Shown here: piece after piece, positions 1-50,295 of the stretch
How the letters are laid out: every line of letters starts with the position of its first letter
Numbering within the stretch: the first letter of the stretch is position 1
DNA from: a virus
DNA length: 50,295 nt
IMG/VR virus record: IMGVR_UViG_3300045988_134262
Reading direction: 5' to 3' (one strand)
The notes under the pieces: generated by a model
The model's input: the letters and a program-made list of their open reading frames with translations, nothing else
What the model was told of the DNA's origin: nothing
Database searches by the model: none
Translations under genes and position numbers: made by a program

Positions 1-360
1 ACAAATTTCACATTAGCATTGAATAGATATAACAATGATGATGCAGATTTCGTTGAATGCGTATGTTGGGAAAAGATTGCAGAAAATACTGCTCAATACT
101 GCAATAAAGGATCAAAAGTAGCAGTTGAGGGAAGTATTCAAACAGGCTCATATGTTGACAGAGACGGAAATAATAGAAAGACAGTAAATGTATTATGTAA
201 TAGAGTTGAATTTATCAATACAAATAAATCTAGCAATATCCCACAAGTTAATAATCAACAGCCACAAATTAATAATAATTATCATAATTCTAATGAGTAT
301 AATAACTTAGATGATTCCATTAACTCATATGAATTAGATGATGTTGATATTCAATTTTAA
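1..360 (+). CDS. ssb: Single-stranded DNA-binding protein, C-terminal part (gene starts at 50160 and wraps through the window junction)
   Basis: Frame 1 is open from base 1. The joined N-terminus [36 protein letters not shown] is a typical OB-fold SSB start. It has an N/Q-rich linker and an acidic tip DDVDIQF. Confidence 0.85.
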   Translation, partial: TNFTLALNRYNNDDADFVECVCWEKIAENTAQYCNKGSKVAVEGSIQTGSYVDRDGNNRKTVNVLCNRVEFINTNKSSNIPQVNNQQPQINNNYHNSNEYNNLDDSINSYELDDVDIQF

Positions 361-560
361 TGAAAAGTTTATTAAAATTAATAGTAATTAATGTTGCAAT
401 TGGAATATTCATGTTTGTATGCTATTTTGCTGAATATTCCATTATCAACATTATTTATAGATATGCTATTAATTTGCTGAATATTGAATATAGCAAAACG
501 ATAAGCATTATATTATTTATTGTTTTTATGAGGGTTGTTGATACATATGATAAAAATTAA
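360..560 (+). CDS. Small hydrophobic (membrane) protein, unknown function
   Basis: 66-aa ORF starting at the ssb stop (TAATG overlap). It has two hydrophobic stretches. Confidence 0.4.
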   Translation: MKSLLKLIVINVAIGIFMFVCYFAEYSIINIIYRYAINLLNIEYSKTISIILFIVFMRVVDTYDKN

Positions 561-1047
561 TGGAAATTATATAAAAAAAGAATATGATGAAATGGGGAAC
601 GTTGAGATAACATTCTCCTTTCAACATTTTTATGATAAAAAAAAGGCTGATGAACTTAAAGAAGGGCTTTATTGTTTAGAAATTAAAAAACCAAAGTCTA
701 AGCGATCATTGAATCAGAACGCTTATATGTGGGCAATTATCCATGAAATAGCACAAGAACTGCAACAAGATGATATGGAGATATACATATCAGCATTAGA
801 ACAGGCAAACGCTAAATATGAATATGTTATGGGATTAGAAACTATTGAAAATGAGTTGAAAAAATCATTTAGAGCAGTAAAGGTTGTAAGACCAGAGATT
901 TACAAAGGAAAAAAGATGATTGTTTATAAGTGTTTTGAAGGGTCTAGCAAATTTAATACGCAAGAATGCAATAAATTAATAGATGTATTGCTAAGTTGGT
1001 GCAGTGAATTAGACATTAAGATGGAGACTGATATATATGAGGTATAA
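547..1047 (+). CDS. ninB: NinB/Orf-like recombination mediator
   Basis: The motif KRSLNQNAYMWAIIHEIA resembles the lambda NinB RSLDQNRKLWA signature. It lies in the recombination module. Start chosen at the ATG at 547. Confidence 0.55.
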   Translation: MIKINGNYIKKEYDEMGNVEITFSFQHFYDKKKADELKEGLYCLEIKKPKSKRSLNQNAYMWAIIHEIAQELQQDDMEIYISALEQANAKYEYVMGLETIENELKKSFRAVKVVRPEIYKGKKMIVYKCFEGSSKFNTQECNKLIDVLLSWCSELDIKMETDIYEV

Positions 1048-1243
1048 GAAGAACACTATAACTTACGCATTATATATTGATGATGATTTAAAAATAGAAG
1101 GAAATGCATATGATATAGGGAATTATCTAGGAATAAAACCTATAAGCGTATATGGGCTATATAAAAGATATAGGAAAAAAATTAAACCTAGAAAATATCG
1201 AAATTTAAAAATAGTAAGGACGGATATATATGGAGATGAATAA
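1037..1243 (+). CDS. Small basic protein, possible DNA-binding; paralog of 10694..10864
   Basis: Shares Y-A-(L)Y...D(E)LKI.G.A..(I/L).NYL...(I)Y......(R)K...Y(I)GD(D)E with the 10694 ORF. Both ends overlap the next gene start. Confidence 0.5.
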   Translation: MRYKKNTITYALYIDDDLKIEGNAYDIGNYLGIKPISVYGLYKRYRKKIKPRKYRNLKIVRTDIYGDE

Positions 1244-1535
1244 GGAAGATAAAATAGTATTTGATGATGATGTTTTAAAAAAAGTAATTGAACATTATGG
1301 CAATGATTATATGATGGTTGTTGCAATGGAAGAAGCAAGCGAACTTGTGCAAGCAATATCAAAAATCTATAGATATGGAGTAACACTTGAAGCAGTAAAC
1401 CATCTAAATGAAGAAATCGCAGATGTTTTGATCGTTATTGAGGAATTAAAGAAAATTGGCTTTGCTTATGAACCATCAATCAAAGAATGGATTGAAAGCA
1501 AGCAAAAAAGAAGTATGGAAAGGATTAGAAAATGA
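1230..1535 (+). CDS. MazG-like nucleoside triphosphate pyrophosphohydrolase
   Basis: The MEEASELVQA ... LNEEIADVLIVIEEL pattern (EExxE ... ExxD) is typical of small phage MazG domains. Confidence 0.7.
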   Translation: MEMNKEDKIVFDDDVLKKVIEHYGNDYMMVVAMEEASELVQAISKIYRYGVTLEAVNHLNEEIADVLIVIEELKKIGFAYEPSIKEWIESKQKRSMERIRK

Positions 1536-1602
1536 TATTTATTTTTTTAACGTTTATGATTATATTATGGATTATTATGCTATCTAATTAGGAGGTAGAA
1601 AA

Positions 1603-1746
1603 ATGATTGATTATATTTTGATTGCATTATTAATATTTATTGGCATTGCATCTCTTGTTAACTCATACCTATATCAAAAGATAAGAAAAGAATATCATGA
1701 AATGCTGATGAAGGAATATTTAAAGCAGAATGAAAAAAAGATATAG
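1603..1746 (+). CDS. Small membrane protein (47 codons)
   Basis: GGAGG lies 7 nt upstream of the ATG. The N-terminus MIDYILIALLIFIGIASLV is a TM helix. Too short for the supplied ORF track. Confidence 0.4.
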   Translation: MIDYILIALLIFIGIASLVNSYLYQKIRKEYHEMLMKEYLKQNEKKI

Positions 1747-1776
1747 TTTTTAAATAAAATAGAAGGTGTATTTAAT

Positions 1777-2304
1777 ATGCAAGAAATATGGAAAGATATT
1801 GAAGGATATGAGGGATTATACCAAGTTAGTAACTTTGGAAGAATTAAAAGTTTAATACATTATGATGTAGAAAATGGTTATAAAAAGAAAGAACACATTA
1901 TAAATGGATGGATAAATAGAGGATATATGTCAGTAAGTTTATCAAAAAATAAAAAGCACAAGAATTTTTATATTCATAGATTAGTTGCAATAGCATTTGT
2001 TGAAAATAAAAATAATAAGCCTTTTATAAATCATATTGATTATAATCCATTAAATAATCATGTTAATAATTTAGAGTGGTGTACTCAAAAAGAAAATGTT
2101 AATTGGTCAAAAATACATATGAAAAAACCTAGAAAAAAACACAAGAAATCAAATACAGGAGAAAAATATATATATCAAAGAAAAGATAATGGCTTATTTA
2201 GAGTATGTATTCGTGGATATTCAAAAGAATATTGTTTCAAAACATTATCAAGTGCAATAAAAAAGAGAGATGAATTATTAAATGAAATCAATTTTGCAAG
2301 ATGA
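1777..2304 (+). CDS. HNH homing endonuclease (NUMOD4-type N-terminus plus HNH_3)
   Basis: WKDIEGYEGLYQVSNFGRIKS is the NUMOD4 signature. HRLVAIAFVEN...INHIDYNPLNNHVNNLEWCTQKEN is the HNH_3 core. Confidence 0.85.
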   Translation: MQEIWKDIEGYEGLYQVSNFGRIKSLIHYDVENGYKKKEHIINGWINRGYMSVSLSKNKKHKNFYIHRLVAIAFVENKNNKPFINHIDYNPLNNHVNNLEWCTQKENVNWSKIHMKKPRKKHKKSNTGEKYIYQRKDNGLFRVCIRGYSKEYCFKTLSSAIKKRDELLNEINFAR

Positions 2305-2557
2305 AAAGAAATGTTATATAACAGGCTCAACAAATAACTTACATAAGCATCATGTATATATGGGTTCAGATAGAAAAAAAGCAGATAAATGGGGCTGTTG
2401 GGTATGGCTAAGAGCAGATTGGCATAACATGAGTAGTTATGGAGTACATTTTAATAAAGATTTAGATTTAAGGTTAAAAAGAGAGATGCAAGAAGCATTT
2501 GAAAAAAAATTTAGCCATGAAAAATTCATGGAAGTTTTTCACAAGAATTATTTATAA
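2282..2557 (+). CDS. Small HNH-motif-like protein, function unknown
   Basis: The CYITGSTNNLHKHHVY...WLRADWHN...GVH pattern recalls short phage HNH-like proteins. The family was not identified with certainty. Confidence 0.4.
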   Translation: MKSILQDEKKCYITGSTNNLHKHHVYMGSDRKKADKWGCWVWLRADWHNMSSYGVHFNKDLDLRLKREMQEAFEKKFSHEKFMEVFHKNYL

Positions 2558-2666
2558 ATCGCTTATATTTTCGATTCTAAGAGGTTTTTATGTTTACATG
2601 AGTATTTCATCATAAATATAAAAAACTCTTTTTATTTAATAAAAAAACATAGAAAGAAGTGATATT

Positions 2667-3029
2667 ATGCAAAAGTTTATTATAAACGGAAGATTAAATG
2701 GCTTGAATGAGTATACAAACAAGAATAGAAGGAATCCATACGCAGGAGCAAAGATGAAAAAAGACAATGAAACTATTGTTATTTATTATATTAAACGTTT
2801 TAAACTCAAGAAAGTTGATAAATACCCTATCAAAATTAAAATTGATTGGTATGAGAAGAATAGAAAAAGAGATATAGACAATATTACATTTGCAACAAAA
2901 TTTATTTTAGACGGCATTGTTAAAGCAGAAATCATGCAAAATGATAGTCAAAAATACGTTAATGAGATTGAACACCATGTTTATATTGATAAAGACAATC
3001 CAAGAATAGAAGTTTCATTAATTTATTGA
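2667..3029 (+). CDS. rusA: RusA-like Holliday junction resolvase
   Basis: About 120 aa with LNEY...N, then KRDIDNI..ATKFILDGIV.A.IMQNDSQ (RusA D-x-D-N and downstream acidic motif). Confidence 0.65.
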   Translation: MQKFIINGRLNGLNEYTNKNRRNPYAGAKMKKDNETIVIYYIKRFKLKKVDKYPIKIKIDWYEKNRKRDIDNITFATKFILDGIVKAEIMQNDSQKYVNEIEHHVYIDKDNPRIEVSLIY

Positions 3030-3099
3030 TTTTGTCTTGAATAAAATTAAAATATTATTATAATTATATGTAGAAAAATATAGAAAAGGAGTTAGAAGA

Positions 3100-3240
3100 A
3101 TGGAAGAATATTCAGTTATCAGAATTAAAGAAAGCACTAAGAAACTAATTGACAAGGAAAAACAGGAAACAGGTAAATTACTATGGTTTATCGTTGATGA
3201 AGCAATAAAGCAATATGTTTCAAATAATGATAACGAGTAA
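3100..3240 (+). CDS. Small protein, possible ribbon-helix-helix DNA binder
   Basis: 46 aa with an AAGGAG-type RBS. VIRIKESTKKLIDKE...LWFIVDEAIKQYV has a beta-strand then helix-helix pattern. Confidence 0.35.
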   Translation: MEEYSVIRIKESTKKLIDKEKQETGKLLWFIVDEAIKQYVSNNDNE

Positions 3241-3255
3241 AAGGAGCGTAAAAAA

Positions 3256-4248
3256 ATGGCGGTAATTAGAACTATCAAAAATGATAATTATACAACAATG
3301 AGCAATTATCATTTAAAAGATAAGGAATTATCCTTAAAAGCAAAAGGTTTATTGAGCATGATGCTATCATTTCCCGATGAGTGGCATTATTCCGTTAAAG
3401 GATTAAAAGGTATATGCAAAGAAAGTGTCAATACCATAAACGGAATATTAAACGAATTAGAGGAAAAGAACTATTTAGTTAGGAGAAGAAAATATTTAAA
3501 TGGGAAAATTAGTGAATGGGAGTATGTAATATTTGAAACAAATAAAAATCATGATACAGAGTTACTACATCTCAAAAATGAAGATATAGAAAATGAAGAT
3601 ATTGAAAATGTAGATATAGAAAATGTAGATATAGAAAATGAAGACGTATATAAATATACTAAAGGATTAAATACTAAAGTATTAAATACTAATAGATTAA
3701 ATACTAAAGGATATATTGTTCAAAACGATTTAGAAAATCATTTTGAACCATCAGTTATTCAACTAACGCTTAATGATAAAACCTTATATGATGTTAGTGA
3801 AAATGATTTTAAAGAATACGAGGAACTATATCCTAATGTTGATATCATGCAAGAACTAAGAAAGATGAAAGGTTGGCTAAATGCGAATCCTACAAAAAGA
3901 AAAACTAAAAGAGGTATTAAAAGATTTATAAACAGTTGGTTATCAAGGGAACAAGATAAGCCAAAACCTAATAATATTTATAATAATGTTAATATTTCAA
4001 ATAATATCAAAGAAAAACCAACTCCAAAATGGGTTGAGAAACAAAAAGAAAAAGAAAAAAAGCAAAAAGAAATAGGATATACAACAAAAGAATTATTGGA
4101 AATGTATGATAAACAGATTGAAAGTGGCTCAACAGATTTAGCAGAACATACATCTAACTTATTTAAAGAATTAAACGGTTGGAGTATTAAAGAATATAGA
4201 AAAAGTGTTGAAGAACTAAATCAAATTATGGAGCAGAATGGATTTTAA
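3256..4248 (+). CDS. Replication initiator / replisome organizer (N-terminal winged-helix domain, DnaD-like C-terminal region)
   Basis: The N-terminus is YTTMSNYHLKDKELSLKAKGLLSMMLSFPDEWHYSVKGL...LEEKNYLVRRR. The C-terminus MKGWLNANPTKRKTKRGIKRFINSWLSRE is typical of phage DnaD-like initiators. An iteron block sits inside the linker. Confidence 0.7.
   Translation: MAVIRTIKNDNYTTMSNYHLKDKELSLKAKGLLSMMLSFPDEWHYSVKGLKGICKESVNTINGILNELEEKNYLVRRRKYLNGKISEWEYVIFETNKNHDTELLHLKNEDIENEDIENVDIENVDIENEDVYKYTKGLNTKVLNTNRLNTKGYIVQNDLENHFEPSVIQLTLNDKTLYDVSENDFKEYEELYPNVDIMQELRKMKGWLNANPTKRKTKRGIKRFINSWLSREQDKPKPNNIYNNVNISNNIKEKPTPKWVEKQKEKEKKQKEIGYTTKELLEMYDKQIESGSTDLAEHTSNLFKELNGWSIKEYRKSVEELNQIMEQNGF
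3574..3648. repeat. Five tandem 15-bp iterons (GAAAATGWAGATATA) inside the initiator gene; putative origin
   Basis: Read directly. Units start at 3574, 3589, 3604, 3619 and 3634. They translate as NEDIENEDIENVDIENVDIENEDV. Confidence 0.6.
3666..3710. repeat. Three tandem 15-bp repeats (ATTAAATACTAANNN) adjoining the first iteron block
   Basis: Read directly. Units start at 3666, 3681 and 3696. Confidence 0.55.
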
Positions 4249-4264
4249 AAAGGAGAATGGATAT

Positions 4265-4582
4265 ATGAAACTTAAAAATCTAGAAGATATGGTTTTAAAA
4301 ATCATGCAGAGATATGAAGCAACAAGAAGTGATGATTTTGTTTTAATTTATACAGTTTATAGAGAAATGGCAGTAGATGCGGAAATTCTTTTTAATATTC
4401 CGTTAACAGATAGTTTTTCCGACATGATGTTGAATCATAAGAAATATGGATTTCCTTCCTTTGAATCAGTAACGAGAACAAGAAGAAAGATTTTTGAAAC
4501 ACACCCCGAACTAAAACCAAAAAAAATCACTAAAGAAAGAAAAAAAGCAGAAGAAGAATATAAGGAGTATTCTAAATCATGA
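4265..4582 (+). CDS. Hypothetical protein
   Basis: AAGGAG RBS before the ATG at 4265. Its end overlaps the radical SAM gene start (ATGA). Confidence 0.5.
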   Translation: MKLKNLEDMVLKIMQRYEATRSDDFVLIYTVYREMAVDAEILFNIPLTDSFSDMMLNHKKYGFPSFESVTRTRRKIFETHPELKPKKITKERKKAEEEYKEYSKS

Positions 4583-5724
4583 AAAACGATATTAAAAAAT
4601 TCAATCCTTTAAATGTCAGCAGTAAATTCGCTATTTGTGGATTGCCAATAAGAATTGATTCTTATAAAACCTGTTCTTTTGGGTGTAAATACTGCTTTGC
4701 AGAAAATAGAAAAATTATGGAGTATGAGAAGAAAATTCAAGTGGCAAATATTAATCAAGTAAAAAATAAACTAAAAAAAGTATTTGATGATAGAAATGTT
4801 GATAAAACAAATTTCCTAGAAACATTGATTGCTGAAGGTATAACTTGGCATTGTGGAGGAATGAGCGACCCATTCCAACCATGCGAAAAAAGGTTGCAAA
4901 TCACAAAGCAAATATTAGATATTACAAATAAATATGGAATCCATATTTTATTCTCAACGAAAAGCAATACAACGTATAACTGCGACATTAGACCAGATTT
5001 ACATAGTTTTCAATTAAGTGTAACAAATACTGAAAACTTAAAAAATATTGAACCTAATGTTCCGAGCATTGAAAGTAGATATAAATTCTTTATGGAATTA
5101 AAAAATAAAGGGTTTAAAGTTGGCATAAGAATACAGCCGTTTATACCTAATATCTCAACATTGAAAATAGTTGAAATGTTTAAAGATGCAGATAACTTCA
5201 CATTAGAAGGAATTAAAATAGTTCCTCAAAACAAAGAATGCAAAGAATTTATTTTAAAAGAAATGAATTTAAAAAAAGAAGATTTTACGCAGATGGGATT
5301 ATTGAATTTAAAACCAACAATCAGATTAGAATTATATAAAACATTTATTGAATATTTTAAAAAAAATAATATCCCATTCTCAATAGCAGATAATGATTTA
5401 CATTTTATAGGAACTAACAAGTGCTGTTGTGGTGATAGATTGGTGCATAAAAGCACATCATTCAACAATACGGCAATGATTAAGAAATATGGAGAAGATT
5501 ATGCAAAAGAACAGTTAGATGAAGAATTATTTGATTGTGGTGTTCGTGATTGTAAATGTAATCAACTATTTACCTCAAACAGGCAAGAAGGCTGTACAAG
5601 CGTTCAAGATTTCTATGATAAAAGATTTTACAGAAAAACAAGCCCATTTTCTCCAAAATTTCAATATAAGGAAGATGATGAAGAAAAAGAGCAAATAGAA
5701 CAGATAAGTATGTTTGATATTTAG
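4579..5724 (+). CDS. Radical SAM enzyme, spore-photoproduct-lyase/COG1533-like ('DNA repair photolyase' family)
   Basis: Canonical CxxxCxxC (CSFGCKYC) near residue 32. Downstream, GGMSDPFQPCE...ITKQILD...HILFSTKS resembles the SplB-like core (tDPYqp.E ... TKs). Confidence 0.7.
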   Translation: MKNDIKKFNPLNVSSKFAICGLPIRIDSYKTCSFGCKYCFAENRKIMEYEKKIQVANINQVKNKLKKVFDDRNVDKTNFLETLIAEGITWHCGGMSDPFQPCEKRLQITKQILDITNKYGIHILFSTKSNTTYNCDIRPDLHSFQLSVTNTENLKNIEPNVPSIESRYKFFMELKNKGFKVGIRIQPFIPNISTLKIVEMFKDADNFTLEGIKIVPQNKECKEFILKEMNLKKEDFTQMGLLNLKPTIRLELYKTFIEYFKKNNIPFSIADNDLHFIGTNKCCCGDRLVHKSTSFNNTAMIKKYGEDYAKEQLDEELFDCGVRDCKCNQLFTSNRQEGCTSVQDFYDKRFYRKTSPFSPKFQYKEDDEEKEQIEQISMFDI

Positions 5725-5825
5725 TGTTCTAAAACAGAACGGAAAAATGAAGCCTTTTAAGACTTCTTTTTCGTCCTCATATGGTATATAATCAAAATGA
5801 AATATAACTGAAAGGAGATTTAAAA

Positions 5826-6299
5826 ATGGAAATTATTGAATTAAATATTGATGATTTAAAAGCATATGAAAACAATCCAAGAAATAATGATGAAGCCGTT
5901 GAATACGTTAAAAAAAGCATCAAAGAATTTGGAATGAAAGTTCCTTTAGTTATTGATAAGAATAACGTTATTGTAACAGGTCATACGAGATTAAAAGCAT
6001 GTAAGGAATTAGGTTATAAAAAGATTCCTTGCATTGTTGCTGATGATTTAAATGAGGAGCAAATAAACGCTTTTAGATTGGTGGATAATAAAACAAATGA
6101 ATTTGCATCATGGGATTTTGATAAATTAGAAGAAGAATTAAGTTTAATATCTGATATTGATATGAATGACTTTGGTTTTGAAAGCGCAGAAGATATTGAT
6201 ATTGATGCATTTTTTAGTGATGCAGAACCTACAGAAAGCAAGGAAGAAAAGAAGAAAACTATTAAATGTCCTCATTGTGGAGAAGAGATAGAAATATGA
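5826..6299 (+). CDS. ParB N-terminal (ParB/Srx nuclease-like) domain protein with C-terminal zinc ribbon
   Basis: The core is LKAYENNPRNNDEAVEYVKKSIKEFGMKVPLVIDKNNVIVTGHTRLKACKELGYKKIPCIV. The C-terminus carries CPHCGEEI. Its stop overlaps the next start (ATGA). Confidence 0.75.
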   Translation: MEIIELNIDDLKAYENNPRNNDEAVEYVKKSIKEFGMKVPLVIDKNNVIVTGHTRLKACKELGYKKIPCIVADDLNEEQINAFRLVDNKTNEFASWDFDKLEEELSLISDIDMNDFGFESAEDIDIDAFFSDAEPTESKEEKKKTIKCPHCGEEIEI

Positions 6300-7186
6300 T
6301 TATCTATCTAAGTGGACAAGGTGGGATATTTAATCAATCTTACGAAAAGTGGAAAAGGACTAAAAAAAATATGGATATGTACTTAGTGATAAGTGGAGAG
6401 ACAGGAAACCCTCAAATATGTAAGGAAAAATTAGATATGGAAATATATTTAGCAGGTTCAGAAGCACAAGCAAAACAAATGAATGAGGATAATAAAGATA
6501 ATTTATTTAAAGGAACAAATGTATTGCAATCATATTATTATTGTAACGAATTTACTGAAAAAGTAGTTATACCATCATGTGATAGTTTTATGTTGGATAG
6601 TGGCGCTTTTACATTTTTCTCAAGTGGGAAAAATGTAGATTGGAATGATTATATAGAAAAGTATGCTGACTTTATAGTAAGAAATGATGTTAAACTATTT
6701 TTTGAATTAGATATTGATGTTTTAATTGGATATGAAAATGTATTGCGTTTAAGAAAAAAATTAGAATCATTAACGCATAGAAAATGCATACCTGTTTGGC
6801 ATAGGTCAAGAGGATTAGACGAGTTCATCAAAATGTGCAAAGAATATGATTATGTTGCATTAGGTGGAATAGCAATAAAAGAGATAAGCAGAAAAGAATA
6901 TAAATATTTCCCAAAATTAATTAAAATAGCACATGATAACGGAGCAAAAATTCATGGACTAGGGTTTACTAGTTTAAACGGAATAACTAAATATCATTTT
7001 GATAGCGTTGATAGCACATCATGGGTTAGTGGAAACAGATTTGGAAAAGTTTATAAATTTAACGGAAAAACAATGGTATGGTATGACAAAAAAGAAGGTC
7101 AGCGTTTAGCAGATAGCAGAAAAGTAGCAGTTCATAATTTTAAGGAGTGGGCTAAATTTGCTGAATATGCTAAAAATAATTTATAA
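6296..7186 (+). CDS. dpdA: DpdA-like DNA (7-deaza)guanine transglycosylase (TGT superfamily)
   Basis: TGT-like motifs FMLDSGAFTFF (cf. DSGGFQ), ALGGIA, HGLGFT and HFDSVDSTSW (cf. archaeal-type FDSA). It sits directly upstream of queD-queE-folE. Start taken at the ATG at 6296 (GGAG RBS, ATGA overlap). Confidence 0.65.
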   Translation: MIIYLSGQGGIFNQSYEKWKRTKKNMDMYLVISGETGNPQICKEKLDMEIYLAGSEAQAKQMNEDNKDNLFKGTNVLQSYYYCNEFTEKVVIPSCDSFMLDSGAFTFFSSGKNVDWNDYIEKYADFIVRNDVKLFFELDIDVLIGYENVLRLRKKLESLTHRKCIPVWHRSRGLDEFIKMCKEYDYVALGGIAIKEISRKEYKYFPKLIKIAHDNGAKIHGLGFTSLNGITKYHFDSVDSTSWVSGNRFGKVYKFNGKTMVWYDKKEGQRLADSRKVAVHNFKEWAKFAEYAKNNL

Positions 7187-7214
7187 AAGCATTTAGATGA
7201 AAAAGGAGAAAAAT

Positions 7215-7550
7215 ATGTATTATGTTAAAAAAAGAATTGAAGTAAGTGCTAGTCATAAACTTAACTTAAGTTATGAAAGTAAATGTGAAAATCTACATGG
7301 ACATAATTGGATAATTGATATTTACATGAGAAGCGAAGAATTAAATAAAGATGGAATGGTAATGGACTTTACTCATATTCAAAAAGAAATCAAAGATAAA
7401 TTAGACCATAAGAATTTAAATGATGTTCTTTCATTCAACACAACAGCAGAAAATATTGCAAAGTGGATTGCGGATACATTAGGAGAAAAATGCTATAAAG
7501 TTGATGTGCAAGAAAGCGAAAATAATATTGCAACTTATGAGGTAGAATAA
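7215..7550 (+). CDS. queD: 6-carboxy-5,6,7,8-tetrahydropterin synthase
   Basis: C-x3-HGH motif (CENLHGHNW), MVMDF and LDHKNLND. Size is about 110 aa. Confidence 0.85.
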   Translation: MYYVKKRIEVSASHKLNLSYESKCENLHGHNWIIDIYMRSEELNKDGMVMDFTHIQKEIKDKLDHKNLNDVLSFNTTAENIAKWIADTLGEKCYKVDVQESENNIATYEVE

Positions 7551-7551
7551 A

Positions 7552-8208
7552 ATGAAAGTTAATGAAATTTTTAAAAGCATTGACGGAGAAGGATTAAGAA
7601 CAGGAGAATTAACAACTTTTATCAGATTAGCAGGTTGTAATTTAAGATGCTCATACTGCGATACATGTTATGCATTAAAAAATTCTAATGGAACAGAAAT
7701 GTCTGTTGATGAAATTGTTAAAAGGGCAAAAAAATATGATTATAGAAACATCACATTGACAGGAGGAGAACCACTTATTAATAAAGATGTTGATGATTTA
7801 ATTTCTAAATTATGTGAAAATGGGTTTTATGTAAATATTGAAACAAATGGAAGTGTACCTATTGATAAGTACATTTTAAATAAAAACATTCTTATTACAA
7901 TGGATTACAAACTTCCTTCTAGTGGTGTTGAAAAAAATATGAATTTAAACAACTTAGAAAAATTAAGAGCAAATGATGTATTGAAATTTGTTATTGGAAA
8001 AGATGATTTTGATAAAGTTAAGCAGATAATTGAAAAATATAGAATCAAATCATATATTTATTTAAGCCCTGTCTTTGGTGAAATAGAACCTTTTGAAATA
8101 GTTGATTTTATGAAAATAATGCATACACAAGGAATTGATACGTCAAAAATGAGGGTGCAAGTTCAGTTGCATAAAATCATATGGAATCCAAACGAAAGAG
8201 GTGTTTAA
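7552..8208 (+). CDS. queE: 7-carboxy-7-deazaguanine synthase (radical SAM)
   Basis: N-terminus [14 protein letters not shown], cluster motif [10 protein letters not shown], and LTGGEPL. Confidence 0.85.
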
Positions 8209-8209
8209 T

Positions 8210-8776
8210 ATGGATAAGAAAAAAATTGAAAATGCAGTTAGAGAAATTCTTATTGCAATTGGAGAAAATCCCGATCGTGAAGGATTAATTGAGACACCAA
8301 AAAGAGTTGCCAAAATGTATGAGGAAGTGTTTGAAGGCATTCAATATTCAAATGAAGAAATTGCTAAAATGTTTGATAAAAAATTCAAGCAAGAAGGAAA
8401 TGATTTAGTTTTAGTAAAAGATATCCCATGCTTTAGTTACTGCGAGCATCATATCGCATTAATGTATAACATGAGTATTAATATTGCATATATTCCAAAT
8501 GGTTATGTATTAGGTCTTTCAAAATTTGCAAGAATTTCCGACATGGTCTGCAAAAGATTACAGTTACAAGAAAGAATTGGAACAGACATTGCAGATATTT
8601 TAGAAATGATATTAGGAACTGATGATATTGCAGTTGTAATAAATGGAGAGCATTCTTGCATGACTGCAAGAGGTATTAAAAAACCTAATACGAAAACAAG
8701 AACAGCAACATTGCGTGGAAGATTCAAAGAAAACGCTGAATTAAGAAATGAACTATATAATTTACTTTCTAAATAA
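8210..8776 (+). CDS. folE: GTP cyclohydrolase I
   Basis: [33 protein letters not shown] and HSCMTARG are classic FolE blocks. Confidence 0.9.
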
Positions 8777-8805
8777 AAAGATACTCAAAAGAGTATCTTT
8801 TTTTA
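8777..8805 (+). terminator. Rho-independent terminator after folE
   Basis: AAAGATACTC-aaaa-GAGTATCTTT followed by a T-run. Confidence 0.8.
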
Positions 8806-8827
8806 TAGAAAAAAGTTGAAATAATTG

Positions 8828-8856
8828 TTGACTATATATGTAATACATAGTATAAT
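8828..8856 (+). promoter_or_regulatory. Conserved early promoter copy 1 (TTGACT-17-TATAAT) with dyad ATGTAATACAT in the spacer
   Basis: Read directly. Bases 8843-8894 are identical over 52 nt to 44766-44817. Confidence 0.7.
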
Positions 8857-8885
8857 AAATATGTAAAGAAGAGAGGTAAACGAAT

Positions 8886-9254
8886 ATGAAAACAAACTTA
8901 GAAGAAATTATGAACGTAAGAAAAGGACTTGAAGGATATGTTGGTGAAGAATATGATTACAAACTATTCAAAAATTGTGAATGTATGCTTCACAACTTAA
9001 GAGAAAGAATGAGCCACGTTCTAGATGTTGCAATGCATACAGAAGAAAAAGAAGAACTAGAAAATGAATATTTGGAACTAGAAAAAGAATACAATGAACT
9101 GTATGAAGAATTAAAACCTTATATGTTAGCAGTATATGATGGATATAAAGAATACTCAGAACGTTGCTATTATAGATATAACAACGTAATTGATTATAGA
9201 CATTGCGATGATTATTTTATGAATGAAATGGCAATAGAAATATTTAAGAACTAA
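8886..9254 (+). CDS. Hypothetical protein, family B paralog (with 43496..43813 and 45438..45950)
   Basis: Shared blocks K(L/M)F.NC...L.NL and KEYNEL...L.P(Y/I)M...Y.GYK.Y...C. Confidence 0.6.
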   Translation: MKTNLEEIMNVRKGLEGYVGEEYDYKLFKNCECMLHNLRERMSHVLDVAMHTEEKEELENEYLELEKEYNELYEELKPYMLAVYDGYKEYSERCYYRYNNVIDYRHCDDYFMNEMAIEIFKN

Positions 9255-9258
9255 AAAT

Positions 9259-9286
9259 AAGTGAAGCGATAACACTTAAAACACTA
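9259..9286 (+). repeat. 28-bp conserved element copy 1 (AAGTGAAGCGATAACACTTAAAACACTA)
   Basis: One of four near-identical copies, each just downstream of a stop codon. Confidence 0.7.
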
Positions 9287-9310
9287 ATTTAAAGAAAGAA
9301 GGAAAGAAAT

Positions 9311-9520
9311 ATGGAATATAACAAAGAAAATTATATAGGAAGAAAAATCTTGCTTTTTCCAAATGATACATACAGTAAAAAGGTAGTTATCAAGAATGTA
9401 GATGATTTAGGATTTACTATATTGATAACAGAGGCAGAAAAAGAGTCTGGTTACGCAGTAGGAAGAACATATTTTATCAATCATGCTTCACATATTAAAT
9501 TTTTATTTTTGGATTCATGA
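9311..9520 (+). CDS. Hypothetical protein
   Basis: ORF with a purine-rich RBS. No recognisable motif. Confidence 0.5.
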   Translation: MEYNKENYIGRKILLFPNDTYSKKVVIKNVDDLGFTILITEAEKESGYAVGRTYFINHASHIKFLFLDS

Positions 9521-9547
9521 TTTTAAAAGAATTGAGGTAAAAGAAAA

Positions 9548-9802
9548 ATGGAAAAGACAATTAATTTTGAAGGCGATGTTTTAACACTTGTAATAGTAGA
9601 AGAGCCAAACAGTAATTGGGATATATACTATTGCGACAGAAACAAACAACTTTACTATATTGCAAAAAAGAAAGGTTGTGGAAGTGGTTGGTTCGGTGAT
9701 CTATACCATTTAAAAAGACTTAAAATAAGATTTGGTTTCAGTTATGAAAGCATTACTGAAAAGGGTGTTGAATTGGGTATTGATAAAATTTTAGGAGAAT
9801 AA
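9548..9802 (+). CDS. Hypothetical protein
   Basis: ORF with a GAGGT RBS. Confidence 0.5.
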   Translation: MEKTINFEGDVLTLVIVEEPNSNWDIYYCDRNKQLYYIAKKKGCGSGWFGDLYHLKRLKIRFGFSYESITEKGVELGIDKILGE

Positions 9803-9806
9803 AAAG

Positions 9807-10034
9807 ATGAAAATTATTAATGATATAGTTGCTATGGATATGATCCATATTATAGATGATGTAAATATCCTATATGATGTTGATGTAAGAAAAATGCTTG
9901 TATTGGAGACAGTACAAGCATATAAAAGAAACTTAGAACGTGCTGAAAATTTGAAGGAATATAACGATATTCTTTCAGATTTTAGAAACATGCTAGTAGA
10001 TGTTATTGAAGCACAAAAAAAATGTAATGAATAA
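9807..10034 (+). CDS. Hypothetical acidic protein
   Basis: ORF with a GGAG RBS. Confidence 0.5.
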   Translation: MKIINDIVAMDMIHIIDDVNILYDVDVRKMLVLETVQAYKRNLERAENLKEYNDILSDFRNMLVDVIEAQKKCNE

Positions 10035-10059
10035 AAAAAGAAAAAATTAAAACTTTCGC

Positions 10060-10088
10060 TTGTATATATGTATCACATATGCTATAAT
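10060..10088 (+). promoter_or_regulatory. Conserved early promoter copy 2 (TTGTAT-17-TATAAT) with ATGTATCACAT in the spacer
   Basis: Read directly. Followed by the AGAGAGAGGTAAAAGAATATG leader. Confidence 0.65.
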
Positions 10089-10118
10089 ATATATATAGAA
10101 AGAGAGAGGTAAAAGAAT

Positions 10119-10427
10119 ATGACAAATTTAGAAATTGTTGAAAAAGAAGTGGTTGAAAGAGGATTCTTGACAGAAGAAGAATGTGGAAAGATAATTGGAC
10201 AGTATGGAGAATTACCATACAAAACATATCAAGAATGGAAATATAGTGGTTATCAAGTAAAGAAAGGATCTAAAGCAGTTATAAAAACTAAACTTTGGAA
10301 GAAAGTAAAAAGCAAAAAGAAAGAGGAAGAAAGTGAAGATAAAGAAAACAATAAAAAAGTAAGTAACTTTATTATGGTTACTGCATCATTATTTGATTTA
10401 TCACAAGTTGAAAAAATTGAAGCATAG
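10119..10427 (+). CDS. Hypothetical protein (weak ArdC-N/DUF1738-like flavour)
   Basis: YKTYQEWKYSGYQVKKGSKAV loosely recalls the T..QW...G..VkKGEK motif. The C-terminal half is K/E-rich. The family assignment is unsure. Confidence 0.45.
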   Translation: MTNLEIVEKEVVERGFLTEEECGKIIGQYGELPYKTYQEWKYSGYQVKKGSKAVIKTKLWKKVKSKKKEEESEDKENNKKVSNFIMVTASLFDLSQVEKIEA

Positions 10428-10463
10428 GCATAATGCTTATGCTTCAAATAGTAAACAAGGAGA

Positions 10464-10682
10464 ATGAAAAAAATGGAATTAAACGAAGTATTTACAGTTA
10501 AAAAAGGCAAAAGAACATTAAGATGGAAAATTGTTGAGCACCCATATTTTTATTGCTTAACACTTGTTAGAGACCACCCTTATTTAACAAGTGGTGAATG
10601 TTCAAAGGAAGATATGAAACATATGGGTGGGAGTTTTGAAACAATAGAAAAAGCGTATGAATGGGCACAATTAATGTCATGA
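10464..10682 (+). CDS. Hypothetical protein
   Basis: ORF after an AAGGAG. The start is ambiguous between 10464 and 10473. Confidence 0.5.
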   Translation: MKKMELNEVFTVKKGKRTLRWKIVEHPYFYCLTLVRDHPYLTSGECSKEDMKHMGGSFETIEKAYEWAQLMS

Positions 10683-10693
10683 GGGTGATAGCA

Positions 10694-10864
10694 ATGAACA
10701 CTCATAAAGCACTATACGCATATTATGAAAAAGATGAATTAAAGATAGTTGGAACTGCTAGAGAGTTAGCAAACTATTTAAATACGTCTATCTACAATGT
10801 AAGAAGAAGAGCAAGAAAAGAAAAGGATATTATAAAAGTTGGATATATAGGAGATGATGAATAA
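10694..10864 (+). CDS. Small basic protein, paralog of 1037..1243
   Basis: GAGGGTG RBS. See 1037..1243 for the shared pattern. Confidence 0.5.
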   Translation: MNTHKALYAYYEKDELKIVGTARELANYLNTSIYNVRRRARKEKDIIKVGYIGDDE

Positions 10865-11106
10865 TGAAAACGGAAATTCATAAAACTATTTATAGTTGTG
10901 ACTGTTGTAAGAAAGAAGTGCAGTCTAAGGAAGATTTATGCGAATGTGTCATTCCCATGAGGTATTATGATGAATACGGAATACCACATGAACTAATTAA
11001 CGGAGAAGTAGAACTATGTGAAGATTGTTATAAAAAATTAAATGATGTAATTAGAAAACATTTTCATGAATTTCATTATGTATTTTTTCAAGGTGTAAAA
11101 GGTTAA
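10864..11106 (+). CDS. Cys-rich zinc-ribbon-like protein
   Basis: The cysteine pairs CDCC ... CEC ... CEDC are spaced as in a zinc ribbon. Confidence 0.5.
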   Translation: MKTEIHKTIYSCDCCKKEVQSKEDLCECVIPMRYYDEYGIPHELINGEVELCEDCYKKLNDVIRKHFHEFHYVFFQGVKG

Positions 11107-11121
11107 AGGAGATTAGTAAAA

Positions 11122-11310
11122 GTGGAAGTTGATGAAAATAGATTAAACAAACTTTTGAATGCTTTTGGTCATAACTGCGACTATTTGTATCAAGAAGTTT
11201 ATAAAAAATACTGCTGTCATGGAATCATTAATAATGAACCTAATGAATGTAAAAATTGTAAATTTAAAAATAGCAAGTCAATAAAAGAATGGATTAGAAA
11301 GGAAAATTAA
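11122..11310 (+). CDS. Small Cys-rich protein
   Basis: GTG start after an AAGGAG. Contains ECKNCKF and CC motifs. Confidence 0.45.
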   Translation: MEVDENRLNKLLNAFGHNCDYLYQEVYKKYCCHGIINNEPNECKNCKFKNSKSIKEWIRKEN

Positions 11311-11440
11311 TCTATCCTAGTGAAACTAGGTTGAAACTAAATGAATGGTGATATAGTTTCATAAAATCTATTTATCGTGGCTGAATAATAGCAAATTAAT
11401 ATATTAACCAATATCTAAGAATAGATTATTGGTTGATTAA

Positions 11441-12316
11441 TTGGACAATGAATTTATTTTGATTGATAGGGTTGATTCTATCAAGAAAGTTATAAACAAA
11501 TATGGAATTGAAAATTTTGTTATTTCATTTAGTGGAGGAAAAGATTCCACTGTATTATCAAAGTTAATTGATATTGCAATACCTAATAATGATATTCCAA
11601 GGGTATTCATAAATACAGGTATTGAATATAAAGCAATTGTTGATTTTGTGCATGAGAATATGAAAAAGGATAAACGATTTATTGAGATTAAACCATCAAT
11701 ACCTTTAAGCATGATATTTAGAAAATATGGTTATCCTTTTAAATCTAAGGAACATAGTCAATTAGTTCATTTATTTCAGCAAAACGGACATAGCAAAACA
11801 ACTCTTAGATATTATAACCCTCCAGAAAATCGCAAGCGTTTTGGTTGCCCTAAAGTATTAAAATATCAATTTGAAGAAGGAACACAACTTAAAATAAGTG
11901 ATAAGTGTTGCACTAAATTAAAAAAAGAACCATTTACAAAATGGCAAGAAGAAAATAGAAAACCTTATAAAATGACAGGAGAAAGACTTTCGGAGGGTGG
12001 TTTAAGAGCATCTCATAAAGGTTGCTTAGTTATTGATAAGAATAGCAAACTAAAGAAATTTAAACCATTGAATCCTGTCACTAGTGAATGGCTTGAATGG
12101 TTTATAAATGAGTATAAAGTTCAATTATGCAAATTATATGATGAACCTTATAACTTTAAAAGAACAGGTTGTTTAGGGTATCCATTTAATATTAATTTGC
12201 AAGATACATTAGATACTTTAGAAAAGACTTTGCCACTTGAGAAAAAGAAAGCAGAAGCAATTTGGAAAGAAGTATATCAAGAGTATAGGAAATTAAATTA
12301 CAGATTAAAAAGGTAA
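11441..12316 (+). CDS. PP-loop ATP pyrophosphatase, PAPS-reductase-like family
   Basis: SFSGGKDST PP-loop, INTGIEY, CCTKLKKEP, TGERLSEGGLRA and KRTGCLGYP follow the PAPS_reduct block order. The only possible start before the PP-loop is TTG at 11441, and it has no clear SD. Confidence 0.7.
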   Translation: MDNEFILIDRVDSIKKVINKYGIENFVISFSGGKDSTVLSKLIDIAIPNNDIPRVFINTGIEYKAIVDFVHENMKKDKRFIEIKPSIPLSMIFRKYGYPFKSKEHSQLVHLFQQNGHSKTTLRYYNPPENRKRFGCPKVLKYQFEEGTQLKISDKCCTKLKKEPFTKWQEENRKPYKMTGERLSEGGLRASHKGCLVIDKNSKLKKFKPLNPVTSEWLEWFINEYKVQLCKLYDEPYNFKRTGCLGYPFNINLQDTLDTLEKTLPLEKKKAEAIWKEVYQEYRKLNYRLKR

Positions 12317-12379
12317 ATTATAATTATATTTAGCAATATATATTTAGCACTCATATTATTCTTAGTTGGTGGAGTTATT

Positions 12380-12520
12380 TTGCAATATGTACTAGCAGGA
12401 ATATTATTTGTGATTAGTTGTGTTATTTATTTAATAGGTTCAATGATTAAGTTGCTTATAGAAGAACTAATAAATTGGATAAAAGAAAAGATAAAAAGTA
12501 TTTTTAACGAGAATGAGTAA
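12380..12520 (+). CDS. Possible small membrane protein (TTG start)
   Basis: GGTGGAG lies 5 nt upstream of the TTG. The N-terminus is hydrophobic. Weak call. Confidence 0.25.
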   Translation: MQYVLAGILFVISCVIYLIGSMIKLLIEELINWIKEKIKSIFNENE

Positions 12521-12535
12521 AAAGGAGCAAAGAAA

Positions 12536-12796
12536 ATGAAAAATATAGTTATTAGAATGTTAAATGGAGATGAATACCACTTGCATAATACAAGAACAAC
12601 AATTTTAATGACAAGAAATTTTGATGATATGAATTTTATTGAAATTGACAACGCTATTGCAAAAGAAATTATATATGTAAAATATTATTATAATTTCCGA
12701 AATGAACCTCCATTGAATTCAAAAGTAAAAGTATTATCAAGTGTTTCAATTAACTCTAATAATATTACATCAATAAATTATTTAGATGAGGAGTAA
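12536..12796 (+). CDS. Hypothetical protein; homologous to the N-terminal domain of 16378..16923
   Basis: V.I.M(L/V)NGDEY.L and IN(S/A)(N/S)NI(T/V)(S/T)I(N/E) blocks are shared with the first 90 aa of the 16378 ORF. Confidence 0.55.
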   Translation: MKNIVIRMLNGDEYHLHNTRTTILMTRNFDDMNFIEIDNAIAKEIIYVKYYYNFRNEPPLNSKVKVLSSVSINSNNITSINYLDEE

Positions 12797-12799
12797 AAA

Positions 12800-13276
12800 A
12801 TGATTAATTGCGAAAGATACATAGATGATATTTTAAAAACTAATAATTGTGATTTTGGATTTAATAAACGTGATAGAAAAATTATAAAATGTGATGCAAA
12901 ATATTGTGATGAATGTTTATTCAATCCGAAAAATTGTGCATATAAATCAACATGTAATGTTTTAAGATTAAAATGGTTGGCTTCTGAAAATAAAGAACCT
13001 ATTAGGTTGAATAGACTTGAATATGAGGTTTTAAAATTCATAGAATTTGGATATATTGCTAGGGATAAAGAAGGAAATTTATTTTCATTTTGGTATAAAC
13101 CAAGAAAATGTAATGATATTTGGGATTGTGATGTTCCTAAGAATCAAAATTATTCACATGATTTAACTTTATTCAATGAATTATTTAAATTTATTAGATG
13201 GGAAGATGCAGAACCAACTTCAATAGAAGAATTATTAAAAAATTGCGAGGTAACTGAAAATGCTGAAAACAGATGA
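12800..13276 (+). CDS. Family A paralog 1 (Cys-rich N-terminus plus conserved W-E/K-D...EP(T/K)SI C-terminal domain)
   Basis: LNRLEYEVLKFI...YIARDKEGNL...LFNELFKFIRWEDAEPTSIEELLKNCEV aligns with four other ORFs. Confidence 0.65.
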   Translation: MINCERYIDDILKTNNCDFGFNKRDRKIIKCDAKYCDECLFNPKNCAYKSTCNVLRLKWLASENKEPIRLNRLEYEVLKFIEFGYIARDKEGNLFSFWYKPRKCNDIWDCDVPKNQNYSHDLTLFNELFKFIRWEDAEPTSIEELLKNCEVTENAENR

Positions 13277-13457
13277 TATTGCTCAATTTGTCGCAATTAG
13301 TGGACTAATGAATTATTGTAAATCTCATGATGATTGCAAAAATTGCAATATGTATAATCTTTGCAATGTACTGACAGGAGAAAAGAAATTAACGTGGGTT
13401 ATTGATAAAATTATATTTGAACATTCAGATAATGAGGAGGAAAAAGAATATGAATAA
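13260..13457 (+). CDS. Small Cys-rich protein
   Basis: YCKSHDDCKNCNMYNLC. The start lies in a conserved junction TTGCGAGGTAACTGAAAATG. Confidence 0.5.
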   Translation: MLKTDDIAQFVAISGLMNYCKSHDDCKNCNMYNLCNVLTGEKKLTWVIDKIIFEHSDNEEEKEYE

Positions 13458-13917
13458 TGGAGAAAAATACAAAGATAAAATTATTGAAGAATATCAAAAT
13501 TTACTAAAAGAAAAAGTTATTGATGGTGATGGCAATAGAATGAATAGAGCAATTAAGGAAATTGCATATAAATATTGTGGAATGAGATTACTTGGCGCAT
13601 CTAGTACATTTGAATGGTTATTTGATGATTATAAAGAACAACCTATCAAATTAACTAGATTAGAATATTTATTATTAAAGTTATTTTATGAAAAAGATTT
13701 TAGGTATTTAACAAGAAGTGCTGGAGGGTTTTTGTATATGAATAAAGGAAATAATCCTCCTCAAAAAAAAGATGGAATGTGGTTTAATTGCGAATCTTAT
13801 ATAACTTATGATGTAATTAATGATTTATTTCAATTTGTGCAGTGGAAAGATGAACAACCTAAATCAATCAAAAAAATACTAAATAACTGCGAAGTATTTG
13901 ATAATGAAGATAACTAA
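13450..13917 (+). CDS. Family A paralog 2 (lacks the Cys-rich N-terminus)
   Basis: LTRLEYLLLKLF...YLTRSAGGFL...INDLFQFVQWKDEQPKSIKKILNNCEV. GGAGG RBS. Confidence 0.65.
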   Translation: MNNGEKYKDKIIEEYQNLLKEKVIDGDGNRMNRAIKEIAYKYCGMRLLGASSTFEWLFDDYKEQPIKLTRLEYLLLKLFYEKDFRYLTRSAGGFLYMNKGNNPPQKKDGMWFNCESYITYDVINDLFQFVQWKDEQPKSIKKILNNCEVFDNEDN

Positions 13918-13961
13918 ATTAATTATTCTTATGAAAAATGGCGATTATTGGAGGGTTTAAA

Positions 13962-14417
13962 ATGATTAATGCAGAAAAATATAAAAATGAATTAAAATCA
14001 TTAAATGATGCAGATAAATTATGGTGTAGTGCTTTTAATAAATATGATATGACTTTTGACAGTTGTGTAAATGTAAAATGTGAAAATTGTGCATTTAGCG
14101 GTGGCAAAGGTTGCAGGGTAGAACGTTATAATTGGCTATTATCTGAGTATATCGAACATATTGAGGTTAGCGAGTTTGAATATAAGATTCTTAAATATCT
14201 AGCAGATAAAACAAGACATATGTATATCGCAAGAGATAAAAGCGGAAGCCTATATCTCTATGATTCTGAGCCTTGCAAGAGCAACACTAAAAATTTGTGG
14301 ATTGGTAAAGGTACACCACAACTAACACCATTTAATAAACTGTTTAAATTTATCACGTGGGAAGATGATAAACCAACATCAATCAAAGATGTTTTAGATA
14401 ATTGCATTATTAAATGA
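13962..14417 (+). CDS. Family A paralog 3
   Basis: MINAEKYKNEL, a C-x13-C-x4-C-x2-C-x7-C block, YIARDKSGSL and FNKLFKFITWEDDKPTSIKDVLDNC. Confidence 0.65.
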   Translation: MINAEKYKNELKSLNDADKLWCSAFNKYDMTFDSCVNVKCENCAFSGGKGCRVERYNWLLSEYIEHIEVSEFEYKILKYLADKTRHMYIARDKSGSLYLYDSEPCKSNTKNLWIGKGTPQLTPFNKLFKFITWEDDKPTSIKDVLDNCIIK

Positions 14418-14434
14418 AATTATGAAAATAATTG

Positions 14435-14463
14435 TTGATATTATATGTAATACATAGTATAAT
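14435..14463 (+). promoter_or_regulatory. Conserved early promoter copy 3 (TTGATA-17-TATAAT) with ATGTAATACAT in the spacer
   Basis: Read directly. It lies inside the paralog array. Confidence 0.65.
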
Positions 14464-14495
14464 TTACTTGTAAATTGAAAAGGAGGAATAATGAT

Positions 14496-14771
14496 ATGAA
14501 AATAAAACTTAGAACACAGTACGTATTTGAAGGTCTAGAGGATAGATATGAAACATTGCAAAAAATTTTAAAACATAATTTTGGAATTGCTGAATCGAAT
14601 GATGAAGTAGCCGTATTATGTAATGTTATGAATTGCGATAAGTGTAAATATTTTAATGAGGATTATCCTTGTGCAACGCAAGAGGTTTTAGAATTATTAC
14701 ATTTAATTACAATGTTAAGAAAACAAAATTGTCAATATACAGAAATTGAAATTGAAGAAACGGGGCATTAG
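14496..14771 (+). CDS. Small Cys-rich protein
   Basis: AAGGAGG RBS. Contains CNVMNCDKCKYFNEDYPC. Confidence 0.5.
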   Translation: MKIKLRTQYVFEGLEDRYETLQKILKHNFGIAESNDEVAVLCNVMNCDKCKYFNEDYPCATQEVLELLHLITMLRKQNCQYTEIEIEETGH

Positions 14772-14774
14772 AAA

Positions 14775-15248
14775 ATGATTAACGCTGAAAAATTCAAAGA
14801 TGAATTAAGAATAATTATTGATTCAAATAAATTAAATGATTGCGCATTTAGAAAAAATAATAAAACATTTTGTGAGTGTTCTGATACTTTTTGCGAAAAT
14901 TGCATATTTGATAACAGAAAAGGCTGTCAGTACGGACGCATAAAGTGGATGCTTTCAGAGTATAAAGAAGGGATCGTTTTATCAAAACTTGAATATGCAC
15001 TTTTAAAATATATTTTTAACAGAACAAAATATAGATACATTGTTAGAAGTAAACTTGGAGAAGTTTTCGTTTATGAGAACGAACCAATAAAAAACGGTGA
15101 TGATTGGAGCGTTCTTTTAAATGGTGGAGGATTTACAACTATAGTGTTTTTAAGTGAATTATTCAAATTTATAAAATGGTCTGATTTAACAGCAATATCA
15201 ATAAAAGATGTTCTTGCTGATTGTAATGTTATTGATGATAATTATTAA
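14775..15248 (+). CDS. Family A paralog 4
   Basis: MINAEKFKDEL, a Cys block ending CENC, YIVRSKLGEV and LSELFKFIKWSDLTAISIKDVLADC. Confidence 0.65.
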   Translation: MINAEKFKDELRIIIDSNKLNDCAFRKNNKTFCECSDTFCENCIFDNRKGCQYGRIKWMLSEYKEGIVLSKLEYALLKYIFNRTKYRYIVRSKLGEVFVYENEPIKNGDDWSVLLNGGGFTTIVFLSELFKFIKWSDLTAISIKDVLADCNVIDDNY

Positions 15249-15290
15249 TAAAAAAATGATATTAAAAATAGAGTGAGTGGGTTAGATAAT

Positions 15291-15623
15291 ATGAACGTTA
15301 TTTCTATGGAACTGCATGAGGAGCAGATAACAGAGTTACAAAGTAAGATTGAAGAATTAGAAAGCGAAAAGCATTGTTTAGAAGAAGAATTAGAAGATTT
15401 AAAAATTGAAAATGATGATTTGGAAGACAGATATAAAAGTTATAAAGAAACATATCAAAGTGTATTGAATATTTATAATGATAATTTAAAAAAGTTAGAT
15501 GATATGCAAAAATTAAATAGTAAATTAGTTAAAAATAATAAAGAATCTAATAGAGATTTCTTTATTCTTGCAACAGCATATGCTATTACATTAATTATAA
15601 TTATTTACTTATTTATTTTATAA
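15291..15623 (+). CDS. Coiled-coil protein with C-terminal TM anchor
   Basis: An E/L/K heptad-like N-terminus is followed by FFILATAYAITLIIIIYLFIL. Confidence 0.5.
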   Translation: MNVISMELHEEQITELQSKIEELESEKHCLEEELEDLKIENDDLEDRYKSYKETYQSVLNIYNDNLKKLDDMQKLNSKLVKNNKESNRDFFILATAYAITLIIIIYLFIL

Positions 15624-15635
15624 TAGGAGAATGTT

Positions 15636-15875
15636 ATGGAAGATTATAGAACATGTGAATATGAAGATAAAAAATATATATTCCACTGTTTTGAACAATG
15701 GTCAAACGTTATAGGAGAATCTCCTATGATTGGTGGACATTCAGCAGGACAAATTAGTCTTGTGTTTGCCATAATAGAAGATTCAAAAGGCAATATCTAT
15801 CGTGTTGAGCCTACAAATATTAAATTTACCGATAATAAATATATTGATTATTTTTGGGGATTAGACGAGGAGTGA
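15636..15875 (+). CDS. Hypothetical protein
   Basis: ORF with an AGGAG RBS. Confidence 0.5.
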   Translation: MEDYRTCEYEDKKYIFHCFEQWSNVIGESPMIGGHSAGQISLVFAIIEDSKGNIYRVEPTNIKFTDNKYIDYFWGLDEE

Positions 15876-15880
15876 TATAT

Positions 15881-16042
15881 ATGTTATTACATATATTAGA
15901 AAATGTATTTTATATATTTGCTATTATAATGCTGATTATTGGTATTCTTATTGCAATATCAGTAATTGCTATAGCAGTATTCATTATAATGTCGGTATTT
16001 GTAAATGGAATTGTAGAAGATAAGGAGAACAATAATTTATGA
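15881..16042 (+). CDS. Small membrane protein
   Basis: GAGGAG RBS. Almost entirely hydrophobic. Confidence 0.45.
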   Translation: MLLHILENVFYIFAIIMLIIGILIAISVIAIAVFIIMSVFVNGIVEDKENNNL

Positions 16043-16206
16043 CAATAGAAGAATTAAGAAATAAAATAATTGATACGTTGAACGATCAAAAAGTTCGCAT
16101 TGAAGGTGATGAAAGAGATGAGTATTTTAATTACGGTGTTAATACTTGCATAAATTATATTGAAGATATTTTTAAAGAATATGAGGAATCAAAAAATGAT
16201 TGTTAA
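16039..16206 (+). CDS. Small hypothetical protein (55 aa)
   Basis: ATGA overlap with the upstream gene. AAGGAG lies upstream. Too short for the supplied ORF track. Confidence 0.4.
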   Translation: MTIEELRNKIIDTLNDQKVRIEGDERDEYFNYGVNTCINYIEDIFKEYEESKNDC

Positions 16207-16375
16207 TGATAAAAAATTGCACTTATTACTTGAAATGATAAATTTTGTAGCAAACTGCAATTATGTGTATTTTAATTGGTATGGAGAAAGATGTAGGTAT
16301 CAGTTAGATTGCAATGAAAAATGTCCATTCTACAATGTTGAAAATATGATGAAATGGGTAAAAGAAGGAGATTAA
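16196..16375 (+). CDS. Small Cys-rich protein
   Basis: GAGGAA RBS. Contains CRYQLDCNEKCPFYN. Confidence 0.5.
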   Translation: MIVNDKKLHLLLEMINFVANCNYVYFNWYGERCRYQLDCNEKCPFYNVENMMKWVKEGD

Positions 16376-16377
16376 GT

Positions 16378-16923
16378 ATGACTAAATTAAATGTAACTAT
16401 TGAGATGGTTAACGGTGATGAATATTTAATTAAAAAAGACTGTTTTAATCCTAATGAGTACATTAAACAAATGAAAGAAAAACTTAAAAATAATGAAGCA
16501 ATTGAAATTCATGAGGATTATGAATTTTGTTGCAATGATAAAGTGGGCTACAGAACAATAAAACCAACAATAGAAGAACCTTTATTAATCAACGCTTCAA
16601 ACATTGTAACTATTGAATTTGAGAAAGAGCAAATTAAAGAAAAGATTAAGTTAACAAAATTTGAACGTGATATATTAAAACATTGCTTATATAAAAATCG
16701 TAATTATATTGCAAGAGATTATAACGATAACCTAAAAGTATATGAGTATCCACCAAAGAAAGATGGAAAAACTTGGGAAAATTTAATTGATTCCGATAAT
16801 TTAAATTTATGTGAAGATATGTTTTTATGCGTATCATGGAATGATGAAGAACCAACATCAATCGCAGAGTTATTAAAAAATTGTGATAAAGATTGCGAGG
16901 TTACTGAAAATGACAGTAAATGA
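16378..16923 (+). CDS. Family A paralog 5 (12536-like N-terminal domain fused to the family A C-terminal domain)
   Basis: The N-terminus is VTIEMVNGDEYLI...INASNIVTIE. The C-terminus is LTKFERDILKHC...YIARDYNDNL...WNDEEPTSIAELLKNC..CEV. Confidence 0.65.
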   Translation: MTKLNVTIEMVNGDEYLIKKDCFNPNEYIKQMKEKLKNNEAIEIHEDYEFCCNDKVGYRTIKPTIEEPLLINASNIVTIEFEKEQIKEKIKLTKFERDILKHCLYKNRNYIARDYNDNLKVYEYPPKKDGKTWENLIDSDNLNLCEDMFLCVSWNDEEPTSIAELLKNCDKDCEVTENDSK

Positions 16924-17152
16924 AGTATTGGAAAAAATGAATAATGAAGCAACTGCTGTAGTAATTACTATTGGTGGCGATGGTTATTTTATTTGTGCGT
17001 ATAAAAAAGATTTAATAAACAATAAGTGTTTTAAAGAAAAAGTAGGAGATAGAACTGTAACACATTTAGGAGTTACAAGAACATCAAAAGGAGGATTTGG
17101 AATAGCGATCCAATGTGTTATAAATAAAGAGGAGAATAAAAATGATAACTAG
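16910..17152 (+). CDS. Hypothetical protein
   Basis: The start lies in the conserved junction TTGCGAGGTTACTGAAAATG, the same as at 13241-13262. Confidence 0.5.
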   Translation: MTVNEVLEKMNNEATAVVITIGGDGYFICAYKKDLINNKCFKEKVGDRTVTHLGVTRTSKGGFGIAIQCVINKEENKNDN

Positions 17153-17492
17153 ACCAAAATTTGAAGATTATGGATTCCCTAAATCTGAAAATGATTTAGA
17201 ACAATTTGAATTTTATACTTATTATTTAGAGGAGTATTGTGATGAGTTAGAAAAAGCACTTGATAATGCTTGCAAGTATATTCATAATGACGGAATAGAC
17301 GGTTGCCCTTGTAACTATGATTTATCAATAATTTCAGATAAAAAAATGAATGAATGTAATATATGTGATTATCAATGTATTAGTTTCTATGATGAATTAA
17401 ATAGTAGTAAACAACAACAGTATGAATATTTAAAAAAATCCATGAAATGTTGGAAAGAGTATTTTTTAAGAGGAGATGCAGAAAATGATTAA
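17142..17492 (+). CDS. Cys-rich hypothetical protein
   Basis: GAGGAG RBS. Contains CPCNYD...CNICDYQC. Confidence 0.5.
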   Translation: MITRPKFEDYGFPKSENDLEQFEFYTYYLEEYCDELEKALDNACKYIHNDGIDGCPCNYDLSIISDKKMNECNICDYQCISFYDELNSSKQQQYEYLKKSMKCWKEYFLRGDAEND

Positions 17493-17685
17493 AATTGATA
17501 CTATTGTATGCAATGTTATTGATATGGCAATAGATAATAGATTAATGCTTGATGGAAATGAACCAAGTCAAAATAAAAAAGAAGCATTAAAAATAAGAAT
17601 AAATTATCTAAAGCACCTTTTAAATGATTCAAAAGATGAACTTGATGAGATTGAAAGTCTTGAAGAAATAGAAAAATATATATAG
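17476..17685 (+). CDS. Hypothetical acidic protein
   Basis: GAGGAG RBS. This is the last gene before the ORF-poor region. Confidence 0.5.
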   Translation: MQKMIKIDTIVCNVIDMAIDNRLMLDGNEPSQNKKEALKIRINYLKHLLNDSKDELDEIESLEEIEKYI

Positions 17686-17696
17686 AATATAAGTAT

Positions 17697-17826
17697 ATCC
17701 CTATATTGATGTAAATATTTTTTAAAAATTTAGTTACTTGATCTAATCAAAACAAGACTTATAAGAAAATTCTATTAAATACCCGTTTAGATTCTTTTCA
17801 TTTAATCTCATTGTCAATATAGGGAT
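17697..17826 (+). ncRNA. Stem-closed structured element, unit 1 (candidate ncRNA or DNA structure)
   Basis: A perfect 13-bp closing stem pairs ATCCCTATATTGA (17697-17709) with TCAATATAGGGAT (17814-17826). The internal hairpin AGT-TA-CTTG...CAAG-ACT is conserved in unit 2. Confidence 0.4.
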
Positions 17827-17830
17827 TCAA

Positions 17831-17930
17831 TAACGCATTGATATTTAATTTTTAATATTATTAGTTACCTGCACTAATCAAAACAGGACTTTATGCATTT
17901 TAGATTTACCATCTCATTTTCAATGCGTTA
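17831..17930 (+). ncRNA. Stem-closed structured element, unit 2 (paralog of unit 1)
   Basis: A perfect 11-bp closing stem pairs TAACGCATTGA with TCAATGCGTTA. The internal hairpin AGT-TA-CCTG...CAGG-ACT carries a compensatory T-A to C-G change relative to unit 1. Confidence 0.4.
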
Positions 17931-18016
17931 AATAGTGATGAAAACATAAATAAAGAAGAAGAAAGAAGGAAATCACCTCACAGACTAGATTTCCTATGCT
18001 AGTAATCACTATACAT

Positions 18017-18060
18017 AGAAGGTTGATAAAAAAAACACTCTTCAAAAAAATCAACCTTCT
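18017..18060 (+). other. Long hairpin (10-bp stem, 24-nt loop) closing the structured region
   Basis: AGAAGGTTGA ... TCAACCTTCT followed by TAAATTTTT. Possibly a terminator. Confidence 0.35.
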
Positions 18061-18102
18061 TAAATTTTTAAAAAAATATAAGTATCACACATCGCTTATT
18101 TA

Positions 18103-18111
18103 TGATATAAT
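18103..18111 (+). promoter_or_regulatory. Extended -10 promoter (TGATATAAT) with a degenerate operator-like GTATCACAC upstream
   Basis: Read directly. There is no good -35. Confidence 0.4.
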
Positions 18112-18126
18112 ATATATGAAATAGAG

Positions 18127-18318
18127 GTGATAACATTGAACGAAAAAACAAGCAAAGCACAACTTAAAGCAAGTGCAAAATACAATAAGATGAATACAAA
18201 GAATTTTCCTATAAAAGTAAATAAGAAGACAGAAAAAGATATTTACGATCATTTAGAAAAAATTGGAAATGTTAATGGATATATTAAGAATTTAATTAAA
18301 GCAGATATCGAACGCTAA
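18127..18318 (+). CDS. Small ribbon-helix-helix-like DNA-binding protein (candidate regulator)
   Basis: The pattern KASAKYNKMNTKNFPIKVNKKTEKDIYDHLEKIGNVNGYIKNLIKADI recalls small Firmicute RHH/CopG-like proteins. The start is ambiguous between GTG 18127 and TTG 18136. Confidence 0.45.
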   Translation: MITLNEKTSKAQLKASAKYNKMNTKNFPIKVNKKTEKDIYDHLEKIGNVNGYIKNLIKADIER

Positions 18319-18336
18319 AAAGCGTTCATTTTTTTA
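18310..18336 (+). terminator. Rho-independent terminator
   Basis: GAACGC-taaaaa-GCGTTC followed by ATTTTTTT. It overlaps the stop codon. Confidence 0.75.
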
Positions 18337-18339
18337 TTA

Positions 18340-18438
18340 TGTAAAAAATGTAAAAGAATGAGTAAAGTTCGTTGTAAAAAATGTAATAATATGCATAAAA
18401 TTCGTTGTAAAAAATGTAAAAACATGTATAATATTAAT
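18340..18438. repeat. Three tandem 33-bp repeats (TGTAAAAAATGTAAnAnnATGnnTAAnnTTCGT)
   Basis: Units at 18340, 18373 and 18406, read directly. Confidence 0.8.
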
Positions 18439-18604
18439 TGAGGTGAATAGGACACCTCACTTTGGTCGTCAGTAGTTTGTCGTTTTGGTTTACTTGTTTT
18501 CATTTTGGTTTTGTGTCCTCCAAAACACATGAAAGGGTGATTCCTTTCAAAGGGGCTATATATTATATAGTTCCTTTTTTTGTTGCAAAAATAATCAAAA
18601 ATGC

Positions 18605-18633
18605 TTGATTGTATGTGATACATATAGTATAAT
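18605..18633 (+). promoter_or_regulatory. Conserved early promoter copy 5 (TTGATT-17-TATAAT) with ATGTGATACAT in the spacer
   Basis: Read directly. Confidence 0.65.
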
Positions 18634-18662
18634 AAGTATGTAAAGAAAGAGAGGATATAAAA

Positions 18663-18839
18663 ATGAGAGCAAGAATTTATTTAAATGGAAAGAGAATTAC
18701 AAAAAAGAAAGCAAGGGAATTATTTGGAAATGAAAAAGTAGAAAAAAGAATTCAAGAAGCAGAAGAAAGTTTCATTAATGATCCATATGAAGAAATTTCA
18801 TGGATGGACGGAATGGAAATAAGATTTGTATTTAAATAA
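18663..18839 (+). CDS. Small hypothetical protein (58 aa)
   Basis: Conserved leader with an AGAGAGG RBS. Flanked by a promoter copy and a terminator. Too short for the supplied ORF track. Confidence 0.5.
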   Translation: MRARIYLNGKRITKKKARELFGNEKVEKRIQEAEESFINDPYEEISWMDGMEIRFVFK

Positions 18840-18842
18840 ATT

Positions 18843-18866
18843 AAGGTGAGAAATCACCTTTTTTTA
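18843..18866 (+). terminator. Rho-independent terminator
   Basis: AAGGTGA-gaaa-TCACCTT followed by a T-run. Confidence 0.8.
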
Positions 18867-18877
18867 TTTAAAAAATA

Positions 18878-18905
18878 TTGAAAACATTATGAAAATGAGT
18901 ATAAT
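18878..18905 (+). promoter_or_regulatory. Sigma-A-like promoter (TTGAAA-16-TATAAT) lacking the dyad operator
   Basis: Read directly. It drives the ORF-free segment below. Confidence 0.5.
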
Positions 18906-19176
18906 AATACTTGCAACCAAGAGTTGCAAAGATGCATGTTCTTTTACTCAATTTCTTAAATCATTTTTATATAAGCACTTGAAAATAGTGCTTATAAATA
19001 CACCTATAATTCAATAGTAGAATAATCTCCTTATAAGGGAAATACGGAGGGGCAGAACCTTCTAGGTGTACCATCAATGTATCGTTTTTCATTAGTTTTT
19101 TTCTTAAATTTAGTACGAGGAAAACAGAACACTTTTTTCCAAAAGAAGGCAGTGAAGTTATCACTGTCTTTTTTTT
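18906..19176 (+). ncRNA. Candidate structured RNA or regulatory leader (promoter to terminator, no credible ORF)
   Basis: Hairpins at 18911-18929 (7 bp) and 18971-18995 (9 bp). An 8-bp long-range stem pairs 18999-19006 with 19063-19070. A terminator lies at 19148-19176. Confidence 0.4.
19148..19176 (+). terminator. Rho-independent terminator immediately upstream of the late gene block
   Basis: GGCAGTGA-agtta-TCACTGTC followed by T8. Confidence 0.75.
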
Positions 19177-19276
19177 GTTATTGAAAAATTAAATAATATA
19201 TGTATTCAATTAACAAAATATGATAAAATAATGATGTAAATATGAATAAAAAGGAGATGTGAAAGTATGATGTTTT

Positions 19277-19753
19277 ATGGCTAAGCGTGGAAGAAAAGAA
19301 AAGAAAGAATATATACTTGAAAACCTTGAAGTTATAGAACAAATGGTTTCTAAAGGTTATCCCGAGAAAGATATATGTAAACATCTAGGCATAGGAATAA
19401 GCACATTTTCTAAGTATAAAAAGGAATTAATAGAATTATCAACAGTTCTTAATAAAGCAAAGAAAACAAGGCTTGAAGAACTTGAAAACATCTCTTATAA
19501 AACTGCTATGGGATTTGAATATACAGAAGAAAAAACAATTATTCAATTAGATGAAAATGGGAATCCATCAAGAAGGGTTAAGGAAATTTATAAAAAAAGA
19601 GCGCTACCAAATCCTGCAATGCAACAGTATTTAATGAATAACTGGAGTGATGGAAAATATACTAAAGATCCAATGAACGCTAAATTCAAGGAAGAAGAAT
19701 TAAAACTAAAAAAAGAAGCAAATGAATTAATGAAAGATTGGGATATTGAATGA
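19277..19753 (+). CDS. Terminase small subunit-like HTH protein (alternatively a late regulator)
   Basis: MAKRGRKEK..., the HTH DICKHLGIGISTFSKYKK, then ENISYKTAMGFEYTEEKT...LPNPAMQQYLMNNW. This pattern is common in Firmicute phage small terminases. Confidence 0.5.
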   Translation: MAKRGRKEKKEYILENLEVIEQMVSKGYPEKDICKHLGIGISTFSKYKKELIELSTVLNKAKKTRLEELENISYKTAMGFEYTEEKTIIQLDENGNPSRRVKEIYKKRALPNPAMQQYLMNNWSDGKYTKDPMNAKFKEEELKLKKEANELMKDWDIE

Positions 19754-19827
19754 TTAAAGAAAAGTATTGCTTATATGTTCATACTAATTTGATAAATAAC
19801 AAAAAGTATGTTGGAGTAACAAATTAA
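19750..19827 (+). pseudogene. Truncated GIY-YIG homing endonuclease remnant (25 codons)
   Basis: MIKEKYCLYVHTNLINNKKYVGVTN matches the Y.Y.HTN.iNgKkYvGiT N-terminus and is followed by a stop. A different frame stays open from 19800 to 19970. Confidence 0.5.
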
Positions 19828-19969
19828 AATTAATATATGTAAAACCAAATATAAATTCGATTAATTTATTAATTAGAAGTTATGGACATGAAGAAAAATT
19901 AAAAATGCTAATACATAAATGTGAAAGAGCCAAAAAATATTTAGAAGGATATAAAAAGGAGGTAAAATA

Positions 19970-21070
19970 ATGGAAAACAAAACAGTATACGGAATACAAG
20001 ATAATAAATGCTTAGTTGAAATGTATGATAAAGAAACTATCAACATTAAATCAAGTATGCCTGTTTCTAGCAGAGGTTATATTTTTATCGGTGATTCGTA
20101 CGGAGATGGATATACTCCAGATGGCAGTGGTGGTGGAGTTGGTTGGTGCGATAGGTTAAAATCTAAAATGATTAATTGCCATGCTAATGCTAATAACATT
20201 TTCATCAATCATAAAGGAGGAGCGTGCTTTAGTAATCCATCAAATGATTATTTAACACTTTTAAAAGGTGTAGCAAATCAGATTTCCGACAAAAACATTA
20301 TTACTGATGTATTGATCGGAGGTGGATACAATGAACTGCCATATGGAGACCAAAAAGAAAAAGTGCAAGGTTGTATAAATACATTAATTGATTATGTGCA
20401 AAGCACTTATCCTAACGCAGTTGTTCACTTTGCACCATTCGGAGTTGCATTTAAAAATAGGGATAATCAATTTGCATTGAAATATAAATTGATTCCTATG
20501 TATAGAAGTATATCAGCATATAGTCATAAACCTTATATGGTTGTTCCTGGAGCAGAAAATATTCTTTCATTAAGGGATACAATGAGTTCTGATGGAATAC
20601 ACCCTAATTCATGGGGATTAAGTTGTATAGCAGAATATCTGAAAGGTTATCTCATGGGAACTGGAAGTAATATGCAAGAAAAACGTCAGTTATCTGTCAG
20701 AATGAACGGAGGAACATTCAATGGCACTATATATGGACAATCATTCGGAGATATAAATATTTATAGAATTATGTTTGATAAAGGTGTTAATAATCTAAAT
20801 TCTTACAAAACGAATGGATTTAAACTATATACTCCTAATGATAGAGATGCATTCCCATGGAGAGCGCCTAACTTTGGATATACAAGTAATTATGCAATCA
20901 TATATGGAAATAATGGATGGCATACTGTTCCTGTTAGATTCAACGTAACAAATAATAACGAACTATATATGCAGATATTTCAAACTAATTCAAGTAATAG
21001 TGATTATGAAAGTTATTCAAACATTACTAATATTCAGTTAGATGCATGGATTGTCGCTGAAAATATGTAA
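19970..21070 (+). CDS. SGNH/GDSL hydrolase domain protein with C-terminal extension (probable virion-associated esterase)
   Basis: Block I is FIGDSYGDG and block V is SDGIHPN. Located in the fibre gene block. Confidence 0.65.
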   Translation: MENKTVYGIQDNKCLVEMYDKETINIKSSMPVSSRGYIFIGDSYGDGYTPDGSGGGVGWCDRLKSKMINCHANANNIFINHKGGACFSNPSNDYLTLLKGVANQISDKNIITDVLIGGGYNELPYGDQKEKVQGCINTLIDYVQSTYPNAVVHFAPFGVAFKNRDNQFALKYKLIPMYRSISAYSHKPYMVVPGAENILSLRDTMSSDGIHPNSWGLSCIAEYLKGYLMGTGSNMQEKRQLSVRMNGGTFNGTIYGQSFGDINIYRIMFDKGVNNLNSYKTNGFKLYTPNDRDAFPWRAPNFGYTSNYAIIYGNNGWHTVPVRFNVTNNNELYMQIFQTNSSNSDYESYSNITNIQLDAWIVAENM

Positions 21071-21086
21071 AGTTAGGTGATAACCC

Positions 21087-21614
21087 ATGAGAAATATATG
21101 TGATTTAGATTCTTTAGATGGAATTTATACTGGTGTATCTTCAATGGGAAGCGGAGATAATTCAATTGAAATTAGAGTTATATTTCAACGTGAGGAAATT
21201 GAATATTTACAAATTGAAACAAATAGTGAAATATATCAAGTAACGGATTATGCAAAAGATGATAGATTCATATATTATATGATTCCATTTTCTTTATATA
21301 AAGATGTTGGTTTAATGCATATTCAAGTTAAATATGTAGATGGATACGGAAGACAATTTACATTTAAAACTGAAAAACCTTTATTAAATGATAGTGAGAT
21401 AATGGTTACATATGTTGATGAAATATTTTTAATTAAAAGACTAATAGATACTTCAAATAGTCCTTATGACATACCTATAGCAAGTCATGAAAACTTAGGT
21501 GTAGTGCAGATAGGAAATACTATTTCAGTTGACAAAAAAGGTGTTATTGAAGTAAAAAAAGGAGAATTAGTTGAAGCAATCACAAATATTGATATAGATG
21601 CTATTTGTAAATAA
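21087..21614 (+). CDS. Hypothetical structural protein
   Basis: Call based on position in the fibre block. AGGTGA RBS. Confidence 0.45.
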   Translation: MRNICDLDSLDGIYTGVSSMGSGDNSIEIRVIFQREEIEYLQIETNSEIYQVTDYAKDDRFIYYMIPFSLYKDVGLMHIQVKYVDGYGRQFTFKTEKPLLNDSEIMVTYVDEIFLIKRLIDTSNSPYDIPIASHENLGVVQIGNTISVDKKGVIEVKKGELVEAITNIDIDAICK

Positions 21615-21636
21615 TAAATAAGTAGGTGAGGAATAA

Positions 21637-21963
21637 ATGTCAAAATACCTAAATGAAACAGGATTAGCACATCTTTGGAATATCTTAAAAAATACATTTG
21701 CATTAAAAAATCATACTCATGACTATATCATTAATTTAAGACAATATAAGTCAACTTATACTGCAACGGGAAATGTAAGTACTATTCCTATTAATATTTC
21801 TCAATATAGATATGATTCAGATATTTTGGAAGTTTATATTAATGGAATTAGATTGGATAATACAGAGTATACAAACACAAACAACACAAGCATAACATTG
21901 ACTAAAGCAATTGAAAAAAATTGTAAAGTTCATTTTGTTGTTACTAAGGCTACTAATATATAA
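21637..21963 (+). CDS. Hypothetical fibre-associated protein
   Basis: The N-terminus LNETGLAHLWNILKNTFALKNHTH resembles conserved tail-fibre N-termini. Confidence 0.45.
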   Translation: MSKYLNETGLAHLWNILKNTFALKNHTHDYIINLRQYKSTYTATGNVSTIPINISQYRYDSDILEVYINGIRLDNTEYTNTNNTSITLTKAIEKNCKVHFVVTKATNI

Positions 21964-21975
21964 GGAGATGATATA

Positions 21976-22185
21976 ATGAAAGTAAAAGCAAATTTTAAAT
22001 ACAATGATTTATTGTTAAAAAGAGTTGTTGAAAAAGATGAAGTTATTGAAGTTGATGAAGAAAGAGCAAATGTGCTAACAACATCAACATATGACGGAAA
22101 AACATTTTGCGATTTTGTAGAAGAAGAAAAACCGAATATTGAAGAATCAAAACCAAAACGTGGCAGAAGAAATCTATGTAAATAG
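21976..22185 (+). CDS. Hypothetical protein
   Basis: ORF with an AAGGAG RBS. Confidence 0.45.
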   Translation: MKVKANFKYNDLLLKRVVEKDEVIEVDEERANVLTTSTYDGKTFCDFVEEEKPNIEESKPKRGRRNLCK

Positions 22186-22196
22186 GAGGTTGTTGA

Positions 22197-23420
22197 ATGA
22201 ATAATGAAAATTTGATTTTTGTTGACATTGATACAAGAAAAGTAACCATTCCTTTAGATTTTACATTAGGGGTAGTTCACGATGATTCAGTTAAGACTGT
22301 AACATTTCAGTTGCATAAGAAGTCAGATATAACTGACCTTTCAGATTTAACGTTCACAATCAATACAATATCTGCTAAAGGTACTCCAGATATTATTGAC
22401 TGCACCGTAAGAGAGGAAATTGGAGGAGTACTTTATATTTCAGCAATTCTGAAAGGTACAGTGTTTGATTCGAGAGGACGTGCCACGATCAATCTTTGTG
22501 GTCGCAAGTATAACAGTAATAACACCATCATCAAAAAGTGGGGGTCTGAAGACATTACTGTACTTGTTGGAAGTCACACAGATGCTGATAAAGCAATCGA
22601 GGAGCGATATCCAAGCGTTTTAGAAGAATTAAGACAAAAAGTTAACAATCCTAATCTAACAGATGAACAGTTAAGTAGCATCGCTACAAAAGTAGCAGAA
22701 AAAGGGTTCTACACAAAAAGCGAAATTGATAGCATGATTGCTGATATTGTAGTACCTACTAGATTATCACAGTTAGCAGATGATACTACTCACAGACTAG
22801 TTACTGATACAGAAAAAGCAAACTGGAACAATAAAAGTGATTTCGACGGCTCTTATAACTCGTTGACAAATAAGCCTACAATTCCAAGCAATTTATCGCA
22901 GTTGGCAGAAGATGACAGCCACGTTACAGTGACTAGAGCGCAGAAAACCAAGATTGACACTGTACCTACTCAGTTTAAGACAATCACCAACCAAAGCATT
23001 ACAGGAACAGGAAACATAGATATACCGACAGGTGGAACAGGAACATCTATTACTGTAGATACTGCATTATCTAGTACTAGTACCAACCCTGTACAAAATA
23101 AGATAATCAAGGCTGAACTTGATAAAAAGGCAAACAGTACCGATTTAGGTGTTAAAAAAGTAACTCATACCGCTAGTGATACATCTGTTACTATAAATAG
23201 TGGCGAGTATCATGTATTCCCTACAATGACAAGTCTGACTATCACACCAGGAGCAGTCGGAACGGACAAAATGTTTATTTGTGGTTTTGAGTTTACAAGT
23301 GGCGAAACACCTACCGTTTTGACACTTACAGGATGCACATTGAGCAACAGTGATGATGTGACTACAGGTACTTACGAAGTAAACATACTCGGTACTAGTG
23401 CGATTGTGAGGTTGAGATAG
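22197..23420 (+). CDS. Tail fibre / BppU-like baseplate protein
   Basis: The N-terminus is DIDTRKVTIPLDFTLGVVHDDSVKTVTFQL (BppU_N-like). It has repeated LSQLA(D/E)D..H motifs and a T/S/G-rich shaft. Confidence 0.6.
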   Translation: MNNENLIFVDIDTRKVTIPLDFTLGVVHDDSVKTVTFQLHKKSDITDLSDLTFTINTISAKGTPDIIDCTVREEIGGVLYISAILKGTVFDSRGRATINLCGRKYNSNNTIIKKWGSEDITVLVGSHTDADKAIEERYPSVLEELRQKVNNPNLTDEQLSSIATKVAEKGFYTKSEIDSMIADIVVPTRLSQLADDTTHRLVTDTEKANWNNKSDFDGSYNSLTNKPTIPSNLSQLAEDDSHVTVTRAQKTKIDTVPTQFKTITNQSITGTGNIDIPTGGTGTSITVDTALSSTSTNPVQNKIIKAELDKKANSTDLGVKKVTHTASDTSVTINSGEYHVFPTMTSLTITPGAVGTDKMFICGFEFTSGETPTVLTLTGCTLSNSDDVTTGTYEVNILGTSAIVRLR

Positions 23421-23421
23421 T

Positions 23422-23895
23422 ATGGATTTAGTAGAACATAGAAGATTATTAAATAGAAAAGGAAGTGATAATGTGAAGGAATGGGTTAAAGTTTTCGATG
23501 GAAATATTACAGAAATAACTAAAACCATTAATTTTAATAAATTGCCAAGTGGTGAATCGTTTGAATTTGATGAAGTTGTTTTTGAAATAAAGCCAGTTTT
23601 AAATAATACAGGTTCTTTTGTTGTTAGTGGCATCACTACAGGGATTGCATTGACTACTGCAAACACTAGTGCGGACACTGCTTTATCTATTAGTGGTCAT
23701 ATGACTGTTAATCCAATAGGAATTGAGGGCATCGTTATCTCTGAAAACAAAAACGGTTCAATAAAAAGTGAAATACCAAATTATTTCAATAAGTATTCAC
23801 GATTGAGTGGAAAGATTACATCAATCTCTTTTTATAGTACTACAAGTGCTTCTAATTTCACAACAGATACCACAATTCTAATTTATGGAAGATAA
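23422..23895 (+). CDS. Hypothetical fibre-associated protein
   Basis: Call based on position. GAGG RBS. Confidence 0.45.
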   Translation: MDLVEHRRLLNRKGSDNVKEWVKVFDGNITEITKTINFNKLPSGESFEFDEVVFEIKPVLNNTGSFVVSGITTGIALTTANTSADTALSISGHMTVNPIGIEGIVISENKNGSIKSEIPNYFNKYSRLSGKITSISFYSTTSASNFTTDTTILIYGR

Positions 23896-23908
23896 GAGAG
23901 GTGATTAT

Positions 23909-24247
23909 ATGCTTTACAAATTACAAGACAACATTTTAACAAAAGCACCAAAGAGCGTCATTATTGATGGCACTACATATATCAACAACAACGAAGTATT
24001 AAAGCAGTTAGGCTATAAAGAGTTAGTACATGATACTAATGTAGAGGCTGACTCTTATGTATCTAATACAACATATACAGAGGACGATACGCATATTTAC
24101 GAGCATTATGAGTGGTCGAAGTATGAATACACTGAACCTGTGCAAGAACCAACAATCGAAGAACGTTTGACAGAAACAGAAAGCAATGTAACAGAGTTAC
24201 AGATGGCTTTATGTGATATTTACGAAGGGATGAATAACAATGTATAA
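23909..24247 (+). CDS. XkdW-like protein
   Basis: Pattern MLYKLQDN..TKAPKSVIIDGTTYINNNEVLKQLGYKEL, and it sits before an XkdX-like gene, as in PBSX. Confidence 0.45.
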   Translation: MLYKLQDNILTKAPKSVIIDGTTYINNNEVLKQLGYKELVHDTNVEADSYVSNTTYTEDDTHIYEHYEWSKYEYTEPVQEPTIEERLTETESNVTELQMALCDIYEGMNNNV

Positions 24248-24371
24248 AATTTATGCAGATTTGATTGAAAAAGGTCTAAAGACTATTGACGATGTGCCTA
24301 CACGTATTAGGGATAAGGTCAAAAAGGAATTAATCAAAAGGGGTCGTGAAGACCTCGTGGGAGGTAAATAA
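24240..24371 (+). CDS. XkdX-like small protein (43 aa)
   Basis: MYKIYADLIEKGLKTIDDVPTRIRDKVKKEL. The size and position (fibre, XkdW-like, then this gene, then holin) match the PBSX order. Too short for the supplied ORF track. Confidence 0.45.
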   Translation: MYKIYADLIEKGLKTIDDVPTRIRDKVKKELIKRGREDLVGGK

Positions 24372-24373
24372 TT

Positions 24374-24640
24374 ATGGACTTTACACAGTTAACGCAGTAT
24401 TTTGTTTTAGTCGTAATGGTCGCTTGTCTAGTCGTAGGATATATTATCAAGACATCTTTTGATAAAGTACCAAATAAGTACATTCCAACAATTCTTGCGG
24501 TTGTTGGGGCCGTTCTTAACGCAGTAGTTAGTGGCATGTCTGTCAATTCGATTGTTTATGGAGCACTTATGGGGCTTGCTTCTACAGGACTACATCAGGC
24601 CTTTACTAGATTTGTTGAAGGTGAGAAAGAAGGTGTTTAA
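24374..24640 (+). CDS. Holin, copy A
   Basis: Two TM helices. GLASTGLHQAFT is shared with 42414..42674. Confidence 0.7.
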   Translation: MDFTQLTQYFVLVVMVACLVVGYIIKTSFDKVPNKYIPTILAVVGAVLNAVVSGMSVNSIVYGALMGLASTGLHQAFTRFVEGEKEGV

Positions 24641-24856
24641 ATGACTGAGGCACAGGCAGTATACACAGTTATTATTTGTGTTGGAGCGCTAATAGGAGTG
24701 ATGACTCCTGTTCTAAAATTAAATAATAGCATTACTAAACTAACAACTGCATTAGAATATCTAGCCACAGACAATAGAAGACAGGATGCGAGATTAGATG
24801 CACATGCGAAGGAATTGGATGACCACGAAAAAAGAATCAGTCATCTAGAAAAGTAG
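24641..24856 (+). CDS. XhlA-like membrane/coiled-coil lysis protein, copy A
   Basis: An N-terminal TM helix is followed by the coiled coil RLDAHAKELDDHEKRISHLE. Paralog of 42685..42945. Confidence 0.6.
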   Translation: MTEAQAVYTVIICVGALIGVMTPVLKLNNSITKLTTALEYLATDNRRQDARLDAHAKELDDHEKRISHLEK

Positions 24857-24867
24857 AGGATTAAAAG

Positions 24868-25164
24868 ATGAAGATATTCATATCGCAGCCCATGAAAGGC
24901 TTATCAGAGAAAGAAATCAAATCAAATAGAGAGAAGGCTATCAAAAACATCAAGAGCCTATACGGTGATGATGTTGAAATTATTGATAGTTATATCGATG
25001 ACGATGAAAAGCCATTATTTAAGTTAGGTAAGTCAATTGAATTATTATCAACTGCAGATATTATTTATTTATGCAAGGGCTGGAATAAGGCGCGCGGTTG
25101 CAAAATTGAATATATGTGCGCATCAGATTATGATATTAAGATTATTTTTGAAGAAGGTGATTAA
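24868..25164 (+). CDS. DUF4406-like (nucleoside 2-deoxyribosyltransferase-like fold) protein
   Basis: MKIFISQPMKG ... ADIIYLCKGWNKARGCKIEYMCA matches the MKIYIAGPm.G ... D.v..l.gW..S.G...E...A pattern. Confidence 0.5.
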   Translation: MKIFISQPMKGLSEKEIKSNREKAIKNIKSLYGDDVEIIDSYIDDDEKPLFKLGKSIELLSTADIIYLCKGWNKARGCKIEYMCASDYDIKIIFEEGD

Positions 25165-25166
25165 AT

Positions 25167-26054
25167 ATGAAGGTAAACGTACACGGTGGACATTCTCTTA
25201 AATGTAGAGGAGCAAGCGGATTATTAGACGAAGTAAACGAAGATAGAGCGGTAAAGAATAGAGTAATTGAATTGTTACGTGCAAATGGACATACTGTTTA
25301 TGATTGTACAGATGATAACGGAACAACACAAAATGCGAACCTAAAAGCAATCGTTAATAAATGTAATTCACATTCTGTTGATTTGGATGTATCTATTCAT
25401 CTAAACGCAGGAGGTGGAACAGGAACAGAGGTATATATCTATAACAGTAAATCAAAAGCAAAAGATGAAGCAACTAGAATTGCGGAAAATGTTTCTAGTG
25501 CATTAGGTATCAGAAATAGAGGAGTTAAAACAAGTACTAGTTTATACGTATTGAGAAAGACAAAAAGTCCAAGTCTTTTAATTGAATGCTGTTTTGTTGA
25601 TAACGAAACAGATAAAGTAAGATGGAACGCTGACAAGTGTGCAAAAGCAATTGTTGAAGGTATTCTAAATGATGCAGTAAATAATGTTACTCATACAGAA
25701 TCACCAAATCCAAAGCCAACAACAAACCATAACGCAAATGGCTATGATGAATGGGTAGCACGTTTACAGAGAGAACTAAATGATCAGTTTGATAAAGGTT
25801 TGGACGTTGACGGATTAAAAGGTCATAAGACTTTAAATGCATGCGTAACAGTCAAGCGTGGAGCAATGGGAAATATCACAAGATTAATTCAAGAAAGATT
25901 AAATAGCGTTGGATTCAGTCTTTCAACTGATGGAATCTTTGGTGGAAACACTGAAAATGCCGTTAAAGTATTCCAAAAAAATAGAGGATTGAAATCAGAT
26001 GGAATTGTTGGAAGAAATACATGGAATTGGCTTCTTAAAGGAACTAAGATGTAG
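25167..26054 (+). CDS. Endolysin: N-acetylmuramoyl-L-alanine amidase (Amidase_3) with two PG_binding_1 repeats
   Basis: The amidase part has HGGHS...E...D..SIHLNAGGGTG.EV...LLIECCFVDN. The C-terminal repeats are LQRELN...GLDVDG and VFQKNRGLKSDGIVGRNTW. Confidence 0.85.
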   Translation: MKVNVHGGHSLKCRGASGLLDEVNEDRAVKNRVIELLRANGHTVYDCTDDNGTTQNANLKAIVNKCNSHSVDLDVSIHLNAGGGTGTEVYIYNSKSKAKDEATRIAENVSSALGIRNRGVKTSTSLYVLRKTKSPSLLIECCFVDNETDKVRWNADKCAKAIVEGILNDAVNNVTHTESPNPKPTTNHNANGYDEWVARLQRELNDQFDKGLDVDGLKGHKTLNACVTVKRGAMGNITRLIQERLNSVGFSLSTDGIFGGNTENAVKVFQKNRGLKSDGIVGRNTWNWLLKGTKM

Positions 26055-26093
26055 TTAAAAAAATAGTAGCAAATTAAGGATAAAAAGTGGCAT

Positions 26094-26789
26094 ATGAGAT
26101 ACTTCACTAATTTAAATCAATTCTATTCTAGTAAGGAATGGAACAACCTAAAGAAATTTATAATATCACAACGAATAAATGAGAATGGTGATATTATTGA
26201 CGAGTATACTGGAAAACCAATATATAGAAAGTATGATATGGTCTTTCATCATAAGATAGAGTTAAACCTAACAAATGTAAATGACCCTAACATATCATTA
26301 AATCCAGATAACATTATGATTGTATCGCACAAGTCGCATAATGAGATACATGAAAGATTCGGATTCTATCAGAGCAAAGTTATACTAGTACATGGCAATT
26401 CATGCAGTGGAAAGACAACGTTTGTAAAAGAGAATAAAAGGATAGATGATATAGTATGCGATATAGATTCAATATGGCAGATGATTTCTTTAAATGAAAG
26501 ATACATCAAGCCTAATAGATTGAAAGAACCAGTGTTTGATATTAAACGTTCCTTATATGAGATAATTAAAACTAGAAGAGGTTCATGGTTCAATGCATGG
26601 GTTATAACTACATGTCCATATGTTATGGAAAGACAAAGGCTAATTGATAAATTAGGAGTAGATGAAGTTATCCATATTGATACTCCAAAAGATGAATGTT
26701 TAAAAAGATTATATGAAAACCCACAAGGAAGAAACATTGAGGAGTGGGCAAAGTATATAAATGATTATGCTAATAAGTATCAATCATAA
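26094..26789 (+). CDS. HNH endonuclease fused to a P-loop kinase-like (AAA_33-type) domain
   Basis: The N-terminal half has DMVFHHKIEL...IVSHKSHNEIH. The C-terminal half has the Walker A HGNSCSGKTTFV and VIHIDTPKDECLKRL. Confidence 0.65.
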   Translation: MRYFTNLNQFYSSKEWNNLKKFIISQRINENGDIIDEYTGKPIYRKYDMVFHHKIELNLTNVNDPNISLNPDNIMIVSHKSHNEIHERFGFYQSKVILVHGNSCSGKTTFVKENKRIDDIVCDIDSIWQMISLNERYIKPNRLKEPVFDIKRSLYEIIKTRRGSWFNAWVITTCPYVMERQRLIDKLGVDEVIHIDTPKDECLKRLYENPQGRNIEEWAKYINDYANKYQS

Positions 26790-26950
26790 TATATATAATA
26801 GGCATTATTAAACATATTATGATATTCTCCTTTCTTGTAATTTCTACGTTTAATATGTAAGACCTATTTGTATTTAGTAGAGAACTATTAAGACTAATCC
26901 TTTCGCTTGATAGTTCTTTAGTGTATACAAGGATATAAGGAGGTATATAT

Positions 26951-27088
26951 ATGAATAGAATACCTATGAAGAACAAGAGAAGAAAGAAGAAAGAGGAGTA
27001 TAAAGAACATAAAGACTATGAAGATATAAAGAAGAAGCATAAGAAAGAATATGCAGTGAAGAAAAGAATAAATATTGAGGAAAGATAA
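26951..27088 (+). CDS. Small highly basic protein (45 aa)
   Basis: Strong AAGGAGG RBS. The sequence is K/R/E-rich. Too short for the supplied ORF track. Confidence 0.35.
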   Translation: MNRIPMKNKRRKKKEEYKEHKDYEDIKKKHKKEYAVKKRINIEER

Positions 27089-27284
27089 TTATATGATTTC
27101 TTGAAAAGAATATGGATATACCCCAATTCAAAAATTGAATTTTGGTTCTAAAGTAAGTGTGATTGGGTCACGTTTTCCATACAAGCCAATTTTTCAAACT
27201 TTTCAAAAATAAAAACCCTAAAAAATTGAAAATCATATAAAATTATCAAAAATTATGTAAAATAAACAAAAAAGGTGTGATGAT

Positions 27285-27590
27285 ATGACAGAAGAGCAGT
27301 TAAAAAGTATATTTAGCAACTTAGATGATGGAAATAAGGAAGTTTTATCAAGTATGATACCAGATTTTCTTTTTGAACAGGAGCAGATAGAAAAGATTAA
27401 AGAAGCATTATTAAAAATAGGTATTCCAACTAGCAAGTCAAAAGCAGAACAAAAGAAATATCTTTCTAAAGAATATTCAGACTTATCTCAAAGACACGAT
27501 AGCAAGATTAAAATTATACTATCAACTTTAGGTAAGTTTGATGTTAAGGAAGATAGTCCATTGATGGAGATGCTAAAACAGTTTGAGTAA
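27285..27590 (+). CDS. Putative terminase small subunit (call based on position)
   Basis: Lies directly upstream of, and overlaps, terL and follows the HNH gene as in HK97-like cos phages. It has only a weak P27-like PDFL..E motif. Confidence 0.35.
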   Translation: MTEEQLKSIFSNLDDGNKEVLSSMIPDFLFEQEQIEKIKEALLKIGIPTSKSKAEQKKYLSKEYSDLSQRHDSKIKIILSTLGKFDVKEDSPLMEMLKQFE

Positions 27591-29331
27591 GCCTTTATAT
27601 CTCAAGACAAAAGAAACATGGTTGGAAACCTATCAAGATTGCATCAATAAAGGATATATTGATTTATACAATGAGGAAAAAGATGAATACATCAAAACAC
27701 CTTTAATAGTAGGAATGGAAATGAGAAAAGAAATAGATAAATTAGTTGAAGATCTTTCAAATCCTAAATATATCTATGATACAAAAGAAAGTGAAAAAAG
27801 AATTAGATTCAAGGAAACGTGTTGCTTTCAAGGGAAAAAGCCTTTCTTTATGAAGGCTATGAGTTTGATGCTACAGCAAAAAGCATTTTGGGAAGTTGTA
27901 TATAGTTTTAAAATGGCAGATACAGGAATAAGGAGATTTAATGAAGTTCTTGAATTAGTAGGAAGAAAAAACGGAAAATCAACAGACCTTGCAAGTGATG
28001 GAAATTTTGATTTATTTCTTGGCAGTGGTGGTGAGGATATCGTTTGTGCTTCAAATGATGATAAACAGGCTTCTCTTATATGGAAAGAAATAGGAGGTAT
28101 GAGAGGAAGGCTTGATACTAAAAATGAACTCACAAGGCAGAATTTAGCAGAAATAAGAAACGATATAAAGAACATCACAATATTTAAAATGAGTGAAAAG
28201 ACACAAAATAAAGATGGTCGAAATATTGATAAATGCTATTATGATGAAATGCATGATAGCAAGACTAATGAAATATTCATGGCATGTTGGGAAAGTATGT
28301 CCATTAAAGATAATCCGTTACTGATAACAAGTACAACAGAGGGTTTTATAAATGATGGGCTACTTGATGAAAAACTAGAATATGCTAGAGGTGTTTTGAA
28401 TGATGAAATTGATGATGAACATTTCTTGCCATGGTTGTTTACTCAAGATTCAACACAAGAAATATTCCAAGATAAATGGAGTTGGTGCAAATCAAATCCA
28501 TCTTTAATTTATGGAGTAAAGAAATGGTCATTCATTGAAAAGAATATGATTAAGGCTAAGTTATCAAAGTCTTCAAAAGTGCATATGTTATGTAAGGATT
28601 TTAATATCAAGCAGAACAGTGCAGAAGCATGGTTACAAGATGATTGCTTTTACCCTCAAAATATTTATTCACTTGAGGACTTTAAAAACTGCGTAGCAAT
28701 AGCAGGAGCAGATTTATCGCAGACATCAGACTTGACTTGTGTAACTATGATGTTTATGAGACCTAATGACGAGCATAAATATTTCTATAATAAATATTTC
28801 ATTCCCGAAAGCAAATTGGATAGCGATAAAAATGGGGGTGCAAGATATAGAGAGTGGGCGCAAAGAGGGTTTGTTGAAGTCCATGAAGGTAATAGAGTTT
28901 CACTTTCTAAAGTTGCTGAATGGTATTTAAAGGTATTTGAGCAATACAATATTAGAATATTTAAATTAGGATATGACCAACGTTTTGCAAATGATTTCTT
29001 AAATGCTATGAAAGAAATTGGTTACGGATATAAAAAAGGTGAAACTTGCGAAATGATAAATCAGAATAAATATGTAATGAGTACACCAATGAAACATCTT
29101 GAAGCAGACTTAAAATCTCAATATGTTCAAGGACTTAATGAGGTTGACTTGTGGTGTTTCAAAAATACAACTTTTGAAATGGATAACAATGAATTGATAT
29201 TGCCTGCTAAGATGAAAACAGAAATGCGAATTGATGGAACTAGTGCATGCATAGATACTTATGCGATATTATACAGATATGAGAATGAATACATGAAGCA
29301 TGTCAACGAATATAATGGAGGTGTTGAATAG
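27583..29331 (+). CDS. terL: Terminase large subunit (Terminase_1 type)
   Basis: Walker A VGRKNGKST, Walker B-like CYYDEMHD, and a C-terminal nuclease region. The TTG start is inferred because the first in-frame ATG is 43 codons downstream. Confidence 0.85.
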   Translation: MSKPLYLKTKETWLETYQDCINKGYIDLYNEEKDEYIKTPLIVGMEMRKEIDKLVEDLSNPKYIYDTKESEKRIRFKETCCFQGKKPFFMKAMSLMLQQKAFWEVVYSFKMADTGIRRFNEVLELVGRKNGKSTDLASDGNFDLFLGSGGEDIVCASNDDKQASLIWKEIGGMRGRLDTKNELTRQNLAEIRNDIKNITIFKMSEKTQNKDGRNIDKCYYDEMHDSKTNEIFMACWESMSIKDNPLLITSTTEGFINDGLLDEKLEYARGVLNDEIDDEHFLPWLFTQDSTQEIFQDKWSWCKSNPSLIYGVKKWSFIEKNMIKAKLSKSSKVHMLCKDFNIKQNSAEAWLQDDCFYPQNIYSLEDFKNCVAIAGADLSQTSDLTCVTMMFMRPNDEHKYFYNKYFIPESKLDSDKNGGARYREWAQRGFVEVHEGNRVSLSKVAEWYLKVFEQYNIRIFKLGYDQRFANDFLNAMKEIGYGYKKGETCEMINQNKYVMSTPMKHLEADLKSQYVQGLNEVDLWCFKNTTFEMDNNELILPAKMKTEMRIDGTSACIDTYAILYRYENEYMKHVNEYNGGVE

Positions 29332-30578
29332 TGGGATTAATTGATAAATTAGCAAAATATGCAATAAATAAATCTTTTACATGGGCGAGCAGTACAAACG
29401 GAACACCGTCATTTTCTCAATTTGGAGATAATATAATGAATGATGAAACCGTCTTTACAATCACAAATAGAATCCTAGATGAATATTCTAAATTAAAACC
29501 AAGACATATAAGAATCGTCAATGGAAAAGAAGTCAAAGTTACTGATAACAATATCAATGAGGTTTTACAGAATCCAAATAATCTCATGACACAAAGCGAT
29601 TTCTTGAGGAAATGTGCATGGTTACGAGAAACATATAAGAATTGTTTTATTTATCCTACTTATGACCTTTATTATAATCCTACAAATGGAAGAACTAAAA
29701 AGGTGTATAAAGCATTATATCCTTTAAACCCTGTTAGAGTTGATTTTTATGAAGATGATTTAGGCATCATATATGTTGACTTTACTTTTAAAAATGGAAA
29801 TCATAGTGGAAAATTAAGATATGATGAAATCATTCATTGGCGAAAAGAGTTTGGAGAAAATGAATATATGGGTGGAGATATAAATGGAACTGCAAACAAC
29901 ACAACGCTTTTAAAACATCTACAAACTAATGATAAGATGATACAAGCAACATTTAAATCAATAGAAGGATCATTAAAAGTAACGGGTATATTCAGAATGT
30001 CTGGTTTAATCGGAAAAGATAAACTTGAAAAAGAAAGAGAAGAATTTGAAAAAAAATTAAATGATGATAAGAACGGTTTTGTTATACTAGACCAAGGAAC
30101 TGATTATACTCCTATTCCTTTTTATGGAAGAAGTGTCAATAAAGATTTATTAAAGTTTTTTGATGATAAAATCAGAAGACATTATGGAGTTAGTGAAGAA
30201 ATATTAAACGGCAAATATACAAGCGAAGACAAAGAAGCATTCTATGAAACTGTAATTGAAAGTGGTGCTATCAGTTTAGGACAGGCTATTGAAAGAGTAA
30301 TGCTTACACCATTTGCAAGAAAAAACGGAAATAGCATTTTATGCTATACAAGTGAAATACAGATGATGAGTGCAGATAAGAAACTAAAACTTGCAGAACT
30401 ATTATTGCCTGTCGGTGGTGTAACTAACAACCAAGTATTAAGTTGGTTTGGAGAACAACCATATGAAGGAGGAGACGAGCGTTTTATGTCATTAAATTAT
30501 ATCAAGACAAAAGATGCTTCTAAGTATCAAGTAGGAGAACAGAATAATCAGAATGACAGTGGTTCAAATAGTGAATAA
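29331..30578 (+). CDS. Portal protein (HK97 family)
   Basis: Size and position match a portal. GTG start overlaps the terL stop. Confidence 0.75.
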   Translation: MGLIDKLAKYAINKSFTWASSTNGTPSFSQFGDNIMNDETVFTITNRILDEYSKLKPRHIRIVNGKEVKVTDNNINEVLQNPNNLMTQSDFLRKCAWLRETYKNCFIYPTYDLYYNPTNGRTKKVYKALYPLNPVRVDFYEDDLGIIYVDFTFKNGNHSGKLRYDEIIHWRKEFGENEYMGGDINGTANNTTLLKHLQTNDKMIQATFKSIEGSLKVTGIFRMSGLIGKDKLEKEREEFEKKLNDDKNGFVILDQGTDYTPIPFYGRSVNKDLLKFFDDKIRRHYGVSEEILNGKYTSEDKEAFYETVIESGAISLGQAIERVMLTPFARKNGNSILCYTSEIQMMSADKKLKLAELLLPVGGVTNNQVLSWFGEQPYEGGDERFMSLNYIKTKDASKYQVGEQNNQNDSGSNSE

Positions 30579-30583
30579 AAGTT

Positions 30584-30612
30584 TTCAAAGTATATAAAAA
30601 ACATGATATAAT
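30584..30612 (+). promoter_or_regulatory. Promoter with extended -10 (TTCAAA-17-TGATATAAT region)
   Basis: Read directly, upstream of the small zinc-ribbon gene. Confidence 0.4.
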
Positions 30613-30634
30613 TAAGGTGTGAATGAGGTATTAT

Positions 30635-30784
30635 ATGGTTATTAATGGGTGGTATTGTTGCCCTAAATGTAAGCAGAAATTATTTAAAGTAAGTAATGAT
30701 TTCATTGCAAAGGGCATTCAATTAAAATGCAAGAGATGCAAGACTATTATTAATATAAATGAGCCTATGAGCCTATCACATTAA
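30635..30784 (+). CDS. Cysteine-rich KTR-like zinc-ribbon protein (49 aa)
   Basis: WYCCPKCKQKL...LKCKRCKTIININ gives two CxxC pairs. Confidence 0.5.
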   Translation: MVINGWYCCPKCKQKLFKVSNDFIAKGIQLKCKRCKTIININEPMSLSH

Positions 30785-30803
30785 GTTGATAGGTTCATTT
30801 TTT
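30772..30803 (+). terminator. Rho-independent terminator
   Basis: CCTATCA-cattaagt-TGATAGG followed by TTCATTTTTT. Confidence 0.65.
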
Positions 30804-30826
30804 ATATAAAAAAAGGTGGTGAGCGT

Positions 30827-31483
30827 ATGAGTAAGTTAAAGACAGATTATAGAAGTCTTAAAGAAAATAAGGAAATGCGAATAAAAGAAATTAGAGCAGA
30901 TGAAGCAACCAACGAAGACGGAACAAAGAAAATGGTTGTTGAAGGCTATGCAAGCGTATTTGATGAAGAAACATTGATTGAGGATTATGACCTTACTTAT
31001 ATAGAAGTAATTAGAAAAGGTGCGTTTGATGATGCAGATTTTACAGACTGCTGTCTCAAGTATAATCATGGAGATGCAAAAGGAATTCTAGCAAGAACAA
31101 GAAATGGAAGCCTTAAATGCACTGTTGATGAAAAAGGATTATTCATAAGAGCAGAATTAATAGATACAACTGATAATGTAGATATTTATAAATGCATTAA
31201 AGCAGGATTATTGGATAAGATGTCTTTTTGCTTTACTGTTGAGGAACACGAACTAGACCAAAACACAAAGCCTATAAAAAGATATATCACTAAGATAAAG
31301 AAAGTTTGGGATTGCGCAGTGGTAGATGTACCTGCGTATGACGGAACTTCTATATATGCACGTAGTAGGAAGATAGTGGAGACTGAACTGAACCGTAGCA
31401 AGTCATTGGAGAATGACAAGAAAACATTGGAGAATGTTGAATTAGAAAGATTAAAAGCAAAAATTAAAGGAGGATTTATGTAA
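30827..31483 (+). CDS. Prohead maturation protease (HK97 family, S78/U35)
   Basis: VEGYASVFDEE...EVIRKGAFD...YNHG fits the family, and it sits between portal and capsid. Confidence 0.8.
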   Translation: MSKLKTDYRSLKENKEMRIKEIRADEATNEDGTKKMVVEGYASVFDEETLIEDYDLTYIEVIRKGAFDDADFTDCCLKYNHGDAKGILARTRNGSLKCTVDEKGLFIRAELIDTTDNVDIYKCIKAGLLDKMSFCFTVEEHELDQNTKPIKRYITKIKKVWDCAVVDVPAYDGTSIYARSRKIVETELNRSKSLENDKKTLENVELERLKAKIKGGFM

Positions 31484-32811
31484 TGAACATTAAAGAATAT
31501 TTAGAAAAACTTATTCGTTCTAAAAAAGATGAAAGAGATAAGTTATATAAAAGAATTGATGAAAGTGAAGATGTAAAAGAAATTCGTGGGATTGGTGAAA
31601 CTTTAAAAACAATTGCACAGGAAATTGCTGATGCAGAAGCACAGTTACAGGCAATTGAAAATGAACCAGAAGAAGACCCAATGAATGAACCTACAGAAGA
31701 AGGAAAAAGAGCAGAAGATGATAAGAAAGACACTACAGAAGACCCAAAGAAAGACGAAGACGAACCAACATCTGATGATGTAAAGCGTTCAAGCAACTGG
31801 GTTAAGATTGATGAAACAAACATTAGAAAATTATCAAGTACAGAAATAGAAGGAGGAAAAAAGATGGATAAAACAAAACGTGAATTATCTATCAAGGATA
31901 GAGAAGAAAGAGGAAAAGCATTAAAAGAAGGTAGATCAATCACAATTGCAAGTGATATTCTATTGCCAACATATCAGTCAAGTGATTTAGCAACTGCACC
32001 ATTTAGACAGGTTTCTTCATTCGTTGATTTAACAAAGATTAGAAATTTACAGGGTGGAGAATCATATGAAGCACCATTTACTAAATCTTATGGAGAAGGT
32101 GGAACAACTGCAGAAGGTGCAGAATATACAGAAGCAGAAACAACTTTTGGACATGCAAAAGTTAATAAAGTTAAGATTACTGCATATGCAGAATATAGCG
32201 AAGAATTAGAAAAACTTCCTAATGCAGATTATGAAGCAGAAATTAGAAAAGGTATTGTAATTGCATTAAAGAAGAAGATGGCAGAACAGCAGATTGCAGG
32301 AGCAGGAACATCTAATACTTTTATTGGTATTACATCAAAAGTTGCTGATAATACAGCCGTATTAGCATCTGATGATTTAGCAATTTCTAAGATTGACCAG
32401 GATACATTAAATGAGATTATTTTCTCTTATGGAGGAGATGAAGAAGTTGAACAGAAAGGTGTATTAATCTTAAATAAAGCAGACTTATTAGCATTCTCAT
32501 TGGTTAAAAATGAAATCGGTGAACATGCATATAAGATTGATTTAGCAAATCAGACAATTAATACAGTTCCTTATATTATCAATTCAAATTTAAAAGCATT
32601 AGAAAAGGCTAATAAAGATGAATATTGCATGATTTACGGAATTCCTATGTATTATGAAACTGCTATTTTCTCACCTGTTGAAATTAAGAAATCTTATGAT
32701 TATAAATTCAAAAATGGCATGATTGCATATAAGGGTGTTGTTTTTGCAGGTGGTAACACTACAGCATATCGTGGATTCATGAGAATTAAAAAAGGAGATC
32801 CATCAATTTAA
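31483..32811 (+). CDS. Major capsid protein (HK97 fold) with N-terminal coiled-coil delta domain
   Basis: Size and position match a major capsid protein. The N-terminus is an acidic coiled coil of about 130 aa. Confidence 0.8.
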   Translation: MNIKEYLEKLIRSKKDERDKLYKRIDESEDVKEIRGIGETLKTIAQEIADAEAQLQAIENEPEEDPMNEPTEEGKRAEDDKKDTTEDPKKDEDEPTSDDVKRSSNWVKIDETNIRKLSSTEIEGGKKMDKTKRELSIKDREERGKALKEGRSITIASDILLPTYQSSDLATAPFRQVSSFVDLTKIRNLQGGESYEAPFTKSYGEGGTTAEGAEYTEAETTFGHAKVNKVKITAYAEYSEELEKLPNADYEAEIRKGIVIALKKKMAEQQIAGAGTSNTFIGITSKVADNTAVLASDDLAISKIDQDTLNEIIFSYGGDEEVEQKGVLILNKADLLAFSLVKNEIGEHAYKIDLANQTINTVPYIINSNLKALEKANKDEYCMIYGIPMYYETAIFSPVEIKKSYDYKFKNGMIAYKGVVFAGGNTTAYRGFMRIKKGDPSI

Positions 32812-32835
32812 TCAAATAAAAGGTAGGTGATAACA

Positions 32836-33105
32836 ATGAATGATGAACTATTAATAAAAGTTAAAAAAGGCTTAGGAATAACAGGCGATTATCAAGATGA
32901 TACATTGCTAATCTATATTAATGAAGTGGAAGACTTCATGCGTGGAGCAGGTGTTTCTGATGCAATTATTAATAGTAATAGTTCTGTTGGAGTTATCACA
33001 CGTGGAGTTAGCGACTTGTGGGATTATGGAAGTGGTTCTACAGGTCTATCTCCTTATTTTAAGGAACGTGTTGTGCAATTAAGAGCAGGTGAAAAAGATG
33101 TATAG
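32836..33105 (+). CDS. Head-tail connector (gp6-like)
   Basis: LIKVKKGLGITGDYQDDTLLIYINEVEDFM is a typical gp6-like N-terminus. Confidence 0.65.
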   Translation: MNDELLIKVKKGLGITGDYQDDTLLIYINEVEDFMRGAGVSDAIINSNSSVGVITRGVSDLWDYGSGSTGLSPYFKERVVQLRAGEKDV

Positions 33106-33448
33106 ACCTATAGAAGCAAGAGACATGAAAGTACCTTTTAAATTATTTGTAGTTAGTGAATATGAGAAGGTTAAAGGAGTAATGCAACCTAAATCATATG
33201 CAGAAAAAGACTTGATATATTGTAGTTTTAAAACTTATGGAGGTACTGAAAAAGAAGTTAATGGAAGATATGTTATATATGATACTGCAAATGTTATTAC
33301 ATGGTTTAGACCAGACATTCAGAGTGATTGCAGATTAAAAAGAATGAGTGATGGAGCATTATTTGAAATTCTAAATGAACCCGAAAATATTGAAATGAAA
33401 AATCAATATCTTAAATTTAAGGTTCAGAGAATAAAAGGAAAAATGTAA
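33098..33448 (+). CDS. Head closure protein
   Basis: Call based on size and position. Confidence 0.5.
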   Translation: MYRPIEARDMKVPFKLFVVSEYEKVKGVMQPKSYAEKDLIYCSFKTYGGTEKEVNGRYVIYDTANVITWFRPDIQSDCRLKRMSDGALFEILNEPENIEMKNQYLKFKVQRIKGKM

Positions 33449-33449
33449 T

Positions 33450-33893
33450 ATGCCTACTCATAAGTTCAGCATAGACTTTGAAGAAGTCAACAACATGTTA
33501 GATGATTTAAAAAAGGTTGATGGAAATGTTAAAGAAGCAACGGAAGAAGCCTTAACTAAATCACATGAATATATAACACCATTGATAGAAAAGAAACTTG
33601 ATAAAGAAAATTTACCTGCGCATGGTAAATACGCAACAAAAGATAGAGAACATTCAATAAAGCAGATTATCCGAGAACCTAATATACAATGGACAGGGAA
33701 AACTTGCACAATTGATGTTGGATTTAACTTAAATAATTCACCTGTTCCAATTTTTCTCATTAGAGGAGGAAAAGGGGAAGCAGTAAAAGGACTTAAAACA
33801 CTTCTAGAAGGAAGTAAGACAAAAGAAAAAGTTGCAGAGATTCAGCAAGATGTTATCCTTGAAGCAATATCAAAGGCAATGCGAGGTGATTGA
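33450..33893 (+). CDS. HK97 gp10-like tail/neck component
   Basis: Call based on position. Confidence 0.45.
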   Translation: MPTHKFSIDFEEVNNMLDDLKKVDGNVKEATEEALTKSHEYITPLIEKKLDKENLPAHGKYATKDREHSIKQIIREPNIQWTGKTCTIDVGFNLNNSPVPIFLIRGGKGEAVKGLKTLLEGSKTKEKVAEIQQDVILEAISKAMRGD

Positions 33894-34241
33894 ATGGACG
33901 ATTTATTAATAGAAACACTTGAAAAAGTTGGATATGAGGTTATCAAGCAAGGAACAATAGAAGCAGATGAAGAATGTCCAAGAGCATTTTTCACTTATTG
34001 GAATTGGGATAACCCACGAAATGAACACTATGATAATAAATATCATTCAGTTACTTACTATTATCAGATACAATTTTTTAGTGATGATATAAAAATTGTT
34101 GATGTAGCAATGAATAAGGCAGTTGAACTACTAGAAAATAATGGTTTTAATATTGATGAAGAACCTACAGATACGTATAGCGATATTCCAAACTATACGG
34201 GAAAATACTTAGAAGCAAATATAGAAAAAAGGAGGAGTTAG
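33894..34241 (+). CDS. Tail completion/terminator protein
   Basis: Call based on position, immediately before the major tail protein. Confidence 0.4.
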   Translation: MDDLLIETLEKVGYEVIKQGTIEADEECPRAFFTYWNWDNPRNEHYDNKYHSVTYYYQIQFFSDDIKIVDVAMNKAVELLENNGFNIDEEPTDTYSDIPNYTGKYLEANIEKRRS

Positions 34242-34243
34242 AT

Positions 34244-34876
34244 ATGGCGAAAGCAGAAGTTGCAGAATATAGAGGTTGCGAAAATCTAGTTTATGCAGTT
34301 GTTACAAAAGACGATTCCGAAGGTTACACAACAGGAGAAGTCAAAGAGTTAGCAGGACTTGCAGAAGTCGGAGTAACAGTGGAGCAGTCAAGCGAAACTA
34401 AATACTATGATAATAACCCTGCTATAGTTTTAAAAGGACAGGGAGCAGAAACAAGAACGTTTACAATTGACCACTTACCACTTGCATTATTAGCAGAATT
34501 GACAGGACAAGATGTTGATAAGACAACAGGTGCAATCTTAGGCGGTGGAGATGTGAAAAATCCATATTTTGCAGTCGGTTATGTGACAGAAGTAACAAGT
34601 GGAATCAAGACTTACAAATGGTCATTAAAAGGAACGTTTGCTATTCCAGACGAAACAAATACAACTAAAAACGGCGGTACAGATTCAAACAATCTTTCAT
34701 TAGTTTATACAGGTATTGCAACAACTCATAAATTCACTAATGGAGGAAAGAAAACATATGTTGCATTAGAAGACGTTCAGCCAGACGGAAGCACTATTGA
34801 TATGTCAACATGGTTTGATACAGTGCAGACACCCGACACATTATCTAAATTCACTAAGAAAAGCCCAAGCGTTTAA
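34244..34876 (+). CDS. Major tail protein (phi13-like family)
   Basis: AEYRGCENLVYAVVTKDDSEGYTTGEVKELAG resembles the phi13-family N-terminus. Followed by a strong hairpin. Confidence 0.75.
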   Translation: MAKAEVAEYRGCENLVYAVVTKDDSEGYTTGEVKELAGLAEVGVTVEQSSETKYYDNNPAIVLKGQGAETRTFTIDHLPLALLAELTGQDVDKTTGAILGGGDVKNPYFAVGYVTEVTSGIKTYKWSLKGTFAIPDETNTTKNGGTDSNNLSLVYTGIATTHKFTNGGKKTYVALEDVQPDGSTIDMSTWFDTVQTPDTLSKFTKKSPSV

Positions 34877-34895
34877 ACTGAAATATTCAAATATT

Positions 34896-34950
34896 AAATA
34901 GATGGGGAAAGTGGAATTACAATTCCTCTTATTGTCTCCATCTATTTTTT
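34896..34950 (+). terminator. Nested hairpin terminator after the major tail gene
   Basis: AAATAGATGG ... CCATCTATTT encloses GGAATT-ac-AATTCC and is followed by a T-run. Confidence 0.6.
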
Positions 34951-34967
34951 AGTAAAGGAGAAAAATT

Positions 34968-35315
34968 ATGGAATTAGTATTAAATATTTATGGAAAAGAA
35001 AGAAATAAGGAAACAGGTAAAAGAGAAATTATTAAGACATATGAGACAGATGAATATGATTTAATGTTTGGAACAGTTGAGGATATTTTAACAATTTTTG
35101 ATATTGAAAACATGAATGATACAAGCGAAATCTTAAAAATGATAACTAAAGTTATGAATCAGTTAAAGCCTTTATTAAAAGATGTATTCTATGGATTGAC
35201 TGATGAAGAATTAAAGTGCATCAAAGTTAAGGAATTAATTCCTGTTGTTGTTGGCATCTTACAGATTGCAAAAGAGCAGTTCAGTGACGGCTCAAAAAAC
35301 GTGATGAGGGGATAG
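34968..35315 (+). CDS. Tail assembly chaperone (gpG-like)
   Basis: Position before the tape measure gene. Contains a slippery heptamer near its 3' end. Confidence 0.7.
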   Translation: MELVLNIYGKERNKETGKREIIKTYETDEYDLMFGTVEDILTIFDIENMNDTSEILKMITKVMNQLKPLLKDVFYGLTDEELKCIKVKELIPVVVGILQIAKEQFSDGSKNVMRG

Positions 35316-35548
35316 ATGATAATATCCCCGTTTCACAAACATTATATAAATTAACTAATAGCATATGTGAAATGTATCCTTCTTTAAATCCATTCATCAT
35401 AAGAAAGCAGAGAGCAACCGAAGTATTCAGACTTATTCGATTGATCAAGGATAGCAATAAATATAGCAATGAAACTATTGAAAGTGATGGAACAAGACAC
35501 ATGAGAAGAAATGTAACAGGAAAACGAGGAACAGGAGGGTGGATTTAA
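34968..35548 (+). CDS. Tail assembly chaperone frameshift fusion (gpGT-like)
   Basis: A -1 shift at 35294-35300 extends the product with RDEGIDDNIPVSQTLYKL...RRNVTGKRGTGGWI. Confidence 0.6.
35294..35300 (+). promoter_or_regulatory. -1 programmed frameshift slippery heptamer A_AAA_AAC
   Basis: In the gpG frame the codons read tcA AAA AAC. The -1 frame is open from 35288 to the TAA at 35546-35548. Confidence 0.7.
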
Positions 35549-35571
35549 TGTAGATAAAGGAGGTGTTATAA

Positions 35572-38500
35572 ATGGCAAAAGGTAAGGCTAAAGAAGTAAC
35601 AACTAAATTTAAAGTTGATATATCTGATTTTAAAAAAGGTATTACAGAAGCAAATAAGCAGATAAAACTTGCGAATGCTCAATTTAAAGAAGCAAGTTCT
35701 AAAATGGACGATTGGTCAAAGTCTACTGATGGACTTCAAGCAAAAATCAAGCAACTAAATTCTATAATTGAACAGCAAGAAAAGAAGTTGAATGCTTTAA
35801 AAGGAGAACAGGCAGAATATACAAAGGCTCAAGAAGAAGCAGAAAAACATGCAGAAGACTTAAGAAAGCAGATTGCAGAATTATCAAAGCAGTATGAGGA
35901 AAGCGTAAAAGCAACAGGAGAAAACTCCGAAGCATCAAAAGAATTAAAAGGTAACCTTACAGAACTTCAAAAGGAATTGAATCAGACAGTTAAGGAGCAG
36001 GAGCGAAATAAAAAAGCATCTGAAAATCTTAGCATAACAATATTGAATCAACAGGCATCTATAAACAAAACAAAGAGAGAATTAAGCAGTTATGAAAATG
36101 CTTTAAATGATGTTGAAAAAGAAAGTGTTGATACAAGAACATCACTTGAAAGACTTGAAGATACTATAAACAGTCAAGAAAAAGAGATTAAGGAATTAAA
36201 GAATGCATATATGAATGCATCACTTAAGTTTGGAGAAACATCAAGTGAAGCACAAAGCCTTGCATCAAAGATTACTAGTTTGAATGGAGACCTTGACAAG
36301 AACAAGGAAACCATGAATAACTTGAAAAGCAGTGCAAATAAATTAGGTGGCTCATTAGAGGAGACAGGAGAAGAAGCAAGAAATTCTAGCGACGGCTATA
36401 CAATTCTAAAAGATGTTGTTTCAGACTTAGCAAGCAAGGTTATTCAAGAAGCAATACAAGCATTTAAGGATTTAGCAACTGAAGGAGGAAAATCGTTAGA
36501 CCAACTACAAGCATCAACAGGTTCAAGCAATAAAGAAATGAAAGATTTCAAAGATGTGCTTGATGATCTTTATAAAAATAATTATGGCGATAGTTGGGAA
36601 GATTTAGCAGAAAAGATTTCCTTAGTTAAACAGCAGACTTCAAACATGGATTTAGGTTCTGATGAAATTAAAAACATGACAAAGAATCTTATTGTTCTTC
36701 AAGATACATTTGGAATGGATTTCAATGAAACACTTAGAGGTGTTCAAGGGTTAATGCAGAATATGGGTGTTAGTGCTGATGAAGCGTTTGACTTGATTGC
36801 TAAAGGCGCTCAAAATGGTTTGAACAAATCGGGCGAATTAGGTGACAACATTGCTGAATATTCGCAGTTATGGGGTCAAGCAGGATTTAGCGCAGAAGAG
36901 ATGTTTAAGATTCTTCAAAATGGTGTTGATAGTGGTGCATATAACCTTGATAAAGTTAATGATTTAGTAAAAGAAATTGGAATATCTATGGTTGACGGAC
37001 GTTTTGAGGAACAGATGGGAAACTTCTCAACTAAAACACAAGAATTATTTAAATCATGGAAAGATGGAAAAGCAACACAAGCAGATGTATTTAAGTCAAT
37101 CATTAATGATTTATCAACTGCAAAAGATAAGCAGAAATTATTGACAGTTGCTAGTGATACATGGAGTGCATTGGGAGAAGATAATGCAATGAAGGTTATC
37201 TCCTCATTAAATAATGTTAATGATACATATGATGATGTCGCAGGAACTATGAAAAAAGTTGATAATGTTAAATATGATAATTTAGCAAGTCAATGGACAG
37301 AAATAGGCAAAACACTTGAGGTTAATCTTATTCAGCCTATTGTGAACACATTAGAACCTGTTTTAACTGATTTATTAAAATTCGTTATTAAAAATATTGG
37401 TGTTATTGCACCGATTGTAGCAGGAGTTGCAACGGCTTTTGGAGTACTAGCAGGAGCGTTAGCAATTCAAGGACTTATAAGTGGAGTTCAGAAAGCATTT
37501 GCATTATTGAATGCAACAATTGCAATGAACCCGTTTGTATTAATTGCTAGTGCAATAGCAGGATTAGTTGTTGCATTGATATACTTGTGGAATAATTCAG
37601 AAGCATTCAGAAAATTTTGGATTGGTGCATGGGATACTATAGTAGGAGCATGTAAAACAGCAATTGATGATATTACTTCATTCTTTGGTGGCGCATGGGA
37701 TTTAATAACTGGAGTATGGGGTGGATTAGTTGATTTCTTTAGTACGTTATTTGATGGTATCATTAGTGTATTTTCTTCTATCGGTTCATTCTTTAGTGAT
37801 TTATTCAGTTCTATTGTTTCAGTTATCGAAGGAATATGGAGTGGATTAGTTGCAATATTTACAGATGTTTATGCAAGAATGGTTGAAGTGTTCCAACCTT
37901 CTATTGATTTATTCACTAGCATTTTTGGAACTATATTCAGTAATATCAAAATAACGTTTGATAATATAGTTATTATATTTCAATTTGTTTGGTCAAAAAT
38001 AGTTGAAATATTTTCTCCTGTCATTGCTTTTATTACAGATGTATTCACAAGTGCATATAACGGAATACAAGGTGCATGGAATAGTGTTGTAGGATTTTTT
38101 GCAGGAATATGGAATGGAATAGTCAGCATTTATAACGATGTTTCTTCATGGTTCTCAAGTGTTTTTAGTGGAGCAGTTAAAGGAATACAAGGAGCATGGA
38201 ATAGTGTTGTATCATTCTTTGGAGGAGTATGGAATGGTATTCAAGGAATATTCAATGCTGTAAGTTCATGGTTTGGTGGAATTTTCCAAAGTGCATGGAA
38301 TGCAGTAAAAGGAGCGTTCAGCAATGTAGGAAGTTTCTTTGGTGGAATATGGAACACTATTAAATCAGTATTTACAAACATAGGACAGAAAGTAGGACAG
38401 GCAGTTGGAGGAGCATTTAAGAGTGCTATTAATGCAGTACTTAGAACAGCGGAAAATGTTTTAAATTCTCCTATCAATGCCATTAATAGTTTGATTGGAA

Positions 38501-38859
38501 AAATAAATGGCATTCCAGGTCTAAATCTAAAGAAATTGAATACATTTAGTTTGCCAAGACTTGCACAAGGTGGACTTGCTAAAAAGAATAATCCATTTAT
38601 TGCAATGGTCGGAGATAACCCTACACAAGACGAAATAATTTCTCCTGTCAATACAATCAGAAAGATTGTTAATGAGGAATTGCAAGATGTCAAAAGAGGT
38701 TTAGGAGTTATCAATGGTGCATCAAATGTTAATAATGTTTCTAATAATAAAACAGTAAATAATACATTTAACCAATACATTACATCACCAAAAACATTAA
38801 GCACATTAGATATTTACAGACAAAGCAGAAATTTATTAAAAGGAGGAGTTAAGTCATGA
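35572..38859 (+). CDS. Tail tape measure protein
   Basis: 1095 aa. It has an N-terminal coiled coil, a central TMP core (MGVSADEAFDLIAKGAQNGL), TM segments, and C-terminal W/G/F-rich periodic repeats. Confidence 0.9.
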   Translation: MAKGKAKEVTTKFKVDISDFKKGITEANKQIKLANAQFKEASSKMDDWSKSTDGLQAKIKQLNSIIEQQEKKLNALKGEQAEYTKAQEEAEKHAEDLRKQIAELSKQYEESVKATGENSEASKELKGNLTELQKELNQTVKEQERNKKASENLSITILNQQASINKTKRELSSYENALNDVEKESVDTRTSLERLEDTINSQEKEIKELKNAYMNASLKFGETSSEAQSLASKITSLNGDLDKNKETMNNLKSSANKLGGSLEETGEEARNSSDGYTILKDVVSDLASKVIQEAIQAFKDLATEGGKSLDQLQASTGSSNKEMKDFKDVLDDLYKNNYGDSWEDLAEKISLVKQQTSNMDLGSDEIKNMTKNLIVLQDTFGMDFNETLRGVQGLMQNMGVSADEAFDLIAKGAQNGLNKSGELGDNIAEYSQLWGQAGFSAEEMFKILQNGVDSGAYNLDKVNDLVKEIGISMVDGRFEEQMGNFSTKTQELFKSWKDGKATQADVFKSIINDLSTAKDKQKLLTVASDTWSALGEDNAMKVISSLNNVNDTYDDVAGTMKKVDNVKYDNLASQWTEIGKTLEVNLIQPIVNTLEPVLTDLLKFVIKNIGVIAPIVAGVATAFGVLAGALAIQGLISGVQKAFALLNATIAMNPFVLIASAIAGLVVALIYLWNNSEAFRKFWIGAWDTIVGACKTAIDDITSFFGGAWDLITGVWGGLVDFFSTLFDGIISVFSSIGSFFSDLFSSIVSVIEGIWSGLVAIFTDVYARMVEVFQPSIDLFTSIFGTIFSNIKITFDNIVIIFQFVWSKIVEIFSPVIAFITDVFTSAYNGIQGAWNSVVGFFAGIWNGIVSIYNDVSSWFSSVFSGAVKGIQGAWNSVVSFFGGVWNGIQGIFNAVSSWFGGIFQSAWNAVKGAFSNVGSFFGGIWNTIKSVFTNIGQKVGQAVGGAFKSAINAVLRTAENVLNSPINAINSLIGKINGIPGLNLKKLNTFSLPRLAQGGLAKKNNPFIAMVGDNPTQDEIISPVNTIRKIVNEELQDVKRGLGVINGASNVNNVSNNKTVNNTFNQYITSPKTLSTLDIYRQSRNLLKGGVKS

Positions 38860-39716
38860 TTAAGATAACTGTTGAAAATTCAAAAGGAAAACGATTATGT
38901 TTAACTGATGATGAAAACAAATATCAGATTGAATCAGTCTTAGGGCTTAACCCTCCTACTGCTGATATTGCAATGAGCGATAATATTGAAGATGGTGCAG
39001 ATTTTGTGCATTCTAGAATAGGAACAAGAAATATTGTTATTAATCTAGTCATAAAAGGATATGTTGAAGAAAATAGATTGCTGTTGTATGAGTATTTTCC
39101 TAACAAAAAAAATATTAAATTATTTTTTGAAACGGATACAAAAAAGGTATGGATTGATGGATATGTTGAAAGTAATGAACCTAACCCGTTCAATATGCTT
39201 ACAACGTGTCAGATTTCTATATTATGTCCAAATCCATTCTTTAAGGACTTGGAGGAAACCTTAACAGATATGAATATAATTGAACATAAATTCTATTTTC
39301 CTTTTTATACAGTCAATCCAAGACCATTCAGTATATATTCGCAAATAAGCATTCTAAATCTAATTAATGAAGGCAATGTTTCAAGTGGTATGACAATTGA
39401 ACTATATGCAAGAGGAGAAGTTATAAATCCAACTATATATAATCGAGATACAAAGGAATATATAGGAATCGGAAGTGCTGAAAGACCTTTTAAAATGATA
39501 AAAGGAGATACGATATTAATTACAACACATATTAATAATAAAAGAGTTAAATTGATAAGAAATGCAGTTGAAACAAATATATTTAACTACTTAAAAAAAG
39601 GCAGTAAATTCTTGCAGTTAGAAACAGGAGATAACATATTTACATATTCAGCAGAAAGTGGAAATGAATATATTGATATTGATTTTAGATATTATTCTAA
39701 TTATGAGGGAATATAA
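38856..39716 (+). CDS. Distal tail protein (Dit)
   Basis: Lies directly after the tape measure gene. Size is typical. Confidence 0.65.
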   Translation: MIKITVENSKGKRLCLTDDENKYQIESVLGLNPPTADIAMSDNIEDGADFVHSRIGTRNIVINLVIKGYVEENRLLLYEYFPNKKNIKLFFETDTKKVWIDGYVESNEPNPFNMLTTCQISILCPNPFFKDLEETLTDMNIIEHKFYFPFYTVNPRPFSIYSQISILNLINEGNVSSGMTIELYARGEVINPTIYNRDTKEYIGIGSAERPFKMIKGDTILITTHINNKRVKLIRNAVETNIFNYLKKGSKFLQLETGDNIFTYSAESGNEYIDIDFRYYSNYEGI

Positions 39717-39718
39717 TT

Positions 39719-40771
39719 ATGGACGTGATTATAGAAAATGAAAATTTTGAAAGATTGGGATTGATTGAAAATGCTGAATTAATATGGGCAACAAGATATT
39801 ATAAAAGTGGCGATTTTGAACTGCATACATCAGTTACAGAATATTATCTATCATTGATTAAAAGTGGCTTATATGTTGTGCGTGATGATGATGAAGATAA
39901 TGTTGGAATCATTGAAAATTATGAGATAGTAAGCAATACAGAAGATGGCGATAAAATAAAAGTAACAGGAAAATTCGCAGAGGGATATGTATTGAATAGT
40001 AGGGTTATATCTCAACAAACTCTTTTAAGTGGCAATGCTCAATATCAATGTAGAAACCTAGTTGAAATGAATATGATCAATGCAACTGATACTAATAGAA
40101 ATATTAGTTTTGTAAAATTAGGTTCTATTGATAATTCTATTAATGAGGATATACAAATACAGATAACAGGAGCAAACCTTTTAGATAAAATAGAAGAAAT
40201 ATGCGAATCTAAAAGAATAGGATTTAGAATGCCATTAAGAGATAATAAACTCTATTATGAGATGTATAAAGGAATTGACAGGTCATATTCGCAGAATGAG
40301 AATCCATGGGTTGTATTTAGTGATGAATATGATAATTTAAAAGAAGCAACTTATGTATATCAGACTTCAAAATTAAAAAATATTGCATATGTTGCAGGAG
40401 AAGGGGAAGGAATTGATAGAAGAATTGTAAAAGCATATAATGATATTGAGCCTAAAGGATTGAAACGTTTTGAAGTATGGGTTGACCAAAGAAATATGTC
40501 AACCAATAACGGAGAAATATCAGAAGCAGAAATAAAAAAACAGATGTCTGAGGAAGGTTTAGAAAATCTTACATCAATAACAACTGCTTTTGATGGAAGT
40601 GTCTCATTAAGTGGATATACTTATGGCAAAAATGGTGATATATACATAGGAGATATTGTTAGTATCATGAAAACTAAATGGAATAATATGTATATAAATG
40701 CTAGAATTATAGAAGCAATAGAAAGTTTTGATAAAAACGGAAAACAGATAGTTTTAACTTTTGGATTATAA
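39719..40771 (+). CDS. Tail-associated protein (Tal / Gp37-like)
   Basis: Position after Dit. The N-terminus is ENENFERLGLIENAELIWATRYYKSGDFEL. Confidence 0.55.
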   Translation: MDVIIENENFERLGLIENAELIWATRYYKSGDFELHTSVTEYYLSLIKSGLYVVRDDDEDNVGIIENYEIVSNTEDGDKIKVTGKFAEGYVLNSRVISQQTLLSGNAQYQCRNLVEMNMINATDTNRNISFVKLGSIDNSINEDIQIQITGANLLDKIEEICESKRIGFRMPLRDNKLYYEMYKGIDRSYSQNENPWVVFSDEYDNLKEATYVYQTSKLKNIAYVAGEGEGIDRRIVKAYNDIEPKGLKRFEVWVDQRNMSTNNGEISEAEIKKQMSEEGLENLTSITTAFDGSVSLSGYTYGKNGDIYIGDIVSIMKTKWNNMYINARIIEAIESFDKNGKQIVLTFGL

Positions 40772-40786
40772 AAGGAGGTGCGATAG

Positions 40787-42397
40787 ATGATTGAATTAAA
40801 AAGTGGATTTTTCAACGCAGTTATGGTGGATAACGAACCAGATAGAATATATACTGCAGAACAGGTTAATGACTATTTTAAAGGCTTGATTTCTGATAAT
40901 GGAATATTCGCAACAGTTTCAAATGCCTGCCAAGTTATCAAAAATACAGGTATGAGGGTTATTATAAAATCGGGCAGGGGGAAAGTAGGAAATAATTGGT
41001 TTGAGATTGATAAGGATTATACTATTGATATTCCTTCAAGTGATGTAATTTTAAACAGAATTGATAGAATCGTTATCTCAAGAGATAATAGCACACGTTC
41101 AACACAATTAAAATTATTGAAAGGTGAATTATCCTCAAGTCCTACACCTCCAACATTAACAAGAGATGAAACAACGTATGAGATATGTCTAGCAAATATC
41201 ATTGTAAATAAGAATACAACTGCAATCACTGATTCTATGATTCAAGATACACGTTCAAATAATTCTGTTTGTGGGTGGATTGTTGGGTTGATTGAACAGT
41301 TTGATACAACAACATTATTTAATCAATATAAAGATGCTCAAGATACATTCATTGATGAAACAAGCAAAAATTTCACAAATTGGGAGATATCACAAAAAAG
41401 CAATTTTGATGCTTGGTTTAACAATATCAAAGAAACTGTTAAAACTGCGAATATCTATAGAGAATATAAAGCATTATATGCAACAACTTATGAAAACGAA
41501 AAAACATTAACTATCCCTAGTACAATAAATTTTGTGAATAATTCGCTTGATATATTGGAAATTCGTATAAATGATTTTGTACTTGCAAAAGATGAATTTA
41601 GCATCAATACTCAAGGAACACAAGTAATACTTACTAATCCAATAGATAAGATAGGCACAAGAATAGAATTTGTAAATAAAAAATGTGTTGAAGGAACAGT
41701 TGCAGAAAGTACTGTAACAAGACTTGATAAATTAGAAAATAAAGTAAATTCTATTGGCGAATATGTATATGAAGCGACAGGAGATAATGATAATAAAGCA
41801 TTATCAACTATAGTGAAAAATTTCTTGAATGGTGTTGGCAATTATGCAAGTGTTCAAGATAATTCACAACTATATATATTAGTAAGTGGAACATTAGGAA
41901 TTGCTTCATCTATTGATAATAATGTATTTGATTTTACAAGTGACACAACTTCAAAAAGAAAAGCAATCATTGACTTTTCAAGAGCAACTATACCTAATAT
42001 AACATTGACTGATACAACATTAACAGTAATGAGATGTGGTGATAATATCACTATCAAAAATGCTAATATAAAGATTGAGCAAAACAATTCACAAACTATA
42101 TATAGTTTGTATGGAGGAGATCACGAAAATATAAGCGTATATATCAATGGTACTTATGGAACATTATATGGTGCTTATGATTGTCATAGCATTTTGAATA
42201 GCAATATTAATATTGAGAATGCGACAGGAACATGCTATGGTTGCTACTTATGTAAAAAGGTGTTATATAATGAAATCAATATAAATAGTGGAACAAGTAT
42301 AGAAGCAAGTGGAAAGCAGTTACTCATGGGCAACTTCGTAAATCAACCTATAAACGCAGATGATGCGGTTACAAATATAGGAACTATCACATTATAA
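40787..42397 (+). CDS. Putative receptor-binding tail protein
   Basis: This is the last structural gene. The C-terminal half is N/T/S-rich. Confidence 0.5.
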   Translation: MIELKSGFFNAVMVDNEPDRIYTAEQVNDYFKGLISDNGIFATVSNACQVIKNTGMRVIIKSGRGKVGNNWFEIDKDYTIDIPSSDVILNRIDRIVISRDNSTRSTQLKLLKGELSSSPTPPTLTRDETTYEICLANIIVNKNTTAITDSMIQDTRSNNSVCGWIVGLIEQFDTTTLFNQYKDAQDTFIDETSKNFTNWEISQKSNFDAWFNNIKETVKTANIYREYKALYATTYENEKTLTIPSTINFVNNSLDILEIRINDFVLAKDEFSINTQGTQVILTNPIDKIGTRIEFVNKKCVEGTVAESTVTRLDKLENKVNSIGEYVYEATGDNDNKALSTIVKNFLNGVGNYASVQDNSQLYILVSGTLGIASSIDNNVFDFTSDTTSKRKAIIDFSRATIPNITLTDTTLTVMRCGDNITIKNANIKIEQNNSQTIYSLYGGDHENISVYINGTYGTLYGAYDCHSILNSNINIENATGTCYGCYLCKKVLYNEININSGTSIEASGKQLLMGNFVNQPINADDAVTNIGTITL

Positions 42398-42413
42398 AAA
42401 GGAGGTATTAATC

Positions 42414-42674
42414 ATGAATTTAGATTTTTTAACTAATTATTTAGTTTGTGTGATTGTTGGTATTTGCTTATGTGTTGGGTTTGTCATTAAAACAAGCATT
42501 CCAAAGATTGATAACAAATATATTCCATTGATTATGGCAATTTTAGGAATTATATTAAATGTATGGATAAATATGAGTTTCACACCCGATATTATATTAG
42601 GTGGCTTATTCAGTGGTTTAGCATCAACAGGATTACATCAAGCATTTACGCAAATAATCAATAAAGAAGAATAG
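42414..42674 (+). CDS. Holin, copy B
   Basis: Two TM helices. GLASTGLHQAFT is shared with 24374..24640. Confidence 0.7.
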   Translation: MNLDFLTNYLVCVIVGICLCVGFVIKTSIPKIDNKYIPLIMAILGIILNVWINMSFTPDIILGGLFSGLASTGLHQAFTQIINKEE

Positions 42675-42684
42675 AGGTATTCTT

Positions 42685-42945
42685 ATGAATGAAGCACAGT
42701 TTGTTGGAAATGTTATTCTAGCATTGATTACATTAGGATCTTTTGTTGCAATTATCAATAAATTTACGCAACCTATTAATGAATTAAAAATAGTAATTGA
42801 AAAATTGAATAGTTGTATTGAACACATTAAAGAAGATGAAGCAGTACAGAATAAAAGATTAGAAAAGCATGGAATGGAAATTGATGATTTAAAAACACGT
42901 ATTGGAAAAGTTGAAACAAAATTAGAAGTTACTAGCGAGGAGTAG
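42685..42945 (+). CDS. XhlA-like lysis protein, copy B
   Basis: A TM helix is followed by the coiled coil RLEKHGMEIDDLKTRIGKVE. Paralog of 24641..24856. Confidence 0.6.
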   Translation: MNEAQFVGNVILALITLGSFVAIINKFTQPINELKIVIEKLNSCIEHIKEDEAVQNKRLEKHGMEIDDLKTRIGKVETKLEVTSEE

Positions 42946-42967
42946 TTATATAACTGCTCCTTTTTTT
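42939..42967 (+). terminator. Rho-independent terminator ending the rightward late operon
   Basis: GGAGTAGT-tatata-ACTGCTCC followed by T7. Confidence 0.7.
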
Positions 42968-43030
42968 ACGATTGAAAAAAACGTGGACGAAAACATTTAC
43001 GATTGAATTTATACTCATTTTTAATCACAT

Positions 43031-43061
43031 TTAAAAAAATAAGGTGATTCCTCACCTTATT
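43031..43061 (-). terminator. Terminator of the leftward early unit
   Basis: AATAAGGTGA-ttcc-TCACCTTATT is a perfect 10-bp stem. The A-run on the + strand gives a T-run on the - strand. Confidence 0.7.
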
Positions 43062-43368
43062 CAAAATATCCTTCTTCTTTTAATTGCTTTCTTACTGCAT
43101 TCATAAGTTTTCTATAAGTAAGGATTGAACCATCTTCAAGTTCTAGTTCATCACAATCATTAAGATATAAATTAGCATTAATATGAAAGTCGGAGTAATC
43201 TGCTAAAATATAGCGGACGTCTCCTTTCATTGACTTGCTATCTCTTCCTGTTTCTTCAAGATATTCAGACCAGGTTTTAATTCCCAAATCTTTATAATAT
43301 CCATCTAAATCACTTTTTACATCTTCCACTACTAATTTAGTTGCTAATTCAAATTTATTCATATTCAT
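43057..43368 (-). CDS. Hypothetical acidic protein
   Basis: Minus-strand ORF with the conserved leader and promoter copy 6. Confidence 0.6.
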   Translation of the reverse strand: MNMNKFELATKLVVEDVKSDLDGYYKDLGIKTWSEYLEETGRDSKSMKGDVRYILADYSDFHINANLYLNDCDELELEDGSILTYRKLMNAVRKQLKEEGYFE

Positions 43369-43391
43369 TTACCTCTTTTCTTTACAAGTAT

Positions 43392-43420
43392 ATTATATAT
43401 GTAATACATATAAAAGTCAA
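43392..43420 (-). promoter_or_regulatory. Conserved early promoter copy 6 (minus strand, TTGACT-17-TATAAT) with ATGTATTACAT in the spacer
   Basis: The reverse complement was read directly. Its spacer is identical to that of copy 8. Confidence 0.65.
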
Positions 43421-43464
43421 CAACATTTTGAATATTTCTTAGAATTTTCATTATATGAAAAAAT

Positions 43465-43490
43465 GGTGTTTATAGTGTTATCGCTTCACT
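43465..43490 (-). repeat. 28-bp conserved element copy 2 (minus strand: AGTGAAGCGATAACACTATAAACACC)
   Basis: Begins 5 nt after the stop of the minus-strand gene 43496..43813. Confidence 0.7.
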
Positions 43491-43495
43491 TTTTA

Positions 43496-43813
43496 CTAGT
43501 CCTTATAATCAAGTAATACTGGAGAAATTCCACAATGCTTACAATATGCTTTATATCCTTTATAACAGACTTTCATAATAGGTGCTACTATTTCATCTAA
43601 TTCGTTGTATTCCTTCTTTAGCGTTCTATATTCGTAGTTTTTTACGCATTCACAAATACTTGTATCACGCACTAAGTCTTTTATCTCATTGTTTAGATTC
43701 TCAAGTAATGCTAGACAATTACTGAACATTTTAAAGTCATATACTTGTAATTTATAATGATCATTAATGCTTGCCCTTGATTTTTTCACCATTGTTAAAT
43801 TTACATTATTCAT
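43496..43813 (-). CDS. Hypothetical protein, family B paralog
   Basis: See 8886..9254. Contains KEYNELDEIVAPIMKVCYKGYKAYCKHC. Confidence 0.6.
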   Translation of the reverse strand: MNNVNLTMVKKSRASINDHYKLQVYDFKMFSNCLALLENLNNEIKDLVRDTSICECVKNYEYRTLKKEYNELDEIVAPIMKVCYKGYKAYCKHCGISPVLLDYKD

Positions 43814-44022
43814 TATTCAATCACCTCATATTTATTTTTCTTAACGTATGTTTTTGATGTTAAACTTCTAACTCTAAAGTCTGCTTCTTCTGTATTCAAC
43901 CACTTATAAGCATCTTCTAAATTATCAAACTTTTTAGCGTATCCATGCCATTTTCCAAATTCAAACTTTTCAGATACTCCATACACAAATCCATTCTTTT
44001 TGAAATAAGTTTCTACTTTCAT
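43813..44022 (-). CDS. Hypothetical protein
   Basis: Minus-strand ORF behind promoter copy 7. Confidence 0.55.
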   Translation of the reverse strand: MKVETYFKKNGFVYGVSEKFEFGKWHGYAKKFDNLEDAYKWLNTEEADFRVRSLTSKTYVKKNKYEVIE

Positions 44023-44058
44023 ATTCTTTTCTCCTTTCCTATTTCACTTTACGAATAC

Positions 44059-44087
44059 ATTATACTATATGTGATACACATAATCAA
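44059..44087 (-). promoter_or_regulatory. Conserved early promoter copy 7 (minus strand, TTGATT-17-TATAAT) with GTGTATCACAT in the spacer
   Basis: The reverse complement was read directly. It is divergent from copy 8. Confidence 0.6.
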
Positions 44088-44152
44088 TCCTTTTTGTAAC
44101 ATTTTCTATTATTTTCATTTTATGAAAATATCAAAATTAAGCATAAATGTGC

Positions 44153-44181
44153 TTGACTTTTATATGTATTACATATATAAT
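44153..44181 (+). promoter_or_regulatory. Conserved early promoter copy 8 (TTGACT-17-TATAAT) with ATGTATTACAT in the spacer
   Basis: Read directly. Confidence 0.65.
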
Positions 44182-44211
44182 AAAGGTGTAGTAAGAAAGG
44201 GGTAAAAGAAT

Positions 44212-44346
44212 ATGACAAGAGAAGAAATGGATAAACTTAATGTTGGAGATAAAGTGGAAGTAAAAACATATAATACAACAACATCAGCGAAAGTAAACGG
44301 ATTTACTGAAACACTAGATAATGAATTGACTAGATTATGCAAATAA
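44212..44346 (+). CDS. Small hypothetical protein (44 aa)
   Basis: Conserved leader AAGGGGTAAAAGAATATG. Too short for the supplied ORF track. Confidence 0.45.
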   Translation: MTREEMDKLNVGDKVEVKTYNTTTSAKVNGFTETLDNELTRLCK

Positions 44347-44382
44347 AACTACTGATTTAAATGATGACCTATTAAAAAATAG

Positions 44383-44410
44383 AGTGAAGCGATAACACAA
44401 AAAACACTAA
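44383..44410 (+). repeat. 28-bp conserved element copy 3 (AGTGAAGCGATAACACAAAAAACACTAA)
   Basis: Read directly. Confidence 0.7.
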
Positions 44411-44428
44411 ACTTTTTTACAAAAACAC

Positions 44429-44457
44429 TTGTATATATGTATCACATATGATATAAT
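44429..44457 (+). promoter_or_regulatory. Conserved early promoter copy 9 (TTGTAT-17-TATAAT) with ATGTATCACAT in the spacer
   Basis: Read directly. Confidence 0.65.
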
Positions 44458-44487
44458 TTACTTGTAAAGGAAAGAGGGTACAAGAAA

Positions 44488-44685
44488 ATGATTGAAAATT
44501 TATATGCATATCTTATGAATACAAAAGAGAATGAAATTATTATCAGAACATCGCACGTAAAAGGATGTTGGGACGATAATGAGTTCGATGCTAACAAGGC
44601 AGGATTCAACATTGCAAGATTCATCAATCCAGAATATAAAGCAAAGAATGAATTTTCCGAATGTTACAAATTGACAAGAAGATGA
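44488..44685 (+). CDS. Hypothetical protein
   Basis: Single-gene cassette between promoter copy 9 and a terminator. Confidence 0.55.
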   Translation: MIENLYAYLMNTKENEIIIRTSHVKGCWDDNEFDANKAGFNIARFINPEYKAKNEFSECYKLTRR

Positions 44686-44692
44686 ATAAAAG

Positions 44693-44716
44693 GCACTCAA
44701 TAAAGAGTGCTTTTTA
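44693..44716 (+). terminator. Rho-independent terminator
   Basis: GCACTC-aataaa-GAGTGC followed by a T-run. Confidence 0.7.
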
Positions 44717-44750
44717 TTATCAAAAAAATTAAAAAATCACAAAAAATATA

Positions 44751-44779
44751 TTGACATTATATGTGATACATAGTATAAT
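44751..44779 (+). promoter_or_regulatory. Conserved early promoter copy 10 (TTGACA-17-TATAAT) with ATGTGATACAT in the spacer
   Basis: Consensus -35 and -10. Bases 44766-44817 are identical to 8843-8894. Confidence 0.75.
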
Positions 44780-44808
44780 AAATATGTAAAGAAGAGAGGT
44801 AAACGAAT

Positions 44809-45300
44809 ATGAAAACATTTAATGAATCAATGATTAACAATTATAAGGAATTTAATAACAAAGGTAGTTTTGAAATTGAAGGATACATGGTAAAATTCAA
44901 TAACAATACAAAAGAATTAGAAACTGAATATCCATTCGCTAGTGATTTGCGAGTTTGGTGGTTTGGATTAGAAAAAGAAGAAAAAGAAGATAAAAGAGCA
45001 GAACTAATCAAGGAACAGGGATTCGAGGAAATAACAGAAGAAGCAATCAATAAATTAGAAAATATGACAACTAAAAGTGCTAAATTTACACTTGATAGAA
45101 TGCAGAAATATAATCGCAGAATATTCAAGAAAGATAATTTAGTGATTGTACATGGTCAGTGCTATGTAACTGCTAAGGAATTAAAACAGTTAGAAAAGGT
45201 TTACGGTTGTGAAACAAAAGATGCTCAAATCTACTTTGATGAAATCGGAATGATACGTGTATGGAATAAATTATCTAGAGAAGCATGGACTAATAAATAA
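44809..45300 (+). CDS. Hypothetical protein
   Basis: Single-gene cassette. Confidence 0.55.
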   Translation: MKTFNESMINNYKEFNNKGSFEIEGYMVKFNNNTKELETEYPFASDLRVWWFGLEKEEKEDKRAELIKEQGFEEITEEAINKLENMTTKSAKFTLDRMQKYNRRIFKKDNLVIVHGQCYVTAKELKQLEKVYGCETKDAQIYFDEIGMIRVWNKLSREAWTNK

Positions 45301-45364
45301 CAGGAGGGTCGGAAAACCGACCTTCCCAATATATTAAAATAAATAAAAAAGTTATCATATGTAC

Positions 45365-45393
45365 TTGATATTTATATGTAATACATATATAAT
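45365..45393 (+). promoter_or_regulatory. Conserved early promoter copy 11 (TTGATA-17-TATAAT) with TATATGTAATACATATA in the spacer
   Basis: Read directly. This copy has the longest perfect dyad (8-1-8). Confidence 0.7.
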
Positions 45394-45437
45394 ATACTTG
45401 TAGAAAGAAAAGAGTAAACCTCTAAGGAGATAAAATT

Positions 45438-45950
45438 ATGAGCATGAAAAAAATCAGAGAAGTATCAAGAAATATGTCAGTTGAAGAAATAAGAGAAGAT
45501 GTGGAAAGAATTAAAATTGAATTTCCACAATTAGAATCTAATTGTGATTCAATTAATTTCGATAGACCAAAAGGTGCTATCAACAGAGAGTATAAGTTTC
45601 TTCTTGAAGATGTAAAAAGTTTAGAAGATACTGATATTCAAGACTTCTATAAATTTAAAGATTGCCAAGATAGATTAGACAATCTAAAAAAATTAGTTTC
45701 TAATTATTGGGAATGTGATGTAAGTGATTTTGGAGAAGCACTTGCAACAAATAGAGAATTGGCAGAAAAAGAATATGCTTCATTAAAAAAGACATATGAA
45801 GATTTAAGAGAAGCATTAAAGCCAATCATGAAAGATTCTTATAAAGGTTATAAGGCTCATTGCGAGTTTTGCAGAATTCCTTATAGTCATTATGAGGAAT
45901 TTGAAGAAGTAAACGAAGAAGATTTATTTGCTTCAATATTAGGAATGTAG
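45438..45950 (+). CDS. Hypothetical protein, family B paralog (longer N-terminus)
   Basis: Contains KKTYEDLREALKPIMKDSYKGYKAHCEFC. Confidence 0.6.
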   Translation: MSMKKIREVSRNMSVEEIREDVERIKIEFPQLESNCDSINFDRPKGAINREYKFLLEDVKSLEDTDIQDFYKFKDCQDRLDNLKKLVSNYWECDVSDFGEALATNRELAEKEYASLKKTYEDLREALKPIMKDSYKGYKAHCEFCRIPYSHYEEFEEVNEEDLFASILGM

Positions 45951-45963
45951 GGAGGTATCAAGC

Positions 45964-46149
45964 ATGAAAAAATTAAGATTTAAAAAATGGGTAACAAACC
46001 TACTTCTTACAGTTAATTTTATAATCTGCGTTATGATGTTAACTATTCAAGATTTTGATCTATGTTTTACATCATTATTGTTTATGATTGGTATGCCAAT
46101 AATCTTTTTGATTAACTCATATCTTTTAATTGAATACGGAGGAATATAA
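45964..46149 (+). CDS. Small membrane protein
   Basis: Two hydrophobic helices. Confidence 0.5.
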   Translation: MKKLRFKKWVTNLLLTVNFIICVMMLTIQDFDLCFTSLLFMIGMPIIFLINSYLLIEYGGI

Positions 46150-46150
46150 T

Positions 46151-46456
46151 ATGGAATACAGCGATAAAGAAGTGAATGCTATAATCTTTACAGAAAAATA
46201 TAAATACTATAAAGATTATGTAGAACGATTAGAAAAGGATTATGATGGTCTTTTAGATGAAATAGAAGACTTAGAAAAGCAAATCAAAAAACTAAAATAT
46301 GAAAATAGAAATCTAAAGAAGCAAAATAAAGAATACAAAAAAAGCGGTATTCTAAATGATGCAGATGCTCAAAGATATAGAGAAATGTGTATCAGTCAAA
46401 AAAAGAAAATAAATGAATTAAAATTGCTATTAAGAGTAGAAAGATCAAAGCACTAA
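46151..46456 (+). CDS. Coiled-coil hypothetical protein
   Basis: GGAGG RBS before the ATG at 46151. K/E-rich with heptad-like spacing. Confidence 0.5.
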   Translation: MEYSDKEVNAIIFTEKYKYYKDYVERLEKDYDGLLDEIEDLEKQIKKLKYENRNLKKQNKEYKKSGILNDADAQRYREMCISQKKKINELKLLLRVERSKH

Positions 46457-46472
46457 AATAGTGCTTTTTTTA
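46449..46472 (+). terminator. Rho-independent terminator
   Basis: AAGCACT-aaaat-AGTGCTT followed by a T-run. Confidence 0.75.
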
Positions 46473-46505
46473 TTGAAAAAAATTATAAAAATTTGCTATA
46501 TGCGC

Positions 46506-46534
46506 TTGATTATATATGTATTACATAGTATAAT
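46506..46534 (+). promoter_or_regulatory. Conserved early promoter copy 12 (TTGATT-17-TATAAT) with ATGTATTACAT in the spacer
   Basis: Read directly. Confidence 0.7.
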
Positions 46535-46578
46535 ATACTTGTAAAGAGAAGAGGGCAAACCCCTAAAGGAGATCAATT

Positions 46579-46887
46579 ATGACAGACGAAGAACTATTAC
46601 ATAGAATGACGTTCAAAGAAGTAAATGAAATTAGAAAAGACTTGCAAGATAAGTTAGAAATGGTATTATTTAAAAATAATCTTGGAATTAGAATTGCAAG
46701 GGTGCAGTTTGAAGATGAAAAATTAAATATCAATCAAATTTACCCTGTAGAGTTTAAACTAACAATTATGAGTATTGTTGGATTAGATACCTACGCTATG
46801 AGAAGACTTACAAATGCATTAAATGAAATTCGTGCAGAAATAGAAGTAGTAAATAAAGAGTACGAAGGATATACTTTTGTATTTTAG
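46579..46887 (+). CDS. Hypothetical protein
   Basis: Single-gene cassette. Confidence 0.55.
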   Translation: MTDEELLHRMTFKEVNEIRKDLQDKLEMVLFKNNLGIRIARVQFEDEKLNINQIYPVEFKLTIMSIVGLDTYAMRRLTNALNEIRAEIEVVNKEYEGYTFVF

Positions 46888-46915
46888 GAGTGTTAAATCA
46901 CTCCTTTTATTTTTT
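46886..46915 (+). terminator. Rho-independent terminator
   Basis: AGGAGTG-ttaaat-CACTCCT followed by a T-run. Confidence 0.75.
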
Positions 46916-46936
46916 CTAAAAAAGTTTAAAAAAGGC

Positions 46937-46965
46937 TTGATTATATGTAGTACATATAGTATAAT
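46937..46965 (+). promoter_or_regulatory. Conserved early promoter copy 13 (TTGATT-17-TATAAT) with ATGTAGTACAT in the spacer
   Basis: Read directly. Confidence 0.7.
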
Positions 46966-47009
46966 ATACTTGTAGAAAGAAAAGGGTAACCCCCTAAGGA
47001 GAAAAGAAT

Positions 47010-47603
47010 ATGAATACTTACAGAGTTAATAATGATTACATCATGGTAGTAGGAGAAGGAAAAAAAGAAAACGCAGACATCTTATGTTGTTTATATGATT
47101 TAAGTGTTGGTAAGAAACCAACATTAAATACATTAGATTATTTAAAATTAATTCCTAATTTTGAAATAATTAATTTTAATGAAATCAAAAATAAAAACTT
47201 TGATGGAAGATTATGTTGGATAATTCAAAGTGGAATCGCATTTATTGCTGATACTCATACATATGTTGAAATCCTTAAAAATGAGGATTTGAAAGAAATC
47301 AAACCTTTCAATGTAGTAAAAACTTATAGTGATGTTGGTAGCGTAAAAATTGGAAATGATAGTTTTCAATTTAATATTCCTAATGGTTATGGAGATGGAT
47401 ATACAGATGTATTGATTTCTGATACACCAACAGAAGCACCAACCAATGCTGAATATGTTATGCATATTGATGGAGATTTCAATATTTACTCATATGATTG
47501 TGATGCAAGTGATATAGCACATACATTACATGGAGCATATTATGTATTTTCACAAAGAGATGTCAAAGCATCTCATGGAAAAGTGTGGTTTATAAAAGAG
47601 TGA
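47010..47603 (+). CDS. Hypothetical protein
   Basis: Single-gene cassette. Confidence 0.55.
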   Translation: MNTYRVNNDYIMVVGEGKKENADILCCLYDLSVGKKPTLNTLDYLKLIPNFEIINFNEIKNKNFDGRLCWIIQSGIAFIADTHTYVEILKNEDLKEIKPFNVVKTYSDVGSVKIGNDSFQFNIPNGYGDGYTDVLISDTPTEAPTNAEYVMHIDGDFNIYSYDCDASDIAHTLHGAYYVFSQRDVKASHGKVWFIKE

Positions 47604-47617
47604 TAGCACTCTTTTAT
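47595..47617 (+). terminator. Rho-independent terminator
   Basis: AAAGAGTG-atag-CACTCTTT followed by TAT. It overlaps the stop codon. Confidence 0.65.
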
Positions 47618-47652
47618 AACTGCAAAAAGATTAAAAAAATTTAAAAAAAGTA

Positions 47653-47681
47653 TTGACTTTTCTATGTATTACATATTTAAT
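47653..47681 (+). promoter_or_regulatory. Conserved early promoter copy 14 (TTGACT-17-TTTAAT) with ATGTATTACAT in the spacer
   Basis: Read directly. The -10 is imperfect. Confidence 0.55.
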
Positions 47682-47711
47682 TATAAATGTAATAAGAGAG
47701 AGGTAAACAAA

Positions 47712-48107
47712 ATGGAAAAAGTAAGAATGAATAAAATCTGTTATCATGAGTACACAATAGAGAAAATGAGCAAAACAAGAGAATTCTATCATTTCAATGA
47801 TAGAAATTCTAAAGGAGAAAGAATTGAAATTGAATTTACAAAGATTGAAAATGACTACAAAGGACATTTGATAAACCTATGGTATAAAGAAGGTTTTATT
47901 AAAGAAAAATTAGAAAATTATTGGCATGTTGAAGTATATGTCTATGATGAAAAAGGAAATTGTTGTGGAAAGTATAATCCACAAATTTTAACACATGGAA
48001 CAAAAATCAATTTTGATTGGATTCTTGAAGCAACAAAAGAAAATAAAAAACGAATTTTAAATGAAATCATAAAAAGAACTTATGATTGCGAAATTAAAAA
48101 CAAATAA
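47712..48107 (+). CDS. Hypothetical protein
   Basis: Start at the ATG behind the conserved leader GAGAGGTAAACAAAATG. Confidence 0.55.
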   Translation: MEKVRMNKICYHEYTIEKMSKTREFYHFNDRNSKGERIEIEFTKIENDYKGHLINLWYKEGFIKEKLENYWHVEVYVYDEKGNCCGKYNPQILTHGTKINFDWILEATKENKKRILNEIIKRTYDCEIKNK

Positions 48108-48112
48108 AAATC

Positions 48113-48140
48113 AAGTGAAGCGATAACACTTAAAACACTC
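48113..48140 (+). repeat. 28-bp conserved element copy 4 (AAGTGAAGCGATAACACTTAAAACACTC)
   Basis: Begins 6 nt after the stop codon and precedes the RBS of the exonuclease gene. Confidence 0.7.
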
Positions 48141-48165
48141 ATTATAAAAGGAGGAAAAAGAAGAA

Positions 48166-49062
48166 ATGAAAATTACAAACAAAATGGGATTGCCTAAACC
48201 TCTTGTTGATGCAGTTACAAGGGAATATGAGTATAAGCCTAAGCAATACAGCGTTACGGCTTTACTAAAAGGTGCGTGTCAAAATGTACTTGAAAGAAGA
48301 TATGCGAATTGCATTGAACAAGATGTATCTGATATGATATGGGCGATTTTTGGTAGTGCCGTTCATAGTATTCTTGAGAACTCTCAAGAAGAGGATTTTC
48401 AATTAAAAGAGAATTATCTTATTGTTGACATCAACGGATATAAATTAAGTGGAATCTTTGATTTATATGATGAAGAAACTAAAACAGTAACTGATTATAA
48501 AACTGCATCATGTTGGAAGGTAATTTATAATGACTGGGAAGACTATAGAAAGCAGTTATTGATGTATGCATGGATGCTTAAAAAAATCGGTTTTGAATGT
48601 GATAAAGGCGAAATAGTCGCTTTCTTAAAGGATCATTCAAAAACAAAAGCAAAACTTGATAGCAGTTACCCTCAACTACCTGTTTATAAAGTGCAATTTG
48701 AATTTACTGAAAAGGATTTTGAATATATTGAAAAATGGATCATTGAAAGATTTATTGATATTTCAGTTGCAGAAAATACTGATACAGAAAAATTAGAACC
48801 ATGCAATGAGGAACAAAGATGGTTTACAGGCAATAAATATGCAGTGATGAAAAAGGGCAGTAAAAGAGCAATGAGAGTAGTTGACAGTGAAGAAGAAGCA
48901 ATAAATTACATGGATTGGAAAGGAGTAAATGACGATAAACATTACATAGAGAAACGTGAAGGAGAAAACAAGAAATGTGAAGAATACTGCAATGTTGCTC
49001 AATATTGCCCATTCTATAGAAAATTAAAAGGATTAGATGAAGGAGAAAAAGAAAATGATTAA
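48166..49062 (+). CDS. PD-(D/E)XK exonuclease, Cas4/RecB-like with Fe-S cysteines
   Basis: GSAVHSILE, GIFDLYD and VTDYKT are the nuclease motifs. One N-terminal Cys (GACQ) plus the C-terminal CEEYCNVAQYC follow the Cas4-type pattern. Confidence 0.75.
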   Translation: MKITNKMGLPKPLVDAVTREYEYKPKQYSVTALLKGACQNVLERRYANCIEQDVSDMIWAIFGSAVHSILENSQEEDFQLKENYLIVDINGYKLSGIFDLYDEETKTVTDYKTASCWKVIYNDWEDYRKQLLMYAWMLKKIGFECDKGEIVAFLKDHSKTKAKLDSSYPQLPVYKVQFEFTEKDFEYIEKWIIERFIDISVAENTDTEKLEPCNEEQRWFTGNKYAVMKKGSKRAMRVVDSEEEAINYMDWKGVNDDKHYIEKREGENKKCEEYCNVAQYCPFYRKLKGLDEGEKEND

Positions 49063-49456
49063 AAGACAGGATTTAATTAATGATATTTTAGATGTATATG
49101 ATTATATTGATGTATTAGAAATGGAAAACGAGAAGTTGCAGAATGCCGTTCCTAAAATTAGAAGCGCAGAAAAAAGCGTATCTTCTATTGATAAAATTAT
49201 GATTGAAAAAGGTAAAGAAGAAATCTTTAAAGATGTTTTTAGAAATTGGAACAAGGTGAAGTGCAATTATAACGAAGATACGGAAAAATATGAGTTTACA
49301 CCATTCAATAAATGGCTTAAACATAAACTTGAAATGGACTATATGCCTAAAACCCTTTCATTTGAAGATTTTGTTTGTTACTTTAAACATGAACTACAAG
49401 AAAAATATACAAAAGAAAAAGAAGAAGCATTAAAAGAAGCAAAGGAGAATGAGTAA
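49055..49456 (+). CDS. Hypothetical protein
   Basis: GGAG RBS. Overlaps the exonuclease gene end by 8 nt. Confidence 0.5.
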   Translation: MIKRQDLINDILDVYDYIDVLEMENEKLQNAVPKIRSAEKSVSSIDKIMIEKGKEEIFKDVFRNWNKVKCNYNEDTEKYEFTPFNKWLKHKLEMDYMPKTLSFEDFVCYFKHELQEKYTKEKEEALKEAKENE

Positions 49457-50163
49457 TGGAGGAAAAAATCAGTATTTTTTCTAAATTGTTATCAATTCAA
49501 AATGAGTTAAAAGCACCAAAGAATCAATATAATAAATTTGGAAAATATAACTATAGAAGTTGTGAAGATATTTTGGAAGCAATCAAGCCGTTATGCTTGA
49601 AATATGGAGCAGTGTTATTGGTTGATGATTATGTTGAACAGGTAGGAGAACGCTTTTATATTAAGGCAAAAGCAAGTCTTATTGATATTGAGACAGAACA
49701 AGAAATATATGCTTGTGCATATGCTAGAGAAAGCGAAAGCAAAAAAGGTATGGACAGCGCTCAAGTGACAGGTGCAACGAGTTCATATGCTAGAAAATAC
49801 GCTTTGAATGGTTTATTCTGTATTGACGATACAAAAGACGTTGATACTCAAGAATATCAAGAAAAAAAGCAGATGAATAACAATCAATCAAAAAACGTTG
49901 ATAATTTTGAAAGAGTAAAAAATGCTAACTATTATGAGCAAGTAGGAATTGAGCAAGCAACATTATTAGGTGAAATTGATAAAAGATTAGAGGAGTTGCT
50001 TAAATTAGGTGTTGATGTAAAAAGCGAAGGTGCATTGCATTTTATCAATAAGTTTAATAATGGCAAAAATGATATTAATACAATGACACAAGCAGAAAGA
50101 TTTAACTATAAGAATGTATTGGATAAGATGATTGAAATTAAAATGAAGGAGGATAAGAAATGA
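49456..50163 (+). CDS. erf: ERF-family single-strand annealing protein
   Basis: [41 protein letters not shown] and [17 protein letters not shown] are typical ERF blocks. Confidence 0.8.
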
Positions 50164-50295
50164 GCATAAACAGAGTAGTTCTTTTAGGTAATATGACTAA
50201 AGATCCAGAACTAAGAAGAACAGGAAGTGGAAAAGCCGTAACAAATTTCACATTAGCATTGAATAGATATAACAATGATGATGCAGATTTCGTTG
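50160..50295 (+). CDS. ssb: Single-stranded DNA-binding protein, N-terminal part (continues at base 56 of the window through the 55-bp overlap)
   Basis: ATGA overlap with erf. See feature 1..360. Confidence 0.85.
50241..50295. repeat. 55-bp exact copy of bases 1-55 (circular closure / assembly overlap)
   Basis: Direct comparison of both ends shows identical sequence. Confidence 0.95.

Follow-up and report, generated by a model that had tools for sequence, protein, structure and literature searches.

A QueC-less 7-deazaguanine DNA-modification module in a gut phage and the base it may insert

Which base can a phage place in its DNA when the deazaguanine pathway that it encodes stops at 7-carboxy-7-deazaguanine (CDG)? 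The question is raised by an island in a gut phage (IMG/VR record IMGVR_UViG_3300045988_134262). The whole stretch analysed (the window; 50,295 nucleotides) is a circular assembly of 50,240 bp whose first 55 bases recur exactly at its end, meaning that the contig is a closed circle and that the absence of QueC holds genome-wide. A first-pass annotation, made from the sequence alone, had described six tightly packed genes at 4579-8776 as a deazaguanine DNA-modification island lacking QueC, and had offered two outcomes (dependence on host QueC, or installation of CDG or a CDG-derived base), which we consider to be the correct pair of options.

Gene content of the island

All six open reading frames (ORFs) are present at 4579-8776 on the + strand. 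Profile searches of the six proteins, as that annotation had proposed, placed QueD, QueE and FolE above their NCBIfam cut-offs and the ParB-like protein above the Pfam cut-off for ParB_N, while DpdA was recognised through phrog_887; the gene identities of a DpdA-type 7-deazaguanine DNA-modification island thus hold. The tight packing stood only in part, as the radical SAM gene (4579-5724) lies 101 bp from the ParB-like gene and outside the deazaguanine module. The island proper (5826-8776) consists of the genes for the ParB-like protein, DpdA, QueD, QueE and FolE.

GTP is converted to CDG by FolE, QueD and QueE, and genes for all three were identified, all on the + strand. QueD, the 6-carboxytetrahydropterin synthase (7215..7550; alternative start 7197), matched TIGR03367 (90.9 against a cut-off of 89.25) and Pfam PTPS (E 1.6e-31). 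QueE, the radical SAM CDG synthase, is of the Clostridial type (7552..8208; TIGR03963, 270 bits over its full length against a cut-off of 260.1), and FolE, GTP cyclohydrolase I (8201..8776; start at 8210 according to gene callers), matched NF006826 (247 bits against a cut-off of 162) and Pfam PF01227 (E 6.6e-67).

QueC could not be found by any of several routes. No match to its Pfam family (PF06508) was obtained in a scan of the 99 ORFs of at least 40 aa, less ten in the structural region (30623-30784, 32827-34241, 34968-35502 and the 1095-aa ORF at 35572-38859), these ten being covered by a six-frame search for the SGGxDS motif and by tblastn and phmmer. The motif search of the genome had a PAPS-reductase-like gene as its sole match, and relatives' QueC proteins used as tblastn and phmmer queries found nothing in the genome. 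The phage-encoded pathway therefore ends at CDG, as had been claimed, and no QueC is hidden among the small ORFs. Neither QueF nor a second T-fold protein (DpdL) was found in the genome. DpdL, a QueD paralogue, carries the signature LxxxHRHxF in place of CxxxHGH (PMC10516641); the single PTPS-family protein encoded here has the latter motif intact (CENLHGH), which rules out the QueD ORF as a DpdL decarboxylase variant.

Loss of dpdC and queC within the lineage

Sister phages with a DpdA 82-90% identical to that of the window carry the cassette ParB-DpdA-DpdC-QueC-QueD-QueE-FolE, and gene maps of L035, L043 and L045-L047 show a DUF6884 gene and QueC between DpdA and QueD. Among the sisters, either dpdC and queC or queC alone is placed exactly between dpdA and queD, i.e., at the window's dpdA-queD junction (7187..7214). 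Specifically, blastn aligned window positions 4000-7188 and 7204-8891 to L045 positions 3703-6893 and 8009-9695 at 90-92% identity, and the 1,115 bp missing from the window are exactly the dpdC-queC segment. A dpdC deletion scar in L037 indicates that the full cassette is ancestral, and the window module was derived from it by a 1.1 kb deletion of dpdC and queC. The sisters' DUF6884 (DpdC-type) protein carries CxxxK and LSAxxG motifs; no DUF6884, helicase or PLD gene was found in the window. QueD/QueE/FolE cassettes seen elsewhere keep QueC in at least 15 loci (L002-L006, L035, L037, L043-L047, L146-L148), the window lineage alone being without it. The gut phage lineage thereby offers a near-isogenic natural series (dpdC+ queC+, queC+ only, and neither) whose DpdA alleles differ at the specificity loop, allowing a direct test of whether evolution can turn a DpdA towards CDG.

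An assembly artefact does not account for the QueC-less arrangement: at least 14 contigs encode an identical DpdA (the contigs inspected represent four sequencing runs), the gene order of the window is repeated with a 97% identical DpdA variant whose cluster holds 74 sequences, and QueC-less modules were seen in at least 5 samples. Comparing two QueC-less genomes, we obtained dS of 0.26-0.35 and dN/dS of 0.03-0.10 for dpdA, queD, queE and folE, which shows that selection has maintained the pathway since queC was lost. Taken together, recurrence and purifying selection argue that the QueC-less module works, and we regard 5826-8776, on the evidence of its sequence, as a working phage module predicted to swap guanine in DNA for a 7-deazaguanine.

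When QueC-less and QueC-plus forms are compared, divergence is greatest in DpdA (87.8% amino-acid identity), followed by QueD (92.7%), with the radical SAM enzyme, the ParB-like protein, QueE and FolE at 95-99%. Synonymous divergence is raised in the dpdA-queD tract too, so that import by recombination fits as well as adaptation does. The loss of queC and dpdC and the DpdA substitutions constitute a single evolutionary event, from which no correlation can be claimed.

The transglycosylase and its ParB-like partner

The DpdA-family DNA guanine transglycosylase (6296..7186, + strand; 296 aa), whose start overlaps the ParB stop as ATGA, matched phrog_887 ('queuine tRNA-ribosyltransferase') at E 2.3e-56. 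It has 5478 homologues at E<=1e-10, and tblastn retrieved 242 phage records annotated as queuine tRNA-ribosyltransferase. Two catalytic-type motifs are present, LDSGAF (D101) and FDSVDS (D236); in hhalign, D101 aligned to Asp89 of E. coli TGT and LDSGAF to the TGT Asp89/Asp102 motif. An AlphaFold model (pLDDT 77.5) predicted a TIM barrel, the top TM-scores (0.47-0.50) among the PDB matches listed belonging to TGT structures. The assignment of this ORF to the TGT/DpdA superfamily hence stands on phrog_887, hhalign and the structure model, whereas the ORF gave no match to Pfam TGT and only 14.9 bits against the NCBIfam DpdA equivalog NF041059 (cut-off 200). By tblastn it groups with DpdA1/DpdA2-like enzymes (9g/Seuratvirus, BcepGomr, phiSM) and not with the DpdA3 type of phiST and CP220.

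The two QueC-less enzymes (window and P0001) share rare states (found in at most 5% of the other 119 aligned relatives, in columns conserved in at least 70% of these) at only 5 positions. Two of these five are K170R, beside the conserved WH motif (K in 97% of relatives), and V193A (V in 91%), in the specificity loop GGIAIKE (190-196). The size of the 7-substituent is limited by Val209 in bacterial DpdA, Val198 in archaeal TGT and Val233 in Z. mobilis TGT (PMC10164549). Residue 193 lies in a GG-x-V loop following the sixth strand and probably corresponds to Val209 and its Gly-rich loop, an equivalence drawn from motif alignment and predicted secondary structure rather than from superposed structures. 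Alanine at this position is not diagnostic, since it also occurs in DpdAs adjacent to queC (GGIAKNP or GGIASKE; L141, L142, L145).

The ParB-N-domain protein (5826..6299, + strand; 157 aa) matched PF02195 at 39.5 bits (cut-off 26.3) and phrog_620 at E 2.6e-56, and has an NTP-binding GxxRxxA motif (G52-HTR-LKA58) and a C-terminal CxxC. Its gene is directly upstream of DpdA, or overlaps it, in all 31 related loci with upstream sequence, whatever their biosynthetic gene content. This constancy led us to reject a role as a tailoring enzyme and points to a genuine partner and accessory of the transglycosylase. In bacteria, DpdA activity depends on DpdB, an ATPase with a ParB fold (PMC10164549); the phage protein gave no match to DpdB or DndB models and lacks the C-terminal helical domain of DpdB, and by analogy we propose that it is a DpdB-like NTPase. 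The strict pairing suggests that an NTPase partner may be necessary for many phage DpdAs, as DpdB is for bacterial DpdA, a requirement that could account for the failure of some phage DpdAs in heterologous tests.

Known systems resemble the island in different respects. In the dPreQ0/dADG systems of Escherichia phage CAjan and Mycobacterium phage Rosebush (PMC6884629), a DpdA-family transglycosylase likewise adjoins FolE, QueD and QueE, and bases are presumed to be exchanged after replication; unlike the window, both have QueC, and the window DpdA is only 25-30% identical to theirs. Its obligatory ParB-like partner is a further difference, the term 'ParB' being absent from PMC6884629, PMC10516641 and PMC10484667. 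The DpdA-DpdB-DpdC system of Salmonella Montevideo (PMC10164549) pairs its transglycosylase with a ParB-fold NTPase, for which the window's ParB-like protein is a candidate counterpart, and a DpdC-type DUF6884 protein occurs in the window's sister phages (PMC11701544; bioRxiv 10.1101/2025.02.24.639861). By contrast, the phage enzyme lacks the C-terminal Cys/His zinc cluster of bacterial DpdA, the dpdD-K restriction genes are absent from the phage, and the window itself is also without dpdC.

The first-pass annotation overstated the novelty of a QueC-less set. FolE, QueD and QueE with DpdA and no QueC, i.e., a phage pathway stopping at CDG, were already reported for Mycobacterium phage Bipper (from gene content only; PMC6884629), Campylobacter phage CP220 (dADG, DpdA3) and Cellulophaga phage phiST (dDG, DpdA3 and DpdL; PMC10516641), and the window adds to this known type. 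It differs from phiST in lacking DpdL (its sole T-fold protein keeps the QueD motif), from phiST and CP220 in its DpdA1/DpdA2-like transglycosylase, and from all three in having QueC-plus sisters for direct comparison. The two QueC-less phages measured so far gave unexpected bases (dADG in CP220, dDG in phiST); Bipper represents the pattern of an ordinary DpdA without QueC.

Candidate routes from CDG to DNA

Our preferred reading, held tentatively and on sequence comparisons, is that CDG itself is inserted. FolE, QueD and QueE would convert GTP to CDG, and DpdA, together with the adjacent ParB-fold NTPase as a short analogue of bacterial DpdB, would exchange guanine for deazaguanine in double-stranded phage DNA after replication. 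The ancestral cassette of the sisters should yield preQ0 and then dADG. Once dpdC and queC were lost, DpdA would insert the phage's own end product, making dCDG the main modification, with the 7-substituent pocket altered to suit CDG by V193A in the Gly-rich specificity loop and by K170R near the WH motif. Which base is inserted, and whether these substitutions have any effect, we infer from the comparisons above. We count in favour of direct CDG insertion that the two forms differ most in DpdA and that dpdC was lost along with queC; the substrate of DpdC is preQ0-DNA.

There is precedent for CDG reaching DNA through DpdA without preQ0: dCDG occurs naturally in the DNA of Sulfolobus virus STSV-2 (149 per 10^6 nt), and DpdA2 of Vibrio phage VH7D produced 52-95 dCDG per 10^6 nt in E. 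coli delta-queC (PMC10516641). These levels are very low, and the inefficiency of known CDG insertion by phage DpdA weighs against the reading, as does the undiagnostic alanine at 193. STSV-2 differs in encoding no CDG pathway, whereas the window phage makes CDG itself and its DpdA has the pocket changes.

A serious but somewhat less credible competitor is completion by the host: the phage would overproduce CDG, host QueC (possibly with QueF) would convert it to preQ0 or preQ1 for insertion by DpdA, and the deletion of queC and dpdC would be tolerated streamlining in a phage whose DNA carries dPreQ0 or dPreQ1. CAjan delta-queC still contained host-derived dPreQ0, at 3.5 vs 44 per 10^3 nt (~1/12 of wild type; PMC7544227), which by analogy would count against CDG insertion. 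Most members of the DpdA clade have no biosynthetic genes, or have nothing beyond either a YhhQ-type transporter or QueC, so that reliance on host or environmental precursors is the norm there. The Clostridial type of QueE is a hint that the pathway exists in the host clade, and a pocket with Ala in place of Val would also be suited to preQ1, whose aminomethyl group is bulkier (PMC10164549). Against this, host supply in CAjan reached only ~8% of wild-type modification and at least 15 other QueD/QueE/FolE loci keep QueC, indicating that QueC normally matters; moreover, insertion of preQ0 would have left dpdC a substrate, yet dpdC was lost.

Unlike CDG insertion or host completion, a new tailoring route would replace QueC chemistry by the PP-loop ATPase of the PAPS-reductase-like gene (11441-12316), possibly aided by the SPL-like radical SAM enzyme (4579-5724), for example by adenylating the CDG carboxylate to give ADG or another CDG-derived base, free or on DNA. 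QueC, too, belongs to the PP-loop ATPases and activates the carboxylate of CDG, QueC-less Campylobacter phages reach dADG by an unknown route (PMC10516641), and within the window's lineage both QueC-less genomes with coverage (window and L038) have the PP-loop gene, which four QueC-plus genomes (L035, L037, L045, L047) lack. The window and L038 are, however, sisters, so that this co-variation within the lineage is a single event. None of 80 viral loci with PP-loop homologues (47-95% identity) had DpdA, QueC, QueD, QueE or FolE within 10 kb, as far as each contig reaches; copies 81-82% identical occur in island-free phages, in loci reaching >7 kb upstream and beyond the expected island site, and the gene is accompanied instead by a family of ~160-aa paralogues. 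The radical SAM enzyme has a CxxxCxxC motif and matches phrog_13321, and its best NCBIfam score (NF033668, PA0069/SPL-like; 63 bits against a cut-off of 360) indicates a fold related to the SPL/PA0069 family and not an equivalog-level member. Its gene had no DpdA, QueD, QueE or FolE nearby in any of 25 other viral contigs, which include the closest, island-free sister phages, and it is also present in the QueC-plus sisters. Both are thus common, independent phage genes, and the tailoring role suggested for them earlier is improbable. We give equally little credence to the fuller version in which the QueC-less lineage would use the PP-loop ATPase to make a CDG-derived base beyond the eight listed phage deazaguanines, or dADG independently of QueC, with the DpdA pocket re-tuned by V193A and K170R.

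Least probable of all is a decaying remnant that no longer usefully modifies DNA, or in which FolE, QueD and QueE are auxiliary metabolic genes only: cassette deletions do occur (the dpdC scar in L037) and the island is missing altogether from the closest sister phages in IMG/VR, but all five genes are intact, dN/dS remains at 0.03-0.10 at a dS of ~0.3, and the QueC-less form was found repeatedly in independent samples.

The island and the absence of QueC

All six open reading frames (ORFs) described in the first-pass annotation were present where it had placed them. Three of them, encoding QueD (7197 or 7215-7550), QueE (7552-8208) and FolE (8201-8776), scored above the curated NCBIfam cut-offs for these functions; QueD has kept its CxxxHGH motif, which sets it apart from the DpdL decarboxylase variant of Cellulophaga phage phiST (PMC10516641). 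The product of 5826-6299 has a ParB N-terminal domain with an intact GxxRxxA motif whose residues include G52 and R55, and the radical SAM enzyme (4579-5724) is a distant relative of the PA0069/SPL group.

The earlier assignment of the 6296-7186 product to the TGT/DpdA type held up: the protein matched phrog_887 with an E-value of 2.3e-56 and also matched 242 phage records that carry the annotation queuine tRNA-ribosyltransferase. The Pfam TGT model missed it, and its score against the model for bacterial DpdA was no higher than 14.9 bits. It belongs to a large family (5478 proteins at E<=1e-10), and its LDSGAF motif aligns to the catalytic Asp motif of E. coli TGT. An AlphaFold model (pLDDT 77.5) folds as a TIM barrel, and the highest TM-scores among the PDB matches listed (0.47-0.50) were to TGT structures. 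Searches of the PDB with the DpdA sequence and the DpdA family profile found no TGT or DpdA, and global alignment to E. coli TGT with hhalign failed, with only the Asp motif aligning locally. Residues 1-56 (6296-6460) contain three 'M-x-[IL]-Y-L-x-G' repeats, each starting with Met, and database gene calls begin the DpdAs of relatives at any of these three residues; residues 22-67 have a predicted pLDDT <50.

That the window lacks QueC, as had been proposed, was borne out by three kinds of search. Pfam QueC matched none of the submitted window ORFs (ten ORFs of the structural region were covered by the six-frame searches instead), a six-frame search found the PP-loop motif only within a PAPS-reductase-like gene (11441-12316), and QueC proteins from relatives had no match in the window. 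Nor did we find QueF, a second T-fold protein or DUF6884 in the window. The window is a circular assembly of 50,240 bp (its first 55 bases recur exactly at the contig end) with a GC content of ~28% and a siphovirus-type gene set (terminase, portal, prohead protease, capsid, tail and lysis); no integrase was detected among its genes, and ERF, SSB, NinB-like and MazG-like genes lie upstream of the region of interest. Comparing the island with 50,697 phage records by megablast gave no match.

Recurrence, sister cassettes and the ParB-like partner

The QueC-less arrangement is genuine and was seen repeatedly. Samples carrying the phage include ERR209384, ERR321397 and ERZ28563742. An identical DpdA protein was found on at least 14 contigs, and four such loci, drawn from four sequencing runs, show the same gene order over whatever part of it their contigs cover. 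The same order was found in another sample with a 97% identical DpdA variant (a cluster of 74 sequences). Every other QueD/QueE/FolE cassette seen has QueC (L002-L006, L035, L037, L043-L047, L146-L148), and searching viral contigs with QueE for more QueC-less cassettes gave only QueC-plus ones.

Contigs with a DpdA 82-90% identical to that of the window are of one phage lineage with it. In seven sister loci (L035, L036, L043-L047) the cassette reads ParB-DpdA-DUF6884-QueC-QueD-QueE-FolE, and in L037 it reads ParB-DpdA-QueC-deaminase-QueD-QueE-FolE. DUF6884 is the DpdC domain (bioRxiv 10.1101/2025.02.24.639861), and the sister copy contains CxxxK and LSAxxG motifs (cf. PMC11701544). Aligned with L045, the window is 90-92% identical on both sides of a gap that runs from the dpdA stop to just before queD, and exactly 1,115 bp with dpdC and queC are absent from it. 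In L037 the start and end of dpdC are fused in a scar (8897-8967), and this deletion shows the full cassette to be the ancestral state. L037 also has a TadA/CDA-family deaminase (9681-10157) between queC and queD, an unexplained extra enzyme of a deazaguanine cassette.

In 31/31 loci with upstream sequence and a DpdA of at least 36% identity to that of the window, a ParB-like ORF immediately precedes DpdA and in most cases overlaps it. The pairing is independent of what else is in the cassette, be it nothing, a YhhQ-type transporter, QueC on its own or the whole pathway, and in Arthrobacter phage Sonali and Cellulophaga phage phiSM, too, a ParB-like gene is annotated beside dpdA. In bacterial Dpd systems the ParB-fold protein DpdB supplies the ATP hydrolysis that DpdA requires (PMC10164549), and we infer that the phage ParB-like protein may be a functional analogue; we call it an analogue of DpdB and not a member because it is much shorter and matches no DpdB model. 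The term 'ParB' does not occur in the phage deazaguanine literature of PMC6884629, PMC10516641 and PMC10484667. The isolated Fusobacterium phage phiFN37 encodes ParB, DpdA, a DpdC-like protein and a YhhQ transporter (8402-10711) without biosynthetic genes, a set which predicts dADG made from salvaged preQ0; a separate pair of PAPS-reductase and ParB genes lies 4 kb upstream of that locus.

The base inserted by DpdA

Good descriptions exist of phage DpdA systems and of the eight bases known from them (PMC6884629, PMC10516641), and the gene content of the window is unsurprising to a specialist. Unlike CP220 and phiST, the window has a DpdA1/2-like enzyme and no DpdL; its gene pattern is that of Bipper, whose type of modification has never been measured. 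What the window adds is a natural dpdC/queC variant series, an altered specificity loop and strict ParB pairing, in a lineage that makes the open question of which base is inserted directly testable.

Direct insertion of 7-carboxy-7-deazaguanine (CDG) by the window DpdA has precedent, and we put it forward tentatively; it appears slightly favoured over completion of the pathway by the host, owing to DpdA itself. Between QueC-less and QueC-plus sisters, DpdA is the most diverged gene (87.8% amino-acid identity, compared with 92.7% for QueD and 95-99% for the radical SAM enzyme, ParB, QueE and FolE). Nucleotide identity is 85-89% across dpdA and the initial 300 bp of queD, against mostly 91-97% in the flanks (ParB, queE and folE); synonymous divergence in this tract is raised too, so recombination explains the divergence as well as adaptation does. 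At only five DpdA positions, all in conserved columns, do the window and P0001, a second QueC-less DpdA, share a state that is rare (<=5%) in the 119 other relatives of the alignment. Two of these are K170R, adjoining an invariant WH motif, and V193A, within a GG-x-V loop that follows the sixth strand; the L045 allele reads WHK and GGIVAKE at these sites. A valine of a Gly-rich loop limits the size of the 7-substituent in archaeal and bacterial TGT and in bacterial DpdA (PMC10164549). By motif and position the GG-x-V loop is probably this specificity loop, an equivalence which, given the outcome of the PDB searches and of global hhalign, rests on the alignment of phage DpdA motifs and on predicted secondary structure. 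Val occupies the loop position in aligned DpdAs that are dPreQ0-type by experiment or QueC-linked (Seuratvirus GGMVGR, BcepGomr GGMVPI, sisters GGIV[SAT]KE). The loss of queC and the DpdA substitutions are a single event.

Insertion of preQ0 or preQ1 finished by the host is a real possibility, if a somewhat doubtful one. A CAjan delta-queC phage still contains dPreQ0 from host metabolism, at 1/12 of the wild-type level (PMC7544227), and many members of the window's DpdA clade clearly depend on host or imported precursors; the DpdA changes described here lean towards direct CDG insertion instead. A TerL scan of 185,579 species genomes for the host found nothing, and a scan with the DpdA profile turned up only prophage copies of ~55% identity, in genomes/MAGs of Oscillospiraceae and Clostridia. 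Butyrivibrio, Anaerostipes and Dorea phages encode TerL and endolysin proteins with no more than 50% identity to those of the window.

The Val-to-Ala change was rejected as a marker of QueC loss, as Ala-loop DpdAs adjoin queC in L141, L142 and L145. In five loci a ~105-aa protein with the pattern 'FCPLG..YY.A ... HFP' directly follows DpdA (L054 1369-1683, L055 2233-2556, L141 2998-3303, L142 8782-9084, L144 820-1143). All five of these DpdAs have Ala, not Val, in the GG-x-V loop, and no Val-loop locus has the protein, which is also absent from the window. No Pfam, NCBIfam or PHROG family matches it and, judged by eye, it may resemble a small QueF-like T-fold protein.

Flanking enzymes and maintenance of the module

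The first-pass annotation had put forward the flanking radical SAM and PP-loop enzymes as a candidate tailoring route, but the distribution of their viral relatives supports neither as part of the module. None of the 25 viral contigs with radical SAM relatives (L010-L034; 51-91% identity; genomes of 40-146 kb) has deazaguanine genes nearby, and on this distribution we rejected the gene as an island member. It is at the same place in the closest IMG/VR sister phages, where the island is missing, and it also occurs in the QueC-plus sisters; the SPL/PA0069-like radical SAM gene is a widespread gut-phage gene unrelated to the island. L017 and L033/L074 have it no more than ~1 kb away from a PAPS-reductase-like gene.

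Viral relatives of the PP-loop gene numbered at least 80 (47-95% identity); as far as the contigs reach, no DpdA, QueC, QueD, QueE or FolE was found within 10 kb of them. Downstream of the gene, several of the closest loci instead carry members of a ~160-aa paralogue family with five copies in the window (12800-13276, 13402-13917, 13938-14417, 14775-15248 and 16354-16923), which suggests that gene and family may form a separate conserved module. These paralogues (~155-190 aa) have a Cys-rich N-terminal half and a conserved C-terminal 'W.D..PTSI..L.NC', and homologues also come after the PP-loop gene in L056-L058 and L112. Among genomes of the lineage, both QueC-less ones with coverage (the window and L038) have the PP-loop gene and four QueC-plus ones (L035, L037, L045, L047) lack it; its 62-aa upstream neighbour (11122-11310) has the same pattern, except for a weak homologue (35% identity) in L037. 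Since the window and L038 are sisters, this co-variation counts as one event. On the distribution of its relatives we rejected the PP-loop gene as a QueC substitute in the main reading, and a new tailoring route in which it replaces QueC chemistry is improbable. Decay of the module after queC loss is more improbable still: between the window and the 97% variant, dS is 0.26-0.35 and dN/dS 0.03-0.10 for dpdA, queD, queE and folE, so selection has maintained the truncated pathway.

Elsewhere in the window, a NUMOD4/HNH homing-endonuclease-like gene (1777-2304) is shared with L039-L041 and missing from the otherwise syntenic L038, L037 and L043, a patchy presence that fits a mobile insertion. Three paralogues have a common C-terminal '...Y.GYK.. 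C..C' (8886-9254, 43496-43813 on the - strand and 45438-45950), one of them directly 3' of folE. A two-gene holin cassette (Phage_holin_5_2 and a small coiled-coil/transmembrane protein) occurs in two paralogous copies (24374-24856 and 42414-42945), one preceding the endolysin gene (25167-26054) and the other sitting after the tail genes.

Follow-up and report, generated by a model that had tools for sequence, protein, structure and literature searches.

A gene for a radical-SAM enzyme lies directly upstream of a set of deazaguanine genes in the viral record IMGVR_UViG_3300045988_134262, of which a stretch of 50,295 nucleotides was analysed (the window). This placement raises the question of whether the enzyme belongs to the deazaguanine pathway or acts independently of it. 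The initial annotation took the gene as the first of a deazaguanine operon, encoding a spore photoproduct lyase (SPL)-like enzyme that tailors the inserted deazapurine. We examined the protein, its family and its genomic setting, and arrive at a different reading of its role.

The radical-SAM gene and its cysteine motifs

The features of the gene are as follows.
4579..5724, plus strand: radical-SAM gene, 381 amino acids, ATG start, phrog_13321
4636..4638, plus strand: C20, a cysteine upstream of the cluster motif, conserved family-wide
4672-4695, plus strand: CSFGCKYC (CX3CX2C; C32, C36 and C39), residues 32-39, radical-SAM [4Fe-4S] cluster site
4855..4875, plus strand: GGMSDPF block (G93, G94, D97 and F99), conserved across the family; TDPF in M6 gp53
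5422-5436, plus strand: CCCGD, residues 282-286, with the CCCG motif at 5422..5433
5536-5559, plus strand: CGVRDCKC, residues 320-327, cysteine-rich C-terminus
5551..5595, plus strand: C325, C327 and C339, found in 120, 114 and 120 of 120 close homologues and absent from distant ones

The open reading frame is a real gene, as established by a confident AlphaFold2 model (pLDDT 92, pTM 0.91), the detection of 1297 homologues of its product, and a dN/dS of 0.05 relative to orthologues with 92% identical proteins, which is indicative of strong purifying selection. Its start overlaps the upstream gene, as had been noted: the ATG at 4579 shares the tetranucleotide ATGA with the TGA of the ORF at 4238..4582, and an AAGGAG ribosome-binding site is found about 11 nt upstream of it.

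The canonical cluster motif and the cysteine-rich C-terminal region described in the initial annotation are both present, at residues 32-39 and at residues 282-286 and 320-327, respectively. All of 120 close homologues keep the CX3CX2C motif, as do at least 66 of 68 distant ones, with a conserved aromatic residue, Y38, before its third cysteine. The GGMSDPF block is probably the SAM-binding strand; the residue just before it, C92, is a cysteine in 86 of the 120 close homologues and a tryptophan in 28. Analysis of cysteine conservation found C20, C32, C36, C39, C283 and C284 throughout the family, C282, C325, C327 and C339 in the window's own clade only, and no conservation of C320 or C92. From this pattern, we infer that C20, C283 and C284 are candidate ligands of an auxiliary metal or Fe-S site, and that C325, C327 and C339 may form a second auxiliary metal site that is specific to the clade.

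A phage family related to M6 gp53

The window protein is a genuine radical-SAM enzyme of the phage-restricted family phrog_13321. This assignment is based on the CX3CX2C motif and conserved blocks, the confidence of the structural model, the match to the SPL fold, and distant members that reach the Pfam threshold. The fold is the partial TIM barrel of radical-SAM enzymes: all of the 35 top fold matches in the PDB belong to that superfamily, and the best Foldseek match is spore photoproduct lyase (E 4e-8, TM 0.5-0.58). While the window protein itself was not matched by the Pfam model PF04055 (Radical_SAM), its relatives L049 (35.7 bits) and P0238 (32.5 bits) exceed the 29.5-bit cutoff of that model.

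No Pfam or NCBIfam model was reached at its curated cutoff by the window protein. The best NCBIfam matches are to families of the COG1533 'DNA repair photolyase' group: PA0069 (63.1 bits against a cutoff of 360), Rv2578c (30.2 bits against 430) and the mobile-pair-B model, which is matched far under its cutoff. PA0069 is matched by all 46 aligned family members, with a best E-value of 2.7e-32, and some homologues carry the JGI label 'DNA repair photolyase'; the match is limited to residues 26-206 of the window protein, and the PA0069 and Rv2578c families are cellular, whereas the window family is found in phages and prophages. The SPL models (photo_TT_lyase, TIGR04070, and lyase_spl_fam) gave no match to the window protein at E<=0.01 and were matched weakly by only three and two of 46 relatives. 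A profile search of PDB sequences reached SPL at E 0.012 only, so that sequence by itself does not assign the window protein to SPL. The proposed resemblance to SPL and COG1533 thus holds at the level of the superfamily, where SPL is the top Foldseek match, but not at the level of the family, where 63 bits fall well short of 360.

A direct comparison with SplB (PDB 4FHC and related structures) shows the extent of the likeness. SplB acts on DNA, shares the radical-SAM partial barrel as the best solved-structure match, and has a central FxTK...EP....R...G block that aligns with the window family; the hhalign match between them has a probability of 76% (E 2e-5, 81 columns), a value that is indicative only, as the B. 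subtilis SplB query sequence is approximate. In SPL the hydrogen-donor cysteine is C141 in the B. subtilis enzyme (C140 in Gt), and it works together with a tyrosine relay. The window protein has additional cysteine sites and appears not to conserve this catalytic cysteine: the nearest candidate is C92, which is hydrophobic in distant homologues, in a region where there is no reliable alignment. The third cysteine of the cluster motif is followed by F40, a position at which SPL carries a tyrosine. The setting of the window family, in phages and near DNA-modification genes, has no connection with sporulation.

To our knowledge, only two radical-SAM enzymes act on DNA, namely SPL and gp53 of phage M6; the initial annotation is supported in linking the window protein to characterised enzymes that work on DNA itself. 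M6 gp53 is a radical-SAM isomerase with about 9 Fe per protein, which isomerises the hypermodified thymidine N-alpha-GlyT in DNA (PMC8989533). Profile alignment of the window family to M6 gp53 gave a probability of 98.3% (E 1.4e-14, 236 columns), a stronger match than that to SplB (whose approximate query makes this ranking indicative), and a pairwise BLASTP comparison gave E 1e-8. By these alignments, the window family is clearly homologous to M6 gp53, with SPL and PA0069 more distant. Both proteins are phage-encoded, and the two have in common the CX3CX[FY]C, [ST]DPF..E and QxxP blocks and a C-terminal SP motif; the window family has additional conserved cysteines in this comparison too. Identity is just ~17-22%, the C-terminal cysteine motifs of the window protein (CC[C]G and CxC...C) differ from those of M6 gp53, and the window gene occupies a different genomic position, in a replication module.

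Position at the end of a replication module

Two genes precede the radical-SAM gene.
3256..4248, plus strand: DnaD/HTH_36-type replication initiator, which opens a tightly overlapping block of DnaD-like gene, 114-aa ORF and radical-SAM gene
4238..4582, plus strand: 114-aa ORF without a family match, with a 4-nt overlap with the radical-SAM start

Spacing within this block is -11 and -4 nt, and translation of the radical-SAM gene is coupled to that of the replication genes before it. The 114-aa ORF is kept upstream of the radical-SAM gene in four related loci (L001, L002, L003 and L009), whose radical-SAM proteins are 89-92% identical to that of the window. The best reading is that the radical-SAM gene is a resident of the phage genome at the end of its replication module, and the gene spacing ties it to the replication genes and sets it apart from ParB.

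The adjoining deazaguanine cassette

The region downstream of the radical-SAM gene has the following features.
5725..5825, no strand assigned: intergenic gap of 101 nt between the radical-SAM gene and ParB
5749-5775: weak hairpin followed by a T-run; a TATAAT box also lies in the gap
5826-6299, plus strand: ParB_N
6266-7186, plus strand: DpdA-like (phrog_887, 2e-56)
7197-7550, plus strand: QueD
7552-8208, plus strand: QueE (TIGR03963, 270 bits, above the cutoff)
8201-8776, plus strand: FolE

These Pfam, NCBIfam and phrog matches bear out the placement of the radical-SAM gene ahead of a ParB-like/DpdA pair. The genes from ParB to FolE form a tightly packed block in which they overlap or abut. 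QueC was not found in the phage by HMM searches, so that the cassette runs ParB-DpdA-QueD-QueE-FolE without it. A PAPS-reductase-like gene at 11441-12316, which matches BrxP, SspD and DndC, was considered as a QueC substitute and rejected, as its homologues occur in two loci (L008 and L024) that both lack que genes.

DNA homology to L001, L002, L003 and L009 ends at 5732/5733, 8 nt past the radical-SAM stop codon, and in one close relative it returns 2 nt past the stop of FolE. The position of the cassette is occupied by a ParB-methyltransferase fusion in L001, L002 and L009, and by other unrelated genes in L003. These breakpoints mark ParB-DpdA-QueD-QueE-FolE (5733-8777) as a swapped-in module; the sequence comparison indicates that the deazaguanine cassette was acquired separately and replaces the ParB-methyltransferase of L009, L001 and L002.

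Co-occurrence with dpdA or queE had been set beforehand as the comparative half of the test of a link to the deazaguanine genes. None of 106 loci carrying a homologue of the radical-SAM gene had DpdA, QueD, QueE or FolE within 10 kb, and none of seven DpdA loci had a homologue of that gene. ParB is found directly upstream of DpdA in 6/7 of these related DpdA loci, without this radical-SAM gene; the ParB-like gene of the window mirrors the DpdB/DpdA pairing of the Dpd system (DpdA/DpdB with preQ0 genes), which among the loci examined adjoins the radical-SAM gene in the window only. The view that standard preQ0 synthesis has no use for a second radical-SAM enzyme is supported, and the deazaguanine pathway genes named in PMC10516641 include no such protein.

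Neighbourhoods and hosts of related genes

Related loci were gathered by means of an alignment of 16 closer sequences. A ParB_N gene lies within three genes of the radical-SAM gene in 38/98 loci, compared with 16.1 expected from random placement within the loci, although such adjacency statistics overstate independence, as many loci are mutually related and phages often carry ParB, methyltransferase and similar genes. Other neighbours include TAGT glycosyltransferases, ADDT, GNAT and MetK, as well as N6/N4 and phrog_757 DNA methyltransferases. Distant members sit in cassettes of ParB, glycosyltransferase, amino-acid:DNA transferase and 5-hmdU kinase genes, and in one (L102) the radical-SAM domain is fused to a 5-hmdU DNA kinase (PF18748, E 6e-13). 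The partner classes of M6 gp53 (5-hmdU kinase, amino-acid:DNA transferase and acetyltransferase) thus adjoin distant members of the window family; genes of this type were found only with such relatives (L059-type cassettes, the L102 fusion and L122), and local HMM searches of the window found no 5-hmdU kinase, aGPT-Pplase/ADDT or other hypermodification partner of the types present in the relatives' cassettes. Neither the window nor its close clade (>=50% identity) has the kinase, ADDT, TAGT, GNAT and MetK of the distant members, so that reasoning from the context of those members spans 20-25% sequence identity. In the close clade the gene belongs to the replication module instead of lying beside terminase. 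The window clade and the cassette clade nevertheless share their motifs along the entire protein.

A possible replacement of the radical-SAM gene by TET/JBP dioxygenases at the same position was examined in 80 loci that encode TAGT relatives. ParB is present in 72 of them and a radical-SAM gene in 21, where it lies at or beside the ParB/TAGT genes, mostly directly after them. In the remaining 59, the ORFs directly after ParB-TAGT resemble small and large terminase, as judged by position; the slot of the radical-SAM gene contains no obvious oxygenase, and no clean dioxygenase swap was seen. A Pfam search of 107 ORFs ahead of or around nine cassette-type loci returned neither TET_JBP nor a thymidylate-synthase-like family among the 25 of 51 families listed, which is weak negative evidence. 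The neighbourhood profile of the family matches that of 5mYOX, the ParB-dependent phage thymine dioxygenases, whose neighbours are ParB-like proteins, glycosyltransferases, terminase, amino-acid transferases, kinases, GNAT and N6/N4 methyltransferases (PMC13229309). This likeness is one of context only: both groups are candidates for post-replicative chemistry at pyrimidine C5, but 5mYOX enzymes depend on Fe(II)/2OG and O2, and their fold and cofactor are unrelated to those of radical-SAM enzymes.

Members of the family are widespread among temperate phages that infect anaerobes of the gut and rumen; one relative, L031, is a prophage of Clostridium rectalis Marseille-P4200. Poly-G tracts in the L010/L024-type phages may reflect phase variation or sequencing error. 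Hosts of the close clade are mostly Clostridia or Eubacteriales, and further relatives occur in bins of non-sporulating Bacteroidales, Victivallales and Methanobrevibacter, in hypermodification cassettes. GenBank phages gave no near-identity DNA match to positions 3000-9000 of the window, and tblastn of the window protein returned just two weak matches, both in unannotated gut phages; there is thus no cultured reference phage. PADLOC did not match the radical-SAM protein, and that search lends no support to an origin in a defence system. Literature searches found no paper on the phrog_13321 family or on a radical-SAM/ParB pairing.

Proposed function and alternatives

The reading we favour, and hold with about even confidence, is that the window protein is a radical-SAM enzyme directed at DNA, with no dependence on deazaguanine. 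Independence is argued by the absence of co-occurrence in either direction, the breakpoint at 5732, the gene spacing, and the low dN/dS in phages without the cassette; a role in DNA modification is argued by homology to M6 gp53 and by the DNA-modification neighbourhoods of relatives. Counting against the reading are the absence of the distant members' partner genes from the close clade, the position of that clade in the replication module, the failure to reach the curated cutoff of any Pfam or NCBIfam model, and the overstated independence of the adjacency statistics. The substrate and reaction suggested for the window enzyme derive from superfamily chemistry and context. By analogy with the superfamily, the [4Fe-4S] cluster held by C32, C36 and C39 would cleave SAM reductively to yield a 5'-deoxyadenosyl radical, and one or both of the auxiliary cysteine sites (C20/C283/C284, and C325/C327/C339 in the clade) probably hold further metal or Fe-S centres. 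The radical would take a hydrogen from a DNA nucleobase or its substituent, for which the likeliest target is a pyrimidine C5-methyl group, the chemistry common to SPL and M6 gp53. The result would be a post-replicative change to the phage DNA with no need for 7-deazaguanine.

The alternative from which the analysis began, that the enzyme is the first of a deazaguanine operon and tailors a 7-deazapurine, either free or after its insertion by DpdA, now appears highly improbable. The gene is on the same strand as, and immediately upstream of, ParB-DpdA-QueD-QueE-FolE; without QueC the encoded pathway stops at CDG, making a further step conceivable; and relatives of the family do tailor DNA hypermodifications. 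Against this, the left boundary of the cassette falls 8 nt past the radical-SAM stop codon, a 101-nt gap with hairpin, T-run and TATAAT box separates the gene from the cassette, the 89-92% identical orthologues are under strong purifying selection in cassette-free phages, and ParB-DpdA is a conserved pair in other phages that lack the radical-SAM gene. With no link to dpdA at any of the 106 and seven loci, neither the operon nor the tailoring proposal is upheld. Reversal of 5-thyminyl-5,6-dihydrothymine, or of a similar lesion open to radical repair, in the DNA of phages that infect spore-forming Clostridia would agree with SPL as the closest solved structure, the Clostridia and Eubacteriales hosts of the close clade, a place among replication and recombination genes, and C92 beside GGMSD, which by its motifs may lie roughly at the SPL hydrogen-donor cysteine. 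We consider this repair role very doubtful, as SPL models match at best three of 46 relatives and those weakly, the approximate SplB query aligns less well than gp53, many homologues have Trp, Phe or Leu in place of C92, and relatives lie in hypermodification cassettes of hosts that do not sporulate. Moreover, the product of a phage early gene would not be packaged into spores, where the host SPL would serve, and little UV is to be expected in gut or rumen habitats.

It is also unlikely that the enzyme acts on RNA or tRNA, on a protein or on a metabolite, as it might in counter-defence or host takeover, with the adjacency to DNA-modification genes coincidental. Such a role would suit the lack of an obligate partner gene in the close clade and the cellular PA0069 and Rv2578c relatives, which have no assigned function, and the DNA substrate is itself proposed from chemistry and context. 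Yet both characterised relatives act on DNA, the L102 protein is fused to a DNA kinase, ParB, glycosyltransferase, ADDT and methyltransferase neighbours recur across very divergent lineages, and PADLOC gave no match.

Within the favoured DNA-directed reading, a more specific and decidedly speculative proposal, which we rate as having only a slim chance, is that the family carries out oxygen-independent functionalisation of the C5-methyl group of thymine or 5-methylcytosine in DNA, as the counterpart in phages of anaerobes of the ParB-assisted Fe/2OG thymine dioxygenases, with the window clade making a stand-alone, undescribed modification. Abstraction of a C5-methyl hydrogen would give an allylic radical that could be oxidised via an auxiliary Fe-S cluster and captured by water or another nucleophile. 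The ParB/TAGT/kinase/ADDT neighbourhoods, hosts that are anaerobes of the gut and rumen, the additional conserved cysteines and the thymine-methyl chemistry of SPL and gp53 fit this proposal; the lack of a clean dioxygenase swap at the same position gives it no support.

Taken together, these results describe a large family, with no curated model and no publication found, that is repeatedly encoded beside DNA-modification genes. Its radical-SAM enzyme should not be counted as a gene of the deazaguanine pathway. The reaction of the family could bring to light a novel DNA modification or show how a known one is made anaerobically, and could also clarify the role of ParB-like proteins in such modules.

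Structure and conservation of the radical-SAM gene

The radical-SAM gene is real and under constraint. The start ATG and the TGA of the preceding 114-aa ORF (ORF114) overlap as ATGA, which bears out the overlap described in the initial annotation; an AAGGAG ribosome-binding site is present about 11 nt 5' of the start. The three motifs quoted in that annotation were all located in the protein:

4579-5724, + strand, radical-SAM gene, 381-aa ORF
Residues 32-39, CSFGCKYC
Residues 282-286, CCCGD
Residues 320-327, CGVRDCKC

A homologue search at E ≤ 1e-3 recovered 1297 homologues, the best 120 of which show 68-96% identity. The dN/dS ratio is 0.05 relative to orthologues whose proteins are 92% identical, and an AlphaFold2 model with a 46-sequence alignment as input has a pLDDT of 92 and a pTM of 0.91. 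The copy in L001, a locus closely related to the window, has an in-frame stop (L001:8034-8036) at the position of Leu231 in the window and in the related L002; it is 91-92% identical apart from this codon, which points to a pseudogene or, alternatively, to a sequencing error.

Within one subclade of the relatives, the gene contains a G8 tract (TGG GGG GGA, W-G-G) near locus position 10268 (L009, L010, L011, L012, L015, L018). The tract is G7 in six loci, splitting the ORF, and the window reads TGTGGAGGA at the equivalent position 4852-4864, without a homopolymer. Such a run of eight G at a genomic GC content of about 27-30% suggests slipped-strand phase variation or else a homopolymer sequencing error. 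Loci L011 and L012, from different metagenomes, are 99.99% identical across 10.4 kb, the sole difference being G10 versus G9 (L011:11331) in the phrog_757 DNA methyltransferase-like gene that immediately follows radical SAM. Variable poly-G tracts are thus present in two neighbouring genes, an arrangement that resembles phase-variable DNA-modification loci.

Boundaries of the deazaguanine module

The initial annotation made this gene the first of the deazaguanine operon, with a suggested role in tailoring the inserted deazapurine. The ParB-like and DpdA genes do follow it as described:

5826-6299, + strand, ParB_N protein
6266-7186, + strand, DpdA-like transglycosylase (phrog_887, 2e-56; NCBIfam DpdA model at E 0.009 only)
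7197-7550, + strand, QueD
7552-8208, + strand, QueE (TIGR03963, 270 bits, above cutoff)
8201-8776, + strand, FolE

QueC was found neither in this cassette (5826-8776) nor elsewhere in the window; as encoded, the predicted pathway would end at 7-carboxy-7-deazaguanine unless preQ0 is completed by the QueC of the host. Nor was a separate DpdL-like second T-fold gene seen in the window.

The place at the head of the operon was not supported by comparison. Co-occurrence with dpdA/queE had been set beforehand as the comparative test, and none was found: DpdA, QueD, QueE and FolE were detected in 0 of 106 radical-SAM loci (tblastn, E ≤ 1e-4, flanks up to 10 kb), comprising 25 IMG/VR contigs, 2 contigs found via P0006 and 79 GTDB genome contigs. 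Relatives of DpdA with 36-53% identity occur in seven viral loci, with ParB directly upstream in six and QueE and FolE in four, and the radical-SAM family HMM (E ≤ 0.01) matched none of the seven. The close relatives L001-L003 (proteins 92% identical) share the window's gene order from SSB to radical SAM, by way of the DnaD-like gene and ORF114, and do so again further downstream; window positions 6266-9802 are missing from them. DNA homology to L001, L002, L003 and L009 stops in all four at window position 5732, 8 nt past the radical-SAM stop codon, and picks up again at 8778 in L009 (the FolE stop is at 8776), at 9793 in L001 and L002 and at 10703 in L003. The corresponding slot in L001, L002 and L009 is filled by a ParB_N-DNA methyltransferase fusion (phrog_498, 1e-132), the ParB part of which is 47-48% identical to the window ParB. 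Gene spacing also sets radical SAM apart from ParB:

Spacing between successive genes
DnaD-like to ORF114, -11 nt
ORF114 to radical SAM, -4 nt
Radical SAM to ParB, +101 nt
ParB to DpdA, -34 nt
DpdA to QueD, +10 nt
QueD to QueE, +1 nt
QueE to FolE, -8 nt

A weak hairpin with a T-run was located in the 101-nt gap, as was a TATAAT box. Taken together, the co-occurrence counts, the breakpoint and the spacing define the deazaguanine module as 5733-8777, ParB through FolE, and therefore leave radical SAM outside it, as the gene that closes the replication block before it.

Other features of the window

At about 27% GC, the window has the appearance of a temperate phage genome that is nearly complete, with SSB at the left end, an exonuclease and Erf at the right end, and terminase, endolysin and structural genes between. 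The following features were also observed:

1777-2304, + strand, 175-aa ORF resembling a NUMOD4/HNH-type homing endonuclease by eye
11441-12316, + strand, PAPS-reductase-like PP-loop protein (SGGKDS motif, phrog_424)
12800-13276, 13402-13917, 13938-14417 and 14775-15248, + strand, four tandem paralogous ORFs of about 160-170 aa
43057-43368 and 43496-43813, - strand, ORFs of at least 100 aa

The first is probably a mobile insertion, because it coincides exactly with a gap in DNA homology to L001-L003 (window 1754-2305). The PP-loop protein has weak PADLOC matches to BrxP (5e-12), SspD and DndC, and its homologues lie directly 3' of radical SAM in one locus (L008) and two genes 3' in another (L024); it may be another DNA-modification gene. 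The paralogues share Cys-rich N-terminal halves and a C-terminal block, LF.F..W.D..P.SI...L.NC.V, and have counterparts in L003. Both minus-strand ORFs fall within 42001-44000, and nowhere else in the window do GC and AT skew become slightly negative; this stretch is probably a lysogeny or regulatory module with divergent transcription.

Family placement and relationship to gp53

No Pfam or NCBIfam model reached its cutoff for the radical-SAM protein. The best sub-cutoff matches were to COG1533-type radical-SAM families without an assigned function, namely PA0069 (63 bits, where the cutoff is 360), mobile pair B and Rv2578c; PHROGs assigned the protein to phrog_13321, 'unknown function'. A Foldseek search of the PDB ranked SPL (spore photoproduct lyase) first (E 4e-8, TM 0.5-0.58), followed by further radical-SAM enzymes at E about 1e-5, and a sequence profile against PDB chains reached SPL at E 0.012 only. 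From the sub-cutoff models, the SPL fold match and this profile, the earlier SPL/COG1533-like label holds at the superfamily level only. Membership of the SPL family itself was rejected on that profile value and on model matches across the aligned family, where PA0069 matched 46 of 46 members and the SPL model three, weakly.

Residues conserved across the family are C20, R25, D27, Y29, C32/C36/C39, Y38, H91, G93-G94, D97, T127-K128, R184, Q186, E210, D271, C283-C284 and G285. C282, C325, C327 and C339 are conserved in the window clade only; C320 and C92 are not conserved, and 28 of 120 close homologues have Trp in place of C92. The two sets of extra cysteines, one family-wide and one clade-specific, are candidate auxiliary metal or Fe-S sites.

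For comparison we took gp53 of Pseudomonas phage M6 from DQ163916 via its published CTVGCAFC motif. The family profile matched gp53 with 98.3% probability (E 1.4e-14, 236 columns), by sequence a much stronger match than that to SplB (76%, E 2e-5, 81 columns), which is approximate. The gp53 protein is a radical-SAM isomerase that converts N-alpha-glycinylthymidine to its C-alpha isomer in DNA, and its Fe content of about 9 per protein is consistent with two clusters (PMC8989533).

Neighbourhoods of the family

Across the radical-SAM family the context is DNA hypermodification, resembling that of gp53. ParB_N proteins are the commonest neighbours: 44 of 98 loci have one, on the same strand every time; it lies within three genes in 38 of the 98, against 16.1 expected for random placement within those loci, and directly adjoins radical SAM in 16 against 6.5 expected. 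A bulk Pfam scan covered the two upstream and two downstream ORFs at 72 non-redundant loci:

Domains flanking radical SAM, in loci out of 72
ParB_N, 12
GNAT, 5
N6/N4 methyltransferase, 4
TET-associated glycosyltransferase (TAGT), 4
Amino-acid:DNA transferase (ADDT), 3
P-loop nucleotide kinase 3, 1
SAM synthetase (MetK), 3
Large terminase, 14 + 6

One recurrent cassette, in Bacteroidales-type prophages, reads MetK / ParB / ADDT-like / P-loop kinase / GNAT / radical SAM / terminase; a second reads ParB / TAGT / radical SAM / MetK. In a contig binned to Victivallis vadensis, a single 648-aa ORF (L102:1745-3688) fuses an N-terminal radical-SAM family domain to a 5-hmdU DNA kinase domain (PF18748, residues 461-603, E 6e-13). 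Retrieval by TAGT alignment gave 80 viral loci, 72 with ParB and 21 with radical SAM, which directly follows the ParB/TAGT genes in most of the 21; one (L122) reads ParB / ADDT / kinase / TAGT / radical SAM. Distant cassette-type members are 20-25% identical to the window protein and share motifs over the full length, including a C-terminal SP motif.

The window clade (at least 50% identity) comprises about 42 loci, mostly from Clostridia and Eubacteriales of gut and rumen. Replication genes lie upstream of radical SAM and a variable DNA-modification slot downstream, holding a ParB-methyltransferase, a phrog_757 DNA methyltransferase-like gene or a PAPS-reductase-like gene; within the clade, a ParB and DpdA cassette fills it in this window only. 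Homologues of ADDT, TAGT, GNAT, MetK or the kinase were found nowhere in the window.

At two ParB / TAGT / [radical SAM] / terminase loci (L131, L132), otherwise syntenic with L130, L134 and L135, a 509-aa minus-strand ORF occupies the radical-SAM slot and may be an insertion or replacement. Many of the environmental phage contigs L140-L196 carry a conserved pair, ParB (about 207 aa) and a TAGT-like glycosyltransferase (about 239 aa), directly upstream of putative small and large terminase ORFs assigned by position and size; neither radical SAM nor an obvious oxygenase was seen beside the pair in these contigs.

Proposed function

A radical-SAM fold with a cluster site is supported by fold and motifs. 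The enzyme would cleave SAM to give a 5'-deoxyadenosyl radical, which would abstract hydrogen from a DNA base or base substituent, most likely a pyrimidine C5-methyl given the chemistry that SPL and gp53 share; one or two auxiliary clusters would sit at the extra cysteine sites. This function would be independent of deazaguanine. We regard a DNA-directed modifying or processing role as evenly balanced, with the hypermodification neighbourhoods in its favour; action on a non-DNA substrate is rather unlikely. Repair of the SP-lyase kind would fit the first rank of SPL in the fold search and fits poorly with the SPL model matches, and we consider it improbable. Deazapurine tailoring has the adjoining cassette on its side and is very unlikely, since orthologues with 92% protein identity are strongly constrained by purifying selection in phages that lack deazaguanine genes altogether.

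Phage Fe/2OG thymine dioxygenases, one subclass of which requires a ParB-like activator, have glycosyltransferases (31%), ParB (27%) and terminases (19%) in their neighbourhoods, along with amino-acid transferases, kinases, GNAT and N6/N4 methyltransferases (2026 PNAS, PMC13229309). Because these neighbourhoods closely match those of the radical-SAM family, whose hosts are anaerobes, the family could by analogy be a counterpart of the dioxygenases that needs no oxygen and targets the same methyl group. We hold this as a speculative reading with a small chance of being right; no one-for-one replacement of dioxygenase by radical SAM was found, and at many ParB-TAGT loci the slot holds neither of the two. 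The radical-SAM family is an uncharacterised one, widespread in phages and related to gp53 and SPL.

Follow-up and report, generated by a model that had tools for sequence, protein, structure and literature searches.

A window of 50,295 nucleotides, the whole stretch of DNA that was analysed, comes from an Erysipelotrichales phage of the gut, ~50 kb in size. It carries, at the distal end of an early/middle operon, five + strand genes (paralogs A to E, starting at 12800, 13450, 13962, 14775 and 16378; Table 1) with a common C-terminal domain of ~90 residues. This raises the question whether the genes form a genuine family and, if so, what such a family does for the phage. The array is real, consisting of five diverged, old paralogs in tandem, interspersed with other genes. 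A hidden Markov model (HMM) of the C-terminal domain was built from homologs and run against all ORFs in the window. It matched exactly A to E (E 5e-31 to 2e-37) and the next-best ORF gave E 0.006; no sixth copy of the domain was found in the window. Pairwise BLASTP scores among the five range from 45 to 126 bits, the highest being that of C and D (45% identity), and judging by these scores their similarity is far above chance level. The tandem array of five diverged paralogs proposed in the preliminary description was thus borne out. The alignment spans the entire C-terminal ~90 residues, as had been claimed, and the C-terminal pattern given there agrees with the invariant columns E, L, K, Y, R, P, K, W, F, W, D, S, I, L and C. 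The five genes, estimated at ~2.4 kb, sum to 2421 nt. The preliminary description had held that its proposal could fall with an insignificant alignment or with a match to a housekeeping phage family; the alignment is highly significant, and no such match was found. A Shine-Dalgarno-like sequence precedes every proposed ATG (5/5), with gaggag for A, gaggagg for B, ggaggg for C and the weakest (cgggg) for D. Chance resemblance, or a non-coding artefact of AT-rich sequence, was considered as well, as the genome has 24-37% G+C and such sequence yields many spurious ORFs. However, this explanation is refuted by the HMM E-values, hundreds of homologs, dN/dS well below 1, the Shine-Dalgarno-like sites and the confident structure prediction for paralog C, leaving it a negligible probability.

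Table 1 Genes of the array and genes lying between them (positions in the window)
Feature	Position (nt)	Strand	Length (aa)	Modules and remarks
Stand-alone homolog of the N'-module of E	12536-12796	+	86	Stops 4 nt before the start of A
Paralog A	12800-13276	+	158	Cys-rich N-module, residues 1-62; C-module, residues 63-158 (nt 12986-13273)
Small Cys-motif protein	13260-13457	+	65	C-x5-C-x2-C-x5-C; overlaps the start of B by 8 nt
Paralog B	13450-13917	+	155	Cys-less N-module homologous to those of A, C and D; C-module nt 13630-13914
Paralog C	13962-14417	+	151	Cys4 N-module (C35, C40, C43, C51); C-module nt 14145-14414
Small Cys-motif protein	14496-14771	+	91	Stops 3 nt before D
Paralog D	14775-15248	+	157	Cys4 N-module; C-module nt 14958-15245
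Coiled-coil protein, hydrophobic C-terminus	15273-15623	+		Filler within the array
PHROG 6072 protein	15636-15875	+		Filler within the array
Hydrophobic protein	15854-16042	+	62	Filler within the array
Acidic protein	16039-16206	+	55	Filler within the array
Small Cys-motif protein	16196-16375	+	~59	Length from ATG 16196; stops 2 nt before E
Paralog E	16378-16923	+	181	Beta-rich N'-module, residues 1-86, 'NGDEY' motif; C-module nt 16636-16920

The paralogs are two-module proteins in which a swappable N-module and a constant C-module of ~90 residues are joined by a conserved linker (KWLLSEYKEPIKL). Matches to the C-domain HMM include A (2e-37), B (5e-31) and E (9e-34), while the N-module HMM matches A at 9e-23 and B at 3e-10. 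The N-terminal Cys block reported earlier for three copies is present in A, C and D, but its first Cys is not conserved; the pattern is C-x4-C-x2-C-x5-12-C, with all four Cys invariant across 25 diverse N-modules. These four residues are of the metal-ligand type and are arranged in two knuckles, and the N-module of A, C and D is probably zinc-binding. Metals are not modelled by AlphaFold. In the paralog C model the N-module is a hairpin with helices (pLDDT 84-93), for which no PDB fold match was found. A RING finger was rejected: the C3HC4 RING is an eight-ligand cross-brace pattern, whereas in the N-module just four Cys, and no His, are conserved, and 3-6 of the 125 members have Pfam RING matches, all with E >= 0.036. 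Paralog B is homologous to A across its entire length (residues 1-157 aligned) with the Cys ligands lost, and its N-module is a decayed form of that of A, C and D. The N'-module of E is unrelated to the N-module of A to D and belongs to a family of 128 clusters, among them stand-alone proteins of this type. In eight homologs the N-module corresponds to one window paralog and the C-module to a different one. Elsewhere the C-domain is found alone, frequently as a stand-alone protein of ~95 aa, duplicated, or attached to one of several partners, namely DUF1642, a 'MKYKVGDKV'-type N-terminal extension or the N' module.

The C-module is predicted to consist of a helix, a small beta-sheet of 4-5 short strands, a hypervariable loop and a conserved LF-x-F-x-x-W-x-D-x-x-P-x-x-I segment. 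Its core is constant and variability is concentrated in one indel-prone segment after an invariant Trp. Four polar residues (E, R, K and D) are invariant, because of which a catalytic or ligand-binding site is possible. The AlphaFold model of paralog C (pLDDT 90.5) shows two separately folded domains. Foldseek searches of the PDB with the models of C and E gave no significant fold match (none at E <= 0.001), and a PDB sequence search gave no match to the domain. No Pfam-A family matched A to E at the curated threshold, and A to D had no match even at E <= 1. Paralog E had four sub-threshold matches, the best to Bac_DNA_binding (E 0.0085), whose cutoff of 22.4 bits exceeds the 16.8 bits obtained, and scattered sub-threshold matches were all that Pfam gave across 125 homologs. 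NCBIfam had no match for family proteins, and no enzyme family was matched in Pfam, NCBIfam or PHROGs. The sensitive profile searches and structure prediction proposed in the preliminary description have thus yielded neither a curated family nor a significant fold match. All five proteins do match PHROG 22292 (A 1.6e-26, B 6.5e-16, C 2.9e-27, D 8.2e-27, E 3.7e-15), over the full length in A to D and over the C-module only in E (residues 79-174). Weaker links exist to PHROGs 1972 and 21026, and distant C-domain proteins match these PHROGs too. PHROG 22292 is annotated as function unknown and thus supplies a name without a function. Targeting of the variable segment by a diversity-generating retroelement is not supported, as no near-identical template repeat was found; the best DNA repeats between array copies are 63-76% identical.

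The description of the domain as novel therefore holds for Pfam, NCBIfam and the PDB, but the family was already known as PHROG 22292. Moreover, the C-domain superfamily is much larger than this PHROG implies, with at least 3082 metagenome clusters at 50% identity, carried mostly by gut phages of Erysipelotrichales and almost entirely by uncultured gut phages. Among 79 IMG/VR loci, one copy was counted in 51, two in 24 and three in 5, the last including two loci whose genes are frameshift-split and another pair taken as two windows from a single contig. Close relatives of the window phage have three or five copies each (at least two in L091), giving an overall range of 1-5 in related phages. 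Of the five copies, E is best conserved and the sole one present in every close relative (85-94% identity); D is identical to database protein P0001. This gain and loss of genes, with only E constant, fits the birth-death evolution suggested earlier. Against orthologs, dN/dS is 0.1-0.5 gene-wide for all copies (A 0.23-0.40, D 0.18, E 0.09-0.19), indicating purifying selection and no obvious arms race by point mutation. In B, values of 1.2-1.7 for the N-module, where dS is low, contrast with 0.19-0.33 for the C-module. Diversification proceeds via module swapping and gene turnover instead of point mutation.

No + strand terminators were found inside the array, a cluster of terminators follows at 18.3-19.2 kb, and the array genes appear to be co-transcribed. 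Their neighbours include a DpdA/QueE/FolE 7-deazaguanine cluster and ParB-like, ArdC-N-like and PAPS-reductase-like proteins. In relatives L095-L097 an N6/N4 DNA methyltransferase is inserted after D. In Thomasclavelia phage TR-TP1 the single copy has thymidylate synthase, a dUTPase-like gene and further small genes around it.

From the genomic setting of A to E and the way they evolve, we infer an anti-defence or host-factor-binding role, in which they would be binding adaptors without enzymatic activity that serve host takeover or counter-defence. This reading is tentative, with a probability of roughly 35%. Such adaptors would be made early in infection and neutralise or redirect host factors. 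The C-module would act as common scaffold or docking unit, target specificity would be set by the N-module and the hypervariable loop, and genes gained or lost, together with recombination at the linker, would diversify the repertoire. The adaptor reading is supported by the real coding genes, their modularity, the hypervariable segment, the turnover, the context and the lack of an enzyme-family match. Against it speak the gene-wide purifying selection, without the signature of a point-mutation arms race, the invariant E, R, K and D of the C-module, and the weak Sm/LSm-like hits discussed below, which fit nucleic-acid binding equally well. No similarity of the family to known anti-defence proteins was found, and guilt by association is weak here because the early region of the phage is full of uncharacterised small genes. 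Multi-copy modular accessory families are familiar in viruses, e.g. Bro-N/KilA-type proteins and phage anti-defence islands with variable content. The array resembles these in its small early genes, variable copy number, domain swapping and fast turnover in close relatives, and in adjoining anti-restriction and DNA-modification genes, but has no sequence or fold relationship to them. The more specific proposal, that the C-module is an undescribed fold forming the constant docking scaffold of a combinatorial toolkit for counter-defence or host takeover, retargeted to different host factors by swappable N-modules and the hypervariable loop, with 1-5 linker-recombined adaptors per Erysipelotrichales phage, is clearly unlikely.

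An unlikely alternative is that the proteins are nucleic-acid-binding regulators or chaperones, with an Sm/LSm-like barrel as C-module, maybe assembled in rings, and a Cys4 zinc ribbon, which bind RNA or ssDNA and tune expression or replication. Zinc ribbons commonly bind nucleic acids. Sm, LSm and Hfq proteins have an N-terminal helix followed by a strongly bent five-stranded antiparallel sheet, form hexameric or heptameric rings and bind RNA. The predicted C-module has the same order of elements, a helix and then a short antiparallel beta-meander, and nearly all of the best 50 listed Foldseek matches of the paralog E model are Sm/LSm chains (E 0.02-0.2, target TM ~0.5 over ~78 columns). However, these matches are below significance, the search output does not report which domain of E is aligned, and of the five models of E only the best, at 80.9, has reasonable confidence (the others reach ~60). 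The higher-confidence model of C did not repeat the result (LSm chains at E ~4 only). Sm1/Sm2 motifs are lacking as well, with no Pfam LSM/Hfq match in the five proteins or 125 homologs. The C-module furthermore adds a conserved C-terminal segment of ~35 residues, and, unlike typical RNA binders, the modules range from neutral to acidic (pI 4.8-7.0 and net charge 0 to -6 for the C-module).

SUKH-type proteins occur in tandem 'polyimmunity' arrays, and the tandem diverged small paralogs with variable copy number studied here could similarly neutralise toxins or effectors, a different one for each paralog, or serve superinfection exclusion. Small membrane proteins are interspersed at 15273-16042, and weak SMI1/KNR4 (SUKH-1) Pfam matches were obtained for 5 of 125 members (best E 0.019). 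We regard an immunity array as very unlikely, since these matches are under the Pfam threshold and concern 4% of members only, SUKH structures are absent from the best 50 listed matches of both Foldseek PDB searches, and there are no toxin genes near the array. It is likewise improbable that the proteins are housekeeping accessory subunits of DNA replication or modification, e.g. specificity factors for 7-deazaguanine or PAPS-reductase-like systems. Such a role would agree with the array's position beside the deazaguanine cluster and the PAPS-reductase-like gene, all of them on one strand and apparently in one operon, and with the same gene order in relatives L083 and L095. However, a copy number of 1-5 and paralog types swapped between close relatives are unusual for core machinery, phage TR-TP1 has no such modification cluster in the 12-kb stretch examined, and the C-domain often stands alone.

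As the evidence stands, the array is real and its domain uncharacterised, but the family was already catalogued and is not conceptually surprising: it is another phage accessory family that is well documented but uncharacterised. The two-module family could reasonably be entered in screens for host takeover or counter-defence. If the adaptor reading is true, this is a large superfamily with a clear modular logic, almost entirely in uncultured gut phages, and a ready source of new inhibitors of host factors or defence for Erysipelotrichales, a clinically relevant and poorly studied gut group. Whatever its function, the C-domain merits an entry of its own in a curated family database and an experimental structure, because it is abundant, confidently predicted and without significant fold match in the PDB.

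The small genes next to the paralogs differ in their relation to the modules. The ORF at 12536-12796 was rejected as a sixth copy, being a homolog of the N'-module of E only (hhalign probability 72%, E 3.5e-5, 75 columns, ortholog alignments A5 and A6); it is kept at the same position in relatives (71-85% identity). The protein encoded at 13260-13457 (81-92% identity in relatives, dN/dS 0.16-0.23) is unsupported as an N-module relative (hhalign probability 0.7%). That at 14496-14771 is possibly a distant one, with E 0.007 under the N-module HMM among the window ORFs; its gene occurs without D in relative L092, and D without this gene in L095. The protein at 16196-16375 has a weak whole-length likeness to the N-module (hhalign probability 26%, E 7e-4, 51 columns, A7 and A8), and its gene is present 5' of E in the scanned relatives L083 and L091-L097. 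The set of filler genes at 15273-16206 (+ strand) varies between relatives.

Paralogs A-E, five plus-strand ORFs, were confirmed to be homologous over their last ~90 residues (the C-module) by alignment, by BLASTP (pairwise scores of 45-126 bits), by profile search and by their common match to PHROG 22292, a phage protein cluster of unknown function (E 4e-15 to 3e-27). A C-module profile made from database homologs and run on all six-frame ORFs of the window matched exactly these five (E 5e-31 to 2e-37; the runner-up ORF had E 0.006), which settles the significance of the alignment. The invariant alignment columns are those listed in the preliminary description, and the summed length of the five genes is 2421 nt where about 2.4 kb had been given. 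A Shine-Dalgarno-like sequence precedes every proposed ATG, the one of paralog D being weaker. An artefact is excluded; the array is a real, constrained, modular and multi-copy accessory family. The window is AT-rich (24-37% G+C) and, at about 50 kb, looks like a complete phage genome.

Each paralog has a front and a rear module with a conserved linker between them (consensus KWLLSEYKEPIKL). The Cys block noticed earlier in three copies was found in the front part (N-module) of A, C and D. Its four cysteines, C-x4-C-x2-C-x5-12-C, are invariant across 25 diverse homologs and point to a predicted zinc-binding knuckle. Paralog B is homologous over its full length but has lost the cysteines of the N-module. 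Paralog E carries a different, beta-rich front part (N'-module), of which the 86-aa ORF in front of paralog A is a stand-alone homolog (hhalign probability 72%, E 3.5e-5); position 12536, where the array was initially taken to start, belongs to this ORF. The N' family comprises 128 database clusters, stand-alone E-type versions among them. The array contains or borders on four small Cys-rich ORFs, of which three adjoin a paralog start codon, namely those immediately before B, D and E. For all four, homology to the N-module is weak or unsupported. The ORF that precedes D gave an HMM E value of 0.007, the one that precedes E an hhalign probability of 26%, and for the one that precedes B no support was found. 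An obligate cassette of small ORF plus paralog was rejected, as some relatives have paralog D without the small ORF in front of it and others have that ORF without D. Two further ORFs inside the array are predicted to be of membrane type.

Features of the window in and around the paralog array
Feature	Position	Strand	Remarks
Exonuclease, Erf	48-50 kb	+	
HNH endonuclease, DnaD-like initiator	after exonuclease/Erf	+	
ParB-like protein	between DnaD-like initiator and 7-deazaguanine cluster	+	
Queuine tRNA-ribosyltransferase/DpdA-like (DpdA/TGT-like) gene	6266-7186	+	7-deazaguanine set
117-aa ORF	7197-7550	+	
QueE-like radical SAM gene	7552-8208	+	7-deazaguanine set
GTP cyclohydrolase I gene	8201-8776	+	7-deazaguanine set
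ArdC-N-like (anti-restriction) protein	10119-10427	+	102 aa; Pfam 28.7 bits (cutoff 22.6); PHROG anti-restriction match
PAPS-reductase-like PP-loop protein	11441-12316	+	just upstream of array
Stand-alone N'-module homolog	12536-12796		86 aa
Paralog A	12800-13276	+	ORF
Small Cys-rich ORF	13260-13457		
Paralog B	13450-13917	+	ORF; N-module 13450-13629
Paralog C	13962-14417	+	ORF
Small Cys-rich ORF	14496-14771		
Paralog D	14775-15248	+	ORF
Coiled-coil protein	15273-15623		predicted membrane-type; hydrophobic C-terminus; weak PHROG 'hemolysin' match
Very hydrophobic ORF	15854-16042		predicted membrane-type; 62 aa
Small Cys-rich ORF	16196-16375		
Paralog E	16378-16923	+	ORF
Small Cys-rich ORF	17142-17492		
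Hairpin cluster	18310-19175	both	terminator-like
366-aa protein	19970-21070		PHROG 31573 (function unknown), E 6e-176

On the plus strand the exonuclease and Erf genes are followed by the HNH/DnaD-like genes, the ParB-like gene, the 7-deazaguanine cluster, the ArdC-N-like and PAPS-reductase-like genes, the array and finally a group of hairpins. Together with the 117-aa ORF, the DpdA/TGT-like, QueE-like and GTP cyclohydrolase genes make up a 7-deazaguanine DNA-modification set (6266-8776); the DNA of this phage probably carries a modification. The likely identity of the 117-aa ORF is that of the PTPS (QueD-type) counterpart, since the gene directly upstream of QueE in the relative L095 has a PTPS domain. 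The ArdC-N-like gene is also present in the relatives L083 and L095. In L083 (4026-8594), two longer PAPS_reduct+DUF3440 proteins, two ParB_N proteins and an SNF2 helicase are found instead of the PAPS-reductase-like gene, a set that resembles an IbrA/IbrB-like pairing. No plus-strand terminators were found inside the array. Between 8500 and 20000, 10 terminator-like hairpins were counted against 1.8 expected from shuffles, and 9 of the 10 cluster at 18.3-19.2 kb on both strands, marking where the early/middle block gives way to the next one. The array apparently sits at the end of the early/middle operon. Relatives' counterparts of the 366-aa protein at 19970-21070 gave weak GDSL-lipase Pfam matches.

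Gene order in the closest relatives is the same as in the window. All five paralogs are present in three of them (L095-L097; 69-95% identity) and three paralogs each in L083, L092, L093 and L094; paralog E is the only copy present in every close relative. In L095 (7993-8844), as well as in L096 and L097, the array has gained an inserted N6/N4 DNA methyltransferase gene, placed immediately behind D and missing from the window; the array is therefore a hotspot for accessory gene insertion. Among 79 IMG/VR loci, 51 have one copy within +/-10 kb, 24 have two and 5 have three, the three-copy loci including two in which frameshifts break up a single gene and two that come from one contig. The copies within the window diverged long ago: none shares more than 76% DNA identity with another, even in the best-conserved stretch, which excludes recent duplication or gene conversion inside the window. 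A DGR target was likewise rejected, no template repeat being found. In eight homologs from the database, the two modules correspond to different paralogs of the window (for example the N-module to that of C and the C-module to that of D, or the N-module to that of B and the C-module to that of E), so the modules appear to recombine at the linker. Diversity in the family arises by gene turnover and module swapping. Comparison with orthologs gave dN/dS values of 0.1-0.5 for each paralog, lowest in E. The N-module of paralog B gave 1.2-1.7 in three non-independent comparisons with a dS of only 0.065, values not significantly above 1, against about 0.2 for its C-module; the pattern would fit constraint having relaxed once the metal ligands were lost. 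In the wider family, the C-module core is strongly conserved, and the segment past the invariant Trp is hypervariable and indel-prone.

The constant scaffold, hypervariable loop, swappable N-modules, near-neutral charge, lack of an enzyme signature and counter-defence-type neighbours together favour a tentative reading (probability about 0.35) in which A-E would act as protein-binding adaptors for host takeover or counter-defence. The earlier comparison to anti-defence proteins or host-factor binders is reasonable as a hypothesis. The main rival, an Sm-like nucleic-acid binder, is rather unlikely. It draws on the AlphaFold model of paralog E (best model pLDDT 80.9, the remaining four near 60), for which Foldseek returned from the PDB a coherent list of Sm/LSm proteins at non-significant scores (E 0.02-0.2, target TM about 0.5). 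This resemblance, for which the tool reported no aligned range, may serve as a lead; the order of elements, a helix and then about five strands as in Sm/LSm, would match the C-module. The Sm/LSm matches were not reproduced with the better model, that of paralog C (pLDDT 90.5). A DNA mimic or general nucleic-acid binder was rejected as the charge is near neutral. In the confident paralog C model, whose low pTM (0.61) is consistent with two independently folded domains, the C-module starts with a helix and four short strands, which a long loop connects to a final helix and strand. In Foldseek searches the model had no match in the PDB (best E about 1), and in BFVD it matched only 'uncharacterized' phage proteins.

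It is improbable that the copies form an immunity-type array, and a role as housekeeping accessory subunits is equally improbable. Sub-threshold Pfam matches to RING fingers and SUKH-1 are scattered in a few percent of family members; a SUKH identity was rejected for want of fold support, and a RING finger because only four Cys are conserved. A PD-(D/E)xK nuclease was dismissed since the acidic residue ahead of P-x-K varies in the alignment. Multi-copy modular early-gene families are familiar in phages, and the C-module family will not surprise the specialist; as a clearly defined target it lends itself well to structure determination and to anti-defence screens.

The preliminary description had called the domain novel. 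It is indeed uncharacterised: profiles of the C-, N- and N'-modules found no match in Pfam, NCBIfam or PDB sequences. The array region had no megablast match among 50,697 phage records, and literature on DUF1642 and on Thomasclavelia phages yielded nothing relevant. The domain is not newly discovered, however: a PHROG for it exists already, and metagenomes contain it in abundance. Word-indexed searching returned 386 homolog clusters at 90% identity, all unnamed or 'hypothetical protein' and many on contigs of about 50 kb, while HMMER, run exhaustively with the C-module profile against clusters at 50% identity, gave 3082 at E <= 1e-3 and 797 at E <= 1e-10. The C-module occurs alone (about 95 aa), with a 50-70-aa N-extension, in two copies per protein, or fused to DUF1642 or to a 'MKYKVGDKV'-type N-terminal extension. 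Tandem C-modules or partial internal duplications were seen in one locus (L078, 10181-10627) and in the proteins P0121, P0205, P0143, P0134 and P0210, so that the domain multiplies within genes too, not only between them.

The members that are cultured or assigned point to Erysipelotrichales. The few cultured relatives found by tblastn, phages of Thomasclavelia ramosa and Clostridium innocuum, are annotated 'hypothetical', and a Coprobacillaceae chromosome also carries a member. One cultured relative is instead labelled 'putative ankyrin repeat protein L23', a name left unsupported by the results: 125 family members, the labelled protein itself lying outside the scan, gave no ankyrin Pfam match. 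Phage tblastn gave no support for the domain being common among phages of Lactococcus, Streptococcus or Staphylococcus. A profile scan of genome contigs gave only two partial matches, both in one Erysipelotrichaceae MAG. A weak tblastn match to the C-module (E 3e-4) lies at 37056-37250 of MT774392.1 / NC_055885.1, the uncultured phage cr128_1 from human faeces; the cr name, possibly of a crAss-like phage, hints that the domain may extend beyond phages of Firmicutes-type hosts.

Follow-up and report, generated by a model that had tools for sequence, protein, structure and literature searches.

A putative sense-strand structured RNA built around an apparently portable module in an ORF-free gap of a gut phage genome

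An ORF-free gap in a gut phage genome appears to encode a structured RNA on its sense strand, a putative RNA without a match in Rfam. The gap lies in IMG/VR virus record IMGVR_UViG_3300045988_134262, and the whole 50,295-nt stretch of DNA analyzed here is referred to as the window. Positions ~17660–18070 would form a plus-strand transcription unit whose product is a structured RNA specific to phages. The core of this RNA, unit 1, would be a self-folding element of ~130 nt consisting of a long closing helix (P1), floppy A/U linkers, a bulged 7-bp hairpin (P2) with the invariant loop CUAAUCAAAA, and the 3' junction AUCUCAUUNUC. The reading we favor, with a probability of roughly one in three, is that of a module carried in cis as a leader or noncoding RNA, in which P1 would shield the 5' end and the invariant P2 loop would dock a factor acting in trans.

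Three stem-closed domains abut in this region and are followed by a terminator-like hairpin (17697–18060). Unit 1 (17697–17826, plus strand), identified by stem check, 38 distinct orthologues and a covariance model score of 126.6 bits, is closed by a perfect 13-bp P1 in which ATCCCTATATTGA (17697–17709) pairs with TCAATATAGGGAT (17814–17826) around an interior of 104 nt. P1 is followed by an A/U-rich variable linker and by P2, a bulged hairpin (17732–17759) with the strands AGU-UA-CUUG and CAAG-ACU and the 12-nt loop AUCUAAUCAAAA; the 3' junction is AUCUCAUUGUC. A possible third helix, P3, pairs 17789–17793 with 17804–17808 (AGAUU/AAUCU); no covariation was found in P3, and it is broken in some sequences. 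Unit 2 (17831–17930, plus strand; stem check, homologues and 81.1 bits with the covariance model) is a shorter paralogue, closed by a perfect 11-bp stem of TAACGCATTGA (17831–17841) and TCAATGCGTTA (17920–17930) around 78 bp. In relatives its P1 is formed by 17832–17841 with 17920–17929, and the conserved unit 2 stem is therefore 10 bp, as the outermost pair is lost. P2 of unit 2 (17863–17890, CCUG/CAGG) carries the same loop as P2 of unit 1, and its 3' junction, AUCUCAUUUUC, is also shared with unit 1. The two units have in common a 44-nt block that is 80% identical (17717–17760 and 17848–17891) and a second block, ATCTCATTNTCAAT (17805–17818 and 17911–17924).

An earlier note on this DNA had described these stems from the letters alone, and all of them were located as claimed within one base by sequence and repeat check, including the perfect closing stems of both units and the inner hairpins AGT-TA-CTTG/CAAG-ACT and AGT-TA-CCTG/CAGG-ACT. 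Its statement that the gap holds no meaningful ORF also agrees with our analysis: no ORF of at least 30 aa lies inside 17697–17919 on either strand, and two mechanical ORFs of 42–44 aa overlap the 3' part of the region (17920–18054 on the minus strand and 17996–18124 on the plus strand).

A lone perfect stem is unremarkable. In a first-order Markov simulation of the 50-kb window, 0.57 13-mers and 7.5 11-mers were expected by chance as perfect inverted repeats no more than 150 nt apart. What exceeds chance is the combination of abutting domains, fold energy and pair behavior. The fold energy of 17690–18075 had a z-score of -3.6, and none of 100 shuffles was equally stable; the interior apart from P1 and P2 was thermodynamically unremarkable (z = -1.65 and +0.49). 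The strongest part of this combination is, above all, how the pairs behave in about 50 homologous sequences.

We found ~40 distinct unit-1 and 12 distinct unit-2 homologues, and pairing statistics were calculated on 47 distinct sequences. Pairing held in 98.6% of cells for P1 and in 100% for P2, and compensatory changes occurred in both helices. Taken together, the two helices were paired in 97.7% of cells, compared with 90.5% after shuffling and 32–41% when the partners were slid. The covariation score, which rests on few independent events because the homologues come from one closely related phage group, was 0.260 versus 0.124 for shuffled data, and 0 of 500 shuffles scored as high. RNAalifold independently recovered P1 and P2. 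At one pair of P2 the compensatory series was C-G/U-A/A-U and at the next U-A/C-G; the replacement of T-A by C-G previously noticed between the two units recurs among orthologues as CUUG/CAAG, CCUG/CAGG and CACG/CGUG. In P1, the series A-U/G.U/G-C was seen within unit 1, and six pairs were fully changed between units 1 and 2, a single paralogue split that accounts for most of the P1 covariation signal. When all column pairs were screened for extra tertiary or pseudoknot covariation, nothing convincing was found. The search for homologues that the earlier note had named as a check thus returned stems that are conserved and covarying in related gut phage contigs.

One-sided changes identified the strand. 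On the plus strand they created G.U in 31 cells and A.C in 1, and we therefore assign the fold to plus-strand RNA. Unit 1 identity between loci was 90.7%, which equals the conservation of the adjacent ORF at codon positions 1 and 2 (91.7%) rather than at position 3 (74.0%). Unit 1 is not coding, because its variation includes indels of 1–6 nt and it contains no ORF. The comparative evidence (covariation, plus-strand wobble bias, and the promoter and terminator brackets described below) favors a multi-domain phage RNA, suggested before at ~350 nt, over the DNA-level structures that had been offered as alternatives to it (origin, single-strand initiation, packaging or recombination site).

A DNA-level element, either of these kinds or an invertible switch or MITE-like insertion, is very unlikely in our estimation. 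Inverted repeats of 13 and 11 bp do flank segments of 104 and 78 bp, the module coincides with a mosaic junction of phage genomes, and an 11-nt direct repeat, AATATAAGTAT, flanks the whole module in two 100% identical copies (17686–17696 and 18075–18085, the latter overlapping the -35 element of the next promoter); TATAAGTAT stands before P1 in nearly all relatives. Folded single-stranded DNA tolerates G.T, so the wobble bias is also compatible with a hairpin in plus-strand DNA. However, the interior has one orientation relative to both flanks in ~70 loci, no recombinase catalytic domain was detected nearby, and in the ORF at 19277 just a resolvase-type HTH was recognized; an inverton was rejected on the basis of this orientation and the missing recombinase. 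Nor are the units a MITE, because their terminal repeats differ, each genome has one copy of unit 1, and host genomes have none; a filter-free covariance model search of the window returned just the two units. P2 covariation and the loss of DNA palindromy, which G.U-type changes break in 22 of the 47 sequences, would be unexpected for protein-binding half-sites. The replication genes (3256–5724) and terminase genes (26094–29331) are both distant.

All homologues were found in human-gut phage contigs of one closely related group. No copy of the unit pattern was detected in 185,579 species-representative genomes, which also gave no TerL match, and blastn of GenBank phages with 1 kb around the element gave no match; judged by TerL, the closest relatives in culture are phages of Butyrivibrio (50% identity). 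A covariance model search found the module in 11 of 67 related loci, all on already known contigs, and it is therefore accessory. Where present, it has the sense orientation and is found close to the downstream end of the array of early genes. Flanking genes vary on both sides of unit 1 among relatives, and DNA homology between one relative (L040) and the window ends at unit 1. These comparisons suggest that unit 1 is a portable module which in most relatives would serve as the 5' leader of a gene for a 61-aa protein with two transmembrane (TM) segments. Natural variants include a single unit with the ORF, tandem units without it, promoter-less copies and truncated remnants. The portability of unit 1 and its usual place as a TM-gene leader, the apparently chimeric makeup of unit 2 and the accessory status of the module are three points that go beyond the earlier note.

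The unit 1 cassette would usually bring its own sigma-A promoter, starting transcription at the first base of P1. In the window, the consensus scan detected a sigma-A-type promoter-like site on the plus strand, TTGAAG-17 nt-TAGAAT (17660–17688). Its -10 hexamer lies 8 nt from P1, placing the predicted start within ~2 nt of the first base of P1. In most relatives unit 1 is preceded by this promoter DNA, TTGAAGAAGCAGAAAAATATATATAAAATATAAGTAT, which is conserved at the DNA level: it is apparently translated in two different frames in L003 and L022, and it follows an upstream stop codon in L039. In about one-third of loci it is deleted or absent, without a -10 element; the module must therefore work or persist in a read-through transcript there, which weakens the idea of 5'-end protection.

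In most loci the 61-aa two-TM ORF starts 16–37 nt after unit 1, and relatives carry both this ORF and a 24-aa TM ORF behind the unit-1 leader. No Shine-Dalgarno (SD) sequestration was seen in the predicted folds, so a translational switch is not obvious. The TM ORF was found also without the module, which is therefore dispensable for its expression. A tblastn search with the TM protein did not find the 61-aa ORF in the window; residues 5–14 matched 17876–17905 in unit 2 with an E-value of 1.8, which is suggestive only. Comparison with ORF-bearing loci agrees with reading this segment as a possible relic of the N-terminus of the TM ORF, and unit 2 may then be a chimera bearing a TM-gene relic. 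In the window, the TM ORF would have been lost when a partial module copy overwrote its 5' end and became unit 2. Type I toxin-antitoxin loci combine a small hydrophobic toxin ORF that has a structured 5' UTR with an overlapping or complementary antisense RNA. Relatives have the small TM ORFs behind the leader, whereas the 61-aa ORF is missing from the window; among antisense signals, neither a promoter nor a terminator proved to be conserved, and the wobble bias is toward the sense strand.

Domain 3 (17933–18011, plus strand) was defined by sequence, fold prediction and 10 distinct two-unit loci. Its closing stem, UAGUGAU (17933–17939) with AUCACUA (18005–18011), had been recognized before at coordinates one base too low (17932–18010). 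It encloses a purine-rich tract and an inner hairpin of GGAAAUC (17968–17974) with GAUUUCC (17988–17994). In the 10 two-unit loci the closing stem varies as AGUGAU/AUCACU (U-A), AGUGAU/AUCGCU (U.G) and AGUGAC/AUCGCU (C-G), a series that likewise points to the plus strand. It is followed by a terminator-like hairpin on the plus strand (18017–18069; sequence, repeats and fold prediction), which is kept in all two-unit relatives. Its stem, described earlier as 10 bp, has 11 bp with five G-C pairs (18017–18027 with 18050–18060), and its tail is UAAAUUUUU; the U-run follows the stem on the plus strand only, with none on the minus strand. The 22-nt loop is atypical for an intrinsic terminator, and the consensus scan missed the hairpin because the loop exceeds 8 nt. 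We predict that this hairpin is the 3' end of an RNA of ~375 nt; with the TM ORF lost, and domain 3 and the putative intrinsic terminator following, the product here would therefore be noncoding.

The next transcription unit (18084–18318, plus strand; ORF list and consensus scan) lies downstream of the RNA in all two-unit relatives. Its promoter is ATCACA-16 nt-TATAAT with an upstream TG (18084–18111), and its gene has the SD region GAGGUGAU (18124–18131), a UUG start at 18136, a 60-aa product and a terminator at 18310–18327. The 60-aa protein matched PHROG families of unknown function only, and the neighboring proteins of 116, 69, 60, 58 and 61 aa gave no informative match in Pfam, PHROGs or NCBIfam. 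By sequence reading, AUCACCUC (17972–17979), with which the loop of the domain 3 inner hairpin begins, is the exact complement of this SD region.

This match bears on a reading which we consider possible, although the odds are well against it, namely that the RNA acts in trans as a small RNA or decoy. It would be a stand-alone noncoding RNA gene or be excised at the closing stems; its P2 loop would bind and titrate some factor of the host or the phage, such as a defense or RNA-metabolism protein, or pair with a host mRNA, and the domain 3 anti-SD loop would repress the 60-aa gene. In its favor, the window and all two-unit relatives have the layout of a promoter, an RNA and a terminator with no ORF, the stem-closed domains are 1–5 nt apart and resemble units of a processed precursor, both flanks are variable as expected of a self-contained cassette, and the distribution is accessory and moron-like. 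However, most relatives have no terminator after unit 1, which runs into a coding gene, the phage holds no complement of the P2 loop, and octamers complementary to a consensus SD are common by chance.

The terminators beyond the gap suggest a different possibility. In a cis-acting processive antitermination RNA of the type of HK022 put, Bacillus EAR or Tn916 canT, binding of RNA polymerase by the nascent module, with or without a factor, would let transcription from the 17660 promoter continue through 18017–18060 toward the lysis and packaging genes. We regard this as doubtful. The module is promoter-proximal, structured and on the sense strand, and it is located at the junction of early genes with lysis and terminase genes (holin at 24374, endolysin at 25167, TerL at 27583). 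Plus-strand terminator-like sites at 18310, 18549, 18843 and 19141 and its own hairpin fall within 1.5 kb downstream in the window, whereas the preceding 17 kb have one weak site, and a terminator cluster called by a rule-based finder occurs at +460 to +1300 in every two-unit locus reaching far enough downstream. This layout, a promoter-proximal sense RNA before terminators, was seen in the window and two-unit loci but not in single-unit loci, where downstream terminators are not enriched. As 56 of the 67 related loci are without the module, it is not the general late-gene control of the group. In L061 the module is followed by more early-type genes and then by a putative sigma/ArpU-like regulator and a putative small terminase, both read from the sequence alone. 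The terminators may also bound independent small cassettes, with promoters at 18084 and 18878, and no likeness to any Rfam family was detected.

Known systems can be compared with this layout. In the PR'-6S RNA-tR' region of lambda, control is exerted by the Q protein together with the DNA site qut, and the RNA lacks a conserved fold. The phage resembles lambda in having a constitutive-looking promoter at an early/late junction and a short RNA that ends at a terminator ahead of the lysis and packaging genes, but protein-family searches of the neighbors found no Q-like gene. canT is a precedent for cis antiterminator RNAs of 350–450 nt in Gram-positive mobile elements (PMC11658703). Like put, EAR and canT, the RNA described here would be a promoter-proximal, oriented structured RNA in a mobile element with terminators after it in the window, and its ~375 nt are close to the size of canT, a fragment of 452 nt (PMC11658703; PMC9378689). 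However, no sequence or structure match to these RNAs was detected, its single-unit relatives are without the terminator cluster, and most related phages are without the module.

Membership in known RNA classes was also analyzed. The Rfam scan suggested in the earlier note matched no family: Rfam 15 at gathering thresholds gave no match in the whole window, and E-value mode on 17600–18200, 17690–17935 and 17722–17766 gave only chance-level matches (E ≥ 1.6). ARAGORN found no tRNA or tmRNA in the window. Type B RNase P RNA, which has a full catalytic domain with CR-I to CR-V, was rejected, its only local match (6.2 bits) aligning 17722–17766 with the last 62 model positions at E = 3.3. Type III antitoxin RNAs consist of tandem repeats of ~34–45 nt with a terminator and a gene for a ToxN-like endoribonuclease. 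The toxI/cptI class was discarded as the units, of 100 and 130 nt, are only partly alike and the 60-aa downstream product has no family match. A hammerhead-type ribozyme was also dismissed, the junctions (~22–30 nt, variable on two of three sides) being unfit for its core and without an Rfam match. The same applies to a phi29 pRNA-like ring, as the loops of P2 and P3 show no consistent complementarity and packaging in this phage is of the terminase type.

A riboswitch-like tandem of aptamers appears hardly likely; its ligand might be a 7-deazapurine, given the preQ0 pathway of the phage. In each unit P1 closes a junction whose core is conserved, and the units are in tandem, directly upstream of an RBS in relatives and of a terminator in the window. 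P2 can be drawn as an H-type pseudoknot in which UUAG/CUAA is interleaved with CYUG/CARG and an A-rich strand lies between them. A small hairpin with an A-rich 3' strand and this topology resembles preQ1-I (RF00522), and the phage has TGT/DpdA-like, QueE and FolE genes. The UUAG/CUAA pairing is invariant and hence carries no covariation information. However, no Rfam riboswitch, RF00522 included, matched at E ≤ 10, even in sub-searches of 45 and 246 nt, and the hairpin is within a larger closed domain. The two loop positions before CUAA, which would pair with the ligand, vary (AU, AA, UA, CA, GA, GU), and on these grounds preQ1-I was rejected. In addition, P1 is very stable at 13 bp and has no evident alternative pairing to an SD or terminator, the linkers differ in both length and sequence, and the que genes are 9 kb away. 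Unlike metabolite riboswitches, the module occurs in a single phage group, with no copy in cellular genomes.

Another reading, which we view as improbable, is that the stems serve RNA processing or insulation. They would be RNase III-type cleavage sites or exonuclease barriers separating the early transcript from the downstream cassettes and leaving stable hairpin ends. Helices of 13, 10–11, 7 and 11 bp are arranged back to back between co-directional genes, the module is kept in promoter-less loci, where it is intercistronic, and the P1 sequence is almost invariant. However, this reading leaves unexplained why units with different P1 share an invariant P2 loop and 3' junction, and why the promoter is placed exactly at P1. 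A 13-bp helix closing a three-way junction is also short for a classical RNase III substrate.

If the module is a leader or noncoding RNA carried in cis, it would act on its own carrier transcript. The P1 helix would lock the 5' end and protect it against 5'-end-dependent decay, and a trans partner, either protein or RNA, would dock on the invariant P2 loop and the junction next to it and would set message stability, translation or elongation. In the window version, the domain 3 anti-SD loop could also base-pair with the next gene at its ribosome-binding site. Firmicute and phage mRNAs have 5' stabilizer leaders of simple hairpins, such as those of ermC, aprE and the SP82 early-RNA stabilizer. 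As in these leaders, the helix here is at or next to the start and upstream of an accessible RBS, and is proposed to act in cis. Unlike them, it encloses 104 nt that include a hairpin with covariation, a loop core of 10 invariant nucleotides and a junction that is conserved, and the module persists without its promoter.

Catalogues of candidate structured RNAs from IMG/VR and human microbiomes hold roughly 10,000 entries with no functions assigned, and the module is like these candidates in coming from the same IMG/VR gut phage source and in being intergenic, supported by covariation and often upstream of genes (Fremin et al. 2023, PMC10690425; Fremin and Bhatt 2021, PMC8040213). In phages of gut Firmicutes, very few regulatory RNAs have so far been characterized. 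The module offers a compact covarying fold with a clear strand, a defined start and stop, and a natural variant series. A bolder view, which we consider unlikely, is that it is a horizontally shuffled noncoding RNA gene whose loop captures a host factor (as a decoy, in anti-defense or in host takeover, the tandem copy doubling the dose), or that it founds a new class of processive antiterminators that consist of RNA only, in phages of gut Firmicutes. Should the module prove to be an antiterminator or a host-factor decoy, a short list would gain a new family; if it is no more than a stabilizing leader, it would be a tidy, ordinary example.

The window is a tailed-phage genome of ~27% GC with nearly all genes on the + strand, and its gap at 17686-18126 contains four abutting stem-closed elements. 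As an earlier note had claimed, two tandem units with perfect closing stems are present here, unit 1 (17697-17826) with 13 bp and unit 2 (17831-17930) with 11 bp, and no meaningful ORF runs across them. A 44-nt block and the motif ATCTCATTNTCAAT occur in both. They are followed by domain 3 (17933-18011; closing stem and inner hairpin of 7 bp each) and by a last hairpin with an 11-bp stem (18017-18027 with 18050-18060), after which UAAAUUUUU follows on the + strand. Perfect 13-mer inverted repeats are expected by chance at ~0.6 per 50 kb in sequence this AT-rich; therefore, a single one is not rare, and the case rests on the ensemble of the gap (fold z = -3.6) and on comparative data. Two more such repeats occur in the window (18674-18686/18830-18842, enclosing most of a 58-aa ORF at 18663-18839, and 47590-47602/47607-47619). 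Both are AT-rich and no more than chance predicts.

The earlier note had proposed an Rfam scan, a homologue search in relatives and a covariation test. Searched with gathering thresholds, Rfam gave no match to a known family, and its E-value mode added nothing above noise; no tRNA was detected in the window and no GenBank phage matched the region. Pattern scans, two across IMG/VR and one across public metagenomes, recovered the element nowhere but in related phage contigs from the human gut (after de-duplication, 38 different sequences for unit 1 and 12 for unit 2), and it was absent from 185,579 species-representative genomes. The element qualifies as a new, narrowly distributed candidate RNA family, which may be present, unnamed, in the large catalogues of candidate structured RNAs built from IMG/VR (PMC10690425).

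Covariation was analyzed in an alignment (A2) of 37 unit-1 and 10 unit-2 sequences. The named structure, built on the closing helix P1 and the inner bulged hairpin P2, was paired in 97.7% of cells, compared with 90.5% in column shuffles and 32-41% with slid partners. Its covariation score was 0.260 versus 0.124 in shuffles, with 0/500 shuffles as high, and, since the homologues are all closely related, this covariation rests on few independent events. P2 was paired in 100% of cells, and two adjacent pairs changed on both sides (C-G/U-A/A-U, and U-A/C-G), resulting in the forms CUUG/CAAG, CCUG/CAGG and CACG/CGUG; the compensatory change reported earlier for this hairpin was thus borne out. One P1 pair within unit 1 varies (A-U, G.U, G-C), with full compensation in one relative, L069, and six P1 pairs differ wholly between unit 1 and unit 2 with pairing kept. 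RNAalifold, run unguided, recovered P1 and the core of P2; a possible further hairpin in unit 1, P3, had no support in A2. Among the one-sided changes in A2, 31 yielded G.U on the + strand and a single one A.C, and the closing stem of domain 3 passes through U-A, U.G and C-G among two-unit loci. The fold therefore belongs to the + strand, with RNA as its natural reading, a fold of + strand single-stranded DNA being formally possible. The earlier note had offered both a multi-domain RNA and a DNA-level element; the former agrees with the + strand fold, and the latter appears very improbable.

A sigma-A-type site (TTGAAG-17-TAGAAT) ends 8 nt ahead of P1, and most relatives have the same DNA upstream of unit 1. 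Read from sequence, this DNA is translated in one frame in locus L003 (...EEAEKYI*) and in another in L022 (...KKQKNIYKI*), and in L039 it falls outside the upstream ORF, past its stop codon. Therefore, the promoter-like site is conserved as DNA. In about one third of loci, the -10 region is gone by short deletions or the upstream sequence is different, so the module would also exist within read-through transcripts. Identity between loci is 90.7% for unit 1 (with each gap scored as a mismatch) and, for the neighboring protein gene, 91.7% over codon positions 1+2 and 74.0% over position 3. A coding role for unit 1 was ruled out because A2 contains 1-6 nt indels in its linker and P3 loop.

In most loci, a strong ribosome-binding site and a conserved 61-aa ORF with two TM segments come within 16-37 nt after unit 1 (in L061 and L068, another ORF does). 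The window and about a dozen relatives instead have unit 2, domain 3 and the terminator-like last hairpin behind unit 1. Unit 2 shares DNA with the leader and first ~15 codons of the TM ORF and looks like a partial unit-1 copy laid over the 5' end of that ORF. Elsewhere in related phages, the TM ORF occurs without the module, also with nothing but the final 10 nt of P1 left over, and the DNA of L040 is homologous to that of the window across the early genes, with homology ending at unit 1. Among 67 related loci anchored on a paralogous early-gene family, only 11 have the module, always 1.4-4 kb downstream of the anchor and on the same strand. Context and distribution indicate that the module is a portable accessory cassette close to the downstream end of the early-gene array.

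The early region of the window holds, at 12800-16923, five consecutive paralogous genes of PHROG 22292 (mutual identity 34-42%), an unknown family widespread among related gut phage contigs. An 11-nt perfect direct repeat, AATATAAGTAT (17686-17696 and 18075-18085), flanks the entire RNA module, and the start of domain 3 (AAATAGTGATGAAAACAT, 17930-17947) resembles the region of translation initiation in the gene that follows (AAATAGAGGTGATAACAT, 18119-18136). Repeat and resemblance alike suggest that a duplication or an insertion here gave rise to the module. Downstream of unit 1 in single-unit relatives (L040 6418-7035; L006, L037, L053, L062), a 24-aa hydrophobic ORF (MDFIGILLIA.SI.LIAIGY.W.E) is often found beside the TM ORF. 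Neither product had a family match; both are predicted small membrane peptides, toxin-like or exclusion-like.

Four + strand terminator-like hairpins (18310, 18549, 18843 and 19141) lie within ~900 nt at 18310-19175, with several on the - strand; the preceding 17 kb have just one weak + strand site. This apparent island of very small transcription units is kept in all two-unit relatives. A processive antiterminator, for which the cis-acting canT RNA of Tn916 is a precedent, would suit this striking + strand cluster, found just downstream in every two-unit locus reaching far enough. However, single-unit loci have no such cluster and the module is missing from most related phages, and we consider this function doubtful. 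A strong promoter-like site at 18878 (TTGAAA-16-TATAAT, 11/12 matches) is followed after ~235 nt by a 15-pair terminator, with only a doubtful 42-aa ORF between them; 18878-19175 may be a second non-coding RNA, and Rfam found nothing there. Just past a 60-aa gene, at 18335-18425, (C)GTTGTAAAAAATGTAA(A) occurs in three direct copies spaced ~35 nt; these may act as operator- or iteron-like sites or may code for a repetitive, Cys-rich peptide of 27 aa (MSKVRCKKCNNMHKIRCKKCKNMYNIN). The terminase genes are arranged much as in lambda, with a lysis cassette (Hol44-family holin, 24374-24640; endolysin, 25167-26054) ahead of an HNH/small-terminase-like gene (26094-26789) and TerL (27583-29331). Far upstream of them, at 19277-19753, is a second small-terminase-like HTH protein.

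The window also encodes a 7-deazaguanine (preQ0/queuosine-type) set at 6266-8776 and 11441-12316: a TGT/DpdA-like transglycosylase (6266-7186), a QueE-like radical SAM protein (7552-8208), a GTP cyclohydrolase (8201-8776) and a PAPS-reductase/QueC-like ATPase (11441-12316). This set suggests that the phage modifies its own DNA with a 7-deazaguanine base, and it prompted the idea of a riboswitch. However, Rfam gave no support to this idea and the would-be ligand-pairing positions are variable, leaving a riboswitch highly unlikely. The 3' half of P2, taken together with its flanks (AUCAAAACARGRCUYAUAAGAA; 17741-17766 and the equivalent in unit 2), is similar to the 3' end that is conserved in type B RNase P RNA (ACAAAACAUGGCUUACAGAA), and the bulged P2 helix is similar to helix P4. 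The Rfam local match is 6.2 bits (E = 3.3), and the likeness is probably due to chance.

Both units have in common the inner 5 bp of P1 (AUUGA/UCAAU), P2 with the invariant loop CUAAUCAAAA and the 3' junction AUCUCAUUNUC; the linkers are variable and the interior is not unusually stable. Predicted folds leave the SD of the downstream ORF accessible. An RNase III-type processing site is unlikely, and a trans-acting sRNA or decoy is a possibility of rather low probability. A compact aptamer or ribozyme fits the shared pattern less well than a docking platform, itself held in a clamp-like helix, to which a specific partner would bind. Because the pattern suits such a platform, we favor, at a probability of roughly one in three, that the element serves these phages as a cis-carried leader or ncRNA module.
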